Numbered from the stretch's first letter, positions 1-64,000 are shown. The stretch: DNA of 64,000 nucleotides from Rhodospirillaceae bacterium (GCA_002737725.1 NSIP01000001.1:272921-336920), one strand, 5' to 3'. Notes: generated from the letters alone by a model not told the origin. Numbers and translations are program-made.

Positions 1-789
1 GTTGTCGGTGAAGAGATTGTCGATTTATCCGATGTCGGGCCCTCGCTCAGGGCTGTGCTCGCGACCGGCCCGCTCGACAACCTCAGGGCCGTTGTCGCCA
101 AGCGCAAACCCACCGTCAGGTTGGATCATGTGGTGCTGCACCAGGTTGTGCCCGATGCCACGCGAATTATATGTGTCGGCAAGAACTACCGCGACCATGC
201 GACCGAAATGGGCGGCGAGGTTCCCAAAAACCCCAATCTCTTTATCCGTACAGCTCAATCTTTGGTCGGTCACAAACAGTCTATCGTTTGCCCTGCAGCG
301 TCGCTGCAATTTGATTACGAGGGCGAGCTTGCGGTGATCATCGGTAAAGGTGGGCGCCATATCTCCAAGGACAAAGCGCTTACGCACGTGGCGGGTTATG
401 CCTGCTTTATGGATGGCAGTCTCAGGGATTTCCAAAAGCACTCGTTCACGGCGGGCAAAAATTTTGATTCATCAGGCGCTTGTGGCCCCTGGCTGGTTCC
501 CGCCTCGATGATCCCCAATCCGCAAGTCCTCAAATTGGTGACGCGGGTGAACGGTATTGTGATGCAAAACGCCAGCACGGCAGAGATGATTTACACAGTG
601 CCCGATATCATTGCGTATATTTCTGCTTTCACGCACCTCGAGCCCGGCGATGTGATTGCCACTGGCACGCCTGCCGGGGTTGCTGCGGGTCGCAATCCGC
701 CACCTTGGCTGAAGCCCGGCGACCGTGTCGAGGTCGAGATTGAGGGCATTGGCACTTTGTCCAACACCGTGATTGCCGAAGTCGTCTAA
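1..789 (+). CDS. Fumarylacetoacetate hydrolase (FAH) family protein; 5' end lies outside the window
   Basis: Frame 1 is open from base 1 (VVGEEIVDLSDVGPS...), so the Met at 55 is probably internal. CVGKNYRDHATEMG and EPGDVIATGTPAGV are typical FAH-fold motifs. Confidence 0.85.
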   Translation, partial: VVGEEIVDLSDVGPSLRAVLATGPLDNLRAVVAKRKPTVRLDHVVLHQVVPDATRIICVGKNYRDHATEMGGEVPKNPNLFIRTAQSLVGHKQSIVCPAASLQFDYEGELAVIIGKGGRHISKDKALTHVAGYACFMDGSLRDFQKHSFTAGKNFDSSGACGPWLVPASMIPNPQVLKLVTRVNGIVMQNASTAEMIYTVPDIIAYISAFTHLEPGDVIATGTPAGVAAGRNPPPWLKPGDRVEVEIEGIGTLSNTVIAEVV

Positions 790-807
790 ATCGTTTTCAG
801 TGCGACC

Positions 808-2358
808 ATGCGTCGCCTTTTGAACATCGCTGTCTTTTTGATAGGCCTACTCGCGGTGGGGCATGGTCATGCCACATCTGTGTTGCGTATTGGTATTCCG
901 GCTTTGCCCCTCACGCTTGATCCGCACCTTGCCATTACGCGCGCTGATCATATGCTCGCGCGTGAACTGTTTGTCGGCCTGACCACCTTAGATGCGGAAG
1001 GCAAAATCGTACCGGGTTTGGCGGAAAGCTGGACGGTGAGCCCTGATGGATTGGTCTACACTTTCTTGCTACGCGATAAACTTGTCTGGTCTGATGGTCA
1101 GTCGCTCGATGCTTCGACCATCGTCAAAAGCATTGAGCGCGCACTTGATCCCACGACCATGGCACCGTTTGCGGCACAACTTCTGCTGATTAAGAATGCC
1201 GAGAACTTCCGGCTTGGCATTTTGCCGCCGGGCGAGAAACTTGGGATTGTCGCGCGGGATCGGCGCAAGGTTGAATTTAGCTTATTGGCCCCCTCGCAGC
1301 GATTTTTGCAACTCCTCGCGCAACCCGTTGCGGTCCCCGTTCCTGTTCGTCGTGCCCGAGACCTTGCGCAGGATTGGGCCGCGCCAGAGACCGTCATTGG
1401 CAACGGTGCGTATACCCTGATCTCATCGCCGCAAGGTTACGCGCTGAAAAAGAATCCGAAATTCTTTGCAGCCGACACTGTTGCTATTGAGAGCGTGGGT
1501 TTGTCTGTCTTTGCAGCGTCAGACATGGCCATCGATGCGCTGCGCGACGGGGCCACTGATCTCGCCTTGGGGTTTGCGTCTGCCCCCCGCGTGGGCTCGC
1601 TCTTAAATCAAGAACTGATCGAAGGGGATGGGGTTGATCTCTATCAACTGGCGATCAATGTCAGCCGCGCACCTTTCGACGAACGTGAATTTCGGCACGC
1701 GTTGGGCATGGTCATCGACCGGGCTGAACTGATTAAAACACTAAGCTTGGCCAATGCCGAGCCGGCCTTTAGTGTTGTTTCGGCCCCGCCTTACAAGCCC
1801 CTTCGGGCCCCCTATGCCAGACTCGATCGCGCAGACCGCCGTGTTGTGGCCGAGGCCTTGCTGCTTGATGTCGACATCCCGACTTTGAGGCCCATTCGAT
1901 TTCTCACGCCGCGCAGTGGCTTGCACGAAGCGATCACGAACGCCATCGCGACAACTTGGCGTGAGCTCGGATTTAAGATCGATGTGGTTGCATTAGACGA
2001 ATCAGCGCTTGAATCAGCAATACTCGCTGGCGATTTTGACATCGCAGTCAATGTGGCGTGGCAACAAGCCAACACTGTCGATGCCGCGTTATTCGTTTTT
2101 GGCCAAACCGCAGGCCCTTGGAACACGGCATACTATCGCGAACCCGAATTCGATCAGGTCATGATCAATGCCGATGCTGAACTCGCCCCCGATCTATACG
2201 TCAGCCAACTTCGTCAGGCCGAGGGTGTGTTGATCGAAGATCAGGTCAACTGGCCGGTGTTTTTTTATCCGGCAAATGTCGCAACGGGGATGAAGCTGAA
2301 CGGCTTGATGGCAAATCCCGCCCACATTCATATGCTGCGATACCTCAGTGGGTCCTGA
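808..2358 (+). CDS. ABC transporter substrate-binding protein, family 5 (peptide/nickel/opine type)
   Basis: 516 aa with an N-terminal signal-like segment (LIGLLAVGHGHA). Size and sequence style fit family-5 SBPs. Two permease and two ATPase genes follow directly. Confidence 0.85.
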   Translation: MRRLLNIAVFLIGLLAVGHGHATSVLRIGIPALPLTLDPHLAITRADHMLARELFVGLTTLDAEGKIVPGLAESWTVSPDGLVYTFLLRDKLVWSDGQSLDASTIVKSIERALDPTTMAPFAAQLLLIKNAENFRLGILPPGEKLGIVARDRRKVEFSLLAPSQRFLQLLAQPVAVPVPVRRARDLAQDWAAPETVIGNGAYTLISSPQGYALKKNPKFFAADTVAIESVGLSVFAASDMAIDALRDGATDLALGFASAPRVGSLLNQELIEGDGVDLYQLAINVSRAPFDEREFRHALGMVIDRAELIKTLSLANAEPAFSVVSAPPYKPLRAPYARLDRADRRVVAEALLLDVDIPTLRPIRFLTPRSGLHEAITNAIATTWRELGFKIDVVALDESALESAILAGDFDIAVNVAWQQANTVDAALFVFGQTAGPWNTAYYREPEFDQVMINADAELAPDLYVSQLRQAEGVLIEDQVNWPVFFYPANVATGMKLNGLMANPAHIHMLRYLSGS

Positions 2359-2497
2359 CGTGAGCGCCTCAAATCACGACCCCGACAGGATAGTGTATTA
2401 TATTTATATCAGCAGGCCCTTGGCGCACCATCATCTAATCACTATGGTTTAGGCATCTAAACGCTCAGCAACAGCGATTACATTGGGGGAGGGAAAC

Positions 2498-3433
2498 ATG
2501 CTGTCATTTGTCGCGCGGCGCTTGCTGATCGCTATTCCCACCTTGTGGGCGATCATCACTGTTTGCTTTTTTCTCATGCGCTTGGCGCCTGGTGGGCCGT
2601 TCGATGGCGAAGCGCCGGTGCCGCCTGAAATTCTGGCCAATTTGCGTGCAGCCTATAATCTTGATCAGCCGATCGGGCTGCAATACTTGAACTATATGGC
2701 CGATCTTCTTCGTGGCGATTTTGGCCCCTCGTTCAAGTACAAAGATTTCACCGTCAACGAACTCATTGCGCAAGGCTTTGTGGTTTCGGCGCAGAATGGT
2801 CTGTCGGCCATTATTCTCGCCATCATCATCGGCATCCCCTTTGGCATTTTGGCCGCGCTTCGCCAAAACTCGGTCGTCGATTACACGGTTAGCGGTCTAT
2901 CCATGACGGGCATCGTCGTGCCGGGTTTTGTGATGGCGCCTATTCTTATCCTAATTTTTGCGATTGGATTAAAAGACACACCGTTTCAGTTGCCCGCAGG
3001 AACCTGGGAGGGCGGTGCCTTGAAACACCGCATCTTGCCGGTGTTCTGTTTGTCGCTGATTTATATTGCCTATCTTGCGCGCATTACCCGTGCCAGCATG
3101 ATCGAGGCCTTGCGCCAAAATTATGTACTAACGGCGCGCGCTAAAGGCTTGCCCTTCCGCCAAGTTGTCATGCGTCATGCTTTGAAGACGGCGATGATGC
3201 CTGTCGTCACCTTCCTGGGGCCGGGCATCGCCTTTCTGCTGACGGGCTCCATGGTTTTCGAGACGATTTTTCAGTTACCAGGGATTGGGCGCTATTTCGT
3301 GCAAGGGGCTTTGAACCGCGATTACACGCTGGTGATGGGCGTCACCATTCTTAGCGCCTCGTTGATTATTCTTATGAATATTGTTGTCGATGTGGTTTAC
3401 GGCCTGTTGGACCCGCGTGTGCGTTATGAGTGA
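2498..3433 (+). CDS. ABC transporter permease (DppB/OppB-like)
   Basis: Start placed at ATG 2498, behind the GGGGGAGGG Shine-Dalgarno; the track ORF starts at TTG 2483. The N-terminus MLSFVARRLLIAIPTLW, the PGGPF motif and multiple hydrophobic spans are typical. Confidence 0.9.
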   Translation: MLSFVARRLLIAIPTLWAIITVCFFLMRLAPGGPFDGEAPVPPEILANLRAAYNLDQPIGLQYLNYMADLLRGDFGPSFKYKDFTVNELIAQGFVVSAQNGLSAIILAIIIGIPFGILAALRQNSVVDYTVSGLSMTGIVVPGFVMAPILILIFAIGLKDTPFQLPAGTWEGGALKHRILPVFCLSLIYIAYLARITRASMIEALRQNYVLTARAKGLPFRQVVMRHALKTAMMPVVTFLGPGIAFLLTGSMVFETIFQLPGIGRYFVQGALNRDYTLVMGVTILSASLIILMNIVVDVVYGLLDPRVRYE

Positions 3434-3442
3434 GCAGTTGCC

Positions 3443-4357
3443 ATGACCAGCAGCACCAACCTCACATCACCGCATGGCGCGGCTTTGGCTGCGACTGAGG
3501 ATATCCAGGGCCGTAGCCTGTGGCAGGATGCGCTGCGCAGATTGCTCGCCAACCGCGCCGCCCTAGCCAGTCTCGTGGTGCTGGTGGTGATCGCGCTGGC
3601 GTGTTTCATTTTGCCGTCGTTCTTGCCGTGGACCTATGAGCAAATCGATTGGGATCGGATGGAGGCCAACCCACCCAGCATCGAAACTGGTCATTATCTC
3701 GGCACCGATACTTTGGGGCGCGACTTGTTGGCGCGCGTTCTGTTCGGCGGCCAGGTTTCGATGACGGTGGGTATTTTGGCCACGTTTGTGGCGCTGCTGA
3801 TTGGTGTCAGCGTCGGGGCTGTGGCGGGGTTTCTGGGCGGGCGTGTTGATCAACTGCTCATGCGCTTTGTCGACCTGATGTACACGATTCCGCTGACTTT
3901 CTTTGTTATCATTCTCATGGTTTTATTTGGGCGTAATTTCATTCTGATGTTTCTGGCCATCGGGTGCATCGAATGGCTGACCATGGCGCGAATCGTGCGC
4001 GGCCAAACGCTCACGTTGAAAAACAAAGAATTCATCGAAGCCGCACGCGCCTCGGGCGGCTCGACATTGTCGATCATCGCGCGCCACATTGTGCCCAATG
4101 TTCTGGGCGTGGTGATTGTTTACGTCACACTCACCATTCCGCAAGTGATCTTGATCGAAAGTTTCTTAAGCTTTTTGGGTCTTGGCATCCAAGAGCCCAT
4201 GACCAGCTGGGGCATGCTGATCAGCGAGGGTGCGGCAGAAATGGAAACCACGCCGCGCGCGCTGTTGGTTCCAGCACTGCTCATGACGACGACTTTGTTT
4301 TGTTTCAACTTCCTGGGTGACGGCCTGCGCGATGCACTTGACCCGAAAGACCGTTAG
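3443..4357 (+). CDS. ABC transporter permease (DppC/OppC-like)
   Basis: 304 aa, multi-TM, with an ABC permease EAA-like loop (EFIEAARASGGS) and operon position after the B-type permease. Confidence 0.9.
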   Translation: MTSSTNLTSPHGAALAATEDIQGRSLWQDALRRLLANRAALASLVVLVVIALACFILPSFLPWTYEQIDWDRMEANPPSIETGHYLGTDTLGRDLLARVLFGGQVSMTVGILATFVALLIGVSVGAVAGFLGGRVDQLLMRFVDLMYTIPLTFFVIILMVLFGRNFILMFLAIGCIEWLTMARIVRGQTLTLKNKEFIEAARASGGSTLSIIARHIVPNVLGVVIVYVTLTIPQVILIESFLSFLGLGIQEPMTSWGMLISEGAAEMETTPRALLVPALLMTTTLFCFNFLGDGLRDALDPKDR

Positions 4358-4363
4358 CTCCAG

Positions 4364-5332
4364 ATGTCCATTCTCGATATTCGCAATTTGAATGTTCGCT
4401 TTGCCACTCAAGATGGCGAGGTCTCGGCCGTCAATGATGTGTCGTTGTCGCTGGAGAGGGGTGAATGTTTAGGTATTGTGGGCGAATCGGGATCTGGTAA
4501 AAGCCAAACCTTCATGGCGGGCATGGGCCTGCTCGCAGCCAACGGTCGGCCCACCGGCAAAGTTTTGTTTGACGGCAAAAATCTCATCGGGGCTGACGAA
4601 GACACCTTTAATGCAGTGCGCGGCGACCGCATGAGCATGATTTTCCAAGACCCCATGACCTCGCTGACACCGCACATGAGGGTTGGCCGTCAATTGGGCG
4701 AAGTACTGATCCGTCATCGTGGGGTCAGTGAGGCCGAGGCGCGCGCGCAATCCTTGACCATGCTCAAGCGTGTGCAGATCCCCGAGGCCGAACGGCGTTT
4801 GGATATGTACCCCCACGAACTTTCGGGCGGATTGCGCCAGCGGGTGATGATTGCCATGGCGTTGATGTGCAGCCCAGAACTAATCATCGCTGACGAGCCT
4901 ACAACGGCGTTGGATGTCACCGTCCAGGCGCAAATTCTCGATATTCTGCGTGATGTGAAGGAGCGCCTGAATACTGCAGTCATTCTCATCACCCACGATT
5001 TGGGTGTGATCGCAGGCTTGGCCGACCGTGTTGCTGTCATGTACGCCGGGCGCATTGTCGAGGTGGGCGACGTACGCAGCATCTTTGCCGACCCTCGCCA
5101 TCCCTATACGCGCGGGCTGCTGGCCTGCACGCCGCGCCTAGACGAGGCGGGCGCAGGGCTGATGACAACCATTTCAGGCCAACCGCCCAATCTACAACGG
5201 CTGCCCAGCGGGTGCTCGTTTCACCCAAGGTGCGCGCATGTCACTGATCGCTGCAAGACCGAACGGCCCTTGTTGGAGGTGGTCGGGCCAAGCCGCGCCA
5301 AGGCCTGTTTTGTCGACGTGAAAGCCGCGTGA
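4364..5332 (+). CDS. ABC transporter ATP-binding protein (DppD/OppD-like)
   Basis: Walker A GESGSGKS, signature LSGGLRQR, Walker B IIADEPTTALD, and a Cys-containing oligopeptide-type C-terminal extension. Confidence 0.93.
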   Translation: MSILDIRNLNVRFATQDGEVSAVNDVSLSLERGECLGIVGESGSGKSQTFMAGMGLLAANGRPTGKVLFDGKNLIGADEDTFNAVRGDRMSMIFQDPMTSLTPHMRVGRQLGEVLIRHRGVSEAEARAQSLTMLKRVQIPEAERRLDMYPHELSGGLRQRVMIAMALMCSPELIIADEPTTALDVTVQAQILDILRDVKERLNTAVILITHDLGVIAGLADRVAVMYAGRIVEVGDVRSIFADPRHPYTRGLLACTPRLDEAGAGLMTTISGQPPNLQRLPSGCSFHPRCAHVTDRCKTERPLLEVVGPSRAKACFVDVKAA

Positions 5333-6318
5333 TGGCCCAGTCCTTATTACAAGTCCGCGATTTGAAAGTGTATTTTCCTGTGCGTACCGGTGGCGTGCTG
5401 TTTGGCGAGTACACCGCACTCAAGGCTGTCGATGGCATTAGCTTCGATCTGAAATCAGGCGAAACACTCGGTGTTGTCGGGGAATCGGGTTGCGGCAAGT
5501 CAACGCTGGGGCGCGCGGTGTTGCAGCTCGTGCCGGTCACTGCCGGCGCAGTGTCGTGGTTGGGCAGTGACCTGACGCAACAGGACAAAGCTGAAATCAA
5601 AAAATGCCGCCAAGAGTTGCAGATCGTTTTTCAAGACCCGCTCGCCAGTCTCGATCCGCGCATGACGGCTGGCGATATCATCGCCGAGCCATTGCGCAAT
5701 TACTTCCCTCAAATGTCGTCTGATGAACGCAAAGCCAAGGTGCAAGACATCATGGCCAAGGTTGGGTTGTTGCCCGCCATGGTCAACCGCTATCCGCACG
5801 AATTTTCAGGCGGGCAATGCCAGCGCATCGGCATTGCGCGCGCCATGATTCTGCGGCCCAAGCTGATTGTGTGCGACGAACCGGTGTCGGCTTTGGATGT
5901 TTCGATTCGCGCGCAAGTCATCAACCTGCTGATGGATTTGCAAAAAACGTTCAACTTGTCGCTGATCTTTATCAGCCACGATCTTGCCGTCGTGCGCCAT
6001 ATCAGCCATCGCGTTATGGTGATGTATCTCGGTAGAGTGATGGAACTGGCGGAACGTGAGTCTTTGTATCGCACGCCGCGTCACCCCTATACCCAGGCTT
6101 TATTGGCGGCTGTGCCAATCCCCGACCCCGATAAAGAGCGCGCAAAAAAGCGGCTGATTCTGACGGGCGATCCGCCGTCGCCGCTGAGCCCGCCATCGGG
6201 TTGTGTTTTTCGCACACGCTGTGGCAAGGCCGATGATACATGTACGAGCGCAACGCCGGTGCTTGATGCGGCATCCAGTGGCCACGAGGTTGCCTGCCAT
6301 CATTGGCGCAACATTTAA
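5329..6318 (+). CDS. ABC transporter ATP-binding protein (DppF/OppF-like)
   Basis: Walker A GESGCGKST, signature FSGGQCQR, Walker B LIVCDEPVSALD. It overlaps the upstream stop by 4 nt. Confidence 0.93.
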   Translation: MMAQSLLQVRDLKVYFPVRTGGVLFGEYTALKAVDGISFDLKSGETLGVVGESGCGKSTLGRAVLQLVPVTAGAVSWLGSDLTQQDKAEIKKCRQELQIVFQDPLASLDPRMTAGDIIAEPLRNYFPQMSSDERKAKVQDIMAKVGLLPAMVNRYPHEFSGGQCQRIGIARAMILRPKLIVCDEPVSALDVSIRAQVINLLMDLQKTFNLSLIFISHDLAVVRHISHRVMVMYLGRVMELAERESLYRTPRHPYTQALLAAVPIPDPDKERAKKRLILTGDPPSPLSPPSGCVFRTRCGKADDTCTSATPVLDAASSGHEVACHHWRNI

Positions 6319-6340
6319 AAACCTAACATCAGGAATCGCG

Positions 6341-6694
6341 ATGTCGGCTGATCCAACTCTTTTTTATGATTGCCACGTGTTCTGCTGTACCAATGTCCGC
6401 CCGGAAAATCATCCGCGCGGCAGTTGCGCGCGAAAAAACTCCGTCGAATTGCGCGACTATATGAAGAACAAGGCCAAGGCGTTGGGCTTGAAAGGTGTAC
6501 GCATCAACACCGCCGGGTGCCTTGATCGCTGCGAACTCGGTCCAACCATGGTGATTTACCCGGGCGGCATTTGGTATCGCTATACAAGCCAAGCCGACGT
6601 CGATGAAATTTTGGATGTTTATGTGAAGCAGGGTGGTTGGGTTGAACGGCTGATGCTGAAACCCGAAGACGGCCCGGCCAAGAGGGCCGAATAA
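6341..6694 (+). CDS. Thioredoxin-like (2Fe-2S) ferredoxin domain protein
   Basis: Start moved to ATG 6341 (MSADPTLFYDCHVFCC...) because the longer track ORF overlaps the upstream ATPase gene. The Cys pattern CHVFCC ... GSCA ... CLDRCELGP fits this family. Confidence 0.7.
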   Translation: MSADPTLFYDCHVFCCTNVRPENHPRGSCARKNSVELRDYMKNKAKALGLKGVRINTAGCLDRCELGPTMVIYPGGIWYRYTSQADVDEILDVYVKQGGWVERLMLKPEDGPAKRAE

Positions 6695-6697
6695 AAT

Positions 6698-6748
6698 CCG
6701 AGCATCCCCCCGACAAGTGGGGACCGGTTGGCGTGGGAAATGCGACCA
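6698..6748 (+). repeat. Intergenic repeat, family 1 (divergent copy)
   Basis: CCGAGCATCCCCCCGACAAGTGGGGACCGGTTGGCGTGGGAAATGCGACCAAT begins 3 nt after the ferredoxin stop. It aligns with the copies at 23909, 54244 and 48357. Confidence 0.6.
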
Positions 6749-6749
6749 A

Positions 6750-7967
6750 TTAAAGAATCTTCGCAGCCTCGCGAGCCATATTAATCAGCGCTGAGTTCAT
6801 CAGAAACGCTTTGTGACGCAACGGGTCGTCAGCTGTGCGGCGCAATTCCTCGAAGCGCAGATTTGCCGCCATCTTATCCTTGGCCTGGAGCGTCTCTTTG
6901 TTCTGAATTGACTGAGCCTGTACGTACTTCTGTGCCAGCGGCCTTCGCTGGCGATCATATAAGTCGAACACATCGTCTTGGGCCTCGCCCCGCCAAACCG
7001 CCGTTAATTTTTGCGCGAGATTCAGCCCATCGGCGATGCCCGAATTCATACCCATGCCGCCTAAGGGGTTGTTGATGTGCGCGGCATCTCCCGCCAGCAT
7101 CACGCGACCTTTACGGAACGCCACCGCCACGCGCTGATGCACGCTGTAGAGGTTGCGGTGAATAATCGCGGTGTCGCGCGCATAAGGAAAACAATAGTCA
7201 TAACGCGCCCGAATCCATTCGTCTGACGTCGCCTCGCTCTCGGGCGCATCGCCGATCACCGGGAATAAATTCCGCCACATGCCTTTGCCGTCGGGGCCAG
7301 GAATTTTGAACACCGAGCACCACTGTTCGGGGTCGGCAATGTAGTTGCGATAGCGGTAGTCGTCGGCTTTTTCGAAATCAAACAATGTCGCGACAATGAT
7401 AAACCGCTCTTCCCAGGTGAAGCCGGGAAAGTCGATGTCTTGGGATTTTCGCACAAAGCTGCGCCCGCCATCACACCCCACCACATAGCGCGCCGTCCAA
7501 TTTTGTTTTCCCCCATCGGGGGTTTCGGTCACAACGCGCACATGGTCGGCACCATTCTCAACCTCCACAACCCGATATTCGCGGTGAAGCGTGAAGTCGG
7601 GGTATGCCCGCAGCATGTCTTGCGCAATGGCGACGGTTTTGTGTTGCTCCAGTTGCACAGCGTAAGGGTGGTTGGTTTCGCCCGCCAATCGCGCGAAATC
7701 AAATTCAGCAAAGACCTCGTTGGTCTCGCGGTAGCGGTATTGAAAATATTGCGCCCTCAACCCTTGGGCCAGAATGGTGGGCGTCATGCCAACGCCGTCC
7801 AACAGATCGAGCGTTGATGAATGTGTGGTGGCAGCGCGATGCGCGGTAGGCGTTTCCTTCTCGGCATCGAACTGGATGACCGGAATGCCCGCTTGCGATA
7901 ACGCCAGGGCGGTAATACTGCCCACGGGCCCTGCGCCCGCGATGATGATGCAATCTCGTTCAGACAT
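6750..7967 (-). CDS. FAD-dependent monooxygenase (aromatic-ring hydroxylase type)
   Basis: N-terminal dinucleotide fold IIIAGAGPVGSITALAL, a DG motif (CDGGRS), and the C-terminal GRVMLAGDAAHINNPLGGMGMNSG motif. Confidence 0.88.
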   Translation of the reverse strand: MSERDCIIIAGAGPVGSITALALSQAGIPVIQFDAEKETPTAHRAATTHSSTLDLLDGVGMTPTILAQGLRAQYFQYRYRETNEVFAEFDFARLAGETNHPYAVQLEQHKTVAIAQDMLRAYPDFTLHREYRVVEVENGADHVRVVTETPDGGKQNWTARYVVGCDGGRSFVRKSQDIDFPGFTWEERFIIVATLFDFEKADDYRYRNYIADPEQWCSVFKIPGPDGKGMWRNLFPVIGDAPESEATSDEWIRARYDYCFPYARDTAIIHRNLYSVHQRVAVAFRKGRVMLAGDAAHINNPLGGMGMNSGIADGLNLAQKLTAVWRGEAQDDVFDLYDRQRRPLAQKYVQAQSIQNKETLQAKDKMAANLRFEELRRTADDPLRHKAFLMNSALINMAREAAKIL

Positions 7968-7970
7968 CAG

Positions 7971-9422
7971 TTACAACATAATATGAACAGATTTCGCCTG
8001 AGTATAGCTCAGCAACTCATCTAGCGATTCTTCGCCGCCAAAGCCAGAATTTTTAACGCCCCCAAAGGGTAGCCCAACGAAATGCATGCCCGAGCCATTG
8101 ATCGTCACCACGCCCGATTCAATGCGCTTGGCGGTCGTGAGCGCTTGGGTGATGTCATGGGTGAAAATACCCGTGGTTAGGCCGTAGTCCGTGCTGTTCG
8201 CGATGCTGATGGCTTCATCCACCGTGGCCCACTTGGCAATCGTCATCACAGGCCCGAACACTTCTTCACGCGCGATGGTCATATGCGGGGTCACATCGGC
8301 AAACACCGTGGGCTCGATCCAATAGCCGCGCTTGAACATCTCGCCCTTGGGCCGCCCGCCGCCCAAAATCAGTTTTGCTCCTTCGCTTTTGCCCGCCTCG
8401 ATCAAGGCCATTATGCGTTTGTAATGCCCGATGGAATTGACAGGCCCCATGTCTGACGCTGGGTCCAGTGGGTCGCCGAGCTTTAAAGCTGCCACCTTGG
8501 CCTGCGTCAGCTCGATGGCGCGGGCATACAGTGACTCGTGAACCAACAATCGGCTGGTGGACCCGCAACTCTGCCCGGCCCACGAGAAGTTCATACCCGC
8601 CACGGCCGCATCAACAGCTTTGTGGATGTCCGCGTCGGGGAATACGATCAGCGGGTTTTTCCCACCCAGTTCCAAAGTCACGTGTTTGACAGAGGTTTCT
8701 GCCGCTGCGCGTTGAATGGCCAGGCCCGTGGCGACCGAGCCGGTAAATCCGATGCGGCGAATTTTGGCGTGGCGAACCAACGCATCGCCCACGGGTAATC
8801 CATAACCCGAGACAATATTCACCACGCCTGCGGGCAAAATTTCTTGGCAGACCTCACCCAATAGATGTCCCGACAAAGGGCTGGTCTCGGGGGTTTTGAT
8901 CACCACCGTATTCCCGGCCATCAACGGTGCGGCCAAGTGCGCGCCTGCGAACATAAACGGATGGTTGAACGGCACAATCCGCGCCACCACACCGTAGGGC
9001 TCACGCAAGGTGAAGTGCAGTCCCGTGGCCGAGGCTGGCACCGTGTCGCCCTTCATTTCAGTCCCTAGGCCCGCAAAGTATTCCAAGTATCCAGCCGCGA
9101 TTTCCACATCGGCGCGCAACTTCGCAATGGTGTTGCCGGTATCGGTGGCTTCCATGGTTAAAATCTCTTGGGCTCGCACGCGAAACCCCGCGGCGACTTT
9201 GCGCAGCAAGGCGCCGCGCTCCCAAATCGATTTCTGTTTCCACCCGCTTTGCGCGCGCTCAGCGGCATCGACCGCGCGATTGACGTCATCTTTGGTGCCC
9301 GCAGGCACACGGCCAATCTCGGCCTCGGTGGCGGGGTTAAGCGATGTAATCCAGGCATTGTCGCTGGCAACGGCAAAGGCGCCGTCAATCAGCATGGGCC
9401 GATCGCAAAATTGGTGAGTCAT
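7971..9422 (-). CDS. NAD(P)-dependent aldehyde dehydrogenase
   Basis: 483 aa with the ELGGKNP and FSWAGQSCGSTSR (catalytic Cys) motifs and a C-terminal GVKNSGFGGE. Confidence 0.93.
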   Translation of the reverse strand: MTHQFCDRPMLIDGAFAVASDNAWITSLNPATEAEIGRVPAGTKDDVNRAVDAAERAQSGWKQKSIWERGALLRKVAAGFRVRAQEILTMEATDTGNTIAKLRADVEIAAGYLEYFAGLGTEMKGDTVPASATGLHFTLREPYGVVARIVPFNHPFMFAGAHLAAPLMAGNTVVIKTPETSPLSGHLLGEVCQEILPAGVVNIVSGYGLPVGDALVRHAKIRRIGFTGSVATGLAIQRAAAETSVKHVTLELGGKNPLIVFPDADIHKAVDAAVAGMNFSWAGQSCGSTSRLLVHESLYARAIELTQAKVAALKLGDPLDPASDMGPVNSIGHYKRIMALIEAGKSEGAKLILGGGRPKGEMFKRGYWIEPTVFADVTPHMTIAREEVFGPVMTIAKWATVDEAISIANSTDYGLTTGIFTHDITQALTTAKRIESGVVTINGSGMHFVGLPFGGVKNSGFGGEESLDELLSYTQAKSVHIML

Positions 9423-9517
9423 GGGTAGCGCTTTCTGGTTTTATGCGCCGCCGACCATATTTGTTCAGGTCGGGCCGCCAACACCGCGTTTTATCGCGTC
9501 CACATGGCGGAGCCGTG

Positions 9518-11173
9518 TTACGGTTGGTCCAATAGATTTTGCGGAAACTCGGTGAATTTCATCTTGGTTGGCCCTTTGTCAGCCAGGCCCAACCTTAAAG
9601 CTCCCGGGTTCATCAAATTTTTGGGGTCTAACGCCGCTTTTATATTTTTAACAAACGCCAGCGAGGCCGACGATAGGCTATTGGCATAGGGGTAGAACTT
9701 ACCCACCTGAAAATGTGCCGCGCCGAACGTGCCCCACAACAAAACAAGATCACGTCGCAATGTGGTCACCGCTTCTCGTGCAGTCGGGTTCGGCGAGCTC
9801 GCCGCAAAATCGCGGCGCTGATCGTCGGTGATATGGCGCAGGTGGAACGCGTTTAACCGATCTTTCCAAAACAGCATCGGCTCAATCAAAAAAGCGCTAC
9901 CGACAGCCCCTGTCAAGTACGACACTTTAATATCGTGCTTCTTCATCAGGTCACGGTGGCGGACAAAGTATTCATCGGTCACCGCAACAATTTCAGCCGC
10001 GCGCGAATAAGGAAACAGGCCATGTACCGGCAGCCAGTTATCGCCGTCATGGCCGAGTAAGGATTTGATGGCACGGAAGGGTTTGGCGCGCGTAATTTGG
10101 GGAATCGTACTTGGCAATTCTTTCAGCGCCAACGGCACCAGAATGCGCCTGGCCTGGCCGATTTTCATCTCAACGTCTTTGGCCGAGGTGCCCTCGACAA
10201 CCAGATGCAACGCAAAACCGCCTCGCGAAACCGAACGGTGTCCGTCAATCAGCGTGCGGGCAATGGTGGCCATTTTCTGGCCCATGCCGTTCTTCACAGC
10301 CGCGACCTCGCGTACAAACGAAAGCCCTTCGAGGAATTTGAACCCACGCGCGGCCAGGTTTTCGTTGCCTTGCGGGTCAATCCCCCATTGCTCGGCGACG
10401 ATGTTTTCACGCGCTAAGGCCACATGCGCCTCGGCAATGTCTTCGAAGCGCTCGAAGGCGAAGGATAAGTAATCTTCCGCTGCCGGAAAGGGGATCAGCC
10501 GCAAGGTCACGTGGGCTTTGATACCAAATGCCCCGCAGTCACCTAAAAATACGCCGGTTAAATCGGGCCCAAAATACCGGAAGAAGGGCGTGCGGCCTTC
10601 CGCGCAAGCCGCACCCGTTTCCACCAGCGAGCCATCGGCCAAAACCACATCCACGCCCAGCACGCTATCGGCCATGGCCCCGTACGTGCCCGCGCCATAG
10701 AACGAGGCATTGTTGCTAGCTGCGCCACCAACTGTCGAATGCAGGCCTGAGAGTGGGCCGAAGTAGGGCGTGCGCAGGCCCTTGGCCTTCAGGGCGTCGT
10801 ATAGCGTTGCCCACGTGCAGCCAGACTCGACCGTCACATAGCGATCAGTTTCATTGATTTCGACAATGCGATTCAGATCAGTGGTGTCGATAATCGCCGA
10901 AGGTGATTGGGTTGCAAGATATCCGCTCGTGTAGGAAAAGCCCGCACCGCGCGCAATCACCGCAATGTCGGCCCGTGTTAGTAACGCAACAGTACGCGCC
11001 AGGTTATCGACGGACTCAGGCTTCACGATCACGCCGGGCCGCGTATCGGCTTCACCAGAAATGTCGGTGGCGTAATACGCTAACTGCGGCGGGTCCGTCA
11101 TCACGCGCGCATTGCCAACGATATCGCGCAGGTCGGCCAGAACTTGAGTTGGAATTGTAGAGTTAATTGTCAT
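9518..11173 (-). CDS. FAD-linked oxidase (PCMH-type FAD-binding domain)
   Basis: 551 aa. The N-terminal region with ARGAGFSYTSGY and the following Gly-rich stretch fits FAD_binding_4-type oxidases. Substrate is unknown. Confidence 0.75.
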   Translation of the reverse strand: MTINSTIPTQVLADLRDIVGNARVMTDPPQLAYYATDISGEADTRPGVIVKPESVDNLARTVALLTRADIAVIARGAGFSYTSGYLATQSPSAIIDTTDLNRIVEINETDRYVTVESGCTWATLYDALKAKGLRTPYFGPLSGLHSTVGGAASNNASFYGAGTYGAMADSVLGVDVVLADGSLVETGAACAEGRTPFFRYFGPDLTGVFLGDCGAFGIKAHVTLRLIPFPAAEDYLSFAFERFEDIAEAHVALARENIVAEQWGIDPQGNENLAARGFKFLEGLSFVREVAAVKNGMGQKMATIARTLIDGHRSVSRGGFALHLVVEGTSAKDVEMKIGQARRILVPLALKELPSTIPQITRAKPFRAIKSLLGHDGDNWLPVHGLFPYSRAAEIVAVTDEYFVRHRDLMKKHDIKVSYLTGAVGSAFLIEPMLFWKDRLNAFHLRHITDDQRRDFAASSPNPTAREAVTTLRRDLVLLWGTFGAAHFQVGKFYPYANSLSSASLAFVKNIKAALDPKNLMNPGALRLGLADKGPTKMKFTEFPQNLLDQP

Positions 11174-11883
11174 GTCCGTCCTAAATAGGCTTCGCGTACT
11201 TTCGGGTCGCGCAACAATTCAGCACTCGTCCCAGTGGCGACAATTCGGCCGGTCTCGAGCACATAGCCGCGCGTGGCAAGTTTAAGTGCGAGCGTAGTGT
11301 TTTGCTCCACAACCAGCACCGTAACGCCTTGTGCGGCGATATCTGAGATTCGTGCAAACACATCGTGGGCAATTTTCGGGGCAAGCCCCAAACTCGGTTC
11401 GTCCAGCAGCAGCATTTTGGCCCGTGCCATCAGGGCTCGGCCAATGGCCAGCATTTGCTGCTCGCCACCCGACAACGACCAGCCCCGTTGTTCGCGCCGT
11501 TCGTTCAGGCGTGGCATAAAGGTGTAGACCTTCTCAAGGTCTGGCGTCAGGTCTGCGGTGGCACCCGCCCAGGCGCTGGCGGCGACCTTGAGGTTTTCTT
11601 CAACCGTAAGCCCACCAAAAATTCGCCGACGTTCAGGCACATGGATCAATCCCTGCCGCACACGGGCTTCGGCACTGAATTTTGATAAGTCGTTGTCGGC
11701 CAAGGTCATGGACCCAGCCGTGGGTTTTACGAGGCCTGACAGCGTGCGCAGCAGGGTGGTTTTTCCAGCACCATTGGCCCCCAGCAACGCAACGGTTTCA
11801 CCCGCTGCAATGGTCAGGCTGACGTTACTGATCGCTTGCACAGCACCATAGCGCACATCAAGGGCGTCGATTTTAAGCATCAA
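11170..11883 (-). CDS. Branched-chain/HAAT-family ABC transporter ATP-binding protein (LivF-like)
   Basis: Walker A GANGAGKTT, signature LSGGEQQM, Walker B LLLDEPSLGLAP. It overlaps both neighbouring genes. Confidence 0.9.
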   Translation of the reverse strand: MMLKIDALDVRYGAVQAISNVSLTIAAGETVALLGANGAGKTTLLRTLSGLVKPTAGSMTLADNDLSKFSAEARVRQGLIHVPERRRIFGGLTVEENLKVAASAWAGATADLTPDLEKVYTFMPRLNERREQRGWSLSGGEQQMLAIGRALMARAKMLLLDEPSLGLAPKIAHDVFARISDIAAQGVTVLVVEQNTTLALKLATRGYVLETGRIVATGTSAELLRDPKVREAYLGRT

Positions 11884-12646
11884 CAGCCTCGGTGCCTAAA
11901 TAGGCCTCGATCACTTTGGGGTTGGCGCGAACCTCAGCGGGTGTCCCCTCGGCAATTTTTTCACCAAAATTCAGCACGGCAATGCGCTCGGCCCACGCCA
12001 TCACCAAGCTCATGTCGTGTTCGATCAGCACAACAGCCAGGCCTTCAGACTTAAGGTCTTTGAGCGCCCTCACCAATGCCACACGCTCGCCGCTGTTCAA
12101 GCCCGCTGCTGGTTCATCCAGCAAAATAATGTTGGCCTCAGCCGCCAAGGCCCGCGCAATCTCGACGTTACGTTGCACGCCAAATGGCAGTTGCGAAATT
12201 TCCGCATCGCGCATGGCCCATAGGTCAAGTTTTTTCAGCGCGGTTTCAGCGCGCGCTCGCAAAGCGTCTTGCCAGCGATCATAAAATCCACGCCGCAGCA
12301 CAACATCAATCAGTCGCGCTCCTTCACCGGGGCAGCCGCCCGCCATGACGTTTTCCAAAACTGTTAGGCGTTGAAAAAGTCTTCCGTTTTGGAATGTGCG
12401 GGCCATGCCTAAGCGTCGCAGACCATGCGCGGGGCTATTGGTAACGGACGTGTCATTCAAAAAAATCTCTCCGTCGGTCGGTGACATCAATCCTGACAGC
12501 AAATTTAAGAATGTGCTTTTACCCGCCCCATTGGGCCCGATCACCGCAAAGGCTTCGCCAGCGTTCACCGACAACGACACGCCGTTCACAGCCACCAGGC
12601 CGCCGAAGGTTTTGGTGAGTTTGCGTGTTTCCAGAACCGTGGTCAT
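11873..12646 (-). CDS. HAAT-family ABC transporter ATP-binding protein (LivG-like)
   Basis: Walker A GPNGAGKST and Walker B IILLDEPAAGLN. A start at ATG 12646 gives an ATGA overlap with the LivM-like stop (the track ORF starts at 12667). Confidence 0.9.
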   Translation of the reverse strand: MTTVLETRKLTKTFGGLVAVNGVSLSVNAGEAFAVIGPNGAGKSTFLNLLSGLMSPTDGEIFLNDTSVTNSPAHGLRRLGMARTFQNGRLFQRLTVLENVMAGGCPGEGARLIDVVLRRGFYDRWQDALRARAETALKKLDLWAMRDAEISQLPFGVQRNVEIARALAAEANIILLDEPAAGLNSGERVALVRALKDLKSEGLAVVLIEHDMSLVMAWAERIAVLNFGEKIAEGTPAEVRANPKVIEAYLGTEAVDA

Positions 12647-13644
12647 GGCGAAGCCGCTCTGCCACACCAGCGCTGCAATAGCCCCGCCAAGCCTTTGGGC
12701 AGCGCCATTAATACGATTAGCGTAATCAAGCCGTAGAACACCAAGTAGCCGTCTTTCAGCAACCGCGCGATCAGGTCTTTCTCGCTGCCGCCCGCCGCCA
12801 CGTAACCTGCAGCCAAGTCACGCAGAAGCTCGGGCAGGAACGTTAAGGCAATCGCACCCAAGATCGCGCCGATGACCGAAGCTTCACCCCCCACCACCAG
12901 CATCATCAGGAACAGAATCGATTGTGACACGGCAAAATCCGACGGCGAAATAAAGCCGGTGTAGTGTGCGTAGAGCGTACCCGACAACGCGCCGATGACG
13001 GCGGACAACGTAAAAGCAATCACCTTGACCCGGCCCACATCAATGCCAATGGTCAGCGCTGCGGTTTCATCGTCGCGCACCGCAATCATGGCCCGGCCCA
13101 AGTGCGAGTGGCGCAAGCGCAGCGCAATCCATACGACAACCAACGCGGCAACGCTGACGATGGGGATGAACGCTTTTTCTGGCGCCATACCAGGCATCAT
13201 GTCGGTCAGGCGCGGAATGCCTGTCACGCCATTATAACCGTTGGTCACCTCAACCCAGTTTTTGGCGATCAACTCCAAGATCACGTTCACGCCCACCGTC
13301 GCCAGCGCCAGGTAATGCCCTTTCAGCCTGATCAGCGGCAGGCTAACCAGCAGCGCAAAACTGGCAGCGGCGATCATGGCCACGGGAATACTGATGGCCA
13401 TGGGCCAGCCGAGCTTTACGGTGGCTAACGCCGTCACATAGGCACCGATGCCAACAAATGCGGCCTGGCCCAGATGAATAATGCCGCAATATCCAAACGC
13501 AAGATTAAGGCCAATGACAGTGATGACATTGAGCAGCGCCAAGTTCAGCAGGCGCAAGCTATAGCCTTCCAGCAAAACCCCAGCGCTAGCCAAAAGAAGT
13601 GCAGCAACGGCCAGCCAGATCCACTGTTTGCTTTGCGCGCTCAT
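12643..13644 (-). CDS. HAAT-family ABC transporter permease (LivM-like)
   Basis: 333 aa, highly hydrophobic with many TM spans, with a GQAAFVGIGAY motif. It overlaps the upstream fusion gene by 4 nt. Confidence 0.88.
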   Translation of the reverse strand: MSAQSKQWIWLAVAALLLASAGVLLEGYSLRLLNLALLNVITVIGLNLAFGYCGIIHLGQAAFVGIGAYVTALATVKLGWPMAISIPVAMIAAASFALLVSLPLIRLKGHYLALATVGVNVILELIAKNWVEVTNGYNGVTGIPRLTDMMPGMAPEKAFIPIVSVAALVVVWIALRLRHSHLGRAMIAVRDDETAALTIGIDVGRVKVIAFTLSAVIGALSGTLYAHYTGFISPSDFAVSQSILFLMMLVVGGEASVIGAILGAIALTFLPELLRDLAAGYVAAGGSEKDLIARLLKDGYLVFYGLITLIVLMALPKGLAGLLQRWCGRAASP

Positions 13645-16600
13645 CCGCGATCTCCGCGCGATTCGCCGAACAAGCCTTGTGGGCGCGCCACCAGGAACCC
13701 AACCATCAGCAAAAACACCAGCGCGTCTTTATACGTGGACGACACATAGGCAGCACCCAGCGACTCAGCCAGGCCCACAATAATGCCGCCCAACACCGCG
13801 CCCGGGACACTGCCAAAGCCGCCGATGATGGTGGCGGCAAAACTTTTCAACGCCAAAGCATCACCCATGCTGCTATCGACAAACCACACGGGCCCCATCA
13901 GCAAACCACCCAAGCCTGCCAATCCGCCCGCTAGCGCCCAGGTCAGCGCATAAATACCTGCGACATTGATGCCCATCAGTTTGGCGGCCTCAGCGTCTTG
14001 GGCGACAGCACGCATGCGTGCGCCCAGAACCGAGCGATACAGCAGCACATAAAGCCCGGTGACGACGATCATGGTAATGACGATCACGGCCAAAATGTGC
14101 GCGGAGACGACAACCCCACCCAACGACAACGGCGCCACACCGAATGGCGAGGGCAAGCGTTGTGGCAATGGCCCCCAAATCATTTGCCCGATATTTTGTA
14201 CAATAATGCCCACAGCAATGGTGCCGACAATCACGGTCACGACAGGGCTTTGTTGCAGTGGTCGGTAGACCACAAAGAAAAATAAAATGCCCAGACCAAT
14301 CATGCCGACTAGCGCCAAGATGGTTCCGGGCACCACTGCTCCTAGGCCTGAAATCATCGAAATGCCTAAGAACGCACCGATGACCACAAATTGCCCGGCG
14401 GCAAAGTTCACAACCCCCGTGGCCTCGTAGACCAACACAAACCCCAGCGCCAACAACGCATAGATGCAGCCAATCGCTAAGCCATTGAAGATGGTTTGCA
14501 GCAGTCCTTTCAATTGAGATGGGCGTTCTTGTGATGCGGATGTCGACACAGGTTGCGCAGCGATTGTCGCTGTCTCTGACGTAATCGCAAAATTGCGGAC
14601 TAGCGTGAACTCTTTTGTGCCGGGTGTGAATTTGATAATGGCAGCCGAGTTGCCAAGGTTGCCAAAGCGATCAGTCGTATAGGTGCGCGTGATGCCTGGC
14701 CGGTCTTTCAGCGCGGCGAGGTAGCCTTGGATCGCTGTGGGTGCAATGCCAACTGTGCGCAAGCCATTGGCCAGAATCATCGCCGTATCATAATAGTTCG
14801 TCACGAACGATGCATCAGCAGGAATGCCAAATCGTGTCTGATACCGGCCCAGGAAATCGGTTGGGTCGAAAGCGCGTCGGTCGGGCAAATACGAATCAGT
14901 GACAGCGTATGCCCCATCAATGTCCTCGGCTGAAATCAGCGACATGACCGATGGCAATGCAAGTGTGGTGTTGGCAACGATAGGAAGTGTGATGCCGAGC
15001 GAGCGTCGCGCGCCTAGCATCAGCCCCATATCGCGCACATAACTGACCGCAACAATGACATCGGCGCCTTGGCCGATGACGCTGAGAAGATGCGAGCCGA
15101 AGTCGTTTTCGTCTAAGGGGTAGGATTCGACGATGGGCTCAGCCCCGGCAGCGCGTAACAGGCGCGTCATCTCGGCGGCCATGCCCTGACCATAATCGTT
15201 CTGGGCGTAGAGAATCGCTGGCTTGGCGCGCTTCACATCGCGCAGCAGAATATCAACCATCGCCGCGGCCACCACGCTATCGGGTTGCTTGATGCGAAAC
15301 ATCCACGGGTTGCCCAGTTGGTGTAAGGCATCGGCGCCGCCGGCATACAGCGTTGGCAGTGCTGCGCGCCGCACTTCAGGCTCGACGGCAAAATTTTGCG
15401 GCGTAAAGCTTGAGACAAACATCGCCACAGGGTTTTGCTCCTGCACCGTTTTCACAAACGCCGAAACGGCAGTGGAGTTCGATGATTGCGCGTCCTCAAA
15501 GGCAAAGCGCACCTGAACACCACCAATGCCACCGGCAGCGTTGATATCCTCTTCAGCTATTTTCAGGGCGTTGTAGTACAGCAACCCCGACGTGGCTGAT
15601 GACCCGGTAATGGGAACGGTGGCACCGATCACGATTTCCTTGAGATCAGCCATGGGCGCGGGCGTCGCTGCTTTCGGGGCATCGGTGAACGCGCGCATGG
15701 GAATTTGCGTTTTGTTGTCGCCATAGCGCACGATGACCACACTGTTAGTCATGTTGCCTTTAGCATCGGCGGTATAGCTGCGCGTCAGGGCGTCGAAGTT
15801 TTTTAAACTTGCGACAAAGTCGCGCACTTTCTTTGGGTCTTCGCCTACCTGACGAATGGCTGCGGCGATAATCCACACCGCATCGTAGTAGTTGGTAATG
15901 AACGACGGATCGGGTTTCAGGTTGTGGCGCTGTTCATAGCGGCGAATAAAATCAGCCTTGTCGTAGGCGCCACGTTCGCTTAGCAACGCATCGACCAGCG
16001 CATACACATTCTGAAGTTCGGCCGGTTCCAGCAAGTCGGTGGTCGCCGACACACCCAAGGCCTGCTGACCAACAACGGGCAATGTGATGCCCAAGGCTTT
16101 GCGGGCGCGCAGCACCAGGGCTGAATCGCGGTTAAAGCCCGCGGTCAGTAAAACATCGGCGCCTTGGTTCACCAGGCTTTGCAATTGCGCCGACATATCG
16201 TTGTCGCTTGGGCCGTAGGATTCTTTGATCAGCGTGATGCCTTGTGCGGCGAACAGCGCGTCTAACTGACGCGCAAAGCCCTGGCCGTAGTCGTTCTGCA
16301 CATAAATCAGGCCGGGCTTTGATTTTTTCAGATCATCCAGCACAACGCTGGCCACAGCTTTGGTGTTCACCTGATCGGGCGGCTTAATGCGAAACAGCCA
16401 CGGGTTATTCAAATCCTCGATCTCGGTCGCACCGCCGGCATGCATGGCACCAATCGCGGCGCGAGAAATTTCCGTGGCCTGGGCCAGAATTTGAGGCGAA
16501 TAACTTGAAATGAGCATAAACGGTGGTTTGTGCTGTTGCACCAGTTTCACATAAGCCGTCACGGCGCTTGAGTTCGACGAGCCCGCGTCTTCGTTGATCA

Positions 16601-16823
16601 GGCGTAGTTTTTTGCCGTTCACACCCCCCGCGGCATTGATGTCTTCCACAGCCATCTCCAAGGCATGGAAAACCGTTAGCCCCGTAGCGGCGAGTTGCCC
16701 GGTCACGGCGCAGGTCGCGCCAATAATAATTTCATCAGATGCTGGTGTTTGCGCGCGTATAGGCCCTATCAAACCCAACAGCACGGCAACTATTGTGCAC
16801 CAAACTGCACAAAACTGTCTCAT
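13641..16823 (-). CDS. Fusion protein: signal peptide + two tandem Leu/Ile/Val-type periplasmic binding domains + LivH-type ABC permease domain
   Basis: One uninterrupted 1060-aa ORF. aa 1-24 look like a signal peptide. aa ~30-385 (nt ~16736-15669) and aa ~400-755 (nt ~15626-14559) are paralogous SBP repeats. aa ~776-1060 (nt ~14498-13644) are a LivH-like multi-TM permease ending in GLFG. Confidence 0.85.
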   Translation of the reverse strand: MRQFCAVWCTIVAVLLGLIGPIRAQTPASDEIIIGATCAVTGQLAATGLTVFHALEMAVEDINAAGGVNGKKLRLINEDAGSSNSSAVTAYVKLVQQHKPPFMLISSYSPQILAQATEISRAAIGAMHAGGATEIEDLNNPWLFRIKPPDQVNTKAVASVVLDDLKKSKPGLIYVQNDYGQGFARQLDALFAAQGITLIKESYGPSDNDMSAQLQSLVNQGADVLLTAGFNRDSALVLRARKALGITLPVVGQQALGVSATTDLLEPAELQNVYALVDALLSERGAYDKADFIRRYEQRHNLKPDPSFITNYYDAVWIIAAAIRQVGEDPKKVRDFVASLKNFDALTRSYTADAKGNMTNSVVIVRYGDNKTQIPMRAFTDAPKAATPAPMADLKEIVIGATVPITGSSATSGLLYYNALKIAEEDINAAGGIGGVQVRFAFEDAQSSNSTAVSAFVKTVQEQNPVAMFVSSFTPQNFAVEPEVRRAALPTLYAGGADALHQLGNPWMFRIKQPDSVVAAAMVDILLRDVKRAKPAILYAQNDYGQGMAAEMTRLLRAAGAEPIVESYPLDENDFGSHLLSVIGQGADVIVAVSYVRDMGLMLGARRSLGITLPIVANTTLALPSVMSLISAEDIDGAYAVTDSYLPDRRAFDPTDFLGRYQTRFGIPADASFVTNYYDTAMILANGLRTVGIAPTAIQGYLAALKDRPGITRTYTTDRFGNLGNSAAIIKFTPGTKEFTLVRNFAITSETATIAAQPVSTSASQERPSQLKGLLQTIFNGLAIGCIYALLALGFVLVYEATGVVNFAAGQFVVIGAFLGISMISGLGAVVPGTILALVGMIGLGILFFFVVYRPLQQSPVVTVIVGTIAVGIIVQNIGQMIWGPLPQRLPSPFGVAPLSLGGVVVSAHILAVIVITMIVVTGLYVLLYRSVLGARMRAVAQDAEAAKLMGINVAGIYALTWALAGGLAGLGGLLMGPVWFVDSSMGDALALKSFAATIIGGFGSVPGAVLGGIIVGLAESLGAAYVSSTYKDALVFLLMVGFLVARPQGLFGESRGDRG

Positions 16824-18364
16824 GCCATCGCTCGCAATTCGGTTTTCAAAACTTTGCCATTGGCATTGCGGGGCAGGGCGGTCACAACCTGAATATTCTT
16901 CGGAATTTTATAAGCCGACAGCTTGCCCTCACAGAATTGAACAAGTCCATCGGTGCTGAGTGTTTTTTCAGGTTTTAAAATCACAAAGGCCTTCAAACGC
17001 TCGCCCCATTTGTCGTCAGGAATGCCCACCACTGCCACATCGGCGATGGCCGGGTGGCCGAGCAAAACTTCTTCGATCTCGCGGGGGTAAATATTCACGC
17101 CACCCGAAATCACCATGTCCTTCTTGCGGTCGACAATATAGATGAATCCTTCCGCATCGCGCTTGGCAATATCACCCACCGAAACCCAACCCTCTTTGAA
17201 GGTTTCGGCGGTGTCTTTCGGGCGGTTCCAATAACCGTTAAAAAGATAAGGCGAAAGGCTTAGCAACTCGCCTGGCACGTCGGGCGGGCATTCGGTGCCA
17301 TGTTCGTCGACAATCTTGACCAGCGTGCTCAGGAACGGGGTGCCCACGCATTGTTGTTTGCGTAGCTGATCGGGTGGCCGAAGGTTTGTCACCACGCCAC
17401 CTTCTGTTGAACCATAAGTTTCATGCAGTTTACCCTCACCGAAATAGGTGACGATTTTGTGTTTCATGGCTTGGGGCAGAGGGGCTGCGTTAGAGATAAT
17501 CGTGCGAATCTGCAAACCTTTGCACTCATGCAAAATATCTGGGGCAAGGCTGAAAAGTTGATGAAACTGTGTTGGCACCATGAACACGCCCGAGAACGCA
17601 CCGCTTTTTAAACGTCGCAGCAATGTCTCCGCATCAAACTTATCCATAAACTCCATGTATCCGCCGCCAAACAGCGCGGCCATGGGAAAGCAAATACCTG
17701 CCCCATGGTTCATCGGCGTGGTGCCCAGGAATTTATCATCGGGCCCGTAACAGCCGTACTCTAAGGCCATGCCCATAAAGGTGAAAAGGCGCGAGCGGTG
17801 CGACACCAACACACCTTTGGGTTTGCCGGTGGTGCCCGATGTATAGGGAATCGTCCACACATCCCATTCATCAACAACGGGCCGTGTCGCTGCGGCTTCG
17901 CCGTGCGCTAACCACGCCTCATATTCATCACCGATCTCAATAATACGCGTCACGGTTTTGAACGCGCAGCCGCGCACAACGGCTTGATTGCTGGCATCGC
18001 AGAACACCACTTTGGCTTCGGCATCATCGCAGATGGCAATCATCTCTGCGGGCATTAGGCGCGGGTTGACGGTGGCCACCGCCACACCGGCTTCGGGCAC
18101 GCCACATACAATCTCAATATACTCAATGCAGTTGCGGGCAATGATCGCTGCGTTATCGCCCTTCTTCAATTTCAGATTGTTGATGGTTGCGTTGGTGACT
18201 AAATCAACGCGGCGCACAAGTTCGCCATAGGTGCGTTGAACATCATTGTACCCCACGGCTACTTTGTTGGGTGAGCGCATCATGGTGGCCCGCAATGCGC
18301 TCGCCATGGTCATGGATTGAAATCCAACCGGCAACGTCACAGTTCTGGTCGATGTGGCGGTCAT
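16820..18364 (-). CDS. AMP-dependent acyl-CoA synthetase/ligase
   Basis: AMP-binding motif YTSGTTGKPKGV, a GYWNRP region, and a C-terminal KIPK..LPRNANGKVLK. Confidence 0.92.
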   Translation of the reverse strand: MTATSTRTVTLPVGFQSMTMASALRATMMRSPNKVAVGYNDVQRTYGELVRRVDLVTNATINNLKLKKGDNAAIIARNCIEYIEIVCGVPEAGVAVATVNPRLMPAEMIAICDDAEAKVVFCDASNQAVVRGCAFKTVTRIIEIGDEYEAWLAHGEAAATRPVVDEWDVWTIPYTSGTTGKPKGVLVSHRSRLFTFMGMALEYGCYGPDDKFLGTTPMNHGAGICFPMAALFGGGYMEFMDKFDAETLLRRLKSGAFSGVFMVPTQFHQLFSLAPDILHECKGLQIRTIISNAAPLPQAMKHKIVTYFGEGKLHETYGSTEGGVVTNLRPPDQLRKQQCVGTPFLSTLVKIVDEHGTECPPDVPGELLSLSPYLFNGYWNRPKDTAETFKEGWVSVGDIAKRDAEGFIYIVDRKKDMVISGGVNIYPREIEEVLLGHPAIADVAVVGIPDDKWGERLKAFVILKPEKTLSTDGLVQFCEGKLSAYKIPKNIQVVTALPRNANGKVLKTELRAMA

Positions 18365-18374
18365 TCAGGATGAT

Positions 18375-19277
18375 CTACCGGGGGATTTTTTTGAAAATGC
18401 GCAAGGCGTTTTCGCGCATCATGAGTTTATGCGCTTCAGGCCTTAGGCCCAGCTCAGCCACCTCGGTAACGGCGCGCTCGGGGTCAATCACCGGCCAATC
18501 GGTCCCAAACAAAACTTTTTCTTTGCCATAACTATTCGCATAATGAACATAAGACTTGGGCCAGTGCTTGGGCGCATAGGCATCGCCTGCCGTAAACACA
18601 TTCTCATGTTTCCAGCACATGGAAATCATTTCCTCGGTCCACGGCACGCCGATATGAATGCCGATCAACGCCAACTCGGGAAAATCAATCGCCACCTGAT
18701 CGAGCAAGATGGGCTTGGCCACGGAAGGCAAACGCCGGTCTTTTTGGTAAACGAGGTTATGCCCCACCTGCATCATGATCGGGATGTCGAGTTCGCAGCA
18801 CTTGGCATAGTACGGGTAAATTAGTGGTGCGTCGGGCGGCATCGAAAACCAATGGGGGTACCAATGAGCCCCGACAAAACCAAACTCTTTGACGCCGCGT
18901 TCAAGGTCGCGCAGACCTTGCATCCCACGCGTAGGGTCGACCCCCGCTAAGCCTGAAAAGCGATCTGGGTACTGGCGGCAAATCTCGGCCACCATTTCAT
19001 AGGGCACTTCGAACGAGCCCCGTACCCGCAAATCACCCGCACGCACCGCAATCAGCAGCGAGCGTTCAATCCCCGCACGGTCCATCTTTTTCAAATAGTC
19101 CGCCATTCTCACACCCGGTCGCATGGCGGGTGGCATGCGCACCTGGACCTTGAAATTTTCATCCACGCCAGTGCGGTTTTCCCGCACGGCTTCAGGTGTG
19201 AAGACGTTACAAACGATATCGATAAAACCTGCCACAATTGCCTCGAATTGAAGATGGATTGTTCCTGACGTCTGCAT
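18375..19277 (-). CDS. Amidohydrolase-2 family protein (ACMSD-like decarboxylase/hydratase fold)
   Basis: GAHWYPHWF and LFGTDWPV motifs. The start is uncertain: TTG 19298, ATG 19277, or GTG 19235 behind GAGG. Confidence 0.75.
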   Translation of the reverse strand: MQTSGTIHLQFEAIVAGFIDIVCNVFTPEAVRENRTGVDENFKVQVRMPPAMRPGVRMADYLKKMDRAGIERSLLIAVRAGDLRVRGSFEVPYEMVAEICRQYPDRFSGLAGVDPTRGMQGLRDLERGVKEFGFVGAHWYPHWFSMPPDAPLIYPYYAKCCELDIPIMMQVGHNLVYQKDRRLPSVAKPILLDQVAIDFPELALIGIHIGVPWTEEMISMCWKHENVFTAGDAYAPKHWPKSYVHYANSYGKEKVLFGTDWPVIDPERAVTEVAELGLRPEAHKLMMRENALRIFKKIPR

Positions 19278-19442
19278 TCTTAGCGACCTGCTGACCAATC
19301 ATAAAGGGGATCGCTGCCGGTCTGCTCGTGGAGCGGGCTTAATCTGTGTTTTTGGCCGCGTGCACGGGGTATGGTATCGAACAGTTCTGGGCGTGGCTTT
19401 ATATCTTATCTATTCCCAACTTTAGGCAGGGGTGCGGCATTG

Positions 19443-21185
19443 ATGCGTTACCATCTATGGATATATACCGCGCTAGCGGCGGCAACAGGCCTGAGTGGCT
19501 CATTCGCCTCGGCCCAAGACCTTGTCTTTCCTGAAGCGGCCACGGGCCGATATCAAAAATCGGGCGGTGAAGCCAAAAAATTTATGGTGGCCGCCGCAAA
19601 CCCTTTGGCCGTTAAGGCGGGCGTCGACATCCTCAAGGCGGGCGGCAGCGCAGCCGATGCAGCCGTGGCGGTGCAGACCGTCCTGAACATGGTCGAACCA
19701 CAATCATCGGGCATCGGTGGCGGCTCGTTTATTCTGTTCTGGGACAACAAAGCCAAAAAACTCACCACCTATGATGGCCGTGAAACTGCTCCGGCAGCGG
19801 CAACCGAGCGGCGCTTTTTAACCGCTGAAGGCAAATCCATGGACCGCACCACGGCTATCATTGGGGGGCACTCGGTTGGTGTGCCCGGCACGCTGCGCGT
19901 GTTGGAGTTGGCACAAAAGAAACATGGAAAGCTGACCTGGGCCAAATTGTTTAACCCCGCTATTAAAATTGCGACAGATGGCTTTGCGCTGTCACCGCGT
20001 GTGCATGAATTGATTGTGGGCGACCGCTCGCTTAATAAATTGGAACCTGCGAAGTCGTTCTTCTATCAAACGGATGGCACCGCCAAAGCTGTTGGCACCA
20101 TCATCAAAAACCCTGCCTTTGCTGCAACGCTTAAAACCATCGCGACCAAAGGGGCCGATGCATTTTATACCGGCCTCATTGCAGCCGACATTGTGCGCGC
20201 AGCAACAACAGCCGCCATCAACCCCAGTGATATCACGCTGGCTGATCTCAAGAGCTACAAGGCGATTGAACGCGCACCGATTTGTTTGCCCTATCGCGAT
20301 CGCAAGGTATGCGGCATGGCGCCACCCACGTCGGGCGGTGTGGGCGTCCTGCAAACGCTCGCGATGCTCGAGCCCTTTGATCTGGCGCAGATGGGCCCAG
20401 ACTCTGTGAAGTCTAAGCACGTATATATCGAGGCCAGTCGCCTGACCTTCGCTGATCGTGCCGTTTATATCGCCGACCCTGATCTGTTGCCCATTCCGAC
20501 AGCAGAACTGTTATCACCCGATTATTTAAAATCTCGCGCCCAATTGATTAAGCTCGATCAACGAATGACCACCGCCGAAGCTGGTCAGTTGCCCAAAAAA
20601 GCCGCACTCAACTGGTCGCCCGCCGCGAGCCCCGAAAAAGAGTCGACTAGCCATTTTTCCATCGTTGACGCTGATGGAAATGCGGTGGCCATGACCACGT
20701 CAATCGAGGGTGGCTTTGGCTCGCACGTCATGGTGGATGGATTTTTGCTCAATAATACGCTGACGGATTTTTCCTATTCCGACATTGCATCGGGTAAAAC
20801 GGTGGCCAACGCCGTTGGCCCCAACAAACGCCCGCGCAGTTCCATGGCACCAACGGTTGTGTTCGACAAAGATGGTAAACTGGAAATGGTTGTGGGTTCG
20901 CCGGGCGGCCCGGCTATCGTTGGCCTTGTCGCGCAAACACTCATCGGCATGATCGATTGGAACATGACGCCCCAAGATGCCATTGCCTCACCGCATGTGG
21001 TGGTGTTCGGCAACGCCGTGAATATTGAACCCGAGTTAGCCCTGATCAAAGCCGAGCTTGAAGCCTTGGGCCATCAGGTGCGTATTGGTGAATTACCATC
21101 AGGCATTCACGCCATCCGCATCACCGCCAATAGCTTACTGGGCGGTGCCGACCCAAGGCGCGAAGGCACAGTCGGCGGCGAATAA
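19443..21185 (+). CDS. ggt: Gamma-glutamyltransferase
   Basis: Start set at ATG 19443, giving a signal peptide MRYHLWIYTALAAATGLSGSFASA. Autoprocessing/catalytic site TSHFSIVDADGNAVAMTTSIE, plus GSPGGPAI. Confidence 0.93.
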   Translation: MRYHLWIYTALAAATGLSGSFASAQDLVFPEAATGRYQKSGGEAKKFMVAAANPLAVKAGVDILKAGGSAADAAVAVQTVLNMVEPQSSGIGGGSFILFWDNKAKKLTTYDGRETAPAAATERRFLTAEGKSMDRTTAIIGGHSVGVPGTLRVLELAQKKHGKLTWAKLFNPAIKIATDGFALSPRVHELIVGDRSLNKLEPAKSFFYQTDGTAKAVGTIIKNPAFAATLKTIATKGADAFYTGLIAADIVRAATTAAINPSDITLADLKSYKAIERAPICLPYRDRKVCGMAPPTSGGVGVLQTLAMLEPFDLAQMGPDSVKSKHVYIEASRLTFADRAVYIADPDLLPIPTAELLSPDYLKSRAQLIKLDQRMTTAEAGQLPKKAALNWSPAASPEKESTSHFSIVDADGNAVAMTTSIEGGFGSHVMVDGFLLNNTLTDFSYSDIASGKTVANAVGPNKRPRSSMAPTVVFDKDGKLEMVVGSPGGPAIVGLVAQTLIGMIDWNMTPQDAIASPHVVVFGNAVNIEPELALIKAELEALGHQVRIGELPSGIHAIRITANSLLGGADPRREGTVGGE

Positions 21186-21195
21186 TGATATCGGC

Positions 21196-21783
21196 TTATT
21201 TTTTAGCGTCGGGCTGGGCGATTTCGATCAAACGTCCGTCGGGGTCGTACACAAACATGCGTTGGCCCGCACTTGTGGTGCCGTCGGGTCGATTGACGGT
21301 AAACTTGTAGGGCGTGCGGTGGAAGCGCACATCGATTTGCTGCAGCCGGCTGTAGGTGGCCTGAATGTCTGCCACTTCCATCATAATAATCGCATCACCC
21401 GTGCCGATGCCCATTAAATTACCACGCGCACTGGCGAGCTTCGGTTTGTCATAACTTAGTAAACCGATCATGCCGATGCGCTCGTCGTTGCCTTTCATAA
21501 TAACGATACGACCAACTTTCGGATCTTCGGTCAGTGGCAAATCAGCCGCACCGATCACACCATCGGGTGAGTTCGAATCGCTGGCCGCATCGTACCATTT
21601 GGTCAGCCCCAGGCGTTGGTAGAAGTCCATGGACTTCTCGAGGTTATCAACCAGCAACGTGGTGCGTCTGACCGCCGTAGCCTGAAGTGCGGTCGAGCGC
21701 TCTTGTGCTGCCGCGCTCAGCGCCGATAACGCCATCACAATGGCGGCAACGCCACCAAGGCAACGAAGACTCAGACGCGTCAT
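21196..21783 (-). CDS. VOC (glyoxalase/bleomycin-resistance/dioxygenase) family protein with signal peptide
   Basis: Start set at ATG 21783 (MTRLSLRCLGGVAAIVMALSALSAAAQE). LLVDNLEKSMDFYQRLGL is typical of the VOC fold. Confidence 0.72.
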   Translation of the reverse strand: MTRLSLRCLGGVAAIVMALSALSAAAQERSTALQATAVRRTTLLVDNLEKSMDFYQRLGLTKWYDAASDSNSPDGVIGAADLPLTEDPKVGRIVIMKGNDERIGMIGLLSYDKPKLASARGNLMGIGTGDAIIMMEVADIQATYSRLQQIDVRFHRTPYKFTVNRPDGTTSAGQRMFVYDPDGRLIEIAQPDAKK

Positions 21784-21875
21784 GGGGGGGGGATCCTTGC
21801 GTTTCAAAATACCAACTTGCCACGGCCCACCACTCCAGGGAAAGTGCCGTTTATAGAACCTCAGAAGATATGCTC
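21784..21875 (-). repeat. Degenerate copy of intergenic repeat family 1
   Basis: In gene sense it reads TAA|GAGCATATCTTCTGAGG...CACTTTCCCTGGAGTGGTGGGCCGTGGCAAGTTGGTATTTTGAAACGC, immediately after the cupin gene stop. Confidence 0.35.
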
Positions 21876-22727
21876 TTAATAATTCGGTTCGTGGTTGGTT
21901 ACCGCTGCCATTTTTGTCCATGTGGCATACGGTTCGGGCAAAATGGGGGTGTACGGTGGGGTCCAATCAGGCCCATCGGTTGCAACCCATTCGGTAGCAA
22001 ACGGCCCGCCCTTGCAACGGCACAAATGGAGCGCGCCGCCCCAAGTTGCAAAGGGGCCATGTTGTATGCCCGGTGGTCGCCAAAAATATCCGCCGTCGCG
22101 CATTACACCCAACGGAAAACAGATGTCGCCCAAAATCGCGAATTCTTCCTCGGCTACCGGGTGAACTTCGGCTTTGTTCGACCACCAATAGGGCATCATG
22201 CCGATCAGCCATGTGCGCTCGCCGGTGACGGGGTCGACATAAAGAGTTTTATGAACTGTTCCGCTGGGGTCCCAATCGCCACTTTTCATATGTTTGCGTT
22301 GGCCAGTGGTGCCTAGCATGGCGCGCGTGTCCAAACGCTCGACAACGCGCCGCCGATCCCACTCTGGATTTTGTATGACGTGTGCTACCGGCAGGCCGGA
22401 GAAAAACGTGAGCACCACTGCGCCACTGAAACTCGACATATTTTTGCGCCCGTAACCTTGTGGCAAGTGGCCATAAAAATGTTTGCCGTAAATGTGGTCG
22501 TTGATTGTTAAAGACCCATCAAGAACAAAGATTTCCTCATCGACTTCCAGCGCAAAGTGCTGGCTCTCGTGCCATCCCGCCGGATAACGCAGCACCGTGC
22601 TGGCCGCACCAGTCTCGTCATCACGACTTAAGGTTCGGCAGAAAATGTCGGGTCGGGCTCCACCAGGAAGGCCAAGCTCGAACGGAATAACTTGTGATTG
22701 AACAAATTCGATATGAGGTCGTGTCAT
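21876..22727 (-). CDS. Cupin-fold protein of unknown function (two cupin-like halves)
   Basis: Start at ATG 22727 behind GGAGGG. Beta-rich sequence with cupin-like segments (EIFVLDGSLTIND; HPVAEEEFAILGD). No precise family is recognised. Confidence 0.6.
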   Translation of the reverse strand: MTRPHIEFVQSQVIPFELGLPGGARPDIFCRTLSRDDETGAASTVLRYPAGWHESQHFALEVDEEIFVLDGSLTINDHIYGKHFYGHLPQGYGRKNMSSFSGAVVLTFFSGLPVAHVIQNPEWDRRRVVERLDTRAMLGTTGQRKHMKSGDWDPSGTVHKTLYVDPVTGERTWLIGMMPYWWSNKAEVHPVAEEEFAILGDICFPLGVMRDGGYFWRPPGIQHGPFATWGGALHLCRCKGGPFATEWVATDGPDWTPPYTPILPEPYATWTKMAAVTNHEPNY

Positions 22728-22933
22728 ATTCCCTCCAAAGTGCCACCTTGCCACATTGGCGCGGCAGAAAAGCGAATGAAACGCCAAGTCTTGTCGGTTT
22801 TGTGTCCAATAGTTGTCCGCGGCTGCGAAATAGGGCCCGACGCCCCTGAGTGCCGCCTCTCGTCCTGTTAATGATGGTCCAAGACCCGGATCAAGCGGGC
22901 CAAGTCTCTTCTGTATGGCAGATTTTTACTCCA

Positions 22934-23908
22934 ATGACCTCCGATCGTGATCGTTTGTGGCTTTCGCCTTTTGTTGGGCCGACCTTCTGGTCGAGATCGA
23001 CCAAAGCCGTAAGGTGCTGTTCGCCGTAGGGGCGACAAAGTCCTATTTTGGGGTTTGGTGCTGAAAAGCTACTGGGCCAGAATTTTATGGACTTGGTCTT
23101 GCCCAAAGATCGCGTCCTGCTCGATCAACTGCTAGAAGTCACTGCGCGCAAAGGCCGGATCGATGGGTTGAGTGCACGATTGGTCGGCGATAAAGGCGTC
23201 ACAGTCCCGCTGAATTTGACCGGCTATATGCTGCCCGATCTGAAGGATCATTTTTTCATCGCCATGAGGCTTTCGATCCGCCTCGATGCCAAGGGCATCA
23301 TCGAAGGAAAACCCCGAGACAAGAACACCGGGCCGATGTCAGATGACTTATTCACTGAGATGGCGGCTAAGAAACTGAAAAATTCTGGGGCAGTTGAAAA
23401 CGCGACAGAGATTACGCTCTTCAATCTCCCGAATTTTCAAAGCTTCGCCGACTCGCTGCCCGATGCTGATACCTGGTTGCGCAACTTCCTGGCGTTCGAG
23501 ATTACAGAATCAGCGTGCGTGCCTGATTTGAAAAAAGCCAACATCTTTGTACAAAGCCTGCACTCACGCGGTTTCTATGAGCGCCTCGATGACTTCGGTA
23601 CGGCTGCGGCCAGCTTCCAATACCTGAGCGTGCTCGAAGTCGACGTGGTGAAGCTCGATGGCAGTGCTGTCAAAAATGCCCAAAGCGCACTCAAGGGCCG
23701 CGCGTTCTTGAAGGCGCTGATGATGCCGTGCAAAACCATGGAAGTAGAAACTATCGCCGAGATGGTCGACAGCAAAGAAACGCTGGAATTTGTTCGCGGT
23801 TGTGGCGTCGAGTACGTCCAAGGCTTCTTGTTCGGCAACCCCGACCTTGACCCCTGGCAGTTCATCAAAAAACTTGATCGCCGTTTGTTTGCCGATACTA
23901 AACGGTAA
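22934..23908 (+). pseudogene. PAS-like / degenerate EAL-domain protein, apparently frameshifted near its 5' end
   Basis: EAL-type motifs lie in the 23048-23908 frame (FEITES, DDFGTAAASFQYL, VKLDG, YVQGFLFG). The PAS-like N-terminus FAFCWADLLVEIDQSRKVLFAVGATKSYFG is in frame 1 and joins GFGAEKLLGQNFMDLV only across the T4G4 run at 23046-23053. Confidence 0.55.
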
Positions 23909-23967
23909 AGAACTTTCCCCGAGAAGTAGTCTTCCACTTGGCGTGGAAAAGGCGAGCAAACAAAGAC
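23909..23967 (+). repeat. Intergenic repeat, family 1
   Basis: AGAACTTTCCCCGAGAAGTAGTCTTCCACTTGGCGTGGAAAAGGCGAGCAAACAAAGAC fills the whole spacer between the EAL stop and the convergent sufE stop. Confidence 0.75.
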
Positions 23968-24429
23968 TCATTTTTTCGCAGCGTATTTTCTGATTTTCTG
24001 CACCATCGCCACCAAGCCGTTGCGTCGGCTGGGTGCTAAATGCTGTTCGAAGCCGAGTTCGCGTAAGGCCGCTTCCGGGTCGATCTGGGCCACGTCGAGC
24101 TGCTTCTGACCCGAGAACAAAATACCCAGCACCGCAATCAGTCCTTTGACGATGACGCTGTCACTATCAGCGGCAAAGCTAAACTTTGACGGATCGTCCT
24201 TGGCGTGACCGGGGACCAGCCACACTTGGCTCATGCAGCCGCGCACTTTGTGGGCCTCGGTTTGGAGGGCGGCGGGAAAAAGTGGTAGTTTGCGACCCAA
24301 GTCGATAATATACTCGTAACGATCTTCCCAATCGTCAAACAGTTCGAAGTTCTCTTTCAGCTCCGCAAAGGTCATCTGAGGGACAATCATGACCGGTTGA
24401 TCTGGGGCAGTGGGCGAGGGTAATGACAT
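23968..24429 (-). CDS. sufE: SufE-family cysteine desulfuration (sulfur acceptor) protein
   Basis: 153 aa with FELFDDWEDRYEYIIDLGRKLP and KVRGCMSQVWL (the conserved Cys). Confidence 0.88.
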   Translation of the reverse strand: MSLPSPTAPDQPVMIVPQMTFAELKENFELFDDWEDRYEYIIDLGRKLPLFPAALQTEAHKVRGCMSQVWLVPGHAKDDPSKFSFAADSDSVIVKGLIAVLGILFSGQKQLDVAQIDPEAALRELGFEQHLAPSRRNGLVAMVQKIRKYAAKK

Positions 24430-24513
24430 AGGGCGTTGGATGGACCTGGGTTGCAGCTTAAGCTAAGGGTTCATCATATCCGAGCAAGAGCCTAAAAACA
24501 AAAAACCTGACCC

Positions 24514-24951
24514 GTGCCCGACTCTCACCTTCAGATCACACCGGCGATTTATCTCGATCCCTCCGAGATTGAAATGACTTTTATACGCTCGGGCGGGCCT
24601 GGGGGGCAGAACGTCAACAAAGTCTCGACCGCCGCCCAGCTTCGTTTTTCCGCTGCTACGTCGCCCTCATTGCCTGCCGCTGTGCGTAACCGGGTTCTGG
24701 TGCTGGCAGGCAAACGGGCGACGAAGGACGGCGTCATTGTGTTTACGGCGCACGAGCACCGCAGCCAAGAGCGTAATCGAGACGAGGCCATTGCCCGCTT
24801 GGTTGATCTCATTCAGCGTGCGGCGATTGTGCCCAAACGCCGCGTTCCTACCCGCGCGACCCGTGGCTCGAAAGAGCGCCGCTTGGTGAAGAAAAAGCAA
24901 CGCGGTGGTGTGAAGTCAACGCGCCGTGTCACGCCTTGGGATGATGATTGA
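24514..24951 (+). CDS. arfB: Alternative ribosome-rescue factor ArfB (peptidyl-tRNA hydrolase, class I RF-like)
   Basis: GTG start, a GGQ motif ([15 protein letters not shown]), and a basic C-terminal tail ([19 protein letters not shown]). Confidence 0.9.
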
Positions 24952-24953
24952 AG

Positions 24954-26756
24954 TTATTGCGCGGCTTGAGGGATGTCTTTGATCGCGCGCGGCCCGGGGT
25001 CGGCTGAGAACTGCAAGGCGGCCAAACGGGCATACAGCGGGTTTGAGATCAGAAGCTGATTGTGGCTTCCGGTATCAATCAATCGCCCATCATCAATCAC
25101 GGCGATACGGTCAGCTCGCACCACAGTGGCTAACCGATGCGCAATCACCATGGTAGTGCGGCCCACCATCAGCTGCTCCAGCGCCTTTTGCACCAAGCGT
25201 TCGTTCTCGGCGTCCAGCGCGCTTGTTGCTTCGTCGAGTAACAACACGGCGGGGTCACGCAAGATCGCACGTGCAATAGCGATGCGTTGCTTTTGGCCGC
25301 CCGACAAGCGCACGCCTTTCTCGCCCAAAAAGCTCGTCATGCCCTCGGGCAACTTGGTGATGAACTCCATCGCCTGGGCGGCTTCGGCAGCCGCGCGGAC
25401 ATCGGCGTCTGATGCATCAGGTCGGCTATAGCGAATGTTTTCAAGCGCGCTGGTTCCAAAGATCACCGGATCTTGCGGAACAAGCCCAATGCGCCTGCGG
25501 GCATCGCGTGGGTCAACCTCTTTCAGGTTCATCCCGTCGATGCGCACAATCCCCGACTGCGGATCGTAAAAGCGTAGCAGCAACTGAAATACCGTGCTTT
25601 TGCCCGCACCCGATGGGCCCACCAGAGCCACATGTTCGCCGGGTTTCACCCTCAAGGATAACCTATTCAAAGCAGCGGTATCGGGCCGGGATGGATAGTT
25701 GAAGGTCACATTTTCAAATGAAACTTCGCCGCGCGCAGGGCTTGGCATCGCTTTGGGGGCTGCGGGGGGTTTGATTGCGGGCTCGGTTTCAAGCAATTCG
25801 ACCAAGCGTTCTGTTGCACCCGCCGCGCGTTGCAAATCGCCCAACACTTCACTCAGCGAACCCACACCACCGGCTACAGTAACGGCGTAAAAAATAAACG
25901 CCGACAAATCACCGGGTGTAATGCTGCCCTCAATCACGCTGCGTCCGCCAGCCCATAGCACCACAGCGATAGCGCCGAACACCAGCAGAATGACAACCGA
26001 GCCCAACATGCCGCGCGCAAAAATACGGCGCATGGCGACTAAAAACGCATTCTCGACTTCGGTACCGAAGCGCGACTTGTCGTAGTCTTCATGGGTGAAG
26101 GCTTGCACCGTACGAATGGCGTTCAAGGTTTCTTCCCCGTACGAGCCCACATCAGCGACGCGATCTTGGCTTTCCCGCGAGAGCGTGCGCACGCGCCGCC
26201 CATACCAAATGATGGGCACAATGACAGCGGGCACAACCAACAGCACCAATCCGGTCAGTTGAAAGTTGGTGACGATCATCATGGTCACGCCGCCAACAAC
26301 ACTCAGCATATTTCGTAAGGCAATCGACAGCGATGATCCCACTACGGTTTGCAATAACGTGGTGTCAGACGTCAGGCGCGAAAGGATTTCGCCGGTTTTC
26401 GTGACTTCATAAAACCCAGGGCTTTGTTTGATCACTTGGTCAAACACCGCGCGGCGCACATCGGCAACCACGCGCTCGCCCACCCACGAAATATAATAAA
26501 ATCGGAAATAGGTGCCGCCCGAGATCGCCAGAATGATCGCAACCAAGACTAGGAACCCGAGGTTGAGAAATTCTTGATCACCCGCGCTTAAGCCTCTATC
26601 AATCAGGAACTTCAGGCCCACGCCAATGCTAAGCGTTGCCGCTGAGGTGAGAATCAACGCAAGACCTGCCGTAATCAGCTTCAATGTATATGGCTTCATA
26701 AAGCCCCAGGTGCGACGCAAATAGGCGTAATTTTTGCTGCGCGGGCGCTCTGGCAT
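24954..26756 (-). CDS. ABC exporter, fused permease/ATPase half-transporter (MsbA/ABCB-like)
   Basis: Six-TM N-terminal domain, Walker A GPSGAGKST, signature LSGGQKQR, Walker B LLLDEATSALD. Start is likely ATG 26756 (the track ORF starts at 26819). Confidence 0.9.
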   Translation of the reverse strand: MPERPRSKNYAYLRRTWGFMKPYTLKLITAGLALILTSAATLSIGVGLKFLIDRGLSAGDQEFLNLGFLVLVAIILAISGGTYFRFYYISWVGERVVADVRRAVFDQVIKQSPGFYEVTKTGEILSRLTSDTTLLQTVVGSSLSIALRNMLSVVGGVTMMIVTNFQLTGLVLLVVPAVIVPIIWYGRRVRTLSRESQDRVADVGSYGEETLNAIRTVQAFTHEDYDKSRFGTEVENAFLVAMRRIFARGMLGSVVILLVFGAIAVVLWAGGRSVIEGSITPGDLSAFIFYAVTVAGGVGSLSEVLGDLQRAAGATERLVELLETEPAIKPPAAPKAMPSPARGEVSFENVTFNYPSRPDTAALNRLSLRVKPGEHVALVGPSGAGKSTVFQLLLRFYDPQSGIVRIDGMNLKEVDPRDARRRIGLVPQDPVIFGTSALENIRYSRPDASDADVRAAAEAAQAMEFITKLPEGMTSFLGEKGVRLSGGQKQRIAIARAILRDPAVLLLDEATSALDAENERLVQKALEQLMVGRTTMVIAHRLATVVRADRIAVIDDGRLIDTGSHNQLLISNPLYARLAALQFSADPGPRAIKDIPQAAQ

Positions 26757-26979
26757 ATTCCAACGAGTTGGGCCGCCGGCGCGCCCGCCATGAGGATGAT
26801 CGCTCACTGTTCGCCCCAATATTTTGGGCCTGTTCAGGCCCGTGTCAAAAATCGAATTCCTCTAGATAGCTAAGGTGTCCGCCCGGGTTTGTCACCCCCT
26901 ACAACAATCAAGAACCCATATAAATCAACACAAATACCGCAGATTTGTCCGCGATACCCCAACCTCGTATTCTTTCGCC

Positions 26980-28266
26980 ATGGCTATCAGCCCATCGCCT
27001 ACCTCAGTTGTTTCGCTCTGCCGCGATTGTTTGGCCGAATTCGAGCGCGCGCAGCGCACATGCACCATCTGCGGCTCAGATCGCATGGTCTCGCATCCTG
27101 AATTGGGTGAACTCACCACCGCCCATATTGATTGCGACGCGTTTTATGCGGCGATTGAAAAGCGCGACAACCCAGAGCTCATCGACAGGCCCGTGCTCAT
27201 CGGCGGGGGCAAGCGCGGTGTAGTCTCAACCGCATGTTATGTCGCGCGCAAATATGGCCCGCGCTCGGCCATGCCGATGTATAAAGCCTTGCAGATGTGC
27301 CCCCAGGCGGTGGTCATCCGGCCCAACATGGCCAAGTACGTCGAGGCTAGTCGCCAGGTGCGGGCCATTTTTGATTCCGTCACACCGATTGTCGAACCCC
27401 TCTCGCTGGATGAGGCCTTTCTCGATGTGTCAGGGACAACGACGCTGTTCAAACGTAGCGCTGCTGCAACGCTGGCTTTTGTGGCGCGCGAGGTGGAACG
27501 GCAAGTACGGATAAGCGTGTCGATTGGGCTTAGCTACAATAAATTCCTCGCCAAAATCGCCTCCGATCTTGATAAGCCGCGCGGCTTTGCGGTTATCGGC
27601 CAGCGCGATGCCATCTCGCAACTGCACGACATGCCGATCACGAAAATTCCTGGCGTTGGTCCATCGCTGGCAGATCGGTTGAAGGTCGATGGCTTTTTTT
27701 CCATCGGCGACCTTCAGGCCAAGTCTGAGGAAGACCTGACGCAACGTTACGGCGACACGGGCGCGCAACTGGCGCGACGCGCGCGTGGGCATGATACGCG
27801 ACGCATTAATACTGAACGCGAATCCAAAAGCGTTTCGGCGGAAACCACATTTGAGAACGACATCTCAGATGTTGCGGAGTTGCGCCGATTGTTGTGGCTT
27901 CAGACCGAACGCGTCTCTGAGCGCTTAAAGAAAAATGGACTGGCCGGGCAATCCATTGCCTTAAAACTTAAAACCGCACGCTTTAAACTGGTGTCACGTC
28001 ATCGTCGTTTGCAGGCCCCAACCCAATTAGCCGAGACGATTTTTCGAGCAGCCGAGGCGCTGTTGATCACAGAGGTCAAGGGCGTGTCATATCGGCTGAT
28101 TGGTGTGGGGGTTGAGGGCCTGTGCGACGCGGAGCTAGCTGACCATCCCGATTTGTTTTCCGACGCCCCCAAACATGCCGCCGGCGTTGAAAAGGCCATG
28201 GACGCGGTGAGGGCGAGGTTTGGGCGCAAGGCCATCGGCAAAGGCCGCGCAGCGCGCACCAAGTAA
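26980..28266 (+). CDS. dinB: DNA polymerase IV (Y-family) with N-terminal Cys4 extension
   Basis: IDCDAFYAAIEKRDNPEL, SLDEAFLDV and KFLAKIASDLDKP motifs. The N-terminal CRDC-x11-CTIC zinc-ribbon-like segment is recalled as common in alphaproteobacterial DinB. Start set at ATG 26980. Confidence 0.92.
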   Translation: MAISPSPTSVVSLCRDCLAEFERAQRTCTICGSDRMVSHPELGELTTAHIDCDAFYAAIEKRDNPELIDRPVLIGGGKRGVVSTACYVARKYGPRSAMPMYKALQMCPQAVVIRPNMAKYVEASRQVRAIFDSVTPIVEPLSLDEAFLDVSGTTTLFKRSAAATLAFVAREVERQVRISVSIGLSYNKFLAKIASDLDKPRGFAVIGQRDAISQLHDMPITKIPGVGPSLADRLKVDGFFSIGDLQAKSEEDLTQRYGDTGAQLARRARGHDTRRINTERESKSVSAETTFENDISDVAELRRLLWLQTERVSERLKKNGLAGQSIALKLKTARFKLVSRHRRLQAPTQLAETIFRAAEALLITEVKGVSYRLIGVGVEGLCDAELADHPDLFSDAPKHAAGVEKAMDAVRARFGRKAIGKGRAARTK

Positions 28267-28370
28267 ATTCAGCCTCATATTAGCTTCACCCTTTTTTGCA
28301 CAGTTGCCGTAACCCTCTGCCCCCTTTACATAAGCCGCATGTCAATTTGCCCCGCCGGAGATGCCTGCTC

Positions 28371-29000
28371 ATGGATATGAAAGGCGAGTATCGAATCCCT
28401 GCACCGCGCGCGGCGGTGTGGGCGGCGTTGAATGATGTTGATGTGCTGAAGGCTGCCATCCCCGGCTGCGATAGCATCAATCGTCTCTCAGACACTGAAA
28501 TTGAAGCCACTGTCACGGCCAAGATCGGCCCGGTGAAAGCCTCATTCAAAGGCTTGGTGACGCTGTCTGATATTGATCCCCCCAATGGCTACACTATTCG
28601 CGGCGAAGGCAAGGGCGGTCCGGCTGGGTTTGCGAAGGGCGGCGCGAAGGTGCGACTGGTGGATGTAGGCTCTGAGACGATCCTCAGCTACAAAGTGGAT
28701 GCCTCGGTCGGCGGCAAAATTGCCCAAATCGGTGCGCGATTGATCGACTCCACGGCAAAAAAACTCGCCGATGAATTTTTTGCAAAGTTTAGTGCGCTGG
28801 CTGCTGCCAAAGCATCTGATCACAAGGCTTCCGCGTCCGATGCGCAACCGAAGGCTCACGCTAGTCTTGAAACCAGCATGACTCAAAACCAGGCTTCGGC
28901 TACGGTCACGCCCATTCTTGGCAAGAACACTTGGATCATCGGCGCGCTGGTGGTTGTTGTGATCGTGATCGTAGCTGTGGTTTATATTTTTGGATACTAA
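28371..29000 (+). CDS. CoxG-like SRPBCC protein with C-terminal TM anchor
   Basis: [27 protein letters not shown] ... [13 protein letters not shown] is typical of CoxG. The C-terminus [21 protein letters not shown] is hydrophobic. Confidence 0.8.
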
Positions 29001-29001
29001 A

Positions 29002-29484
29002 ATGATAAAAATTTCGCTTTCGGTGAACGGCACGGAACGCAGCGGCGACGTTGAGCCACGCACACTTTTGGTCGATTTCTTGCGCACTCAACTGGGTCTG
29101 ACGGGTACGCACGTGGGCTGCGACACTAGCCAGTGTGGGGCCTGCACGATTCACCTCAATGGCAAGCCGGTCAAATCGTGCACCATGTTGGCTGTTCAAG
29201 CTGACGGGCAAAATGTCAAAACGATTGAGGGTGTGGCGGTTGGCGACGAGATGCACCCCATGCAAGCTGCGTTCAAAGAATGTCATGGGCTGCAATGCGG
29301 GTTCTGCACCCCCGGCATGGTGATGAGCGCGCTGGGCATCATCGAGCGCCATAAGGGCGATCACCTCAATGAGGCCATGGTGCGTCATGAACTGGAGGGT
29401 AACCTCTGCCGGTGCACCGGCTATCAAGGCATCGTCAACGCCATCTTGATGGGTGCCAAAAACATGGGCGTAAAGGTGATATAG
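29002..29484 (+). CDS. (2Fe-2S)-binding small subunit of a molybdopterin hydroxylase (CoxS-like)
   Basis: Two 2Fe-2S Cys clusters: [11 protein letters not shown] and CGFCTPG ... CRCTGY. Confidence 0.92.
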
Positions 29485-29486
29485 CC

Positions 29487-30281
29487 ATGCATTCCTTCGC
29501 CTATCATCGCCCCAAGACAATTGCCGAGGCCACATCCAAGCGTGCCGCCGACCCGGATGCCAGCTACCTTGCTGGCGGCATGACGCTGATCCCCACATTG
29601 AAGCAGCGATTGGCCAATCCCACTCAGGTGCTTGATCTCAGCGCAATCACTGAGCTGAAGGGCGTGTCGGTTGCCAATGGAATAGTCTCAGTCGGGGCCA
29701 TGACCTGTCATGCTGATGTTGCTTTGTCGGCTGATGTTCGTAAAGCGCTTCCGGCATTGGCAGATTTGGCGGGTGCCATTGGCGATCCGCAAGTGCGCAA
29801 TCGTGGTACCATCGGCGGTTCATTGGCCAATAGTGATCCATCCGCTGATTATCCTGCCGCGGTAGTGGGCTTGGGCGCCACCATTCACACCAATACACGG
29901 CAAATTTCGGGCGATGACTTTTTCAAAGGCTTGTTTGAAACAGCACTTGAACCTGGCGAGTTGATCGTGAAGGTCACGCTCCCCATCGCTAAACGTGCGG
30001 CGTATATGAAATTTGCCAACCCGGCTTCGGGCTATGCGGTTGTGGGTGTGATGGTCGCCGATACCGCGCAAGGTGTGCGTGTGGCCGTGACCGGCGCAGG
30101 CGCTTGCGCGTTTCGCCAGGCCGATATGGAAGCAGCCCTTGCGAAGTCATTCACAGTTGCTGCGATCAAAGAAATCGTTATCTCTGCCGATGACCTCAAC
30201 GCCGACATGCACGCAACAGCCGAGTACCGCGCCCATTTGGTGGGCGTGATGGCCCGGCGTGCCGTGGCGGCGATGGCTTAG
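29487..30281 (+). CDS. FAD-binding medium subunit of a molybdopterin hydroxylase (CoxM-like)
   Basis: YLAGGMTLIP and RNRGTIGGSLANSDPSADYP motifs; about 264 aa from ATG 29487. Confidence 0.9.
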   Translation: MHSFAYHRPKTIAEATSKRAADPDASYLAGGMTLIPTLKQRLANPTQVLDLSAITELKGVSVANGIVSVGAMTCHADVALSADVRKALPALADLAGAIGDPQVRNRGTIGGSLANSDPSADYPAAVVGLGATIHTNTRQISGDDFFKGLFETALEPGELIVKVTLPIAKRAAYMKFANPASGYAVVGVMVADTAQGVRVAVTGAGACAFRQADMEAALAKSFTVAAIKEIVISADDLNADMHATAEYRAHLVGVMARRAVAAMA

Positions 30282-30304
30282 GCGCGCCCTTTCCCCTTTT
30301 GTCG

Positions 30305-30386
30305 TCTTCGGGCTTGACCCGAAGATCCAGGGATTCAAACGCTGATTGCTCCGTTTAGTCTGGATGCTCGTGTCAAGCACGAGCAT
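30305..30386. repeat. Compound stem-loop (REP-like) element
   Basis: Hairpin 1 is TCTTCGGG-CTTGA-CCCGAAGA (30305-30325). Hairpin 2 is ATGCTCGTG-TCAAG-CACGAGCAT (30364-30386). They are bridged by TCCAG...CTGGA, and the two loops are reverse complements of each other. Confidence 0.7.
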
Positions 30387-30455
30387 GAAACGTGGAGTGA
30401 GTAAGGGATGTGTGAATCTCGTTGCTTTGAGGTGGAGGTTTGTCGAGCAATCAAT

Positions 30456-30915
30456 TTAAACCGTCTCCACTACAACCTTCGTCTTGACCGAGTTGGCGAG
30501 ATAACATTGGTCATGGGCCGCGTGGTAAAGCTCCTCAATCTCAACGGCGGTTGGTTGCCTGGGGCCTGAAAAACAATATTCGGTCTCAGGTTTATCCGCG
30601 ACATCCAACTTTTTCCATCAGGCTCTTTTGTCATCTCGCCGACCGCGGCATCTTCATAGCTATCAATCACGAATGTGCGCTTCGCGGCCAGGTTTAAGAA
30701 AAACAGCATGTGGCACGACGAAATTGCTGCCACATAGGCCTCTTCCGGGCCCACGTTGGCGTGGTTCGAAAGGGGAACGGGCACCACATGCGGCGATGAC
30801 GAGGCAGGCACCGTACGCCGCCATCAAAGCTCCAAGTATGGGCGCGGCTATAGCGATTGTCCGTGTACATCGATTCGCCACGTCGCCACGACACGGTTGC
30901 CGTATACTCACTCAT
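30456..30915 (-). pseudogene. OsmC/Ohr-family protein with two frameshifts
   Basis: Three consecutive frame segments rebuild one protein: MSEYTATVSWRRGESMYTDNRYSRAHTWSFDGGV / VPASSSPHVVPVPLSNHANVGPEEAYVAAISSCHML...RPNIVF / GPRQPTAVEIEELYHAAHDQCYLANSVKTKVVVETV*. The shifts are near 30811-30816 and at the A5 run 30569-30573. Confidence 0.8.
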
Positions 30916-30974
30916 ACTTGCTGCTCCTGTTGTCCTGGGCCTATTCTGAAACAAATTTTATATGCGGTGTGAGA

Positions 30975-31577
30975 ATGGCTGATCCGATTCGGTTTTATTT
31001 CGATTTCAATTCAACATTTTCCTACATTGCCATTCACCGCATTGATGCGTTGGCCGCGCGCCATGGCCGAAACGTCGATTGGCGCGTTCTGTCGCTCGGG
31101 CATTTGTTTCATGCGCAAAGCATTGCTCCGCCGCCCACGATTCCAGCTAAACTTAAATACCTGGCGCTTGATTTCGTGCGGTCATGTTCTTTCGTAGGGC
31201 TACCATGCGCTTTGCCGAAAGTGTTTCCACCCGATGTGAAATTGGCGCGACTGATGTTTTGCCGATTGCAACGGCATGATGAAACTGCCGCGCGCAGTTT
31301 TGCCAAGGCGGTCTCTCTGGCCCTGTTCGGTCATGGGGTCGATGTGGCCACGGCGCAACAATTGGCCGACGCAAGCAAACCAATTCCAGGAATCAGCGTG
31401 GCCGAGATTGAGGCCGCTGCCGCCGATCCCAAAGCAAAGAAAGCGGTGATCTCGGCGTTAGACGCTGCAGTGGCCGACGGCATGGTGGGCGCGCCGTTCT
31501 TTGTTTTGGACGGCGAACCATTTTGGGGTGCTGATCGTCTCGACCAACTCGAAACCCGTTTGAAGGAAAAGGCATAA
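30975..31577 (+). CDS. 2-hydroxychromene-2-carboxylate isomerase / DsbA-like thioredoxin-fold protein
   Basis: Start at ATG 30975 (MADPIRFYFDFNSTFSY); the C-terminus GAPFFVLDGEPFWGADRLDQLE is typical. The longer track ORF is antisense overlap with the OsmC relic. Confidence 0.8.
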   Translation: MADPIRFYFDFNSTFSYIAIHRIDALAARHGRNVDWRVLSLGHLFHAQSIAPPPTIPAKLKYLALDFVRSCSFVGLPCALPKVFPPDVKLARLMFCRLQRHDETAARSFAKAVSLALFGHGVDVATAQQLADASKPIPGISVAEIEAAAADPKAKKAVISALDAAVADGMVGAPFFVLDGEPFWGADRLDQLETRLKEKA

Positions 31578-31676
31578 GCTATAACGGACCTTTCACGCCG
31601 AACACTCATGGCCTGCGCTGTCGGCGATTGTAGCGCGCATGGCCCAGCCGCCGACGTGGTGAAAATCAAACGTTAG

Positions 31677-32474
31677 TATGTCGACTGCCGCTATGGGCAA
31701 CTTCATATGCAGGTGGCCCAGCACGTTGAGGCGCGCCATGCCACCAAAACCCCACTGCTGTGCATGCACCCGAGCCCGCCAGCGAGCGTTATTATCTTGA
31801 TCTCATTGGTGATATAGGCGCCGACCGCATCGCCATGGCGGCAGACACACCTGGCTATGGCGAGTATGACCGCCCACCCAATGCCTCGCCGCCGATGGAA
31901 GGATACTCAGGCGCGTTTGCCGACGCCTTGCAGAATCTGGGCTACGGCAAGAACGGAAAAAAGTTGATGTGCTGGGCTATCACACGGGCTGTATCGTGGC
32001 TGTGGACCTTGCCATTCGCAGGCCCGACCCGGCGCGCAAACCTTGCCTCGTCGCCGTGCCCTACTACGACACACCCAAACATCAGCAAAAGCTGCTGGCC
32101 GGAATTGATCGCTTCTCTTACGGCGAAGAAGCTGATCACGTGGTCGCGATGTGGAACAACACGGTGAAAGAACGCGCCAAGGGCGTAAGCTTGGAACAGG
32201 CCGTGGATATTTCCTCGAACGCATGAAGCCCGGCGACAAAGAATGGTGGGCTTATACCGCCATGTTTGCCTATGACAGCAAAACCCAGTTCCCAAAAATC
32301 ACGAAGCCCACCGCGCCGCTCAATCCTCATGGTGTGCTCTATAAGGAAACGTTGACTGCGGTACCCGTCATCCCCGGGGCTAAGCTTATAGATATCCCCG
32401 AACTCGATCACGGCTTATTTTCCGTGGGCTCGCACATCATCGCGCGCGAGGCACGCAAATTTTTGGATACCTAA
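31677..32474 (+). pseudogene. Single-domain alpha/beta-hydrolase-like gene with at least three frameshifts and no intact start
   Basis: The reconstructable sequence YVDCRYGQLHMQVAQ..PLLCMHPSP / SERYYLDLIGD..DTPGYGEYD..GKNGKK / VDVLGYHTGCIVAVDL..EQAVDI / FLERMKPGDKEWWAY..ELDHGLF..KFLDT* runs across 4 frame segments. Shifts are near 31775-31782, at the A6 run 31957-31962 and at the T3 run 32210-32212. An in-frame TAG sits at 31674-31676. Confidence 0.75.
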
Positions 32475-32542
32475 TTGATACATCGCAGCGGTATATACCG
32501 ACCGCTGTCTGGCCGGTATAACCATTAGAAGTCCAACAGAAG

Positions 32543-34057
32543 ATGGTTATGATGATCGCGGCCCGCACTTTTGTATTTATGTCACTGATGCTTTGTAGCG
32601 CGGCCCAGGCATCAACGCTGCGCTTGGCCTCGGCATCCTTGCCACCAGGTTTTGGCAACCCCTATGGTTCGATTGCGCAATCAGCCTCTCATACGCGCAC
32701 TACGATTTTAGATGCGCTGACGCGTCTCAGCCCCGACGGCATGCTGCAGCCCGCCTTGGCGCTGTCCTGGCAGCCCACAGATGCCCGCACCTGGCGCTTC
32801 AAGCTGCGGCCCGATGTGGTGTTCTCAAACGGCGAGCCCTTCAACGGCGCGACCGTGAGAACTGTGATTGACTGGCTGAAAAGTCCCGCGGCGAGTGCTC
32901 AATTGTTGGCCTCCGAGGTTCGCGATATTGCCGAGGTTCGGCTGATTGATGAACTCACGGTCGATATTATCACCGCCAAGACCGATGCCGTTTTGCCCAA
33001 GCGACTGACCATGATCATGATGGTTCCGCCCGTTGCGTGGGCCAAGTTAGGCGTCGATGGTTTTACCCAAACCCCCATCGGCACTGGGTCTTACGTGTTG
33101 AAGGACTGGGGCCAAACCACCGGCAAAACGGTAATCGAGGCCAACCCCACATCGTGGCGAAAACCTCAACAGATCACCCGTGTTGAGTTGTTTCCGCAGA
33201 AAGACCCTGTCAGTCGCGTCCAAGCGCTCACCAGTGGGCGCGTCGATCTTACCCAAGGCTTTGGGCCCGAAGATGTGGCCGCGCTGAAAGAGCAGGGCTT
33301 TCGCGTTCATACGGAGCAAGAGCCGCAGATTATGGCTTTGGCGCTGCGCAATGTCGGCAACGTAGGAAAGCCCCTCCATGATATACGCGTGCGCCAGGCG
33401 CTGAACTACGCCGTCGATAAGTCTGCTATTGCTGATGTCATCTTGCGGGGCACCGCACAAGCGGTCGGCCAAGGTGCCATCCCAGGCGTGACGGGCTATA
33501 ACCCCGCGATCAAACCCTATGCGCACGATACCGCCAAAGCCAAAGCCTTGCTGGCCGATGCGGGCTATGCCAATGGTTTAGCGCTGACCGCAAGCATTCA
33601 GTTGGCTGGTGCAACCGAAGCGGCAGCGATTTATCAAAAGGTCGCCGCTGATCTGGCCGAAGCGGGCGTGAAACTGGAACTGCGCCCAGTTCAGGGCCCA
33701 GAATGGGTGCGCAGGTACAGCACCGGCGATTGGGGTGATGCCGATATCATCTCCTCAACCTGGAATGGGGCCTCGTACCACGACACGATTCGCGCCATCG
33801 AAACTTATTCGTGCCGCAAGCCTGGCGCTTTTTTCTGTATCCCCGAGATTGAACCGTTGATCGATGCCAGCGGTGTTGAACTCGACACAGTTAAACGCGA
33901 GCGCCTGTTGCAAGACATCATGGCGCGTTATCACGATTTGGCGCCGTCGATTTTCCTGGTGAACCTCACTAGCGTTTATGCCCATAGCGCGCGCGTGAAG
34001 GGCATTGTGCTGGGGGCCACGGGCCTGTGGTTCGAACAGATGCAGTTAGTCGAGTAG
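32543..34057 (+). CDS. ABC transporter substrate-binding protein, family 5 (orphan, no adjacent permease)
   Basis: 504 aa with signal peptide MVMMIAARTFVFMSLMLCSAAQA. The motif LPPGFGNPYG is shared with the SBP at 45222. Confidence 0.85.
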   Translation: MVMMIAARTFVFMSLMLCSAAQASTLRLASASLPPGFGNPYGSIAQSASHTRTTILDALTRLSPDGMLQPALALSWQPTDARTWRFKLRPDVVFSNGEPFNGATVRTVIDWLKSPAASAQLLASEVRDIAEVRLIDELTVDIITAKTDAVLPKRLTMIMMVPPVAWAKLGVDGFTQTPIGTGSYVLKDWGQTTGKTVIEANPTSWRKPQQITRVELFPQKDPVSRVQALTSGRVDLTQGFGPEDVAALKEQGFRVHTEQEPQIMALALRNVGNVGKPLHDIRVRQALNYAVDKSAIADVILRGTAQAVGQGAIPGVTGYNPAIKPYAHDTAKAKALLADAGYANGLALTASIQLAGATEAAAIYQKVAADLAEAGVKLELRPVQGPEWVRRYSTGDWGDADIISSTWNGASYHDTIRAIETYSCRKPGAFFCIPEIEPLIDASGVELDTVKRERLLQDIMARYHDLAPSIFLVNLTSVYAHSARVKGIVLGATGLWFEQMQLVE

Positions 34058-34121
34058 AGCGTCGTGCGGAAAAGTCGGCCCCGGATTATTCACAAACACG
34101 ACGCGACCGAACAACAATACT
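34058..34121 (+). repeat. Intergenic repeat, family 2
   Basis: AGCGTCGTGCGGAAAAGTCGGCCCCGGATTATTCACAAACACGACGCGACCGAACAACAATACTT starts directly after the SBP stop. About three quarters of positions match 48357-48420 by eye. Confidence 0.75.
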
Positions 34122-35401
34122 TAGCGAACAATCGCGCCGTACACGCCATTGCGCAACACAAGCGGTAACGTGGGCTCATCTCTACCGAGATATTGCGTCA
34201 TGGCCACGGCAGCAATCTGTTCTTTGGGGTCGATGAAGAACGCGGTATTGGCCAATCCACCCCAGGCGGCATCGCTTTCCGAACCCGGTGCCGCATGTGG
34301 TCCTTCGGCGGCACGCACACCTATCGCGAGCCCCCACGCATATCCGCGAAACACCGGCGTCGATTCGTGGTTGTACCAATAAACCAATCCCTGCTGTGGC
34401 GTGGTTTGGCGGGTTAGCATCATTTTCACGGTCTCGGGTTTGAGCACCCGCGCGCCATCCAACACGCCACCATTCAGCAACATTTGTAAGAAGCGCAAAT
34501 AGTCAGGGGCCGTCGACACCAGCCCACCACCTGCCGAGAATAAAGTGCCCGGCTTGGTGTAGCTCGACGACGCTGGGGCTTGTTTTAGGACCATTTTGTT
34601 CGTCTCGTCCGGGCCATAGACCTCGGCAAGCATCAATGGGTCTTTGACCCAATAGCCGGTGTCGGTCATGCCGATTTTATAAAACAACCGCTGTTGTAAA
34701 AACACGTTCAGCTTTTGACCCGACGCAATTTCAGCAACCCGACCCAGCACGTCAGAGGAAAATCCGTAAACCCAAGTCGCGCCGGGTTGATGAAGCAATG
34801 GGTACTTGCTCAGCTTCTTCACGCTGTCTTCAATGGTGCCGTCAAGCGATAAAATATCGCGCTGATTCATACCCAGCGACTTCGGCCAATCACCGGCATA
34901 GCCAAGGCCAGACGTGTAGGTAAACAAATGCCGAATGGTCATGGGGGTGGTTTGGGGTTCGGTAGCAATCACCTGACCATTTTTGATCTCTTTGATCACG
35001 GGCATCTGGCCGATCTCGGGGATGAACTTAGCCACCTGATCGTCGAGTTTAAATTTGCCCTCCTCCAATAGCGTCAGAATCGCTGCGCCCGTCACTGCAC
35101 GGCTTTGCGAATAAAGTCGAAAAGCAGTGTCGGCGGTCATGGGAAGTTTTTTCTCAACGTTCCGCAAGCCGTATGACTCAAACGCCACCAACTTTCCGCG
35201 CCGCATGACGCCAAACACAACGCCTGCACGGCGGTTTTGGTCGACAAAGGATTTCATGTCGGCGGAGAGTTTGGCGATGCCCGAAGCGCTCATGCCCACG
35301 GAAGCAGGGTCGGCTTTTTCTAAATCTTTGGCAAAGGCGGTAAAGGCGAGCAGGCAGGTCACAACGGTTGATGCAACACTCATGCGCATACAAGATGACA
35401 T
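34121..35401 (-). CDS. Serine hydrolase / beta-lactamase-fold family protein with signal peptide
   Basis: 426 aa with signal peptide (VVTCLLAFTAFA). The fold is indicated by FRLYSQSRAVTGAAILTLLEEGK and HLFTYTSGLGY. The SxxK motif reads S-Q-S-R. Confidence 0.8.
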   Translation of the reverse strand: MSSCMRMSVASTVVTCLLAFTAFAKDLEKADPASVGMSASGIAKLSADMKSFVDQNRRAGVVFGVMRRGKLVAFESYGLRNVEKKLPMTADTAFRLYSQSRAVTGAAILTLLEEGKFKLDDQVAKFIPEIGQMPVIKEIKNGQVIATEPQTTPMTIRHLFTYTSGLGYAGDWPKSLGMNQRDILSLDGTIEDSVKKLSKYPLLHQPGATWVYGFSSDVLGRVAEIASGQKLNVFLQQRLFYKIGMTDTGYWVKDPLMLAEVYGPDETNKMVLKQAPASSSYTKPGTLFSAGGGLVSTAPDYLRFLQMLLNGGVLDGARVLKPETVKMMLTRQTTPQQGLVYWYNHESTPVFRGYAWGLAIGVRAAEGPHAAPGSESDAAWGGLANTAFFIDPKEQIAAVAMTQYLGRDEPTLPLVLRNGVYGAIVR

Positions 35402-35433
35402 GGTGATGTCCTCATGAAGGGTGGTGGGACAAT

Positions 35434-35760
35434 TTAACTTTTCTTCTTCGGTGTCTTGTTGCGTTCAGCTTGTTGCAAAACCAGATAAAAAATCCGATCC
35501 GCTAGTGCTTTACGTGCAGCCTCACGTTCAGCTAAGGCCTTTTCGTCAAACTCGTAAGCATCTATATCAGACTTCAGGATCACACCTTTATCAGCGGCGA
35601 TGCGCTCAATCGTGTCGACGCGATCGCGCATTACCATCAGCTCGGTCGTCAGTGATGTGATCATTGACAGGAACACATCGCTCGACCAATCGGGGAGCAT
35701 CTTGGGGCGCTTACCGCGCGCCACGCGCGTCATTTTGTTCTTAGGGACGGCCTCGGCCAT
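35434..35760 (-). CDS. Hypothetical 108-aa protein, predicted helical/coiled
   Basis: The ORF is tightly spaced between the methyltransferase (21-nt gap) and the serine hydrolase (32-nt gap). Both termini are basic and the core is heptad-like. No family is recognised. Confidence 0.55.
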   Translation of the reverse strand: MAEAVPKNKMTRVARGKRPKMLPDWSSDVFLSMITSLTTELMVMRDRVDTIERIAADKGVILKSDIDAYEFDEKALAEREAARKALADRIFYLVLQQAERNKTPKKKS

Positions 35761-35781
35761 GGGGTATTGAATCTCAATAAT

Positions 35782-36948
35782 TTACTTAATGCCAACCTGG
35801 ACGCCCCAGCCAAAACCTGGAGCAGTCTTGGCACCTTGCGCCCGCGAGGTCGTGGTCACCTTGGTATTGGTAAAGCCGCCTTCATTGCCAGCCATGGGGG
35901 CCAGATCAACGAAGCACTGATCGGGCGCGAAGCCCGCCGTTTCCATGGCCGCCTTTAAGTTCATCCCGCGAAAGGTGGTCCAGAAGGGCTCGTTGTTGTA
36001 GCGCGTTTCATTTCCAAACAAAAACTGGCTGTAGACATCGATATCGGCAAATTGTGGCAAATCGGCATGTACCATGACGCCGCCCGGTTTCAACAAGCGA
36101 CGGCATTCCGTCAAAATGTTTTGCCAAGCTGTGGTTGAGGTTTCATGGGCCAAGATTGTCGAGACGACGACATCAAATGTACCATCAGAAAAATTTGTAT
36201 GCTCGGCATTTTGCTGGCTGAAATAAATTTTCTTGCCCAGCGATTCCGCACGCGCATGGCCGTACCGCAGGCACGGCGCTGCCACATCAATAGCGTAAAC
36301 TTCGGCATCAGGGAATGCATCACAATAGCGTTGTGCGCTCATGCCGATCGTGCATCCTATATCGAGGACTTTTTTTGCCTTCAGGGCGGGGAAGTTTTTT
36401 TGCAAGTAAGCGATCACTGACAAACCAAGCGCGCCCTCGGCTCCTCGTTGGTACATGGAAATCCCGCGATCATAAATGGCCCCTGCCGCCACGCTGTCGG
36501 GGTGGTCGGCGTCATAGTCATAACCGCCGGGCATACAATGAATATCAACGTTGGCGACGTAGCGCGGAATCTCAAGCTGATCATCCAACACCAGGCTTCC
36601 AAGTTTGCGCTCGCAGTCTTTCGCCCGCTGATTCAGTGCGGGTAACTGACGCTCGATGTTTTCGATCACCGTGTTCCACATCACCTCTTGCACGCTGCGT
36701 TGCAATGATAAGTGCAACTGGACATAGGGTCGCTCTTGCATCACCTTGCGAACTTCTTGGCGATCCTTCAGCGCGCGGCCGCTGGCCTTCTCAAATTCTG
36801 GCGCCACGATATTAGTGAAGTAACCCCGTGTTCCCTGCGAGACTTGACTGTACAAATGAAAGCGCATTGCGCGCACGGCATGCTCACGCGCAATTTCGTC
36901 ATGATTCATCTCAGGCGTCATACCGTGATCGTAAGCTTTGTTTGTCAT
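35782..36948 (-). CDS. Class I SAM-dependent methyltransferase with ~190-aa N-terminal helical domain
   Basis: Motif I is VLDIGCTIGMS, with acidic motif II EVYAIDVA and post-motif LLKPGGVMV. It is a paralog of 62848-63996. Confidence 0.8.
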   Translation of the reverse strand: MTNKAYDHGMTPEMNHDEIAREHAVRAMRFHLYSQVSQGTRGYFTNIVAPEFEKASGRALKDRQEVRKVMQERPYVQLHLSLQRSVQEVMWNTVIENIERQLPALNQRAKDCERKLGSLVLDDQLEIPRYVANVDIHCMPGGYDYDADHPDSVAAGAIYDRGISMYQRGAEGALGLSVIAYLQKNFPALKAKKVLDIGCTIGMSAQRYCDAFPDAEVYAIDVAAPCLRYGHARAESLGKKIYFSQQNAEHTNFSDGTFDVVVSTILAHETSTTAWQNILTECRRLLKPGGVMVHADLPQFADIDVYSQFLFGNETRYNNEPFWTTFRGMNLKAAMETAGFAPDQCFVDLAPMAGNEGGFTNTKVTTTSRAQGAKTAPGFGWGVQVGIK

Positions 36949-36968
36949 CGAGCGGTCATCCGAGTGAA

Positions 36969-37787
36969 TTAGTTATTATCTTCAGCCGCACGCTCGGCGC
37001 GCCAAGTTGACAGAGCCAGCCCCAAAGTCTTGACCGCGTCCTTCAATGGTCCGGCGAACGTGTCGGCAGCTTGTTTGAGGCTCATGGCGGTGGGATAGAA
37101 TGACACGCCCATCACCGAGAAAATTTCACCGTCGACCATCACGGGCGCAGCCACGGCGCAGTGGTTTTGATCGGGCACTTTCAGGCACGCAAATCCATCT
37201 GCGCTGATCCGAGAAAGGCCGCGTTGAAAATTCTGGAGCGTGACCCCATGACGCGTGAGAGTTTGCGGGTCCTCAGCCAAAGCCTGATCGATCAAAGCTT
37301 GGCGCAAATCTTTGGCACTATACGCCAAGTACACCTGCCCTGCAGCCGTATGTAAAAGCGGAATTTTAAAACCGCCGCGATGACGCCACATGGCGAAAGG
37401 GCTGATGTCGTGCGTCGAATCGCGCACCAGCATTTGCGAGCCCATGTTGGTGACCATCGTCAGCGGCCACAGAATTTTCTTGCAGACCTCGACCATGATC
37501 GGCCGGGCAATTTTGGGCAGCCATTCTTCTTGGTCATAGCCATGACTGAGGCTGCGAACTTGGGCTGTGAGGCGATATTTTTTGTCGGCATCGTCGCGGA
37601 AAATGTAGCCCAAGCGTTCCAAGGTGCGCAGCAAACGAAACGCGGTAGGTCGCGGTAAGCCCACCTGTTGAGAGGTTTCCGTGCACGTCAGCCCATTGTG
37701 GCGATTGAGCAGCGAGAGAATATCAAGGCCGCGTTCGAGCGAGCGGACGGAAAAAGAATCGGGGCGTCGGGGTTCAGCCTTGCTCAT
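36969..37787 (-). CDS. IclR-family transcriptional regulator
   Basis: N-terminal wHTH (SLERGLDILSLLNRHNGLTCTETSQQVGLPRPTAFRLLRTLERLGYI) plus a C-terminal IclR effector domain. Confidence 0.9.
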   Translation of the reverse strand: MSKAEPRRPDSFSVRSLERGLDILSLLNRHNGLTCTETSQQVGLPRPTAFRLLRTLERLGYIFRDDADKKYRLTAQVRSLSHGYDQEEWLPKIARPIMVEVCKKILWPLTMVTNMGSQMLVRDSTHDISPFAMWRHRGGFKIPLLHTAAGQVYLAYSAKDLRQALIDQALAEDPQTLTRHGVTLQNFQRGLSRISADGFACLKVPDQNHCAVAAPVMVDGEIFSVMGVSFYPTAMSLKQAADTFAGPLKDAVKTLGLALSTWRAERAAEDNN

Positions 37788-37881
37788 CTCTCACCGTGCC
37801 AAGCCCGACGGTATTCGTCAAGTGAACGCAATGGCTGCAGCCAAAACCCAGGAAAATGAGCAAAAAAGGCCCAGGATGCTC

Positions 37882-37934
37882 CTCGTGGTCCGATTCTCAC
37901 ATTTACATCCCATTCCAGGTTGCGATCTTGCGAA
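37882..37934. promoter_or_regulatory. 12-bp perfect inverted repeat upstream of iclR (candidate operator or stem-loop)
   Basis: GATTCTCACATT (37882-37893) and AATGTGAGAATC (37923-37934) are separated by 29 nt containing TTGCGA twice. The repeat lies about 95-147 nt upstream of the iclR start and 140 nt downstream of the TonB-receptor stop. Confidence 0.4.
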
Positions 37935-38073
37935 TGTGAGAATCATCAGGACTACGAGCAAATATCGGGTTAGGGAGCTTTGGATTTGAGATCCGCTTCT
38001 CAGTCCGCCGCGAACAGGGGTGCGAATGTCAAATCCGCTCCACTGAGCCTGGTTTTGCGCCTATCGATCAAGC

Positions 38074-40629
38074 CTAGAAGTTATAACGCATTCTGACCCC
38101 AAATTCGCGCTTATCGGGCGGTTCAACAATGATGCCTTGGGGGAAGTTCTGCTGCGCCACCGGTGGAGTGCCCGTGGGAGGGAAGAACTGAGCAGGCAAC
38201 TCGACGAAAATTCCGCCAGCGGTTCCCTGGTAGACGTTGCGGAAACCGTAGTTCCAATTTTTGTCGTTGAACAAGTTGGTTGCAAAAAACTCAATCAAAA
38301 TATTTTCTTTTTCCAAGCCAACGCGCGCGTTAGTACGGAAGTAGTCGTTCATCTTGACGATGTTGGCTTCGCTATCCCACGCCTTACCAGTGTAGTTTAA
38401 ATCTCCGCGAACGTACCAATCCCAATCACTTGTAAACTCGGCACGATATGTGCTGGCCAGTGACGCGGTCATATCAGGAACGCGCGCGATATGATTGCCA
38501 TCGTAGCGCGTTATGTTTTGTGTCAATTGCGCCAGGAACGGTTGTACCAAATTCGTGTAGGTCCCTTCCTGCCAGCCGAACCTAAGATTGACATCCCACG
38601 CGTCGGTCACCAGCGCAGTTGATTCAAACTCAATCCCCTTCAGATTTGCATCGCCCGGAATCACGACGCCGGTCAATGTGCGTGCCGTCGAGGGTGCCAC
38701 AAAGGCGGCGCTGGCTTGGATGTTTTTCCATTTCATCTTATAGGCCGCCAACGTGTACTGCAGCCGCCCATCCATCAGCTGCTGCTTAGAGCCGATTTCG
38801 TAGTTATCAACTTTCTCCGACGCCACCACTTCGGCAACACCGGGGAACACCGCTTCTAAATCCCGGCGCTCAGACGCGGTCGCTGTAATGTACTGCGCAT
38901 TAAATTGTCCTGGCAGAGTGCCTTTCGACCAACTGGCATAAAGTGTCCAATTGTCGTCAGGTTTGTATTCGGCAATGACACGCGGAAGCCAGTCTGTGAA
39001 CGAGGCCGAAAGCGAGCCTGCGTTCGAGGGCTGCAATTTCGATTCATCTTTTTGGTAGCGAATTTCGCCGTTCAGCGACAATTGGTCGGTGAAGTCGTAT
39101 TCAACAGCCGCAAATCCGGCCTTGACTGAGGCGCGTTCGCCATCGCGATTAAAAGGTAAGTTCGGTGCCAGTGCCGTATTGAACGGAACATTCTGGCCGC
39201 GCGTCGCGCCCACCGTGAAAATGCGGAACGTGCGCGATTGATATTGCACGGAACCATTGAAGTGCGCATCATAATCGCCGTTATAGATTGTTCCCCCCAC
39301 CAGCCATCGTAGGGGCTGCTCTTGGGCGGATTGGATGCGCGCTTCGTAGGTATAGGTCTCAAAAACCGACGGATTAACGGTATAGACGTTTTCGACGTCA
39401 CTGCGATCAGGATCGGAAATTGTGTTTGTTCCCGTGTCCTCATAACCGAAGTTAAAGCCAGCCGTGATGCCGTTTGCGAATTCGTACTCTGTTTGTGCCG
39501 TCAGGCGCTTCATCTCGCGCGTCAAGCCAAAGCTATCGCGCTTCGGCGCGTCGTTGAGCAAAGGAACGCCGAATTGATTGTTGATAAACGCATTCACCAG
39601 GCCATTAGGGTTGCCGAGGCGGGCCAAGAACGGGCTATTCAAGCTTGTGTTCGAGGTGACCACGCGCTCGCCAAGATCCTTAATCGTCGGCACGCGGTTA
39701 CAAAAATAGGGAAGTGTGACGGCAAACGTCCGCGGTGCGCGCGTCACGGCGTCAAATGCATTAAAGGTCTTGCCTGCGCACGAGGTATCGGCTTGCCCAT
39801 GGAGCGCGGCTGTGATGTGCGATGAGGTTGGCGGGCCGTCATCGTCTTCTTGGTATTGGCCGCGCAAGCGAACCCAAAAGTTATCTGTGGGCGTGGCGTA
39901 TAGCGTCGCTGTAATCGACTTGGTGGTTTCTTTGCCAAGAGCACCGCCATCAGTGGCTGTATAGTGGGCCCCTTTTTTGTGCAGCACGGTTGCCATGCGC
40001 GCCGCTAACTTTTCTTCAACCAGCGGCCCTTCGAAGCTGAAATTCGTATCATAGGAATTGCGCAGCGATGCGTTCGCGCTGACCTGGCCTTTGAATTCGT
40101 TGCCCGGGTTCTTGGTGACAAAATTGACCGCACCACCAAACGTATTGCGCCCGAAGTAGGCGTTCTGCGGTCCTTTGATGACCTCGACGCGTTCAACGTC
40201 GACGGTGTTGACGGCATTCGTGCCGCCCAGCACGTAGATGCCATCGACAAATACGGCACCGGTTTGGCGCCGCGGCAGGGTTGAAGACCCAGTCATGCCC
40301 CGGAAAATAATGTAAGGCTGGCCACGTCCACCAGGACCGTTACCACCTGTGTTCTGGAAGGTCAGGCCAGGCGAGAACTTCGTGATTTCGCGCATATCAA
40401 AAATTTGCGCTTTTTCGATGTCACGTGCGCTGAAGGCCGTGATGGCGACTGGAATATCGAACAGCGCTTCGGCGCGTTTGCGCGCCGTTACAACGATCTC
40501 TTCCAGGCCCCCCGTTGATGCCTGTGCAGATTGCGAATTGTTTTGTGCCAATGATGGCGTTTGAGCAGTCAGCATCAGAGCTAACACGCTCACGCTCGTT
40601 TGCAGTGGTAGGCGATTTAAGGCTTTCAT
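38074..40629 (-). CDS. TonB-dependent outer-membrane receptor
   Basis: Start at ATG 40629 with a signal peptide ending SLAQ. Plug region LEEIVVTARKR...IEKAQIFDMREI, a long beta-barrel, and a terminal ...GVRMRYNF. Confidence 0.92.
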   Translation of the reverse strand: MKALNRLPLQTSVSVLALMLTAQTPSLAQNNSQSAQASTGGLEEIVVTARKRAEALFDIPVAITAFSARDIEKAQIFDMREITKFSPGLTFQNTGGNGPGGRGQPYIIFRGMTGSSTLPRRQTGAVFVDGIYVLGGTNAVNTVDVERVEVIKGPQNAYFGRNTFGGAVNFVTKNPGNEFKGQVSANASLRNSYDTNFSFEGPLVEEKLAARMATVLHKKGAHYTATDGGALGKETTKSITATLYATPTDNFWVRLRGQYQEDDDGPPTSSHITAALHGQADTSCAGKTFNAFDAVTRAPRTFAVTLPYFCNRVPTIKDLGERVVTSNTSLNSPFLARLGNPNGLVNAFINNQFGVPLLNDAPKRDSFGLTREMKRLTAQTEYEFANGITAGFNFGYEDTGTNTISDPDRSDVENVYTVNPSVFETYTYEARIQSAQEQPLRWLVGGTIYNGDYDAHFNGSVQYQSRTFRIFTVGATRGQNVPFNTALAPNLPFNRDGERASVKAGFAAVEYDFTDQLSLNGEIRYQKDESKLQPSNAGSLSASFTDWLPRVIAEYKPDDNWTLYASWSKGTLPGQFNAQYITATASERRDLEAVFPGVAEVVASEKVDNYEIGSKQQLMDGRLQYTLAAYKMKWKNIQASAAFVAPSTARTLTGVVIPGDANLKGIEFESTALVTDAWDVNLRFGWQEGTYTNLVQPFLAQLTQNITRYDGNHIARVPDMTASLASTYRAEFTSDWDWYVRGDLNYTGKAWDSEANIVKMNDYFRTNARVGLEKENILIEFFATNLFNDKNWNYGFRNVYQGTAGGIFVELPAQFFPPTGTPPVAQQNFPQGIIVEPPDKREFGVRMRYNF

Positions 40630-40824
40630 GAACTTCCCCCGTTGGCGCATTCACGACTTTGATGTGGAGTAGGCACAATGCTCAGCTTGCGCGGTCTCGG
40701 GTCAACCCGCGTCAGAATCGTGTTCGCCTGCTGAGCATCAAGGGATTCGTGCCCTACCGGGGCGGAGTTATGCCCGCTCCGGGGATCACAGCTTATGGTA
40801 TTGACCCGACAACTTATTCCTCAG

Positions 40825-41778
40825 CTACTTCAGGTCCCGTGCGATCCGAAAGCCAAAAATCTGCGAGGTCAGTGTCACGGGGTCGCGGCCACGGAAAGTT
40901 GGGATTTGGCGGTTGATGTCTGCGCTCCAGCTGGCCCCTTTTGACACGCGCCGATTACAACCATCGGGTCCTAAGTAGGCGCTGCCATCGGTCGGCGTGT
41001 TGGCCGGATAGGGCATAACATAGCAATCGGCGACCCATTCCCAAAGGCTGCCAATCATGTCGTAGACCCCATACGCGTTGGGCTGCAATGAGCCGGCTGG
41101 AGCGATAAATGGAAATCCATCATCGCAATTCACAGGCGGGAATGGCCGTGGAATGATGGGTGGCTTGACCTTCTTCGACGACAGATCGGCCACGTTGGCG
41201 GTTTTGCACGCGTCTTCTGCTTTGTCGCCCCACGCGTAAAGCGACGTGCCGCTGGTGCCCGCACGCGCTGTGTACTCCCACTCGGATTCCGTCAGTAACC
41301 GATAGGTTTTTCCGGTCTTAGCGCTGAGCCATTTAATATAGGCATCCGCATCATTCCAACTGAGGCATCCGCCCGGTTCATTGTCCGCTGGAGGACGGCC
41401 ATAGCCGGGGTTGCGCCAGCCCGTGTTGGGTGTTTGCGTTATGCCATTGCCGTTCCAAATGTTGCACGTGTCGTTGGCGACATATCCGGTTGCATCAGCG
41501 AATTCTTTAAATTGGCCGGTCGTCACTTCGGTTTTACCTACGGCGAATGAATATCCGATTTTGACCAGATGCGGCGGGCCTTCATAACGAACGGGCTCTG
41601 CCACATCGTTGCGCTCACGGCCTTGCGTAAAACTTCCGGGCGGGATCACCACAAGCTCAGGGCAGGTCGGGCAATCTTTTAACACGCTTCCGGGTTTGGG
41701 GAGCGTGCCTGCGGCAATTGCAGGAGTTGAAAAAACGGCAAGGTACAGGATTATCGCCGTTATGAAAGCTTTGCTCAT
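40825..41778 (-). CDS. Periplasmic formylglycine-generating-enzyme (FGE/SUMF1) fold protein
   Basis: Signal peptide, then CPTCPELVVIPPGSF, RLLTESEWEYTARAG, and the FGE-fold signatures YDMIGSLWEWVADCY and GFRIARD. Confidence 0.82.
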   Translation of the reverse strand: MSKAFITAIILYLAVFSTPAIAAGTLPKPGSVLKDCPTCPELVVIPPGSFTQGRERNDVAEPVRYEGPPHLVKIGYSFAVGKTEVTTGQFKEFADATGYVANDTCNIWNGNGITQTPNTGWRNPGYGRPPADNEPGGCLSWNDADAYIKWLSAKTGKTYRLLTESEWEYTARAGTSGTSLYAWGDKAEDACKTANVADLSSKKVKPPIIPRPFPPVNCDDGFPFIAPAGSLQPNAYGVYDMIGSLWEWVADCYVMPYPANTPTDGSAYLGPDGCNRRVSKGASWSADINRQIPTFRGRDPVTLTSQIFGFRIARDLK

Positions 41779-41793
41779 TAGAATGGCCCCTGT

Positions 41794-42579
41794 TTAATCG
41801 AGATGAAAATCAACTTTTTGCAACTCAGTCGGAGAGGAATGTTTTCTCCCCTGCATTCGCAGCACATCAGCGATTTGCTCTTGCGCGAAAGCTGCCGTGT
41901 CTTTGCCTTGGTATTCCTGATTGAAATGGGACTTCACCGAAGGCCTTTCAAGCGCTTTATTCCACCAGGCCGTCAATTTCGGGCGGCCCTTGCGCCAATC
42001 ATACTTTGTTGGAACCGGCGGCATCAGGCCCTTGCCCAGTTGCCGATTCAAATAACTCAAAGCATGCAGCGTTGCCGCTTGGCCCACATCGAAACCTTTG
42101 AGCCGAGCGGCGTCGTGTTCCATTTGATCAAGTGCGCGCACAACCTTGGGCCAATACCACGTGTAAACGTTCGAGCGCATGGGCTTTTCGGCTTTCTCAA
42201 GGGCCATATTCACTGTGACGTCGAACACCGTGTCGGCCAAAGCCATGCGGCGCAAAGCGTCCCACCGTTTCGGCCCGGGCTTTGGAAACAGTTTCTTTTT
42301 GCCCGCAGAATCCATGTATTCAACAATGGTCTGGCTGCCGTAAAGCACGGTGCCATCTTTCAGCGCTAATGTCGGCACCTTGTGAAGTGGATTGATGGCT
42401 GCGACCGAATAGCCGTCGCGCAGTGGGTAAATCGGCACAAACTCGATCTGGTTCCACAGGCCCGATTCATGGGCCACCACCAGAACTTTATGGATAAAAC
42501 CATGAATCGGTGAATAAAAAAGCTTCAGCGGTTTTTTCGGTGCTTGTGTCTTTGCTTTCGGTTTTTTGCGCGTAGCCAT
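41794..42579 (-). CDS. Glutathione S-transferase family protein with Lys-rich N-terminal extension
   Basis: Thioredoxin-like N-domain (LKLFYSPIHGFIHKV...KVPTLALKDGTVLYGSQTIVEY) and a helical C-domain. Confidence 0.75.
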   Translation of the reverse strand: MATRKKPKAKTQAPKKPLKLFYSPIHGFIHKVLVVAHESGLWNQIEFVPIYPLRDGYSVAAINPLHKVPTLALKDGTVLYGSQTIVEYMDSAGKKKLFPKPGPKRWDALRRMALADTVFDVTVNMALEKAEKPMRSNVYTWYWPKVVRALDQMEHDAARLKGFDVGQAATLHALSYLNRQLGKGLMPPVPTKYDWRKGRPKLTAWWNKALERPSVKSHFNQEYQGKDTAAFAQEQIADVLRMQGRKHSSPTELQKVDFHLD

Positions 42580-42767
42580 CTTGTTTTATCCCTCAACTTG
42601 AAGCGCGCATCATAATCAAGAAGTCACGCCGATCCATGGCCAGATTTTGCAGGGCGCTCTTCGAAGCTGCGCGGCGTCTTGCAAAACTTGTTGCTTCATC
42701 TGTTTTTTGGGATTACGCCCCGCGCCAAGCTTAACGCCGCATCGAGGGCGGTCATGAGAGGGTCGTC

Positions 42768-43553
42768 ATGAAAATTGCGCTGATCGGGAACGGGGCCATC
42801 GCCAAGCTGGTCGCTCAGTTTTGTGGTGCGCGCCCGACCAAATATAATGTCACCGCTGCCCTGGTGTTACCAACCGACGTCACCTCTGTCGGCGCCTATC
42901 CGGTTGTCCAGACGTTGGCTGAGCTGCTCGCGACCAAGCCTGATTTAGTGGTTGAGTGCGCAGGCCACAGCGCCGTCAAAGCTTATGGCGCGGCCATTCT
43001 GAACGCGGGCGTTAATCTGGTCGTGGTTTCAACCGGCAGCTTGGCCGATCAAACCTTGTGGGATGAGATCAGCCACGCCGCCGAGAACTCTACGGCACAA
43101 TTAAAACTGCCCGCGGGCGCCCTGCCCGGCGTTGATTCTTTAGCTGCGGGGAAGTTGGCCGGGATCGAGCATGTTGAACTGAAATCCTCAAAGCCCCCAA
43201 AAGCGTGGGCCGGCACGCCAGCCGAAAAGACACATGATTTGGCAAACATCACTGTTCCGACCGTGATCTTCAGTGGGACAGCGCGTGAAGCCGCTTTGGC
43301 GTTTCCCAAAAATGCCAACGTGGCTGCCACAGCAGCATTGGCAGGGATTGGGTTTGAAAAAACCAAAGTCAGTCTCATCGCCGATCCTAGCGTTACCCAA
43401 AATGTGCACCGACTTGAGGCCGATGGCGCCTTCGGCTCGTTGCGGCTTGAGATTTACGCAAATCCTTCGCCCGACAATCCCAAGACATCTCATATGGCCG
43501 CACTGAGCATTATGAGGTTGCTCGAGCATGAAGCCGCCGCGATTGTGATTTAA
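42768..43553 (+). CDS. L-aspartate dehydrogenase (NadX-like)
   Basis: MKIALIGNGAIA Rossmann start, then SKPPKAW, FPKNANVAAT and SPDNPKTSHMAALS. These match my recollection of the Thermotoga AspDH sequence. Confidence 0.85.
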   Translation: MKIALIGNGAIAKLVAQFCGARPTKYNVTAALVLPTDVTSVGAYPVVQTLAELLATKPDLVVECAGHSAVKAYGAAILNAGVNLVVVSTGSLADQTLWDEISHAAENSTAQLKLPAGALPGVDSLAAGKLAGIEHVELKSSKPPKAWAGTPAEKTHDLANITVPTVIFSGTAREAALAFPKNANVAATAALAGIGFEKTKVSLIADPSVTQNVHRLEADGAFGSLRLEIYANPSPDNPKTSHMAALSIMRLLEHEAAAIVI

Positions 43554-43597
43554 TACATGTTGCGCTTGTCTTTCGCCGCAGAAGCTTCGACAATTCA

Positions 43598-44431
43598 ATG
43601 ATGGGCAAGATCGATAACACACTGAGTCATGATCGCGACTGGGCTGCACTGAAGGCGACCTATGACTCTGACGGCGTGGTCTTGCTGCCCGGTCTGATTC
43701 AAGGGCCGTGGTTGTCGTCAATGCAGCAGGCCGTGAACGATTATCGCAAGCTCGATCCGGGCAACGGGCAGACGGAGAATTTCAGTCGCAGCCCTGGGCG
43801 CGTGGTCATCCGTTGGATGGGCCGCGAGATCGAAGCGGTCCAAAAACTCGTAACCGACTCTGGGGTGGCGCCTGTCGTCGGCAAGCTATGCGGCGCAACG
43901 CAGCTCAAGTTTTGGTACGATCTGACTTTAGTTTATACGGTTGGTTCTCCCTACGGCGGCTCGCCCTGGCATCATGACATCCCCGCGTTCCCATTTCGCG
44001 GAACGCAAATGCCGTCACTCTGGATTGCACTGTCGCCTGTCGATGAAGATCGCAGCCCGCTGATGTTCATTAAAAGTAGCCACAAATCTGCGACACTCTA
44101 TCCGCCGTCAGGTGACAAAGCTGCCAGCTTGCCGTCAGGTTATGCGTCCTTGCCCGATTGGGACGGCCTGGTAGCGCGCGGCGAAGTGGAGAAAGTGTGG
44201 TGGCCCATGCAGGCGGGCGATGCGCTGTTGATGCATCAGAACGTTGTGCATTCCACGACCAATAATCGCTCTAAAGACGGCGAACGCGTGAGTATCATTA
44301 CCCGCTGGATTGGCGAGGATGTGCGCTGGCAACGCGACGCATTCAGTATGCAAATCCCCGGCATTGAGTCAGCCAGCATCATTGACGGCACCGCGCCAAC
44401 CGGCGACGCGTTTATCGACGTTAAACTTTAG
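43598..44431 (+). CDS. Phytanoyl-CoA dioxygenase (PhyH) family Fe(II)/2-oxoglutarate oxygenase
   Basis: An N-terminal DGVVLLPGL, SPWHHD (HxD facial-triad region), and a distal VVHSTTNN histidine. Confidence 0.68.
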   Translation: MMGKIDNTLSHDRDWAALKATYDSDGVVLLPGLIQGPWLSSMQQAVNDYRKLDPGNGQTENFSRSPGRVVIRWMGREIEAVQKLVTDSGVAPVVGKLCGATQLKFWYDLTLVYTVGSPYGGSPWHHDIPAFPFRGTQMPSLWIALSPVDEDRSPLMFIKSSHKSATLYPPSGDKAASLPSGYASLPDWDGLVARGEVEKVWWPMQAGDALLMHQNVVHSTTNNRSKDGERVSIITRWIGEDVRWQRDAFSMQIPGIESASIIDGTAPTGDAFIDVKL

Positions 44432-45114
44432 TCTCGGATTTTCAGGTCCATCAAATCGTAGGTTTTGTGGCCTTCGGGGAACACCATGCGAATGGGCATG
44501 AAATCATCCGTGGTCCACATGCATAAGGTTTTGCCCGCGCGCACCGGCCAATCAAACCGCTGGCAGGTGAAGGTTCCTGCCCCCACCGTAATCGTTTCAA
44601 TGCCACGATAAATATATGTGTAGTCGCGTATGCCAAGCATCGGGCCAGACTCGCCATGTGCCATCGGTGAAGAATTCATGCAGTTGTTGAGCACCAGGGT
44701 TTGGCCGGGCCCTTCAGGTTTCAAGTGCGCAAGCCTGAGAATATCTGAGCAGATGGGGTGCGAGCCAAAGGCCTTCACACGCTCGGACACCTTGATGCGC
44801 TGGCTGAATCGCCCTTCTGATGCGGTATAGGCTTCGCCCTCTGCCGTGTCGTCGGTGAACCGGAACCAGCCGCTGCCAACGGGCTTGGTTTCCAACGCCA
44901 CACGCACGTAGCACTCAATCGGTTTAAAATCACGCCCGACGGTATAGGTCACATCGCGCGTAATGCCCTCGGCGTCGAACTCGCAGACGGCGCGCATGGT
45001 GCGCAGGCCATCTTTCTGGATGCTCATGGTAAAAAATTCCCGCCCAAATTCTTTAGGCGTCGGGGTGTCGGTTCCGGCGATGTAGGCGATATAGCCTTGA
45101 ATAAAACGTGGCAT
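44428..45114 (-). CDS. Hypothetical protein (beta-rich, no recognised family)
   Basis: The ORF overlaps the convergent PhyH stop by 4 nt. The start is ambiguous (ATG 45153 or 45114). There are no diagnostic motifs. Confidence 0.5.
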   Translation of the reverse strand: MPRFIQGYIAYIAGTDTPTPKEFGREFFTMSIQKDGLRTMRAVCEFDAEGITRDVTYTVGRDFKPIECYVRVALETKPVGSGWFRFTDDTAEGEAYTASEGRFSQRIKVSERVKAFGSHPICSDILRLAHLKPEGPGQTLVLNNCMNSSPMAHGESGPMLGIRDYTYIYRGIETITVGAGTFTCQRFDWPVRAGKTLCMWTTDDFMPIRMVFPEGHKTYDLMDLKIRD

Positions 45115-45164
45115 TGAACAATTCCGATCAAACTTTCGTTGATCCTGAAGCATGTCTCATGAAC

Positions 45165-45190
45165 GGTCTAGTATACCTGATGGTCTAGAC
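45165..45190. promoter_or_regulatory. Pair of GntR/HutC-type operator-like palindromes
   Basis: GGTCTAGTATACC (45165-45177) and TGGTCTAGAC (45181-45190; the core GTCTAGAC is a perfect palindrome) lie in the divergent spacer between 45114/45153 and 45222. Confidence 0.4.
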
Positions 45191-45221
45191 GTCAGCCCGT
45201 TCTCCGGGCACCATAGAAATC

Positions 45222-46733
45222 ATGATCACCCGCCGTAAAATCCTGGCCACAGTAGGTGCCGCAACAATTGTATCGGGCAGGCTTCATGCTGCGCCGAACT
45301 CGACGATGCGCATTGCCGTGAGCGGCTTGCCACCCGGCCGCGGCAATCCGTTTACTTCTGTCGGGTTCCCACAAATTTTTGCCTACCTCGGAGCTTTCGA
45401 TTGCCTGACGGAAGTGGGCCCGAACGGTGACATTGTCCCGGCCTTGGCATCGGGCTGGTCAGTTGAGAATGACCGCTCGTGGCTGTTCCGGCTCAAGCCC
45501 AATCTCACATTTTCAAATGGCGAGGTGTGTGATGCCGCCGCCGTGGCGTGGTCCTTGAATTTGATCGCCAGCGACAGCGGAAAAGTATTCGCCGCCTACC
45601 GTGACGCCCAGATCATTGCGCGCGCTGAAGCCGTTGACCCTCTGACCGTGCGCATTAAAACCGTTTCAGCCGACCCCATCATTCCAGGTAAAATGGCAGG
45701 CCTTCGCATTGTGTCGCCAAAATATTTCGCCGATGTCGGTGCTGGCGCATTTGCCCTCAAGCCCGTAGGGACCGGCGCGTTTGTCGCGTCTGAGTGGAGC
45801 GAAAGCCGCATTCGGCTGTCTCGCAATCTCACCGCTTGGCGAAAACCGATTGTCGACAACGTGGAACTGCGCGCCTTGCCCGACAATGCTTCTCGGCTTC
45901 AAGCGTTATTGTCGGGGGCGGTTGATGCGGCGCTTAACCTCAACCCCGATGACAAGGCTGTCTTAGAAGACGCGGGCTTTCGAACTATTCTCACACCGCG
46001 TGGGGCTGTGCTGGCCATTCAGTTCATCACCGAGCGCGAATCGCCACTGCGTGATAAGCGTGTCCGTCAGGCGTTGAATCTGGCCGTCAACCGCGAGCGC
46101 ATTGTTCAACTGATTTTGGGGGGCTCGACCGAAATCGCCAGCCAAGCCTCCGTGAAGGCGGCCTTCGGGTTTGATCCGGCGTTGAGCCCGCTGCCATACG
46201 ATCCCACGCGCGCCAAACAGCTGTTGTCAGAAGCGGGCTATGCAAATGGCTTTCGCATGCCCACTAGTGTGACTATTGGCAACAGCCCCAATGACACAAC
46301 CGTTTTTCAACAAGTGGCCAGCGATTTAGCCAAAGTCGGCGTCGAAATGGTTGTCAGCGGCATGCCGCTTAGTCAGTTCAGTCGGTTTCTGTATGAGGGC
46401 GATTGGGGCAATGCCATTGCCTTCTCGATGCACTACGGTAGCGTGCCAGCCATGGACGCCACGGTCAGCTTGCGGATGCATTCATGTTTATGGCCCAAGC
46501 CATGGATTTGCGATCCACAAGTAACCGACCTGATCAAAAAAGCCGACGGCACATTTAATGCCGATCAGCGCCGGATTGTCATCCAAGACATTATGAAATA
46601 TCTGCACGACGACCCGCCGGGGATTATGTTGCACGAAACGCGCTACCTCGATGCGCTGGCTCCACACGTTGCTACTTACGATGCGCCGTTTGGGTTTTTG
46701 CGCTACCACACCCTCGCGTTGAAGTCGGGCTAG
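45222..46733 (+). CDS. ABC transporter substrate-binding protein, family 5 (orphan)
   Basis: 503 aa with a Tat-like or signal N-terminus (MITRRKILATVGAATIVSGRLHA). The motif LPPGRGNPF is shared with the SBP at 32543. Confidence 0.85.
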   Translation: MITRRKILATVGAATIVSGRLHAAPNSTMRIAVSGLPPGRGNPFTSVGFPQIFAYLGAFDCLTEVGPNGDIVPALASGWSVENDRSWLFRLKPNLTFSNGEVCDAAAVAWSLNLIASDSGKVFAAYRDAQIIARAEAVDPLTVRIKTVSADPIIPGKMAGLRIVSPKYFADVGAGAFALKPVGTGAFVASEWSESRIRLSRNLTAWRKPIVDNVELRALPDNASRLQALLSGAVDAALNLNPDDKAVLEDAGFRTILTPRGAVLAIQFITERESPLRDKRVRQALNLAVNRERIVQLILGGSTEIASQASVKAAFGFDPALSPLPYDPTRAKQLLSEAGYANGFRMPTSVTIGNSPNDTTVFQQVASDLAKVGVEMVVSGMPLSQFSRFLYEGDWGNAIAFSMHYGSVPAMDATVSLRMHSCLWPKPWICDPQVTDLIKKADGTFNADQRRIVIQDIMKYLHDDPPGIMLHETRYLDALAPHVATYDAPFGFLRYHTLALKSG

Positions 46734-46736
46734 GTT

Positions 46737-47489
46737 TTATTGTTTTGTAATGCACGACGCGCCCGCACCAATTTGCGCAGCCCGCGCCTGAATCGTTTCT
46801 GCGCGCGTGCGAACATATGGGCCAGGTTTGGATGCTGACCATCGCCGGGGGCTGGGCAAAACGGCGGCCAACAAAGCAGCCTCATGTGTCGAAAGCGTTG
46901 CCGCACTTTTGTTGAAGTGATGCCGGGCGGCAGCTTCGGCTCCGTAAATGCCCGGGCCCCACTCAACCACATTCAAATAGACCTCGATTGTGCGTGCCTT
47001 GCTCCAGAGTGCTTCAATGTACAACGTTAGCCAGGCTTCCAGGCCTTTGCGCACAAAATTTCGCCCCGGCCATAGAAAAACATTCTTTGCGGTTTGCATG
47101 GTGATGGTGCTGCCGCCCCGAAGCCGACCGCCGCGCTCGTTATTATCCCACGCTTTTTGCAACGCGTCCGGCTCGAAGCCATGGTGAGTGCAAAATGTTG
47201 TATCCTCGGCCACGATCACGCTGCGTTGCAAATCGAGGGAGATATTGCTCAGCGGAACCCATTCTTTTTCCATCGTCAGCCCATCAGCGGCACGAATGAG
47301 CATGAGCGGCGTTATTGGAATGGGTACGAGTGCATACAGCAACGTGAGAAGCGCCGGAGATATGATGATAACAAGCGCGCCCCGCAGGATGAGGCGTCGC
47401 CAGCGTGGTGCAAGTTTGGATTCGGGCGTCATGCGAGCAGATATAAAGAAGGTCCAAAATGTGGCATCCGCCGGAGATACGAAGGCCAC
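46737..47489 (-). CDS. mtgA: Monofunctional peptidoglycan glycosyltransferase
   Basis: N-terminal TM anchor and GT51 motifs EDTTFCTHHGFE, GGSTITMQTAKN and RKGLEAW. Confidence 0.9.
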   Translation of the reverse strand: MAFVSPADATFWTFFISARMTPESKLAPRWRRLILRGALVIIISPALLTLLYALVPIPITPLMLIRAADGLTMEKEWVPLSNISLDLQRSVIVAEDTTFCTHHGFEPDALQKAWDNNERGGRLRGGSTITMQTAKNVFLWPGRNFVRKGLEAWLTLYIEALWSKARTIEVYLNVVEWGPGIYGAEAAARHHFNKSAATLSTHEAALLAAVLPSPRRWSASKPGPYVRTRAETIQARAAQIGAGASCITKQ

Positions 47490-47651
47490 CCACTACCTAT
47501 TGTACGCGCTTGAATCGTTGAACCACAGGCGGCAGTCATCACCGCAAAACCCCAGAAAACCTATGGTTTGCATGGATTCGTAACGATTCTTAGATTATTT
47601 ATAACTCAAATAAGAACCGGCTCCCATGCAGGGTGCCGATACGAGGGAACG

Positions 47652-48167
47652 ATGAGACAAGAACCTTGGTACAAGCGGTTTGCCGCTTGGCGTCGTCGCC
47701 AAGCGTGGTGGCCGACCAAAATGATCACGGAACGGCATAGCTCCGAGCCGTATCTGGAACGCATTTCTCTGATTAAAATTCCAGGCCTTTTCCAGCTTGC
47801 CATTCATCGCTTCTGGAAATCAGACGACGACGGTGGCTTGCACGATCATCCCTGGCTGTTCTGGGGCTCGCTCATTCTTGAAGGCGGTTATGACGAGCAT
47901 TTGCCGGGCGGAAAGATAGCCAAGCGCGCGCCCGGCGCGTTGCGTCTACGTCATGCCTGGACACAGCACCGCATTGTGATTCCCGAAGATGGCTCCGAAG
48001 TTTGGACGATCTTTATGATGGGCCCCAAAATCCGCGCCTGGGGCTTTATCCCCGACACCACGCGCATCTGGATGCACTGGAGGCCTTATCTGGAAATGCG
48101 CGCTGCCGAAGGCCGCCTGCGCGCCGTACAACCAAGCGCGTCAACCCAGCACAAACTCGCAGCTTAG
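47652..48167 (+). CDS. Hypothetical protein with HDHPW motif
   Basis: Start at ATG 47652 behind GAGGGA, with a conserved-looking LHDHPWLFWGSLILEGGY. No family is recognised. Confidence 0.55.
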   Translation: MRQEPWYKRFAAWRRRQAWWPTKMITERHSSEPYLERISLIKIPGLFQLAIHRFWKSDDDGGLHDHPWLFWGSLILEGGYDEHLPGGKIAKRAPGALRLRHAWTQHRIVIPEDGSEVWTIFMMGPKIRAWGFIPDTTRIWMHWRPYLEMRAAEGRLRAVQPSASTQHKLAA

Positions 48168-48265
48168 TGTTTGCTCGACGTTGAGTCTGCATAAGCAACG
48201 GCCAAAATAAAGATCACCATCGCGGTAATCACCAGTGCCAAATACGCCACCTCACCGTTCTCCAT
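48164..48265 (-). CDS. Possible 33-aa single-TM peptide
   Basis: MENGEVAYLALVITAMVIFILAVAYADSTSSKH with GAGGAAA 8 nt upstream. It overlaps the convergent stop by 4 nt. The support is weak. Confidence 0.25.
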   Translation of the reverse strand: MENGEVAYLALVITAMVIFILAVAYADSTSSKH

Positions 48266-48356
48266 CGCGCGTTTCCTCGGTTGATTACGACGCGGAGAAC
48301 AATGAATTAAGTGGTCAAGGCTGACCTTGATCGAGGTCAAAAAATGATTTCGCCCC

Positions 48357-48420
48357 AGCGTCGTGCGGAAAAGTGGATACCGGTTTTCCGCAAAAAACGA
48401 CGCGACCAAACAATAACTTC
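48357..48420 (+). repeat. Intergenic repeat, family 2
   Basis: AGCGTCGTGCGGAAAAGTGGATACCGGTTTTCCGCAAAAAACGACGCGACCAAACAATAACTTC. It has nested stems: CGTCGT/ACGACG outside and GCGGAAAA/TTTTCCGC inside. Confidence 0.75.
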
Positions 48421-48456
48421 GAGCAAGCAGCCGATCCTAACTTAACGCTGATTGCA

Positions 48457-49485
48457 CTATATTAATTTGCGCGAGAACAACTCGTCTTTCAAATAGGCGT
48501 AATAGATGGGTGCTGCGATCAGGCCGGGGATGCCGAAGAAAGCTTCCATCGCCAACATCGCTACCAGAATTTCCCAGGCCTTGGCCCGAATGCGAGTGCC
48601 AATGATACGCGCGTTCACGAAGTATTCCAGTTTGTGAATAATCACCAAAAAAGCCAAGGAACTTGCGGCAACTAAAGGTGAAATACTCAAACTCACCACA
48701 ACGATGACGGTGTTCGAAATCAAATTTCCCAAAACCGGCAACAGGCCCGCAAAGAATGTGACGGCAATGATGGTTTTGATAAAGGGCAGCTCAACGCCAA
48801 AGAGTGGTAGAGCCACCACCAAGTAGATCGAGGTCAAAAATGTGTTCAGTGCCGAAATGCGCACTTGCGAAAACACAACACTTCGGAATGCTCCGCTGAG
48901 AGTTTGCATGCGCCCCTGCAAGGCTTGCGCCAAGGGGCCGGGCACGCGATCGTCGTTACCAGCCTGGAAGGCAACAATGCCGCCGATGATTAAGCCAATA
49001 ATGACGTGAAAAAGAAATTTTCCGATATCTTGACTGATGACCCCCAACTGTCCGGCATTCTCACTCAGCCAGCGGGCCGCGACGCCCTGGAGATCTTCGA
49101 GATTCGTTGGCAGGTACTCCAGCGCCCAAGGCGGAACCTGGGCCCGTGCTGTACTGATTACCTCGGCCATTTTTTGCAACAAGACGGCAAGGTTATCGAA
49201 CCCGCGTGTCAACAACGAGACTAGCTCAACAACTCCTAACGTAATGCCCAACCCAATCAGCACAGCGATAACAGTCACCGCCACGGTGGTGCCCAGATTG
49301 CGGTTCATGCCAACCCGCAGCAAAACCGGGGCGGCGAACTGGACCAGCTGATAGATTAAAAGCCCCGACAACAGGGCTGACAACAGGCCAAATTTAAGGG
49401 TGGCATAGAGCGCCAGCACGGCGAAAAGCAGCGAGACCGTTTCAAACGTTTCTGTCTTGGTAGGATCAATCAAGGGCTTATGCAT
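48457..49485 (-). CDS. AI-2E family transporter (PerM/YhhT-like)
   Basis: 342 aa with about 8 TM spans and a family-typical C-terminal half (LGNLISNTVIVVV...IHKLEYFVNARIIG). Confidence 0.82.
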   Translation of the reverse strand: MHKPLIDPTKTETFETVSLLFAVLALYATLKFGLLSALLSGLLIYQLVQFAAPVLLRVGMNRNLGTTVAVTVIAVLIGLGITLGVVELVSLLTRGFDNLAVLLQKMAEVISTARAQVPPWALEYLPTNLEDLQGVAARWLSENAGQLGVISQDIGKFLFHVIIGLIIGGIVAFQAGNDDRVPGPLAQALQGRMQTLSGAFRSVVFSQVRISALNTFLTSIYLVVALPLFGVELPFIKTIIAVTFFAGLLPVLGNLISNTVIVVVSLSISPLVAASSLAFLVIIHKLEYFVNARIIGTRIRAKAWEILVAMLAMEAFFGIPGLIAAPIYYAYLKDELFSRKLI

Positions 49486-49575
49486 GGCTCAACATACCGA
49501 ATCTCGTTACTCTCCGCGAGGCCCCACGGGCGTAATTTAATCTAGTTATGGATGCGCACCCCCTGCGAGTAGGCT

Positions 49576-51027
49576 ATGGTTAAGCGGATCTTAAACAGTG
49601 AATCGAGTGCCATGCTTGAAAAAAACAAACCGGACGCCATGCAGCCCCACGCTGTGATTGAAGCCGAGGAGTTTGTCGACGCTCGTGTGACGCCGCAAGG
49701 CAGTTTGGAGACGCTGTCTCACGACGAAGTCGCAAAATTGCTTGATCGGGGACAGGGAGGCTTGTATCCGCTGTTTCGTCGCTGTGCGCTGGCGGTGTTG
49801 AGCTCGGGCAGCGACAGCGACGATGCCTTTGAGTTATTCGAAAAGCATAAAGATTTTGAAATCCGGATTGTCCAGCAGTCTTGGGGCATCAAGCTTGAGA
49901 TGACACAAGCTCCCGTCGTGGCTTTTGTCGACGGCAAGATGATCAGGGGCGTGAAGGAACACCTTTTTGCGGTCCTGCGCGATATCGTCTACATCACCAA
50001 TGAAATTGTCGAGAGTGGGCGGTTTAATCTCGCCGAGCCCGAGAGTATTACGAACGCCGTTTTTTGTATTTTGCGCAATGCGCGATTGCTCGACGCCAAA
50101 GGCCGGCCCGACCTTGTTGTCTGTTGGGGTGGGCATTCTATTTCGCGAGACGAATACGACTACACGAAGAGGGTTGGGTACGAGCTTGGTTTGCGTGGCT
50201 TGAACGTCTGCACAGGCTGCGGCCCCGGCGCCATGAAGGGCCCCATGAAGGGGGCCACCATCGGTCACTCCAAGCAGCGGGTCAGCACCGGGCGTTATAT
50301 CGGGCTGACCGAGCCCAGCATCGTTGCGGCGGAATCGCCCAACCCCATTGTCAATCATCTCGTCATCATGCCCGATATTGAAAAGCGGCTTGAGGCGTTT
50401 GTGCGACTGGGTCATGGCATCATTGTTTTTCCGGGCGGCGTCGGCACAGCAGAAGAAATTTTGTACCTGTTGGGCGTTCTGCTTGACCCTGCCAATGCGA
50501 AGCAACCGATGCCGGTTGTGTTCACCGGCCCTGCGTCGGCAGCGGAATACTTTCAACGGATGGACGAGTTTGTGGGCGTCTCGCTGGGCAAGGAAGCTCA
50601 GGCGCGGTACAAAATTATCATCGACGATCCGGCCGAAGTTTCGCGCGTCATGCACGCAGGGTTGGGACACGTCCACAACCATCGCCGCGCGACGGGCGAT
50701 GCCTATAACTTCAATTGGAATCTCCATATTCCTCGCGACTTTCAGCTTCCTTTCGATGTTACCCACGAAAGCGTGGGTGCCCTTGATCTGCACCTTGATC
50801 GCCCCGTTCATGTGCGCGCTGCAAATCTGCGCCGGATGTTCTCGGCCTTGGTGTCGGGAAATATCAAGGAAGCGGGGGTGCGGCAGATCGAAGCCAAAGG
50901 GCCTTTCGAGATTCATGGCGATAAGGTTCTGCTGGGGCACTTAGATGATTTGCTGGCTCAATTCGTTGCACAGAAGCGCATGAAGATATCTGGTGAATAC
51001 AAGCCAGTGTACAAAATCGCCTCTTAA
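49576..51027 (+). CDS. ppnN: Nucleotide 5'-monophosphate nucleosidase PpnN (LOG-family, YgdH-like)
   Basis: Collinear with my recollection of E. coli PpnN: VVCWGGHSI, CTGCGPGAMKGPMKGA, TEPSIVAAESPNP, the PGGVGTAEE LOG motif and DDLLAQFVAQKRMK. Confidence 0.9.
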   Translation: MVKRILNSESSAMLEKNKPDAMQPHAVIEAEEFVDARVTPQGSLETLSHDEVAKLLDRGQGGLYPLFRRCALAVLSSGSDSDDAFELFEKHKDFEIRIVQQSWGIKLEMTQAPVVAFVDGKMIRGVKEHLFAVLRDIVYITNEIVESGRFNLAEPESITNAVFCILRNARLLDAKGRPDLVVCWGGHSISRDEYDYTKRVGYELGLRGLNVCTGCGPGAMKGPMKGATIGHSKQRVSTGRYIGLTEPSIVAAESPNPIVNHLVIMPDIEKRLEAFVRLGHGIIVFPGGVGTAEEILYLLGVLLDPANAKQPMPVVFTGPASAAEYFQRMDEFVGVSLGKEAQARYKIIIDDPAEVSRVMHAGLGHVHNHRRATGDAYNFNWNLHIPRDFQLPFDVTHESVGALDLHLDRPVHVRAANLRRMFSALVSGNIKEAGVRQIEAKGPFEIHGDKVLLGHLDDLLAQFVAQKRMKISGEYKPVYKIAS

Positions 51028-51326
51028 GGGCCTACTGATTGCGATTCGGTGTTTTGGGCCTATTCAGCGGACAATTCATTGACGTTGATCGTTAATGATA
51101 TTGCGCGTCAGCGCGGGATCGCGCAGATGCTCCCGCCGATTGATCAAGACCTTGAAGCTTGGCTTAGTGCTTTTCAATGCCAACGCCAAGCCCTGCTGAC
51201 GCCATAAGGCCAAGAAAACCTTGAAGCGTAGCTTCAAGCCGTCGATCTCGAATCGACCAATACTTAAAAAACCACGCATTAGTATTTTATGAGCGTCAGC
51301 CGCAGGCTGGCGCTTCTGTATTGAAT

Positions 51327-51923
51327 CTATTTCGCAGGCTCAGCCACAGGTGCGGCTTCCATGGGCGCTGCCACGACGATGGTGGCTATTGGGTTTGCAT
51401 CGCGCCATTTTTTCACGGCGGCCAATGTATTGGTCACATGCTCTTCGTGTGACAACGCTGAATACGCGTAGATGATCTTCTTATCAGGCGAGATCACATA
51501 CGATGTGCGATCCGACATTGGCAAAAATTTCATCAACACGGCATCGTAAGCCTTCATGATTTTCTTGTCTTCATCAGAGCCAACGGCGAATTTGCTGCCA
51601 CAATCTGCTGTGGAAAATCTTTTCAACGTTTCGATGTCATCCTTGGACATGCCAATAATCGTGGCCCCCATGGACTTGAACTGCTCAGAGGCATCGGCGA
51701 ACGCGCGCGCTTCTAAGCTACAGCCTTTGGTGAAGGCGGCGGGGTAGAAGTACAACACCACCGGGCCGGTTTTCAGTGCTTCATCCAATGAGAAGGTGAA
51801 CTCATTGCCTGCCAAGGCCGCCTTGGTCGTGAAGGTGGCTGCTGCGTCGCCTTCCTTCAGCGTGGCGTAGGCTGGAATGGTAAGTGCGCTGCTCAGCAAA
51901 GCAAGGGTGAAAAGACGTTTCAT
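51327..51923 (-). CDS. Periplasmic peroxiredoxin (AhpC/TSA-Bcp-like)
   Basis: Signal peptide MKRLFTLALLSSALTIPAYA and the peroxidatic Cys motif YFYPAAFTKGCSLEA. Confidence 0.85.
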   Translation of the reverse strand: MKRLFTLALLSSALTIPAYATLKEGDAAATFTTKAALAGNEFTFSLDEALKTGPVVLYFYPAAFTKGCSLEARAFADASEQFKSMGATIIGMSKDDIETLKRFSTADCGSKFAVGSDEDKKIMKAYDAVLMKFLPMSDRTSYVISPDKKIIYAYSALSHEEHVTNTLAAVKKWRDANPIATIVVAAPMEAAPVAEPAK

Positions 51924-51983
51924 AATGATTCTCTTTGGTTGTTATGATCGCATCGGTTCAGATGCGATTGAACGTGATTCTTC

Positions 51984-52511
51984 TTAAGCGGGGGTTTTGG
52001 CTTCAAACAATTCGATTTTAAAAATCAACACCGAGCCGCCGGGAATTCCGCCCGTGCCACGGTTGCCGTAACCCAGGTTGGCGGGGATCGCGAACTCCCA
52101 CACTTCGCGCACGCGCATCATTGGCACACCTTCTTGCCAGCCTTGAATGACCCCGTCCAAGGGGAACGAGATCTTCTCATTGCGCGCATAAGAGCTATCG
52201 AAGATTTCGCCGTTAATCAGCCGGCCTTCATAATGCACGGTTACTTCGCTTCCCGGCGCGGGCTTAGGCGTCGTGCCGTCACCCGCCTTCAGAACGATAT
52301 ATTGAATGCCGCTGGGCGTGGCTTGCCAGCCGGGCTTCTTGATGTTCTCGGCCATAAATGCGGCTTGTTGTGAGGGCCAATCCATTGTCTTTTCCTGTTC
52401 AACCGGGGTTACGGCCACGGTGCTACCCGATTGTGTGCCGCTCGTCATGAAAAAAGCCACAGCGCCCGCAATAACAAGCGCCAGCGCCGCGACCATCATC
52501 CAAGGTTTCAT
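51984..52511 (-). CDS. FKBP-type peptidyl-prolyl cis-trans isomerase (membrane-anchored or secreted)
   Basis: N-terminal hydrophobic segment and an FKBP core VHYEGRLINGEIFDSS...GVIQGWQEG...LIFKIELF. Confidence 0.9.
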   Translation of the reverse strand: MKPWMMVAALALVIAGAVAFFMTSGTQSGSTVAVTPVEQEKTMDWPSQQAAFMAENIKKPGWQATPSGIQYIVLKAGDGTTPKPAPGSEVTVHYEGRLINGEIFDSSYARNEKISFPLDGVIQGWQEGVPMMRVREVWEFAIPANLGYGNRGTGGIPGGSVLIFKIELFEAKTPA

Positions 52512-52548
52512 GGGTCTTCCTTTTGAGAACGTAAGTCTGAAGGTGCGT

Positions 52549-53400
52549 TTACACCAAGGCCGACTTGAATAACGCCGTCAGGCGTTCGTACGCACGGTCG
52601 GCTGCCGTGGGGTTATGAACCGGGCTGCCGGGTACACACCAGCCGTGTTTCGTATCGGTGTACACTTCAACCTCGGCCTGCACTTTGTTGGCCGCAAATG
52701 CGGCCTTAAGCACATCTTTGGCGTCGAGTTGTTTGGCGTCGTCATCGGTAGCAATCGCAATCAGCATTTTTGCTTTCATCTTGGGAATCATCAGGTGCGG
52801 GCTTTCGGGTTTATCGGTCACCAAGCCACCGCCATGGAACGATCCGGCCGCGCCAATGCGCCCGGGCAAACTGGCAGCCGTGCGCATGATTAATGGCCCG
52901 CCCATGCAATAGCCCGAGGTGCCAATCTTCGCACTTTTCTTTACTTGTGATTGTGCATCCAGCCACGCCACAAATGCCGCGGCGTCGCGCTCGGCGGCGC
53001 CTGGGGCAACGAGCGCACCCATCAACTGCATCATTTTCCCGCGTGCGTCGGGGTCTTGGAAGTTCAGACCCAATCCCGTCGGCGGAACTTTGCCGCTGCG
53101 ATAGAAAGGGTTGGGCGTCAGCACGGTGTAGCCTTCGCCGGCTAAGCGGCGCGCCATATCGCGGAACGCAGGCCGCAGCCCCATAATGTCGGTCCACACC
53201 AATACGCCTGGGTGCGTCCCGGTGGTGGGGTGGGTCAGCACCGCATCAGCCACGCCATCGGGTGTTTTAATTTCCACATCGGTCTCGGTCACAGCCATGG
53301 CAGCCTGGGCTGATGTTGATGCGGCCACAGCACCGGCAGCTAAAGTCAGTGTGCCAAACTCGCGACGCGATAAATCGGTGAAACAAACGTCATCGCACAT
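52549..53400 (-). CDS. Dienelactone hydrolase family protein with Tat signal
   Basis: Twin-arginine motif SRREFGTL and a Cys nucleophile elbow GYCMGG. Confidence 0.85.
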   Translation of the reverse strand: MCDDVCFTDLSRREFGTLTLAAGAVAASTSAQAAMAVTETDVEIKTPDGVADAVLTHPTTGTHPGVLVWTDIMGLRPAFRDMARRLAGEGYTVLTPNPFYRSGKVPPTGLGLNFQDPDARGKMMQLMGALVAPGAAERDAAAFVAWLDAQSQVKKSAKIGTSGYCMGGPLIMRTAASLPGRIGAAGSFHGGGLVTDKPESPHLMIPKMKAKMLIAIATDDDAKQLDAKDVLKAAFAANKVQAEVEVYTDTKHGWCVPGSPVHNPTAADRAYERLTALFKSALV

Positions 53401-54034
53401 ATGAAATCCTCCCAGGGGTTATCTGTGTTGACCCCACTAATATGCCGCAGGGCCGGGCTCTTTGACACTGCAAAACAGAGTTGCAAAACAAAGATGATGA
53501 GGCCTTCGAGCGTAGCGCGGGCCCTAGTTTTCCGCACGACGAGGTCAGCATGTCCAGCGCGGGCCGGCCAGCGTCAATCCGCCCGATCTTAATGGGCTCA
53601 AAGTACGCCACCGCCGGCTGGAATTAGGAGAATTTCTTGACCTCGTTGCCAGCCCTTCGCATGAACAGGTGTTTAACCCCGTCTGCAGCGAGATCATTAG
53701 CGCCATTATAGATGACCAGCGCGAGCCATGGTCGGCGGTTGCGGCAATCATTAGAAGTTGGCAATCAGCGTGGAAGCCAGCGCGCCAGGGCAGAAGATTC
53801 CAGCGTGAAATCGCTTCCAATCGTGACCCCTCTGATTCCGCATGAGATCAATGGGCTGAGAGACTTCACGGGTGGGGTCATTGTTGGGCGTGATTTTACA
53901 GGTATGGCAAAGCGCCGCAGCTCGGAGGAGCGCTGCCATTAGTTGCGCACCAGTTTCGTACCTTTCGGGGGACAAGCGGGGGACAAATCGGATTTTGGGC
54001 CCTTTTCACGAGGCCTAAAGTACAGCTAAGTCAT

Positions 54035-54111
54035 TGGCGTCCCCGGCGGGATTCGAACCCACGACCCCCAGATTAGGAATCTGGTGCTCTATCCAGCTGA
54101 GCTACGGGAAC
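54035..54111 (-). tRNA. tRNA-Arg (anticodon CCT), CCA encoded
   Basis: The reverse complement GTTCCCGTAGCTCAGCTGGATAGAGCACCAGATTCCTAATCTGGGGGTCGTGGGTTCGAATCCCGCCGGGGACGCCA folds as a cloverleaf. It has a 7-bp acceptor stem, anticodon loop TTCCTAA and T-loop TTCGAAT. Confidence 0.95.
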
Positions 54112-54182
54112 TGAACCAACGCCAGCACGCGGTGCGTTTATATCAGGCCCGTGTGCGCCGCACTAGATCGGCGCTCAAGCCC

Positions 54183-54244
54183 ACCTTTTTTGATTAGTCT
54201 CATTTTTCACGCCAAGTGGAAGGCCACTTCTCGGGAAAATGCTC
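54183..54244 (-). repeat. Intergenic repeat, family 1
   Basis: In gene sense it reads TAG|GAGCATTTTCCCGAGAAGTGGCCTTCCACTTGGCGTGAAAAATGAGACTAATCAAAAAAGG, starting at the DUF1150 stop. It contains the hairpin AAGTGG-CCTT-CCACTT. Confidence 0.8.
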
Positions 54245-54514
54245 CTAGTGCACCCACAATGGCTCGAGGTTGTTTTGCTTTACGGCAACCCAGGCCTGCG
54301 CGAAGGTTTCAGCGGAGCCGAGCGTGTCGCCGGTGGCTGCGTGAATGCTCCACATCGGCATATCGTTCACCATGGCCTGGCGTACATAGGCCACTTGGTT
54401 GAGGCCAAGCCTTGAGAAATCGACCATGGCGGACGCCACCAAGGGTAACGTGACGTCGGGTTGGGGGGTGGCTACATCTGTCTCGGTTTTTTTCGTCATG
54501 GCGCTGTCTTTCAT
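54245..54514 (-). CDS. DUF1150 family protein
   Basis: The C-terminal part NQVAYVRQAMVNDMPMWSIHAATGDTLGSAETFAQAWVAVKQNNLEPLWVH, and its position directly after hsp20, fit the alphaproteobacterial Hsp20-DUF1150 pair. The start is 54514 or 54499. Confidence 0.75.
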   Translation of the reverse strand: MKDSAMTKKTETDVATPQPDVTLPLVASAMVDFSRLGLNQVAYVRQAMVNDMPMWSIHAATGDTLGSAETFAQAWVAVKQNNLEPLWVH

Positions 54515-54531
54515 GGAGGTGCGGTAACGGA

Positions 54532-54990
54532 TCACGTATTGGGGTCAACGTCGATAGTTTTGGTGGTTGTTTTCGCTGCTGCGCTTTTGATTTTCACTTG
54601 GGTCACTTTAGGCTGTGGCACGGGCCGTTCCAAATCCACATGCAACAAACCATTGCTGATCTCGGCGCCGCGCACTTCAATACCCTCGGCCAACACAAAG
54701 CTGCGCGTGAATTGCCGGGCGGCAATGCCGCGGTGCAGATAGATGCGGTTAGTGGTGTCGTTGTGTTGTTTGCCGCGAATGACCAACTGATTGTCTTCAA
54801 CGTTGACCGACAAGTCCTCGTCGCAGAATCCGGCCACGGCCAAGGTAATGCGCAGCCGATGTTCGCCGGTTTGTTCGATGTTGTAGGGCGGGTAGCCTTC
54901 GGCCGCCGTCTTGTTGACGCGGTCGAGGACACGTTCGATATGGTCGAAGCCCAACAGCAGCGGGCTCGAAAAAACTGAAACCCTCGTCAT
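54532..54990 (-). CDS. Small heat-shock protein (Hsp20/IbpA family)
   Basis: Start at ATG 54990 behind GAGGAG. The alpha-crystallin core is YPPYNIEQTGEHRLRITLAVAGFCDEDLSVNVEDNQLVIRG. Confidence 0.92.
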   Translation of the reverse strand: MTRVSVFSSPLLLGFDHIERVLDRVNKTAAEGYPPYNIEQTGEHRLRITLAVAGFCDEDLSVNVEDNQLVIRGKQHNDTTNRIYLHRGIAARQFTRSFVLAEGIEVRGAEISNGLLHVDLERPVPQPKVTQVKIKSAAAKTTTKTIDVDPNT

Positions 54991-55056
54991 GCTCCGTCTC
55001 CTCGGGTGGTGAGCGAGACCGCCAATAGGCCCGTTCAGCATGAACCAGGCTCTTGC
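54991..55056 (-). promoter_or_regulatory. ROSE-like RNA thermometer candidate in the hsp20 5' UTR
   Basis: The leader ends ...GGUCUCGCUCACCACCCGAGGAGACGGAGCAUG. GUCUC(G)CUC pairs with GAGGAGAC (the Shine-Dalgarno) leaving one bulged G, and UCGCU matches the ROSE U(U/C)GCU anti-SD motif. Confidence 0.5.
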
Positions 55057-55063
55057 ACCTCTT

Positions 55064-55094
55064 ATTTTGGGGCCAAATTGCCCCGCGTCAAGGG
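55064..55094 (-). promoter_or_regulatory. Sigma-32 (RpoH)-type promoter candidate for hsp20
   Basis: In gene sense it reads CCCTTGAC-N14-CCCCAAAAT, against the recalled E. coli-type consensus CCCTTGAA-N13-17-CCCCATNT. Confidence 0.45.
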
Positions 55095-55109
55095 CCTCAT
55101 GCCATTGAT

Positions 55110-56813
55110 TTATGTTTTGAAAAACGGGGTCAGCACCTGGTGCCAATCGGCCATGCGCGGGGCTAAGTCAGCGGTGTGGCATTGGGGCGCGATGGCCGCA
55201 CATTCTCCGTTTTTGGCGTAAATCGGCTCCCAGGTTGGTGCGGCCAACAGGGTCGGCACCTTCACCTTGGGCAGGCGCTCACGCATGGGATAGGTCCACA
55301 TCGCCCCATAGGCCTTTTGGTACTGGTCGCCGATTTTTAGCATCTCCATGACGCGCAGGTGAATCATCGGCACATCAATGGCGTTCTCGTTCCACAAAAT
55401 GCCAGCCTTGGTGCGATTGAACCACGGCCAGAACAAACCCTGGTCGCGCATAATTGCCCAGGCCCTGATCAGGTGCGCGCCATCCCAAGTCGGTGCAATC
55501 GAGGGCGTGTAATGGTCGAGTAAGCTTTTCTGCTCCTCGCCTTCGTAAATACCCACACCCGCCAGCACCAAATGTTTGACGAGCGCAGGGTTTTGGAAAC
55601 TCATCTCCATGCCGATGGGTCCGCCCGAGTAGCGCCCGATCACATCAACCTCACGCACGCCGATGGATTTCAAGGCTTCGATCACAATCTCGGCGTAAGC
55701 GACCGAGGTGATGTTAGCGGGGTCAATGACGTTATCGGATTCTCCATTGCCCGGTAAATCCAATGCGATGATTGGTCGTTGCCCCACGTATGGCGTCAAT
55801 ATTGATTCGACGAGATGCGCCGAGCCCGCCGGATCATGCAACGCCAGAATGGGCCTGCCTTTGCCCGACAGGTTCCCGCGAATGCGTAACTGTCCGTCGC
55901 GGGCTGTGGCGTAAAAATTCTGAACGCGTTTTGATGCGGGCGTGTGGTCGTCGGGCGCAGGGCGCGGCGAGGGCAATGACAGTTGCGATAATTTTTGCTT
56001 CGCGGCCTCCACTTGCACTTTGAAGCGCGTCGATGGATCGCAGCGCAAAATCGTGAAGTTTGGCGGCAAGCCCTTGGCAATCAGCGTATCGGTGTGGCTG
56101 AGTAAAGCGCTGCCCGAATTTCGGGTCATCAGCACGGGCACGCTCACCTCGCGTGTATTCTCCCAACTCTCCAGCAGCATCGCCGCGTAATAAGCTTTTT
56201 GATAGCTAGGCCCTGCGCGCAAATAATCGTTCACGCTGTGCTGAATCGATTCCGGCGGTGCCGTGGCCACCGCCAATCGGCCTTCCTTGCTGGTCGATTG
56301 CCAGGGGAAGAACACCGACAGGTGCCTGCACATATCCCAGATGCGAATCAGGTGCGAGCCGTCACGCGTAGGGGTAATATCGTTGAAATAGCCCTTGGCG
56401 ATTTTCTCGCCCGCCTCGCCGCCAAAATCGCCGTTGGCATCAAGCATCAAGAAAGCGGTCCGCCCCGGATACTTGCGGGCAAATTGAATACCGATTTGCG
56501 CGCCCGTCGCCGCGCCATAGACGCACGTTTGTTGAATGCCCAACGCATCGAGAATTTGAATGAGTGCATCGGCGTAACCCCAGAGCTCGGTAGGGTCGTC
56601 AACGATGTCGTCCGACAACCCATAGCCTGGCGTATCAAGCGCGATACAGGTAAAAATGTCAGAGAACGCAGTGATCGACGCGGTCATGCTCGCTGATGAG
56701 CTGGGCGAAGGATGCATGATGACAAGCGGTGGCCCGGACCCTGCGCGCCGGTAATGCACCTGATGGCCATCGGCCAACGGCAGGAAGTGTTTGGTGATCA
56801 ACGGTGGTGTCAT
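55110..56813 (-). CDS. Didomain alpha/beta-hydrolase-fold protein (two tandem ABH-like domains), paralog 1
   Basis: Start is likely ATG 56813 (the track start is TTG 56840). Domain 1 has HPSPSSS, LDTPGYGLSD and VYGAATGAQ. Domain 2 (from about aa 300) has LHDPAGS, LDLPGNGESD and IGRYSGGPIG. Both carry a lid motif DG(S/A)HLIR.W...FxPW. Confidence 0.8.
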   Translation of the reverse strand: MTPPLITKHFLPLADGHQVHYRRAGSGPPLVIMHPSPSSSASMTASITAFSDIFTCIALDTPGYGLSDDIVDDPTELWGYADALIQILDALGIQQTCVYGAATGAQIGIQFARKYPGRTAFLMLDANGDFGGEAGEKIAKGYFNDITPTRDGSHLIRIWDMCRHLSVFFPWQSTSKEGRLAVATAPPESIQHSVNDYLRAGPSYQKAYYAAMLLESWENTREVSVPVLMTRNSGSALLSHTDTLIAKGLPPNFTILRCDPSTRFKVQVEAAKQKLSQLSLPSPRPAPDDHTPASKRVQNFYATARDGQLRIRGNLSGKGRPILALHDPAGSAHLVESILTPYVGQRPIIALDLPGNGESDNVIDPANITSVAYAEIVIEALKSIGVREVDVIGRYSGGPIGMEMSFQNPALVKHLVLAGVGIYEGEEQKSLLDHYTPSIAPTWDGAHLIRAWAIMRDQGLFWPWFNRTKAGILWNENAIDVPMIHLRVMEMLKIGDQYQKAYGAMWTYPMRERLPKVKVPTLLAAPTWEPIYAKNGECAAIAPQCHTADLAPRMADWHQVLTPFFKT

Positions 56814-56817
56814 CGTG

Positions 56818-58536
56818 TTAGCTCGCAAAGAAAGCTTCAAACGTTGCAGCCCACCGATGCATATCGTCGGGCAAGTCAGCGGTGGTGATGTGGGGTGCCG
56901 CCGCCTTAGCCATGGCTAGTCTTGTGTATGTGCCACTGCCGGGCACATCGGCAACCAAGCACGGCACACTTAATTGCTTCAGCTTTTCCGCCATGGGGTA
57001 GGTAAACGCCGCCGCATAGGCGTTTTGGTAGGCGTCGCCCATTTTCAGCAAATCCTCAACGCGCGGGTGTAGCGTTGGGCCATCGATAGCCGCATCGCGC
57101 GCCACGATGCCTGCTTTGGTGCGGTTGTACCACGGCCAGAACAATGCCATGTCCCGGACAATCGACCAGGCGCGGATCAGGTGCCCGCCATCCCACTGCG
57201 GGGCGATGGATGGCGTGTAGTTGGCCAAAAACTCAGATCGCTCGGCATCGGTGAGCATGATCACGCCCAATTGGGCTATGCGTTTCACCAGGCCCGGACG
57301 CTGGGTGCTCATCTCCATGGCAACTTGGCCGCCCGAATAACGCCCGATGATATCGACATCTTTAACATTCAACGTATCAAGCGCCGCAATGGCAAACCGT
57401 GCGTAGGCCTCGGTTGTGATGTCTTCGCGCTTCAGCAGCTTGTCTGATTCACCCGAAGATGGATTGTCGATGGCAATCACCGGGCGCTTGCCGATGAAAG
57501 GCGACAAAATTGATTCCAAGCGTTTTGATGACCCCGCCGGATCATGCAATCCCAAAATCGGTCGCCCCGACCCGGCCATACACACGCGCGCCAGCAACTG
57601 CCCGCCCGGAACATCAATCCACATTTTTTGCAGTCTTTTAGACGTGCGGTCGATTTGCGCCGGTTGTGGCGGCGCGGCTTTGCCTGTCGTTCTGTAATGC
57701 TTCACCAAATATTCGACACTGGCATCCAGCCGTTGATCCATCGTCGGGCCGGGCCGTAGCACAGTGAAGTTCGCAGGTAAGCCGTAGGCGATCAGTGCAT
57801 CAATCTCAGCAATGTTTGGTTTGCCTTCCCACCGCGTCAGGGTTGCAGGCACTTTGACGCGGCCGATGAGGTTGCCCTTGGCAGTGTAAAACGCCGCGCG
57901 ATACGCCTCGGCATAGTTTTGTCCAGCGCGCAGATACTCGATCAACTTATCATGAACTTTATCGGCGGGCGGTTGATCGAACGGCAAACGGTGAGCTTTG
58001 TCAGTGAATTGCCACGGCGCGAAGATTGATAAAAATCGCACCATGTCCCAGTAGGTCAGCAAATGGCTGCCATCGCGTCTTGGCGTGGTATCGGGGAAAT
58101 ATCCGTCGGTGAGTTTGTCGACCTCGTCGTCGGGGTTGTGGCCCGCCGTATCAAGCATCGCCACCGCAACCCGTTCGGGGTGGTTATACGCAAAGATGTG
58201 GCTGAACTCGGCGCCCGTGGCGTTGCCGTAAAACACAGCTTTTTCAATTCCCAGCGCATCAAGCAATTGCACATAAGGTGCTAGATAAGGGTCGAGGCCA
58301 TGCTCGCGGCTGAGCCCTTGCGGATAGCCCCCAACAAGTGGATCAGACAGCCCATAACCAGGCAGATCAACCGCGATTGCGGTGAAGCCAGCCGCAGCTA
58401 ATTTCAGCGCCATAGGAATATTAAACGTGCTCGATTGCGGCGAAGGATGCAGCAAAATCACGGCGGGGCCTTCACCAACACGACGGATGTGAACTTGCGC
58501 GCCGTTGATGGGTACGAAGTAGCGTTTGATGATCAT
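56818..58536 (-). CDS. Didomain alpha/beta-hydrolase-fold protein, paralog 2
   Basis: Same architecture: HPSPQSS, VDLPGYGLSD and FYGNATGAE in domain 1; LHDPAGS, IDNPSSGESD and IGRYSGGQVA in domain 2. Confidence 0.8.
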   Translation of the reverse strand: MIIKRYFVPINGAQVHIRRVGEGPAVILLHPSPQSSTFNIPMALKLAAAGFTAIAVDLPGYGLSDPLVGGYPQGLSREHGLDPYLAPYVQLLDALGIEKAVFYGNATGAEFSHIFAYNHPERVAVAMLDTAGHNPDDEVDKLTDGYFPDTTPRRDGSHLLTYWDMVRFLSIFAPWQFTDKAHRLPFDQPPADKVHDKLIEYLRAGQNYAEAYRAAFYTAKGNLIGRVKVPATLTRWEGKPNIAEIDALIAYGLPANFTVLRPGPTMDQRLDASVEYLVKHYRTTGKAAPPQPAQIDRTSKRLQKMWIDVPGGQLLARVCMAGSGRPILGLHDPAGSSKRLESILSPFIGKRPVIAIDNPSSGESDKLLKREDITTEAYARFAIAALDTLNVKDVDIIGRYSGGQVAMEMSTQRPGLVKRIAQLGVIMLTDAERSEFLANYTPSIAPQWDGGHLIRAWSIVRDMALFWPWYNRTKAGIVARDAAIDGPTLHPRVEDLLKMGDAYQNAYAAAFTYPMAEKLKQLSVPCLVADVPGSGTYTRLAMAKAAAPHITTADLPDDMHRWAATFEAFFAS

Positions 58537-58666
58537 GAACTTATGCGTTGTTTTATAGGTTTTTGCTTCATAACGCTAAGGGTCGGCTCCGTTGAAGGCA
58601 AGCCTCGACAGCGCACGTCTACGAAAAATTACTTCGCTGCCGCCACCTGCTTTAGTAGAGCTTTGG

Positions 58667-58714
58667 ATCCAGCTTCACGATGATTACCGCAGGCTACTTC
58701 TCGGGAAAATGCTT
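58667..58714 (-). repeat. Intergenic repeat, family 1 (3' half divergent)
   Basis: In gene sense it reads TAG|AAGCATTTTCCCGAGAAGTAGCCTGCGGTAATCATCGTGAAGCTGG, starting at the ABC ATPase stop. The first ~27 nt are nearly identical to the 54244 copy. Confidence 0.7.
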
Positions 58715-59467
58715 CTAATGCATATGTTCGAGGTAAATGCGCTCCACGTCGGCATGCGAGACTTCATCGGTCGACATTTCCTGCATCAGCAAACCTTCAC
58801 GCATAATTCCAATGCGCGTGCCTGTTTCTTTGGCGCGGAAAAGATCGTGCGTTGCCATCAAAATGGCGGCCCCGCCTTTTTGTAATTGTTTCAGTAGTTC
58901 GGAAAATTCGTTGCTAGCTTTGGGGTCAAGGCCTGAGGTTGGCTCGTCCAACAACAAAGCTTTGGCTTGCTTTGCCAGCGCAATGGCCACGCCGACCTTT
59001 TGGCGCATCCCTTTGGAATAGGCGGCCACGCGCTTATCAACGGCATCATCTTGCAAGCCGACATGCTTTAGAAAATTTTTCAGATCGGCAGCGGTGTATT
59101 CCTCGTGCCCGCCCAACTTGGCGAAGTACGACAAATTTTCGAGCCCCGTCAGGTTGCTGTACAGCATCACCGTTTCGGGAATATAGGCGAGAAACTTTTT
59201 GGTCGCGAGCGGGTGCTGGGTCACGTCCAGCCCATTGACTGTTGCAGTGCCTTCGCTGGGATCGATAAAGTTGAGGAATAAATTGATTGTCGTGCTTTTG
59301 CCCGCGCCATTCGCTCCAAGAAGGCAATAAATGTCGCCGGCGTTGATTTTTAAATCGAGACCCTTGAGCGCTTCGAACTCGCCGTATTTCTTTTTCAGCT
59401 TGATGGCTTCCAGCACAGCTTTACTCCTCACATGAACATGAACCGCGCGGAGTATCTGCGGGGACAT
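58715..59467 (-). CDS. ABC transporter ATP-binding protein (ABC-2/CcmA-like), no adjacent permease
   Basis: Walker A GANGAGKST, signature YSKGMRQKV, Walker B LLLDEPTSGLD. Confidence 0.88.
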   Translation of the reverse strand: MSPQILRAVHVHVRSKAVLEAIKLKKKYGEFEALKGLDLKINAGDIYCLLGANGAGKSTTINLFLNFIDPSEGTATVNGLDVTQHPLATKKFLAYIPETVMLYSNLTGLENLSYFAKLGGHEEYTAADLKNFLKHVGLQDDAVDKRVAAYSKGMRQKVGVAIALAKQAKALLLDEPTSGLDPKASNEFSELLKQLQKGGAAILMATHDLFRAKETGTRIGIMREGLLMQEMSTDEVSHADVERIYLEHMH

Positions 59468-59546
59468 CCCTGACGTCGAGACTGGAATCTTTTGGGGTGC
59501 GAGTCAATAAAATTGACTGGTCGGTCAGTATTGTTAGGATGGGGCC

Positions 59547-60281
59547 ATGCCCGCCAAAAAACCCACGCAAAAACCCAAGCCGTCGCCACCCAAAAAACCA
59601 GGCCCCGGTCGCCTCAAGCGTCAGGCCACCGAAGCAGCCATTGTTCTCGCCTTTGATCGTCTCGTGCGCCGCGAGGGTCTGCGTGCTGTTGGCGTGAACG
59701 CGCTGGTCAAGGAGGCAGGCGTCGGCAAGGGCTTGATCTACCAGTACTTCGGCGGCCTTGGTGGCGTAGTGAAAGTATGGGGCGAGAAGCACAAGCTGTG
59801 GCCCTCCACGTCCGAACTGATGGGCATTTCCGATGAAGCCTTCTCGAGCTTAAGTCCGCGTCAGCAAATTCGCACCGTGGTGCGCAACCATATGCAGGGG
59901 TTACGCGACAACCCATTGAGTAGCGAAGTGCTGGCCGATGAGCTGATGGCCCCGACCGAGATTACAGCGGCGCTTAAGGCCGCGCGCCAGCGCTTGGGCC
60001 AGGAGCACGAGGCTATCCACGCCTATAATCATGCGATGTGCGAATACGACAATCGATCTTTAGTCATGATTTTGCTGGCCGCCGCCAACTACTTCGCTAT
60101 GCGCGCTGCTCGCGCCCCGCGCTTCATGGGTGAAATGATCGACACTCCCACAGGCTGGGAGGCGCTACACAAGCGATTTGATCGCATTATTGATCTGGCG
60201 TTGGATGATGACGCCTCATCTGTCAAAGTCAGTGGCTCTGCCCCGGTGGTCCAGCCCGACATTTTACGCGCAGAGAATTAA
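59547..60281 (+). CDS. TetR/AcrR-family transcriptional regulator with Pro/Lys-rich N-terminal tail
   Basis: HTH region AAIVLAFDRLVRREGLRAVGVNALVKEAGVGKGLIYQYFGG. It is divergent from the ABC ATPase gene. Confidence 0.85.
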   Translation: MPAKKPTQKPKPSPPKKPGPGRLKRQATEAAIVLAFDRLVRREGLRAVGVNALVKEAGVGKGLIYQYFGGLGGVVKVWGEKHKLWPSTSELMGISDEAFSSLSPRQQIRTVVRNHMQGLRDNPLSSEVLADELMAPTEITAALKAARQRLGQEHEAIHAYNHAMCEYDNRSLVMILLAAANYFAMRAARAPRFMGEMIDTPTGWEALHKRFDRIIDLALDDDASSVKVSGSAPVVQPDILRAEN

Positions 60282-61465
60282 GCCGCCTTCGCTTTCTCGC
60301 GTTTTGGCAGTGCGATCATCAAGACCAAAGCCGGAACAATCAGTGCTGCCGCCACAATGAACGGTGCAATCGCGCCTACACTTGTGAACACGAGGCCAGA
60401 GAACGCAGGGCCGACAATGCGGCTGAGGGCTGTCGCACTTTGATATGCCCCCATGACCGCGCCGCGCTCGGTTTCGGCGGCCTCTTGTGACACGAGGCTT
60501 GAAATGCTGGGGTTAAATAACCCCGAGCCAATCGATAGCATTGCGCAGGCCATCAGTGTTGTTGCCAAATCAAATGCGAAAGACAGCCCCACAAAGCCAG
60601 CAAACATAAACACCAAACCAGCCAGGGCCAGAACATGCTCGCCATATTTTTTTGTCAGCTTGCCGATGGCGCCACCCTGAACGACGGCCCCAATGACGCC
60701 GATGAATGTCAGCAGTAAGCCAATATCACGCGGGCCATATTCAAGCTTTGCATCAGCCCACAGCGCGAAGATGGTTTCAAACTGCGCCCAAGCCGTTACG
60801 GCCAGAAATCCACCACTCATCAAAATGATCAATGATCTGCGACCAAGACCCATACGGATTTTGTCGACGAATTTGACTTTGGGCCGCAGCGCTAATTTTG
60901 CTCGTGTTTCAGGGCTTAAGCTTTCTTTGAGGAAAAACTGTGTGGCCAGTGCGGCCACAACTGTAATGCCTGCCGAGACCATCGACGGCCAAAAGAAGTC
61001 GGCTGTTGCAGCGTCGTTGCCGCCCAGAACGCCGCCAATGGCAGGCCCAAAAATGAAGCCTAAGCCAAAAGCAGCGCCCAGCAAGCCCATGCCTTTAGCC
61101 CGCGTTTCTGGCGTTGTAATATCGGACATGTACGCTTGTGCTGCGCCGATATTTGCAGCCATGACGCCGCCGACAACCCGGCTGACGATGAGCATCTCCA
61201 AGCTCTCGGAATAGGCGACAATGACGTAGGAAGCCGCCAATCCATAACTGGTCCAAACAAGCACGGGCTTTCGGCCCCAGCGATCGCTGATGTAGCCCCA
61301 AAAGGGAGCGGCCACGAGCTGGGCCAAGGAATAGAGTCCGAGCACGATGGTGATGACTTCTACGCCAACACCCGTGCGTTCCACAATAAAGGGCAGCAGC
61401 GGAATCAAGAGGCCAAAGCCAACAAGCGAGACGAATGTGATCAGAAATATAGGAATCATGTTCAA
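60278..61465 (-). CDS. MFS transporter (TCR/Tet-like, 12 TM)
   Basis: 395 aa with MFS motif A (GYISDRWGRKPVLV) and repeated six-TM halves. Confidence 0.88.
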   Translation of the reverse strand: MNMIPIFLITFVSLVGFGLLIPLLPFIVERTGVGVEVITIVLGLYSLAQLVAAPFWGYISDRWGRKPVLVWTSYGLAASYVIVAYSESLEMLIVSRVVGGVMAANIGAAQAYMSDITTPETRAKGMGLLGAAFGLGFIFGPAIGGVLGGNDAATADFFWPSMVSAGITVVAALATQFFLKESLSPETRAKLALRPKVKFVDKIRMGLGRRSLIILMSGGFLAVTAWAQFETIFALWADAKLEYGPRDIGLLLTFIGVIGAVVQGGAIGKLTKKYGEHVLALAGLVFMFAGFVGLSFAFDLATTLMACAMLSIGSGLFNPSISSLVSQEAAETERGAVMGAYQSATALSRIVGPAFSGLVFTSVGAIAPFIVAAALIVPALVLMIALPKREKAKAA

Positions 61466-61540
61466 ACCATTCTTAGCTTAAGAGGATAACCAGGATCGGC
61501 AGATCGTCTATGTGCTTGCCGAAGATGCTCGCTGCTGGAT

Positions 61541-62638
61541 ATGAATAAACTTGCGCTGCCGCGATGTCCGTTGCAACGCCTGTCTGGAGTCTTGACTATC
61601 GCCGCCTTGGAACACTCTGACTCGCCTCTGACCTTTCGTCACGAGGGTGAAGATCGTCCGCTCTATCCACCGCTCGATCCTTTCGAGACGGGCATGTTAG
61701 AGGTGGGCGCTGGTCACAGTTTGTATTGGGAGCAAAGCGGCAACCCCAAGGGTGTGCCGGTCGTCTTTTTGCATGGCGGCCCTGGTGCTGGTGTCGCCCC
61801 CGCGTACCGTCGATTTTTCGATCCCACCCACTATCGGATTATCTTGTTCGACCAGCGTGGCTCAGGCCGCTCTCAACCCGACGCTGAGGTTCAAGGCAAC
61901 ACCACCGATCATCTCATCGCTGACATCGAGCTTTTGCGCGAGCATTTGAAGATCGGGCACTGGGTGGTTTTCGGTGGCTCGTGGGGTTCGACACTGGCCA
62001 TTGCGTATGGTCAAGCACATCCCGCCCGATGCATCGGTTTTATTCTGCGGGGCATATTCTTATTCAGCGCTGACGAGGTGGATTGGTTTGTGCATGGCAT
62101 GGCCCGTATTTTCCCCGAGGCTTGCCGAGCCTATAGCCAGTTCATCCCGGCTGCCGAGCGCGGCGATTTGCTCGCGGCCTATTATCGTCGCCTGACCGAT
62201 CCAAGCCCTGCGGTTCACCGGCCCGCCGCAGATGCCTGGTGTGCTTACGAAAACGCGTGCTCGCGGCTTGTCCCGGCCCGTCAAGCAACACAAGAGTTAC
62301 CTGGGCGCCGTCGCCATCGGCAATCGGATGCGGGTTCAAATAATGCTCCATCGGGTTCATTGGCGATGGCCCGGATCGAATGCCACTACATGATCAACCA
62401 GGGGTTTCTCAAACCCGGGCAATTGCTCGCAGGTTTAGAGCCGCTCTTGAAGCATCCCGCCATCATCGTTCAGGGCCGCTATGATATGGTCTGCCCGATT
62501 ATCACGGCCGATCGCTTGGCCCAAGTTTGGTCGGGCGCGCAGTACCGCATCGTTGCCGATGCCGGGCATTCCTCGATGGAACCAGGCATCCGGGCCGCCT
62601 TGGTCAAGGCCGCCGACGAGTTCAAAATCTATATTTGA
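61541..62638 (+). CDS. pip: Proline iminopeptidase (S33 family)
   Basis: LHGGPGAG, nucleophile elbow GGSWGSTLA, ARIECHYMINQGF, QGRYDMVCP and AGHS. The N-terminus may be over-extended by about 35 aa. Confidence 0.85.
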   Translation: MNKLALPRCPLQRLSGVLTIAALEHSDSPLTFRHEGEDRPLYPPLDPFETGMLEVGAGHSLYWEQSGNPKGVPVVFLHGGPGAGVAPAYRRFFDPTHYRIILFDQRGSGRSQPDAEVQGNTTDHLIADIELLREHLKIGHWVVFGGSWGSTLAIAYGQAHPARCIGFILRGIFLFSADEVDWFVHGMARIFPEACRAYSQFIPAAERGDLLAAYYRRLTDPSPAVHRPAADAWCAYENACSRLVPARQATQELPGRRRHRQSDAGSNNAPSGSLAMARIECHYMINQGFLKPGQLLAGLEPLLKHPAIIVQGRYDMVCPIITADRLAQVWSGAQYRIVADAGHSSMEPGIRAALVKAADEFKIYI

Positions 62639-62794
62639 TGCCCAAGTTTCATCTGAAGCCTGTAAGAACTGAAAGGTCTTAAATCGACCAACCTGTCAGT
62701 TCCAACAGGTCTGCGCCGTCACACAATATGAAAGAAAAATCCGTGTCGACCATCACTACGGAAGACACAATACTGACAGTTCCAAACCGAACTT

Positions 62795-62823
62795 CACCCT
62801 GCCGCTATGGCGGGGTGTTTTTT
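62795..62823 (+). terminator. Rho-independent terminator
   Basis: CACCCTGCC-GCTAT-GGCGGGGTG (9-bp stem including one G-U pair) is followed by TTTTTT. Confidence 0.8.
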
Positions 62824-62847
62824 ATGCAAGGCTAAATGGGTGGAGCT

Positions 62848-63996
62848 TTAAGCCGCGCGCCGGCCGGCGGTGCTCCAGGTCTTTGGTTTGCGCGCACCAT
62901 GGCAGAACCACAGGCCGCCTTCGCCGCGTTTAATGTATTCTGCAAACAAAGCATCATCAGGAACGCCATGATCGCGCATAATCTGTTTCAGGTTGGCATC
63001 AGCCCAACCCATCCAGAAGGGCTCGCCGTTAAAGCGCACTTGCCAATCGTTCATCACCTGATCGGCTAATTTGAGATAGCCCGTCTGGTTGGGCACATCG
63101 ACGTGGAACGCCGCCCCACCCGGCTTCAAGACGCGCCAAGCTTCGCCCACCCACATGGGCAATCCGCGTTGCGTGGTTTCGTGTCCCATAATGTGTGAAA
63201 CGACTAGATCGAATGACTCGTTCGGGAAGTCCAGTGCCGTCGCGTCCATTTGATGAAAGTGCACAGCTTGGCCTTCGCTTTCGGCAAAAGCATGGGCCCA
63301 GCGCAGCAGGCCCGGGGCAATATCAATGGCATGCACTACGGCGTCAGGCAAAAGCTGCTTGTACGAGGGTGTGTTGCGGCCTGTTCCACATCCAAGTTCG
63401 AGGATGCGCATGGGTTTGAAGTCAGGGTAACGCTCAGACAAAACGCTTAAAACAAAATCGCCACCCGATTGTCCGGCCACGGCCTTGCGCCCGCGGCCCG
63501 CGCTATACATCAAGCCACCGCCGTTATAACGTGCACCCGCCATGATATCAGTGTCGTGACGCTCGAAGCAAAATCCACCAGGCTGGCGGTGAATCTCGGT
63601 TTTAGAAATATTACGTGGCAGTTTGAGGTTCGGGTTCAGCGTCAGCGTGCCTAATTTTCCGGGCCGCGCATTGATCATATCAAATGCTTTCTGTAACCGT
63701 GCGAAGTCGTGATTGAGCACGCCGTCGACGATCTCCCACATCATGCCTTGCGAAATATAGGTCAGCGCCGCCCACGCTTTATACAAATGTGTTTCTTCCA
63801 GCGCAGCTTTCGCCAATTTACGGTCGGCTTTGTCCGTATCGCTCAGTTTACGGCCAGCTAATTTTTCCAGATCAGGAGCAACGGCGGCCTCGAATAACTG
63901 GCGAATTTCACCCCCCATGGTCAGGTTGACGCGCTGCTTAAAAGCGACCAAAAAATTCCTGCGCGCGGTGTCGTCATGGGTCAGATGCAAGTTCAT
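62848..63996 (-). CDS. Class I SAM-dependent methyltransferase with N-terminal helical domain (paralog of 35782-36948)
   Basis: Motif I ILELGCGTGRN, motif II VVHAIDIA and VLKPGGAAF. It shares IH.(Q/M)PGG(F/Y) and (N/G)EPFW motifs with the paralog. The start is 5 nt from the window end. Confidence 0.78.
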   Translation of the reverse strand: MNLHLTHDDTARRNFLVAFKQRVNLTMGGEIRQLFEAAVAPDLEKLAGRKLSDTDKADRKLAKAALEETHLYKAWAALTYISQGMMWEIVDGVLNHDFARLQKAFDMINARPGKLGTLTLNPNLKLPRNISKTEIHRQPGGFCFERHDTDIMAGARYNGGGLMYSAGRGRKAVAGQSGGDFVLSVLSERYPDFKPMRILELGCGTGRNTPSYKQLLPDAVVHAIDIAPGLLRWAHAFAESEGQAVHFHQMDATALDFPNESFDLVVSHIMGHETTQRGLPMWVGEAWRVLKPGGAAFHVDVPNQTGYLKLADQVMNDWQVRFNGEPFWMGWADANLKQIMRDHGVPDDALFAEYIKRGEGGLWFCHGARKPKTWSTAGRRAA

Positions 63997-64000
63997 ATCG

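Follow-up and report, generated by a model that had tools for sequence, protein, structure and literature searches.

Two Different Liv-Type Binding Domains Fused to a LivH-Type ABC Permease in One Gene of a Rhodospirillaceae Bacterium

Introduction

In our literature searches, fused substrate-binding domains (SBDs) were described only for the importers GlnPQ and OpuA, with no characterised fusion of the HAAT family, in agreement with a preliminary description of the DNA analysed here, which had known of none. In GlnPQ the chain consists of a signal sequence, SBD1, a short flexible linker, SBD2, a second linker and the membrane domain, and the paired, paralogous SBDs differ in their properties. 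The linker between them has 14 residues (~25 in homologues) and each complex offers four binding sites (PMC8025302), because two identical GlnP chains take part. In OpuA of Lactococcus lactis (OTCN family) a short linker that is neither structured nor conserved ties the receptor covalently to the translocator (PMC11065425); each of the two chains in the homodimer has a single SBD, and the complex shows osmoregulatory gating. In the HAAT importer of E. coli (LivJ/LivK-LivHMGF, TC 3.A.1.4) the two alternative receptors of one translocator, LivJ and LivK, have genes of their own and are free in the periplasm. Free periplasmic binders of the same fold occur in Rhodopseudomonas palustris (4evq/RPA0668, 4ey3 and 3tx6; benzoate derivatives), where a HAAT transporter presumably lies beside a CoA ligase, and link the idea of a Liv-type transporter to organic-acid catabolism.

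The window analysed here is a stretch of 64,000 nt from a Rhodospirillaceae bacterium, to which all coordinates refer. One of its ORFs combines two different Liv-type binding domains and a LivH-type ABC permease in a single gene.

Results

Architecture and Topology of the Fusion Protein

The ORF (13641-16823, minus strand) encodes 1060 aa from an ATG start with zero internal stops. Pfam detects two stretches of Peripla_BP_6 (E 2.6e-85) and a BPD_transp_2 domain at residues 778-1043 (E 3.5e-38), and HMMs built on the family place the domain borders at residues 27-370 (SBD1), 392-735 (SBD2) and 770-1060 (membrane domain, TMD). The intact four-part ORF of the preliminary description is thereby recovered in all its parts, and the profile searches, a check set beforehand, support two binding domains and a LivH-type domain.

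Residues 1-24, ATG included (MRQFCAVWCTIVAVLLGLIGPIRA; 16752..16823, minus strand), form a predicted Sec-type signal peptide according to hydropathy and sequence: hydropathy peaks at 2.36 over residues 1-25, and the hydrophobic N-terminus, MRQFCAVWCTIVAVLLGLIGPIRA followed by QTP, ends on I-R-A, a signal-peptidase-type motif. In all tandem homologues the N-terminus is hydrophobic and its sequence not conserved. SBD1 (15714..16745, minus strand; family HMM i-E 1.9e-184) has the Peripla_BP_6 or LIVBP-type (cluster B) fold, also matches ANF_receptor (residues 53-337) and Peripla_BP_5 (34-347), and finds its best PDB sequence match in 4gnr (E 3.5e-23); the block-mean pLDDT of its AlphaFold2 model is mostly 70-94. 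SBD2 (14619..15650, minus strand; family HMM i-E 1e-178; block-mean pLDDT mostly 79-94), with its best Peripla_BP_6 stretch at residues 396-707, is a paralogue of SBD1, as had been claimed, with 44% identity over 337 residues in a gapless BLASTP alignment (E 4e-109). The modelled SBDs superimpose on the LIV-type binders 4gnr, 3td9 and 4n0q with TM-scores of 0.85-0.88, and both look functional.

The two linkers stand out by pLDDT and composition. Linker 1 (approximately residues 371-391; 15651..15713, minus strand) is Ala/Pro-rich, falls below a pLDDT of 50 at residues 383-390, and varies in length among orthologues (25-34% identity). Linker 2 (approximately residues 736-769; 14517..14618, minus strand) is a Ser/Thr/Ala-rich tether between SBD2 and TM1; its sequence RNFAITSETATIAAQPVSTSASQERPS has S, T or A at 14 of 27 residues, pLDDT is below 50 at residues 750-768, and identity among orthologues is 27-42%. 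The domain junctions first proposed (about 15626-15669 and 14498-14559) lie at or beside these linkers.

The LivH-type TMD (13644..14516, minus strand; BPD_transp_2) scores 122 bits against the NCBIfam LivH equivalog, the cut-off of which (379) is not reached. The AlphaFold2 model has nine long helices, a count that is provisional because the membrane-domain model is weak (block-mean pLDDT ~40-79, pTM 0.43), with the N-terminus predicted outside and the C-terminus inside; 9-11 transmembrane segments are predicted for HAAT membrane proteins (PMC3654945). The cytoplasmic coupling region is predicted around residues 930-953, a loop with four Lys or Arg residues; three more lie in the C-tail, in addition to R854, and one in loop 884-907. 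Both K993 and D988 lie in helix 984-1000, which is amphipathic. Helix count and positive-inside rule together fit the topology expected beforehand, and we infer from the model that both SBDs would be periplasmic and that TM1 of LivH would enter from the outside.

Integrity, Distribution and Origin

Eleven further tandem homologues (63-85% identity, 1048-1074 aa) and one 100%-identical copy were found. That the ORF is an artefact, be it a chimeric join, a collapsed duplication or a stop codon lost between separate SBP and livH genes, has in its favour that the nearest relatives in cultured bacteria carry SBP and livH as separate genes, but is extremely improbable. At least 12 distinct sequences, produced from separate samples by separate assemblers, have the same in-frame layout, with junctions in frame in orthologues from JGI, NCBI, ENA and Logan assemblies, so that the orthologous fusions sought as a check do exist; three contigs (4.4, 3.5 and 2.4 Mb) and a Logan assembly gave independent calls of the tandem fusion, the fused ORFs were checked at the DNA level in four loci (L001-L004), and the identical protein comes from a Logan assembly separate from that of the window. 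Within the gene, DNA repeats are limited to one stretch of 33 nt over the shared NPW(L/M)FRIK motif, so nothing points to artefactual duplication. SBD1, SBD2 and TMD are all under purifying selection (dN/dS 0.05-0.17, 0.07-0.19 and 0.05-0.08, respectively) while the linkers drift freely. Independent assemblies, the absence of a long repeat and purifying selection effectively refute an artefactual join.

Among 1.84 billion representative proteins the tandem form makes up a single cluster at 50% identity and is kept within a small group of freshwater alphaproteobacteria. Single SBD-LivH fusions, with one Peripla_BP_6 and then one BPD_transp_2 domain per chain, form at least 14 other such clusters scattered through metagenomes (for example P0021, P0026, P0028, P0030, P0037, P0042, P0045, P0054 (Blastocatellia), P0060, P0064, P0087, P0100, P0112; Myxococcales P0199/P0200), none of them characterised. 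As a correction to the preliminary description, SBD-LivH fusion as such is not unique, and rarity applies to the tandem form alone. Single fusions that share 44-66% of residues with the window protein belong to related loci syntenic with its own; most share just 28-33% identity and may be independent fusions. Natural fusions with SBD2 only (P0014-P0021, P0023, P0024) and with SBD1 only (P0022, P0013) exist, which suggests that each SBD could work alone with the permease.

The nearest non-fused relatives are sister operons of Bradyrhizobium, Methylobacterium, Microvirga, Bosea and Bordetella (loci compared: L008, L010, L012, L013, L016, L020, L063), whose SBP and LivH are 42-46% and 54-55% identical to the window protein. 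Their gene order, SBP-livH-livM-livG-livF, is the same, but the SBP gene ends in its own stop codon 16-90 nt upstream of livH, the receptor is single and other genes flank the operon. In neighbour-joining trees the fused SBDs stand apart from the unfused sisters, as do the fused TMDs; bootstrap values of 33-56% for the fused clade in the SBD tree give weak support for a single fusion origin. An SBP gene just upstream of livH would probably have joined it through loss of the stop codon, and an SBD of the other paralogue type would have been gained at the N-terminus later.

Gene Neighborhood

Downstream of the fusion lie genes (all on the minus strand) for a LivM-type second permease of 333 aa (12643..13644; BPD_transp_2 E 9.7e-45, NCBIfam LivM/UrtC-like), which is syntenic in every fusion locus, and for the LivG-type (11873..12667; 264 aa as listed, start uncertain; NCBIfam LivG E 2e-70) and LivF-type ATPases (11170..11883; 237 aa; NCBIfam LivF E 8.5e-73), both with ABC_tran and BCA_ABC_TP_C domains. 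The overlapping stops and starts reported earlier were read again, and Pfam and NCBIfam agree on the three identities. ATGA overlaps join the stop of an AMP-dependent CoA ligase gene to the fusion start and the fusion stop to the LivM start, and further overlaps link LivM to LivG, LivG to LivF and LivF to a FAD-linked oxidase gene. The ligase (16820-18364, minus strand; PDB neighbours FadD5 or feruloyl-CoA synthetase) and an Amidohydro_2 protein (18375-19298, minus strand; PDB neighbours BB4693/LigJ/LigW-like), both assigned by Pfam, are encoded upstream in the same transcription unit (16820..19298). The FAD-linked oxidase (9518-11173), whose start overlaps the LivF stop, an aldehyde dehydrogenase (7971-9422) and a PnpA/HspB-like flavin monooxygenase (6750-7967), all minus-strand and assigned by Pfam and PDB neighbours, are conserved in synteny with the transporter (6750..11173), with NCBIfam matches all below cut-off. 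Across the 64-kb window the family SBD profile matches this ORF alone, which bears out the reported lack of a free binding-protein gene.

Binding Pockets and Co-Occurring Enzymes

Residues at positions aligned with the LivK pocket are constant inside each SBD type and differ between types, T102 being matched by T in SBD1 and D in SBD2, Y202 by F and Y, and W18 by T and S, as mapped in alignments of ~20% identity in which two aligners differ by 1-2 columns at two sites. Opposite Glu226 of LivK all 14 SBD1-type domains have Q, the SBD2-type domains T, P or S, and 4gnr D; the unfused sisters carry Ser here and Asp at the T102-aligned position, as SBD2 does. In LivK the acidic E226 anchors the alpha-amino group of the ligand; this alpha-ammonium-binding Glu is not conserved in the window SBDs, which have no acidic residue at the aligned site. 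Sequence comparison marks SBD1 and SBD2 as old paralogues with type-specific pocket residues.

Among the syntenic loci examined, Amidohydro_2 and AMP ligase genes are adjacent at all SBD2 loci (window, L001-L004, L081-L084, L005, L006, L019, L087, L089), the short contig of L084 showing the ligase and not the amidohydrolase. The two SBD1-only loci (L085, L086) keep SBD1 and the FAD oxidase where SBD2, CoA ligase and amidohydrolase are gone, a pattern drawn from n=2 such loci among related, non-independent ones. The divergent SBD2-type fusion P0024 has another gene context without the ligase.

Discussion

The tandem fusion resembles GlnPQ in the order of its parts, in its paired paralogous SBDs and in its inter-SBD linker (~20 residues here, 14 in GlnPQ and ~25 in homologues). 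It differs in the SBD fold (cluster B vs cluster F-IV) and in the permease superfamily, BPD_transp_2 here and BPD_transp_1 in GlnP; the predicted complex carries two SBDs on one side only instead of four sites, and the hosts, unlike those of GlnPQ, are alphaproteobacterial MAGs, hence diderms, in which a free periplasmic SBP would not be lost. With OpuA it shares the covalent joining of receptor and permease, but SBD and membrane-domain families are others and osmoregulatory gating has no counterpart. From the E. coli system, which has the same LivH, LivM, LivG and LivF parts, ATPases with the BCA_ABC_TP_C tail and the same receptor fold, it departs in placing the receptors in the LivH chain, and NCBIfam equivalog scores are all far below cut-off. 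The R. palustris binders match the SBDs in fold (TM-score ~0.81-0.85), with weak sequence similarity (E ~1e-6).

We consider it likely that the locus encodes a working HAAT (LivHMGF) importer with a tandem receptor tethered to LivH and SBDs for different ligands. Different ligands are proposed because the pocket residues differ and SBD2 is linked to CoA ligase and amidohydrolase; the specificities foreseen in the preliminary description gain from both, but are not proven. That both SBDs instead bind the same ligand or ligands, the tandem raising local receptor concentration or widening the affinity range with high- and low-affinity sites, seems doubtful. The domains share the motifs EDINAAGG, NPW.FRIK.PD and QNDYGQG as well as Y150 and D121 equivalents, a single catabolic cluster surrounds the transporter, and the SBDs of GlnPQ overlap in glutamine with different affinities (PMC8025302); yet only 44% of residues are identical, the differences at pocket-aligned sites are conserved by type, each type has had an evolutionary history of its own and is also found alone, and loss of SBD2 accompanies that of ligase and amidohydrolase while SBD1 and FAD oxidase remain. 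That SBD1 delivers no substrate and serves instead in regulation or sensing or as a spacer, or is being lost, with SBD2 as sole true receptor, is highly unlikely: SBD1 is distal and lacks Tyr at the Y202-aligned position, and SBD2 suffices in related lineages (P0014-P0021, P0023), but against L001, L002 and L004 SBD1 is better conserved than SBD2 (84-86% vs 71-78% identity; SBD1 dN/dS 0.05-0.09), and in P0022 and P0013 the permease carries an SBD1-type domain as its only fused receptor.

An ordinary importer of branched-chain or hydrophobic amino acids with fused LivJ/LivK-type receptors and flanking enzymes unrelated to its substrate is unlikely as well. It agrees with public annotations (branched-chain amino acid transport protein) and with the nearest solved relatives, which bind Leu/Ile/Val (4gnr, LivK and LivJ by sequence; 4gnr and Brucella 4n0q by structure), but not with the scores for the NCBIfam LIV-binding protein (120.6 vs a cut-off of 477) and LivH (122 vs 379), the replacement of the E226-aligned acidic residue in SBD1-type, SBD2-type and unfused sister domains, or the translational coupling to CoA ligase (upstream) and FAD oxidase (downstream), in an order kept across 50-85% protein identity. 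The missing acidic residue speaks against alpha-amino acids, whereas the SBD sequences are nearer to LIV-type amino-acid binders than to solved aromatic-acid binders. The substrates that SBD1 and SBD2 would feed into the single catabolic cluster are probably distinct, related organic acids rather than alpha-amino acids.

For the tethered importer that we favour, signal-peptide cleavage, docking competition, ligand class and separate specificities are all inferred, and the mechanism follows by analogy from GlnPQ and the canonical LivJ/K-HMGF. A Sec signal peptide would carry the N-terminus across the inner membrane. In the periplasm SBD1 and SBD2 would form two LIVBP-type clamshells that fold independently of each other and are connected by ~20 flexible residues. 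A flexible Ser/Thr/Ala-rich tether of ~30 residues would lead to TM1 of the LivH domain, entering from outside, followed by nine helices and a cytoplasmic C-terminus. LivH would pair with LivM and the ATPases LivG and LivF; since LivM is untethered, the number of tethered receptors would be exactly two per complex, and both would sit at LivH. Each SBD would catch its ligand and close, both would compete for docking on the periplasmic face of LivH/LivM, and docking would set off ATP-driven translocation. The tandem SBD-LivH fusion, on which literature searches found no published work or experiment, represents a so far uncharacterised form of the receptor tethering seen in GlnPQ and OpuA.

Organization of the fusion gene and its operon

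Positions 13641-16823 of the minus strand form a single ORF with an ATG start, 1060 codons and no internal stop, as stated in the preliminary description. Its product has two distinct Peripla_BP_6 segments (E 2.6e-85) and a BPD_transp_2 match at residues 778-1043 (E 3.5e-38), the only Pfam domains found being Peripla_BP_6/5, ANF_receptor and BPD_transp_2, and the top NCBIfam matches are LivH (E 3.8e-35) and the LIV-binding-protein subfamily, both far under the curated cut-offs. HMM profiles built from the family delimit a first binding domain (SBD1, residues 27-370), a second binding domain (SBD2, residues 392-735) and a membrane domain (TMD, residues 770-1060, nt 13644-14516), all encoded on the minus strand. 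The claimed combination of two SBDs and a LivH-like domain in one chain was thus recovered with Pfam, NCBIfam and family profiles, and the described paralogy of the two SBDs is evident from their gapless alignment over 337 residues with 44% identity (E 4e-109). The sequence also agrees with the reported signal-like N-terminus and Ser/Thr/Ala-rich linker: the chain starts with MRQFCAVWCTIVAVLLGLIGPIRA/QTP, a hydrophobic, putative Sec-type signal with an I-R-A motif, linker 1 is Ala/Pro-rich, and linker 2 before the LivH domain (RNFAITSETATIAAQPVSTSASQERPS) is Ser/Thr/Ala-rich.

The fusion gene lies in a tightly packed minus-strand unit with overlaps (ATGA or longer) at most junctions, including ligase/fusion, fusion/LivM and LivF/oxidase. 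It is preceded by an Amidohydro_2 gene (18375-19298) and an AMP-dependent CoA ligase gene (16820-18364), and followed by genes for a LivM-type second permease (12643-13644; BPD_transp_2 E 9.7e-45, NCBIfam LivM E 1.4e-42), a LivG-type ATPase (11873-12667; ABC_tran and BCA_ABC_TP_C, NCBIfam LivG 2e-70) and a LivF-type ATPase (11170-11883; ABC_tran and BCA_ABC_TP_C, NCBIfam LivF 8.5e-73), then by an FAD-linked oxidase gene and, after a 95-nt gap, by aldehyde dehydrogenase and flavin monooxygenase genes. ORF, Pfam and NCBIfam analyses therefore confirm the succession of LivM, LivG and LivF with overlapping stops and starts. The listed LivG ORF has a GTG start and a 25-nt overlap with LivM; since homologues are called at 255-257 aa, its true start is probably slightly downstream. 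No further ORF matching the family SBD profile was found in the 64-kb window, in line with the earlier statement that the operon has no free binding-protein (SBP) gene.

Authenticity and distribution of the fusion

Among 5.8 billion proteins, a word-indexed search retrieved one identical (100%) match, eleven further tandem (SBD1-SBD2-TMD) proteins of 1048-1074 aa with 63-85% identity, and about a dozen proteins of 666-726 aa consisting of a single SBD and a permease. When the sequences are aligned together, all tandem proteins keep the domain junctions in frame, and the linkers differ in length and sequence. Three long contigs (4.44, 3.50 and 2.43 Mb) and a separate Logan assembly carry independently called copies of the tandem gene, the precomputed Pfam string reading Peripla_BP_6, Peripla_BP_6, BPD_transp_2 in all of these calls, and the one internal DNA repeat of the ORF is 33 nt long and lies over the shared NPW(L/M)FRIK motif. 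Homologues in independent assemblies and on megabase contigs and the lack of a long internal repeat effectively rule out an assembly artefact, and the orthologous fusions that were to be sought in databases do exist, as in-frame tandem homologues in independent assemblies.

One genome of each GTDB species was scanned, and 80 candidate loci were checked at the DNA level with our own SBD and TMD profiles. Nine proved truly fused, four with a tandem ORF (L001-L004) and five with a single-SBD fusion; the remaining loci carry SBP and livH as separate genes. All four tandem loci are from 'Rhodospirillaceae' MAGs, one of them from deep Lake Baikal. Relative to these four, dN/dS was 0.05-0.17 for SBD1, 0.07-0.19 for SBD2 and 0.05-0.08 for the membrane domain (dS being saturated, the ratios are approximate), and the signal peptide and both linkers share just 5-42% identity. 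Conserved domains and drifting tethers are the pattern that would be expected of three functional domains on flexible linkers. Apparent fusions in Bradyrhizobium, Methylobacterium, Microvirga, Bosea and others were discarded because tblastn had merged neighbouring genes, the ORF/profile check showing separate SBP and livH. Coverage figures from tblastn can imitate fusions: at four loci of Microvirga and Methylobacterium (L008, L013, L015 and L020), matches of ~2.9-3.0 kb mimicked tandem fusions and were really separate SBP, livH and livM.

An exhaustive HMMER search of 1.84 billion proteins, each representing one 50%-identity cluster, gave among its best 150 matches exactly one protein longer than 900 aa, P0008, the representative of the tandem clade, and any distant tandem fusion should have scored well over the 164-bit floor of these best 150. 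With a single 50%-identity cluster, the exact architecture is not a common one; the preliminary description had counted common occurrence, with a known function, as a refutation. Single SBD-LivH fusions, confirmed through junction-spanning alignments or Pfam, occur in at least 14 other clusters (28-61% identity), whose sources include Blastocatellia, Myxococcales and one gammaproteobacterial MAG; fusion proteins bear merely generic database names ('ABC transporter substrate-binding protein' or 'branched-chain amino acid transport system permease protein'). The nearest cultured relatives, Bradyrhizobium, Methylobacterium, Microvirga, Bosea and Bordetella (42-55% identity), are unfused, the SBP gene ending 16-90 nt before livH. 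From the cluster counts and the loci of cultured relatives it follows that the tandem SBD-SBD-LivH form is rare and clade-restricted, that the single SBD-LivH fusion is sporadic and uncharacterised, and that the unfused operon is the norm.

Other joined forms were also encountered. P0054 (707 aa, from a Blastocatellia MAG, in a cluster of 8) is a distant single SBD-LivH fusion with 28% identity and a lipoprotein-like signal (…LLSCQKG), and might be both lipid-anchored and membrane-fused, or else have its signal just cleaved. LivH-LivM fusions of 612-648 aa also exist (P0055, P0070, P0099, P0110, P0133, P0143 and P0151), two BPD_transp_2 domains in one chain being confirmed by Pfam for P0055 and P0070.

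Predicted structure and topology

An AlphaFold2 model made from a 24-sequence alignment (mean pLDDT 75.7, pTM 0.43) is mostly confident in both SBDs (block-mean pLDDT mostly 70-94), falls below 50 in linker residues 383-390 and 750-768, and reaches only moderate confidence in the membrane domain (block means about 40-79), so that the relative domain positions in the model are not meaningful. Foldseek placed the SBDs with the LIV-type cluster-B binders 4gnr, 3td9 and 4n0q (target TM-score 0.85-0.88). Nine long helices follow the tether in the model, in addition to short helices at 932-949 within an Arg/Lys-rich loop (930-953); helix 984-1000 is amphipathic and the weakest helix call. HAAT (LivHMGF-type) membrane proteins were predicted in a published survey to have 9-11 TMS (PMC3654945). 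With the N-terminus outside, the Lys/Arg residues on the inside comprise four in 930-953, three in the C-terminal tail and R854, and the outside loop 884-907 contains one. Unfused homologues start two or three residues ahead of TM1, and a large N-terminal periplasmic domain before TM1 is tolerated in many lineages, both of which fit an N-out LivH.

No LivH-type BPD_transp_2 protein was found in a 2026 copy of the PDB, either with a single sequence at E up to 1e-5 or with a 25-sequence profile at E up to 1. LivH-type permeases thus appear to be without a solved structure, and the LivH topology is accordingly a prediction. Signal peptide, nine-helix N-out model and positive-inside pattern agree with the suggestion that both SBDs are periplasmic and that TM1 starts from the outside, and we infer that SBDs and membrane domain form one polypeptide with the SBDs at a predicted location outside the membrane.

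Ligand pocket and flanking enzymes

The closest solved relatives of the SBDs by sequence are Leu/Ile/Val binders (4gnr, E 3.5e-23; LivK, 1e-15; LivJ, 2e-13), the solved aromatic-acid binders being far more distant (E about 1e-6). LivK pocket residues were mapped onto both SBD types, with the numbering verified on the sequence, in an alignment of ~20% identity that is indicative only. The MAFFT and HMMER alignments were offset by 1-2 columns near LivK 77-80 and 100-103; the HMMER placement was preferred, its alignments to LivK and to 4gnr being independent and in agreement. LivK Trp18 corresponds to T in the SBD1 type, S in the SBD2 type and T in the unfused sister group, Thr102 to T, D and D, and Tyr150 to Y, Y and F, respectively; Tyr202 is replaced by F in the SBD1 type and retained as Y in tandem SBD2 and the unfused sister group. 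LivK Glu226 (Asp in 4gnr), which we take to pair with the alpha-ammonium group of the ligand, the pocket roles being those reported in the LivJ/LivK crystal-structure papers, is Gln in 14/14 SBD1-type domains, Thr, Pro or Ser in the SBD2 type and Ser in the unfused group. At the ~20% identity of this alignment, the acidic residue expected of Leu/Ile/Val binders appears to be absent from both SBD types. Positions 200-203 and 225-227 differ between the SBD1 and SBD2 types and are largely conserved within each. We regard this as moderate evidence against alpha-amino acids as ligands and for a difference in specificity between SBD1 and SBD2.

The nearest solved relatives of the flanking enzymes are FadD5 and feruloyl-CoA synthetase for the CoA ligase, BB4693, LigJ and LigW for the Amidohydro_2 protein, PnpA (3e-55) and HspB (6.5e-46) for the flavin monooxygenase, and D-lactate dehydrogenase and glycolate oxidase for the FAD oxidase, with p-cresol methylhydroxylase (VAO/PCMH group) farther away. 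Naming a substrate from these enzymes failed, the NCBIfam matches all being far under cut-off and the PDB neighbours too distant; they point to organic acid catabolism, possibly of phenolic or heteroaromatic acids, and no further.

Several other genes adjoin the cluster. A complete Opp/Dpp-type peptide ABC importer (808-6318, plus strand), composed of an SBP_bac_5-like binding protein, two permeases and two ATPases and preceded by a gene for an FAH-family hydrolase (55-789), is syntenic in L002 and L004. On the other side, a divergent gamma-glutamyltranspeptidase gene (19371-21185) is followed by two conserved syntenic ORFs on the minus strand (21876-22787 and 21196-21966), one encoding a 303-aa protein without NCBIfam match and with a faint Cupin_7/DUF4437 signal in a homologue, the other a glyoxalase/VOC-family protein.

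Co-occurrence of SBD2 with two catabolic genes

Receptor type and gene content were compared across the loci that have in common an upstream, divergent gamma-glutamyltranspeptidase gene and a downstream FAD oxidase. In every SBD2-containing locus of this set the Amidohydro_2/AMP-ligase pair adjoins the fusion, that is, in the tandem loci (the window, L001-L004 and L081-L084, of which the short contig L084 shows the ligase only) and in the single-SBD2 loci L005, L006, L019, L087 and L089. The pair is missing from both SBD1-only loci, L085 (encoding P0022) and L086 (encoding P0013; GCA_016793085.1, contig JAEUKM010000389.1, gene 2623-4719). P0013 shares 81% identity with the window protein and has no SBD2, its SBD1 being joined straight to the permease; it sits within the tandem clade, and its locus appears to have lost SBD2 and both enzymes together, in a correlated double loss. 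A divergent SBD2-type fusion, P0024, has an unrelated gene context. A second homologue search, seeded with P0022, yielded no more SBD1-only fusions, so the argument rests on two such loci. Co-occurrence in this small and phylogenetically non-independent sample suggests that SBD2 serves the ligase/amidohydrolase branch and that SBD1 goes with the FAD oxidase common to all these loci.

Evolution of the two receptor types

In a neighbour-joining tree of SBDs (100 bootstraps), the SBD1 domains and the sole SBD of P0022 form one clade (100%), and the SBD2 domains form another with their counterparts from the single fusions P0014-P0021 and P0023 (100%), which P0024 joins at 72%. Unfused SBPs form a clade of their own (96%), and the node joining all fused SBDs is weak (33-56%). 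The SBD2-only proteins P0014 and P0016 nest beside the tandem protein P0012. The membrane-domain tree, likewise neighbour-joining, agrees with the SBD tree: fused TMDs stand apart from unfused LivH, P0022 branches early and P0013 falls within the tandem clade. The fusion holds two intact SBDs under purifying selection, each type also being found alone on the permease in relatives. Either type may thus be the sole receptor, and the tree positions of P0022, P0013, P0014 and P0016 indicate that SBDs were lost more than once.

The most economical reading is that an early SBP-livH fusion would have arisen through stop-codon loss, and that an old duplication would then have given rise to the two SBD types, the tandem form being either ancestral with later losses or built by recombination. 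The idea that SBD1 derives from a free SBP gene upstream of SBD2-LivH was rejected: in SBD2-only loci, that space is taken up by genes for a PaaD/FeS_assembly_P-like protein and for an Amidohydro_2 protein with a Tat signal. With no free SBP upstream of SBD2-only genes, the tandem did not come from a simple fusion of a neighbouring SBP gene there. The two extra genes (L005 8301-9862; L019 8258-9951; L087 3047-4605; L089 7407-8953) encode a 120-aa PaaD/FeS_assembly_P-like protein and an Amidohydro_2 protein of ~395-400 aa with a Tat-type signal (RRTAMQ...), the latter presumably periplasmic. Tandem loci are without both genes, and SBD1 takes their place in the gene order.

Family affiliation, proposed mechanism and implications

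With a LivH-type permease, a LivM-type permease, LivG and LivF ATPases and a LIVBP/Peripla_BP_6 cluster B receptor, the transporter is assigned on all four components to the HAAT family (LivHMGF, TC 3.A.1.4). NCBIfam scores under cut-off (120.6 bits vs 477 for the LIV-binding-protein subfamily PRK15404, and 122 vs 379 for the LivH equivalog PRK10740) mark it as Liv-like but not orthologous to LivJ/K or LivH from E. coli. In its way of working it may resemble GlnPQ (PAAT, TC 3.A.1.3), but it is no member of that family: GlnPQ has cluster F SBDs (SBP_bac_3 type) and BPD_transp_1, neither of which is found by Pfam in the fusion, so that receptor and permease folds both differ. Because the translocator is a heterodimer, tethering in the fusion transporter is one-sided.

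No HAAT-family SBD-permease fusion turned up in our full-text literature search, which gave covalently linked SBDs for OpuA and GlnPQ only; this agrees with the preliminary remark that no characterised example from the family was known to its author. A review of 2002 reportedly catalogued SBD-permease chimeras.

The established parts are one chain with two intact, selected and different SBDs and a LivH-type domain, and the partners LivM, LivG and LivF. The chain would leave the cytoplasm through Sec and lose its signal peptide, with both SBDs ending up in the periplasm and tethered to LivH only. The two receptors of each complex would compete for docking to the LivH/LivM face and ATP-driven import, much as the two SBDs of GlnP compete to dock and trigger import (PMC8025302), and could bring different but related acids to one gene cluster.

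Domain fusion per se is common, and single SBD-LivH fusions are already in databases; we consider the finding sound and moderately interesting, and it leaves the current understanding of ABC importers unchanged. To our knowledge, work on receptor tethering to ABC translocators is nearly confined to two Gram-positive systems, GlnPQ and OpuA, where tethering is usually explained by the absence of an outer membrane. The domain assignments indicate that the tethered design, its tandem form included, has arisen in another transporter family with different receptor and permease folds, and since the fusion hosts have a periplasm, receptor retention cannot be its sole advantage. Speculative candidates are a fixed 1:1 stoichiometry, a strong enrichment of receptor around the translocator for little protein, and insulation from the many Liv-type paralogues. 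A natural deletion series is available in the tandem, SBD1-only, SBD2-only and unfused forms, the same set that one would engineer for studying two receptors competing over one heterodimeric translocator. As the LivH domain has no PDB match, cryo-EM could profit from this naturally linked receptor and permease, which might also yield the first HAAT transporter structure with a docked receptor. It is possible, although we hold it only tentatively, that this is the first recognised tandem-receptor importer outside PAAT, an asymmetrically tethered HAAT transporter of diderms whose receptor domains are exchangeable modules. If the modular reading is true, the translocator would have been re-wired between catabolic branches, SBD2 tracking the CoA ligase and amidohydrolase and SBD1 staying with the FAD oxidase.
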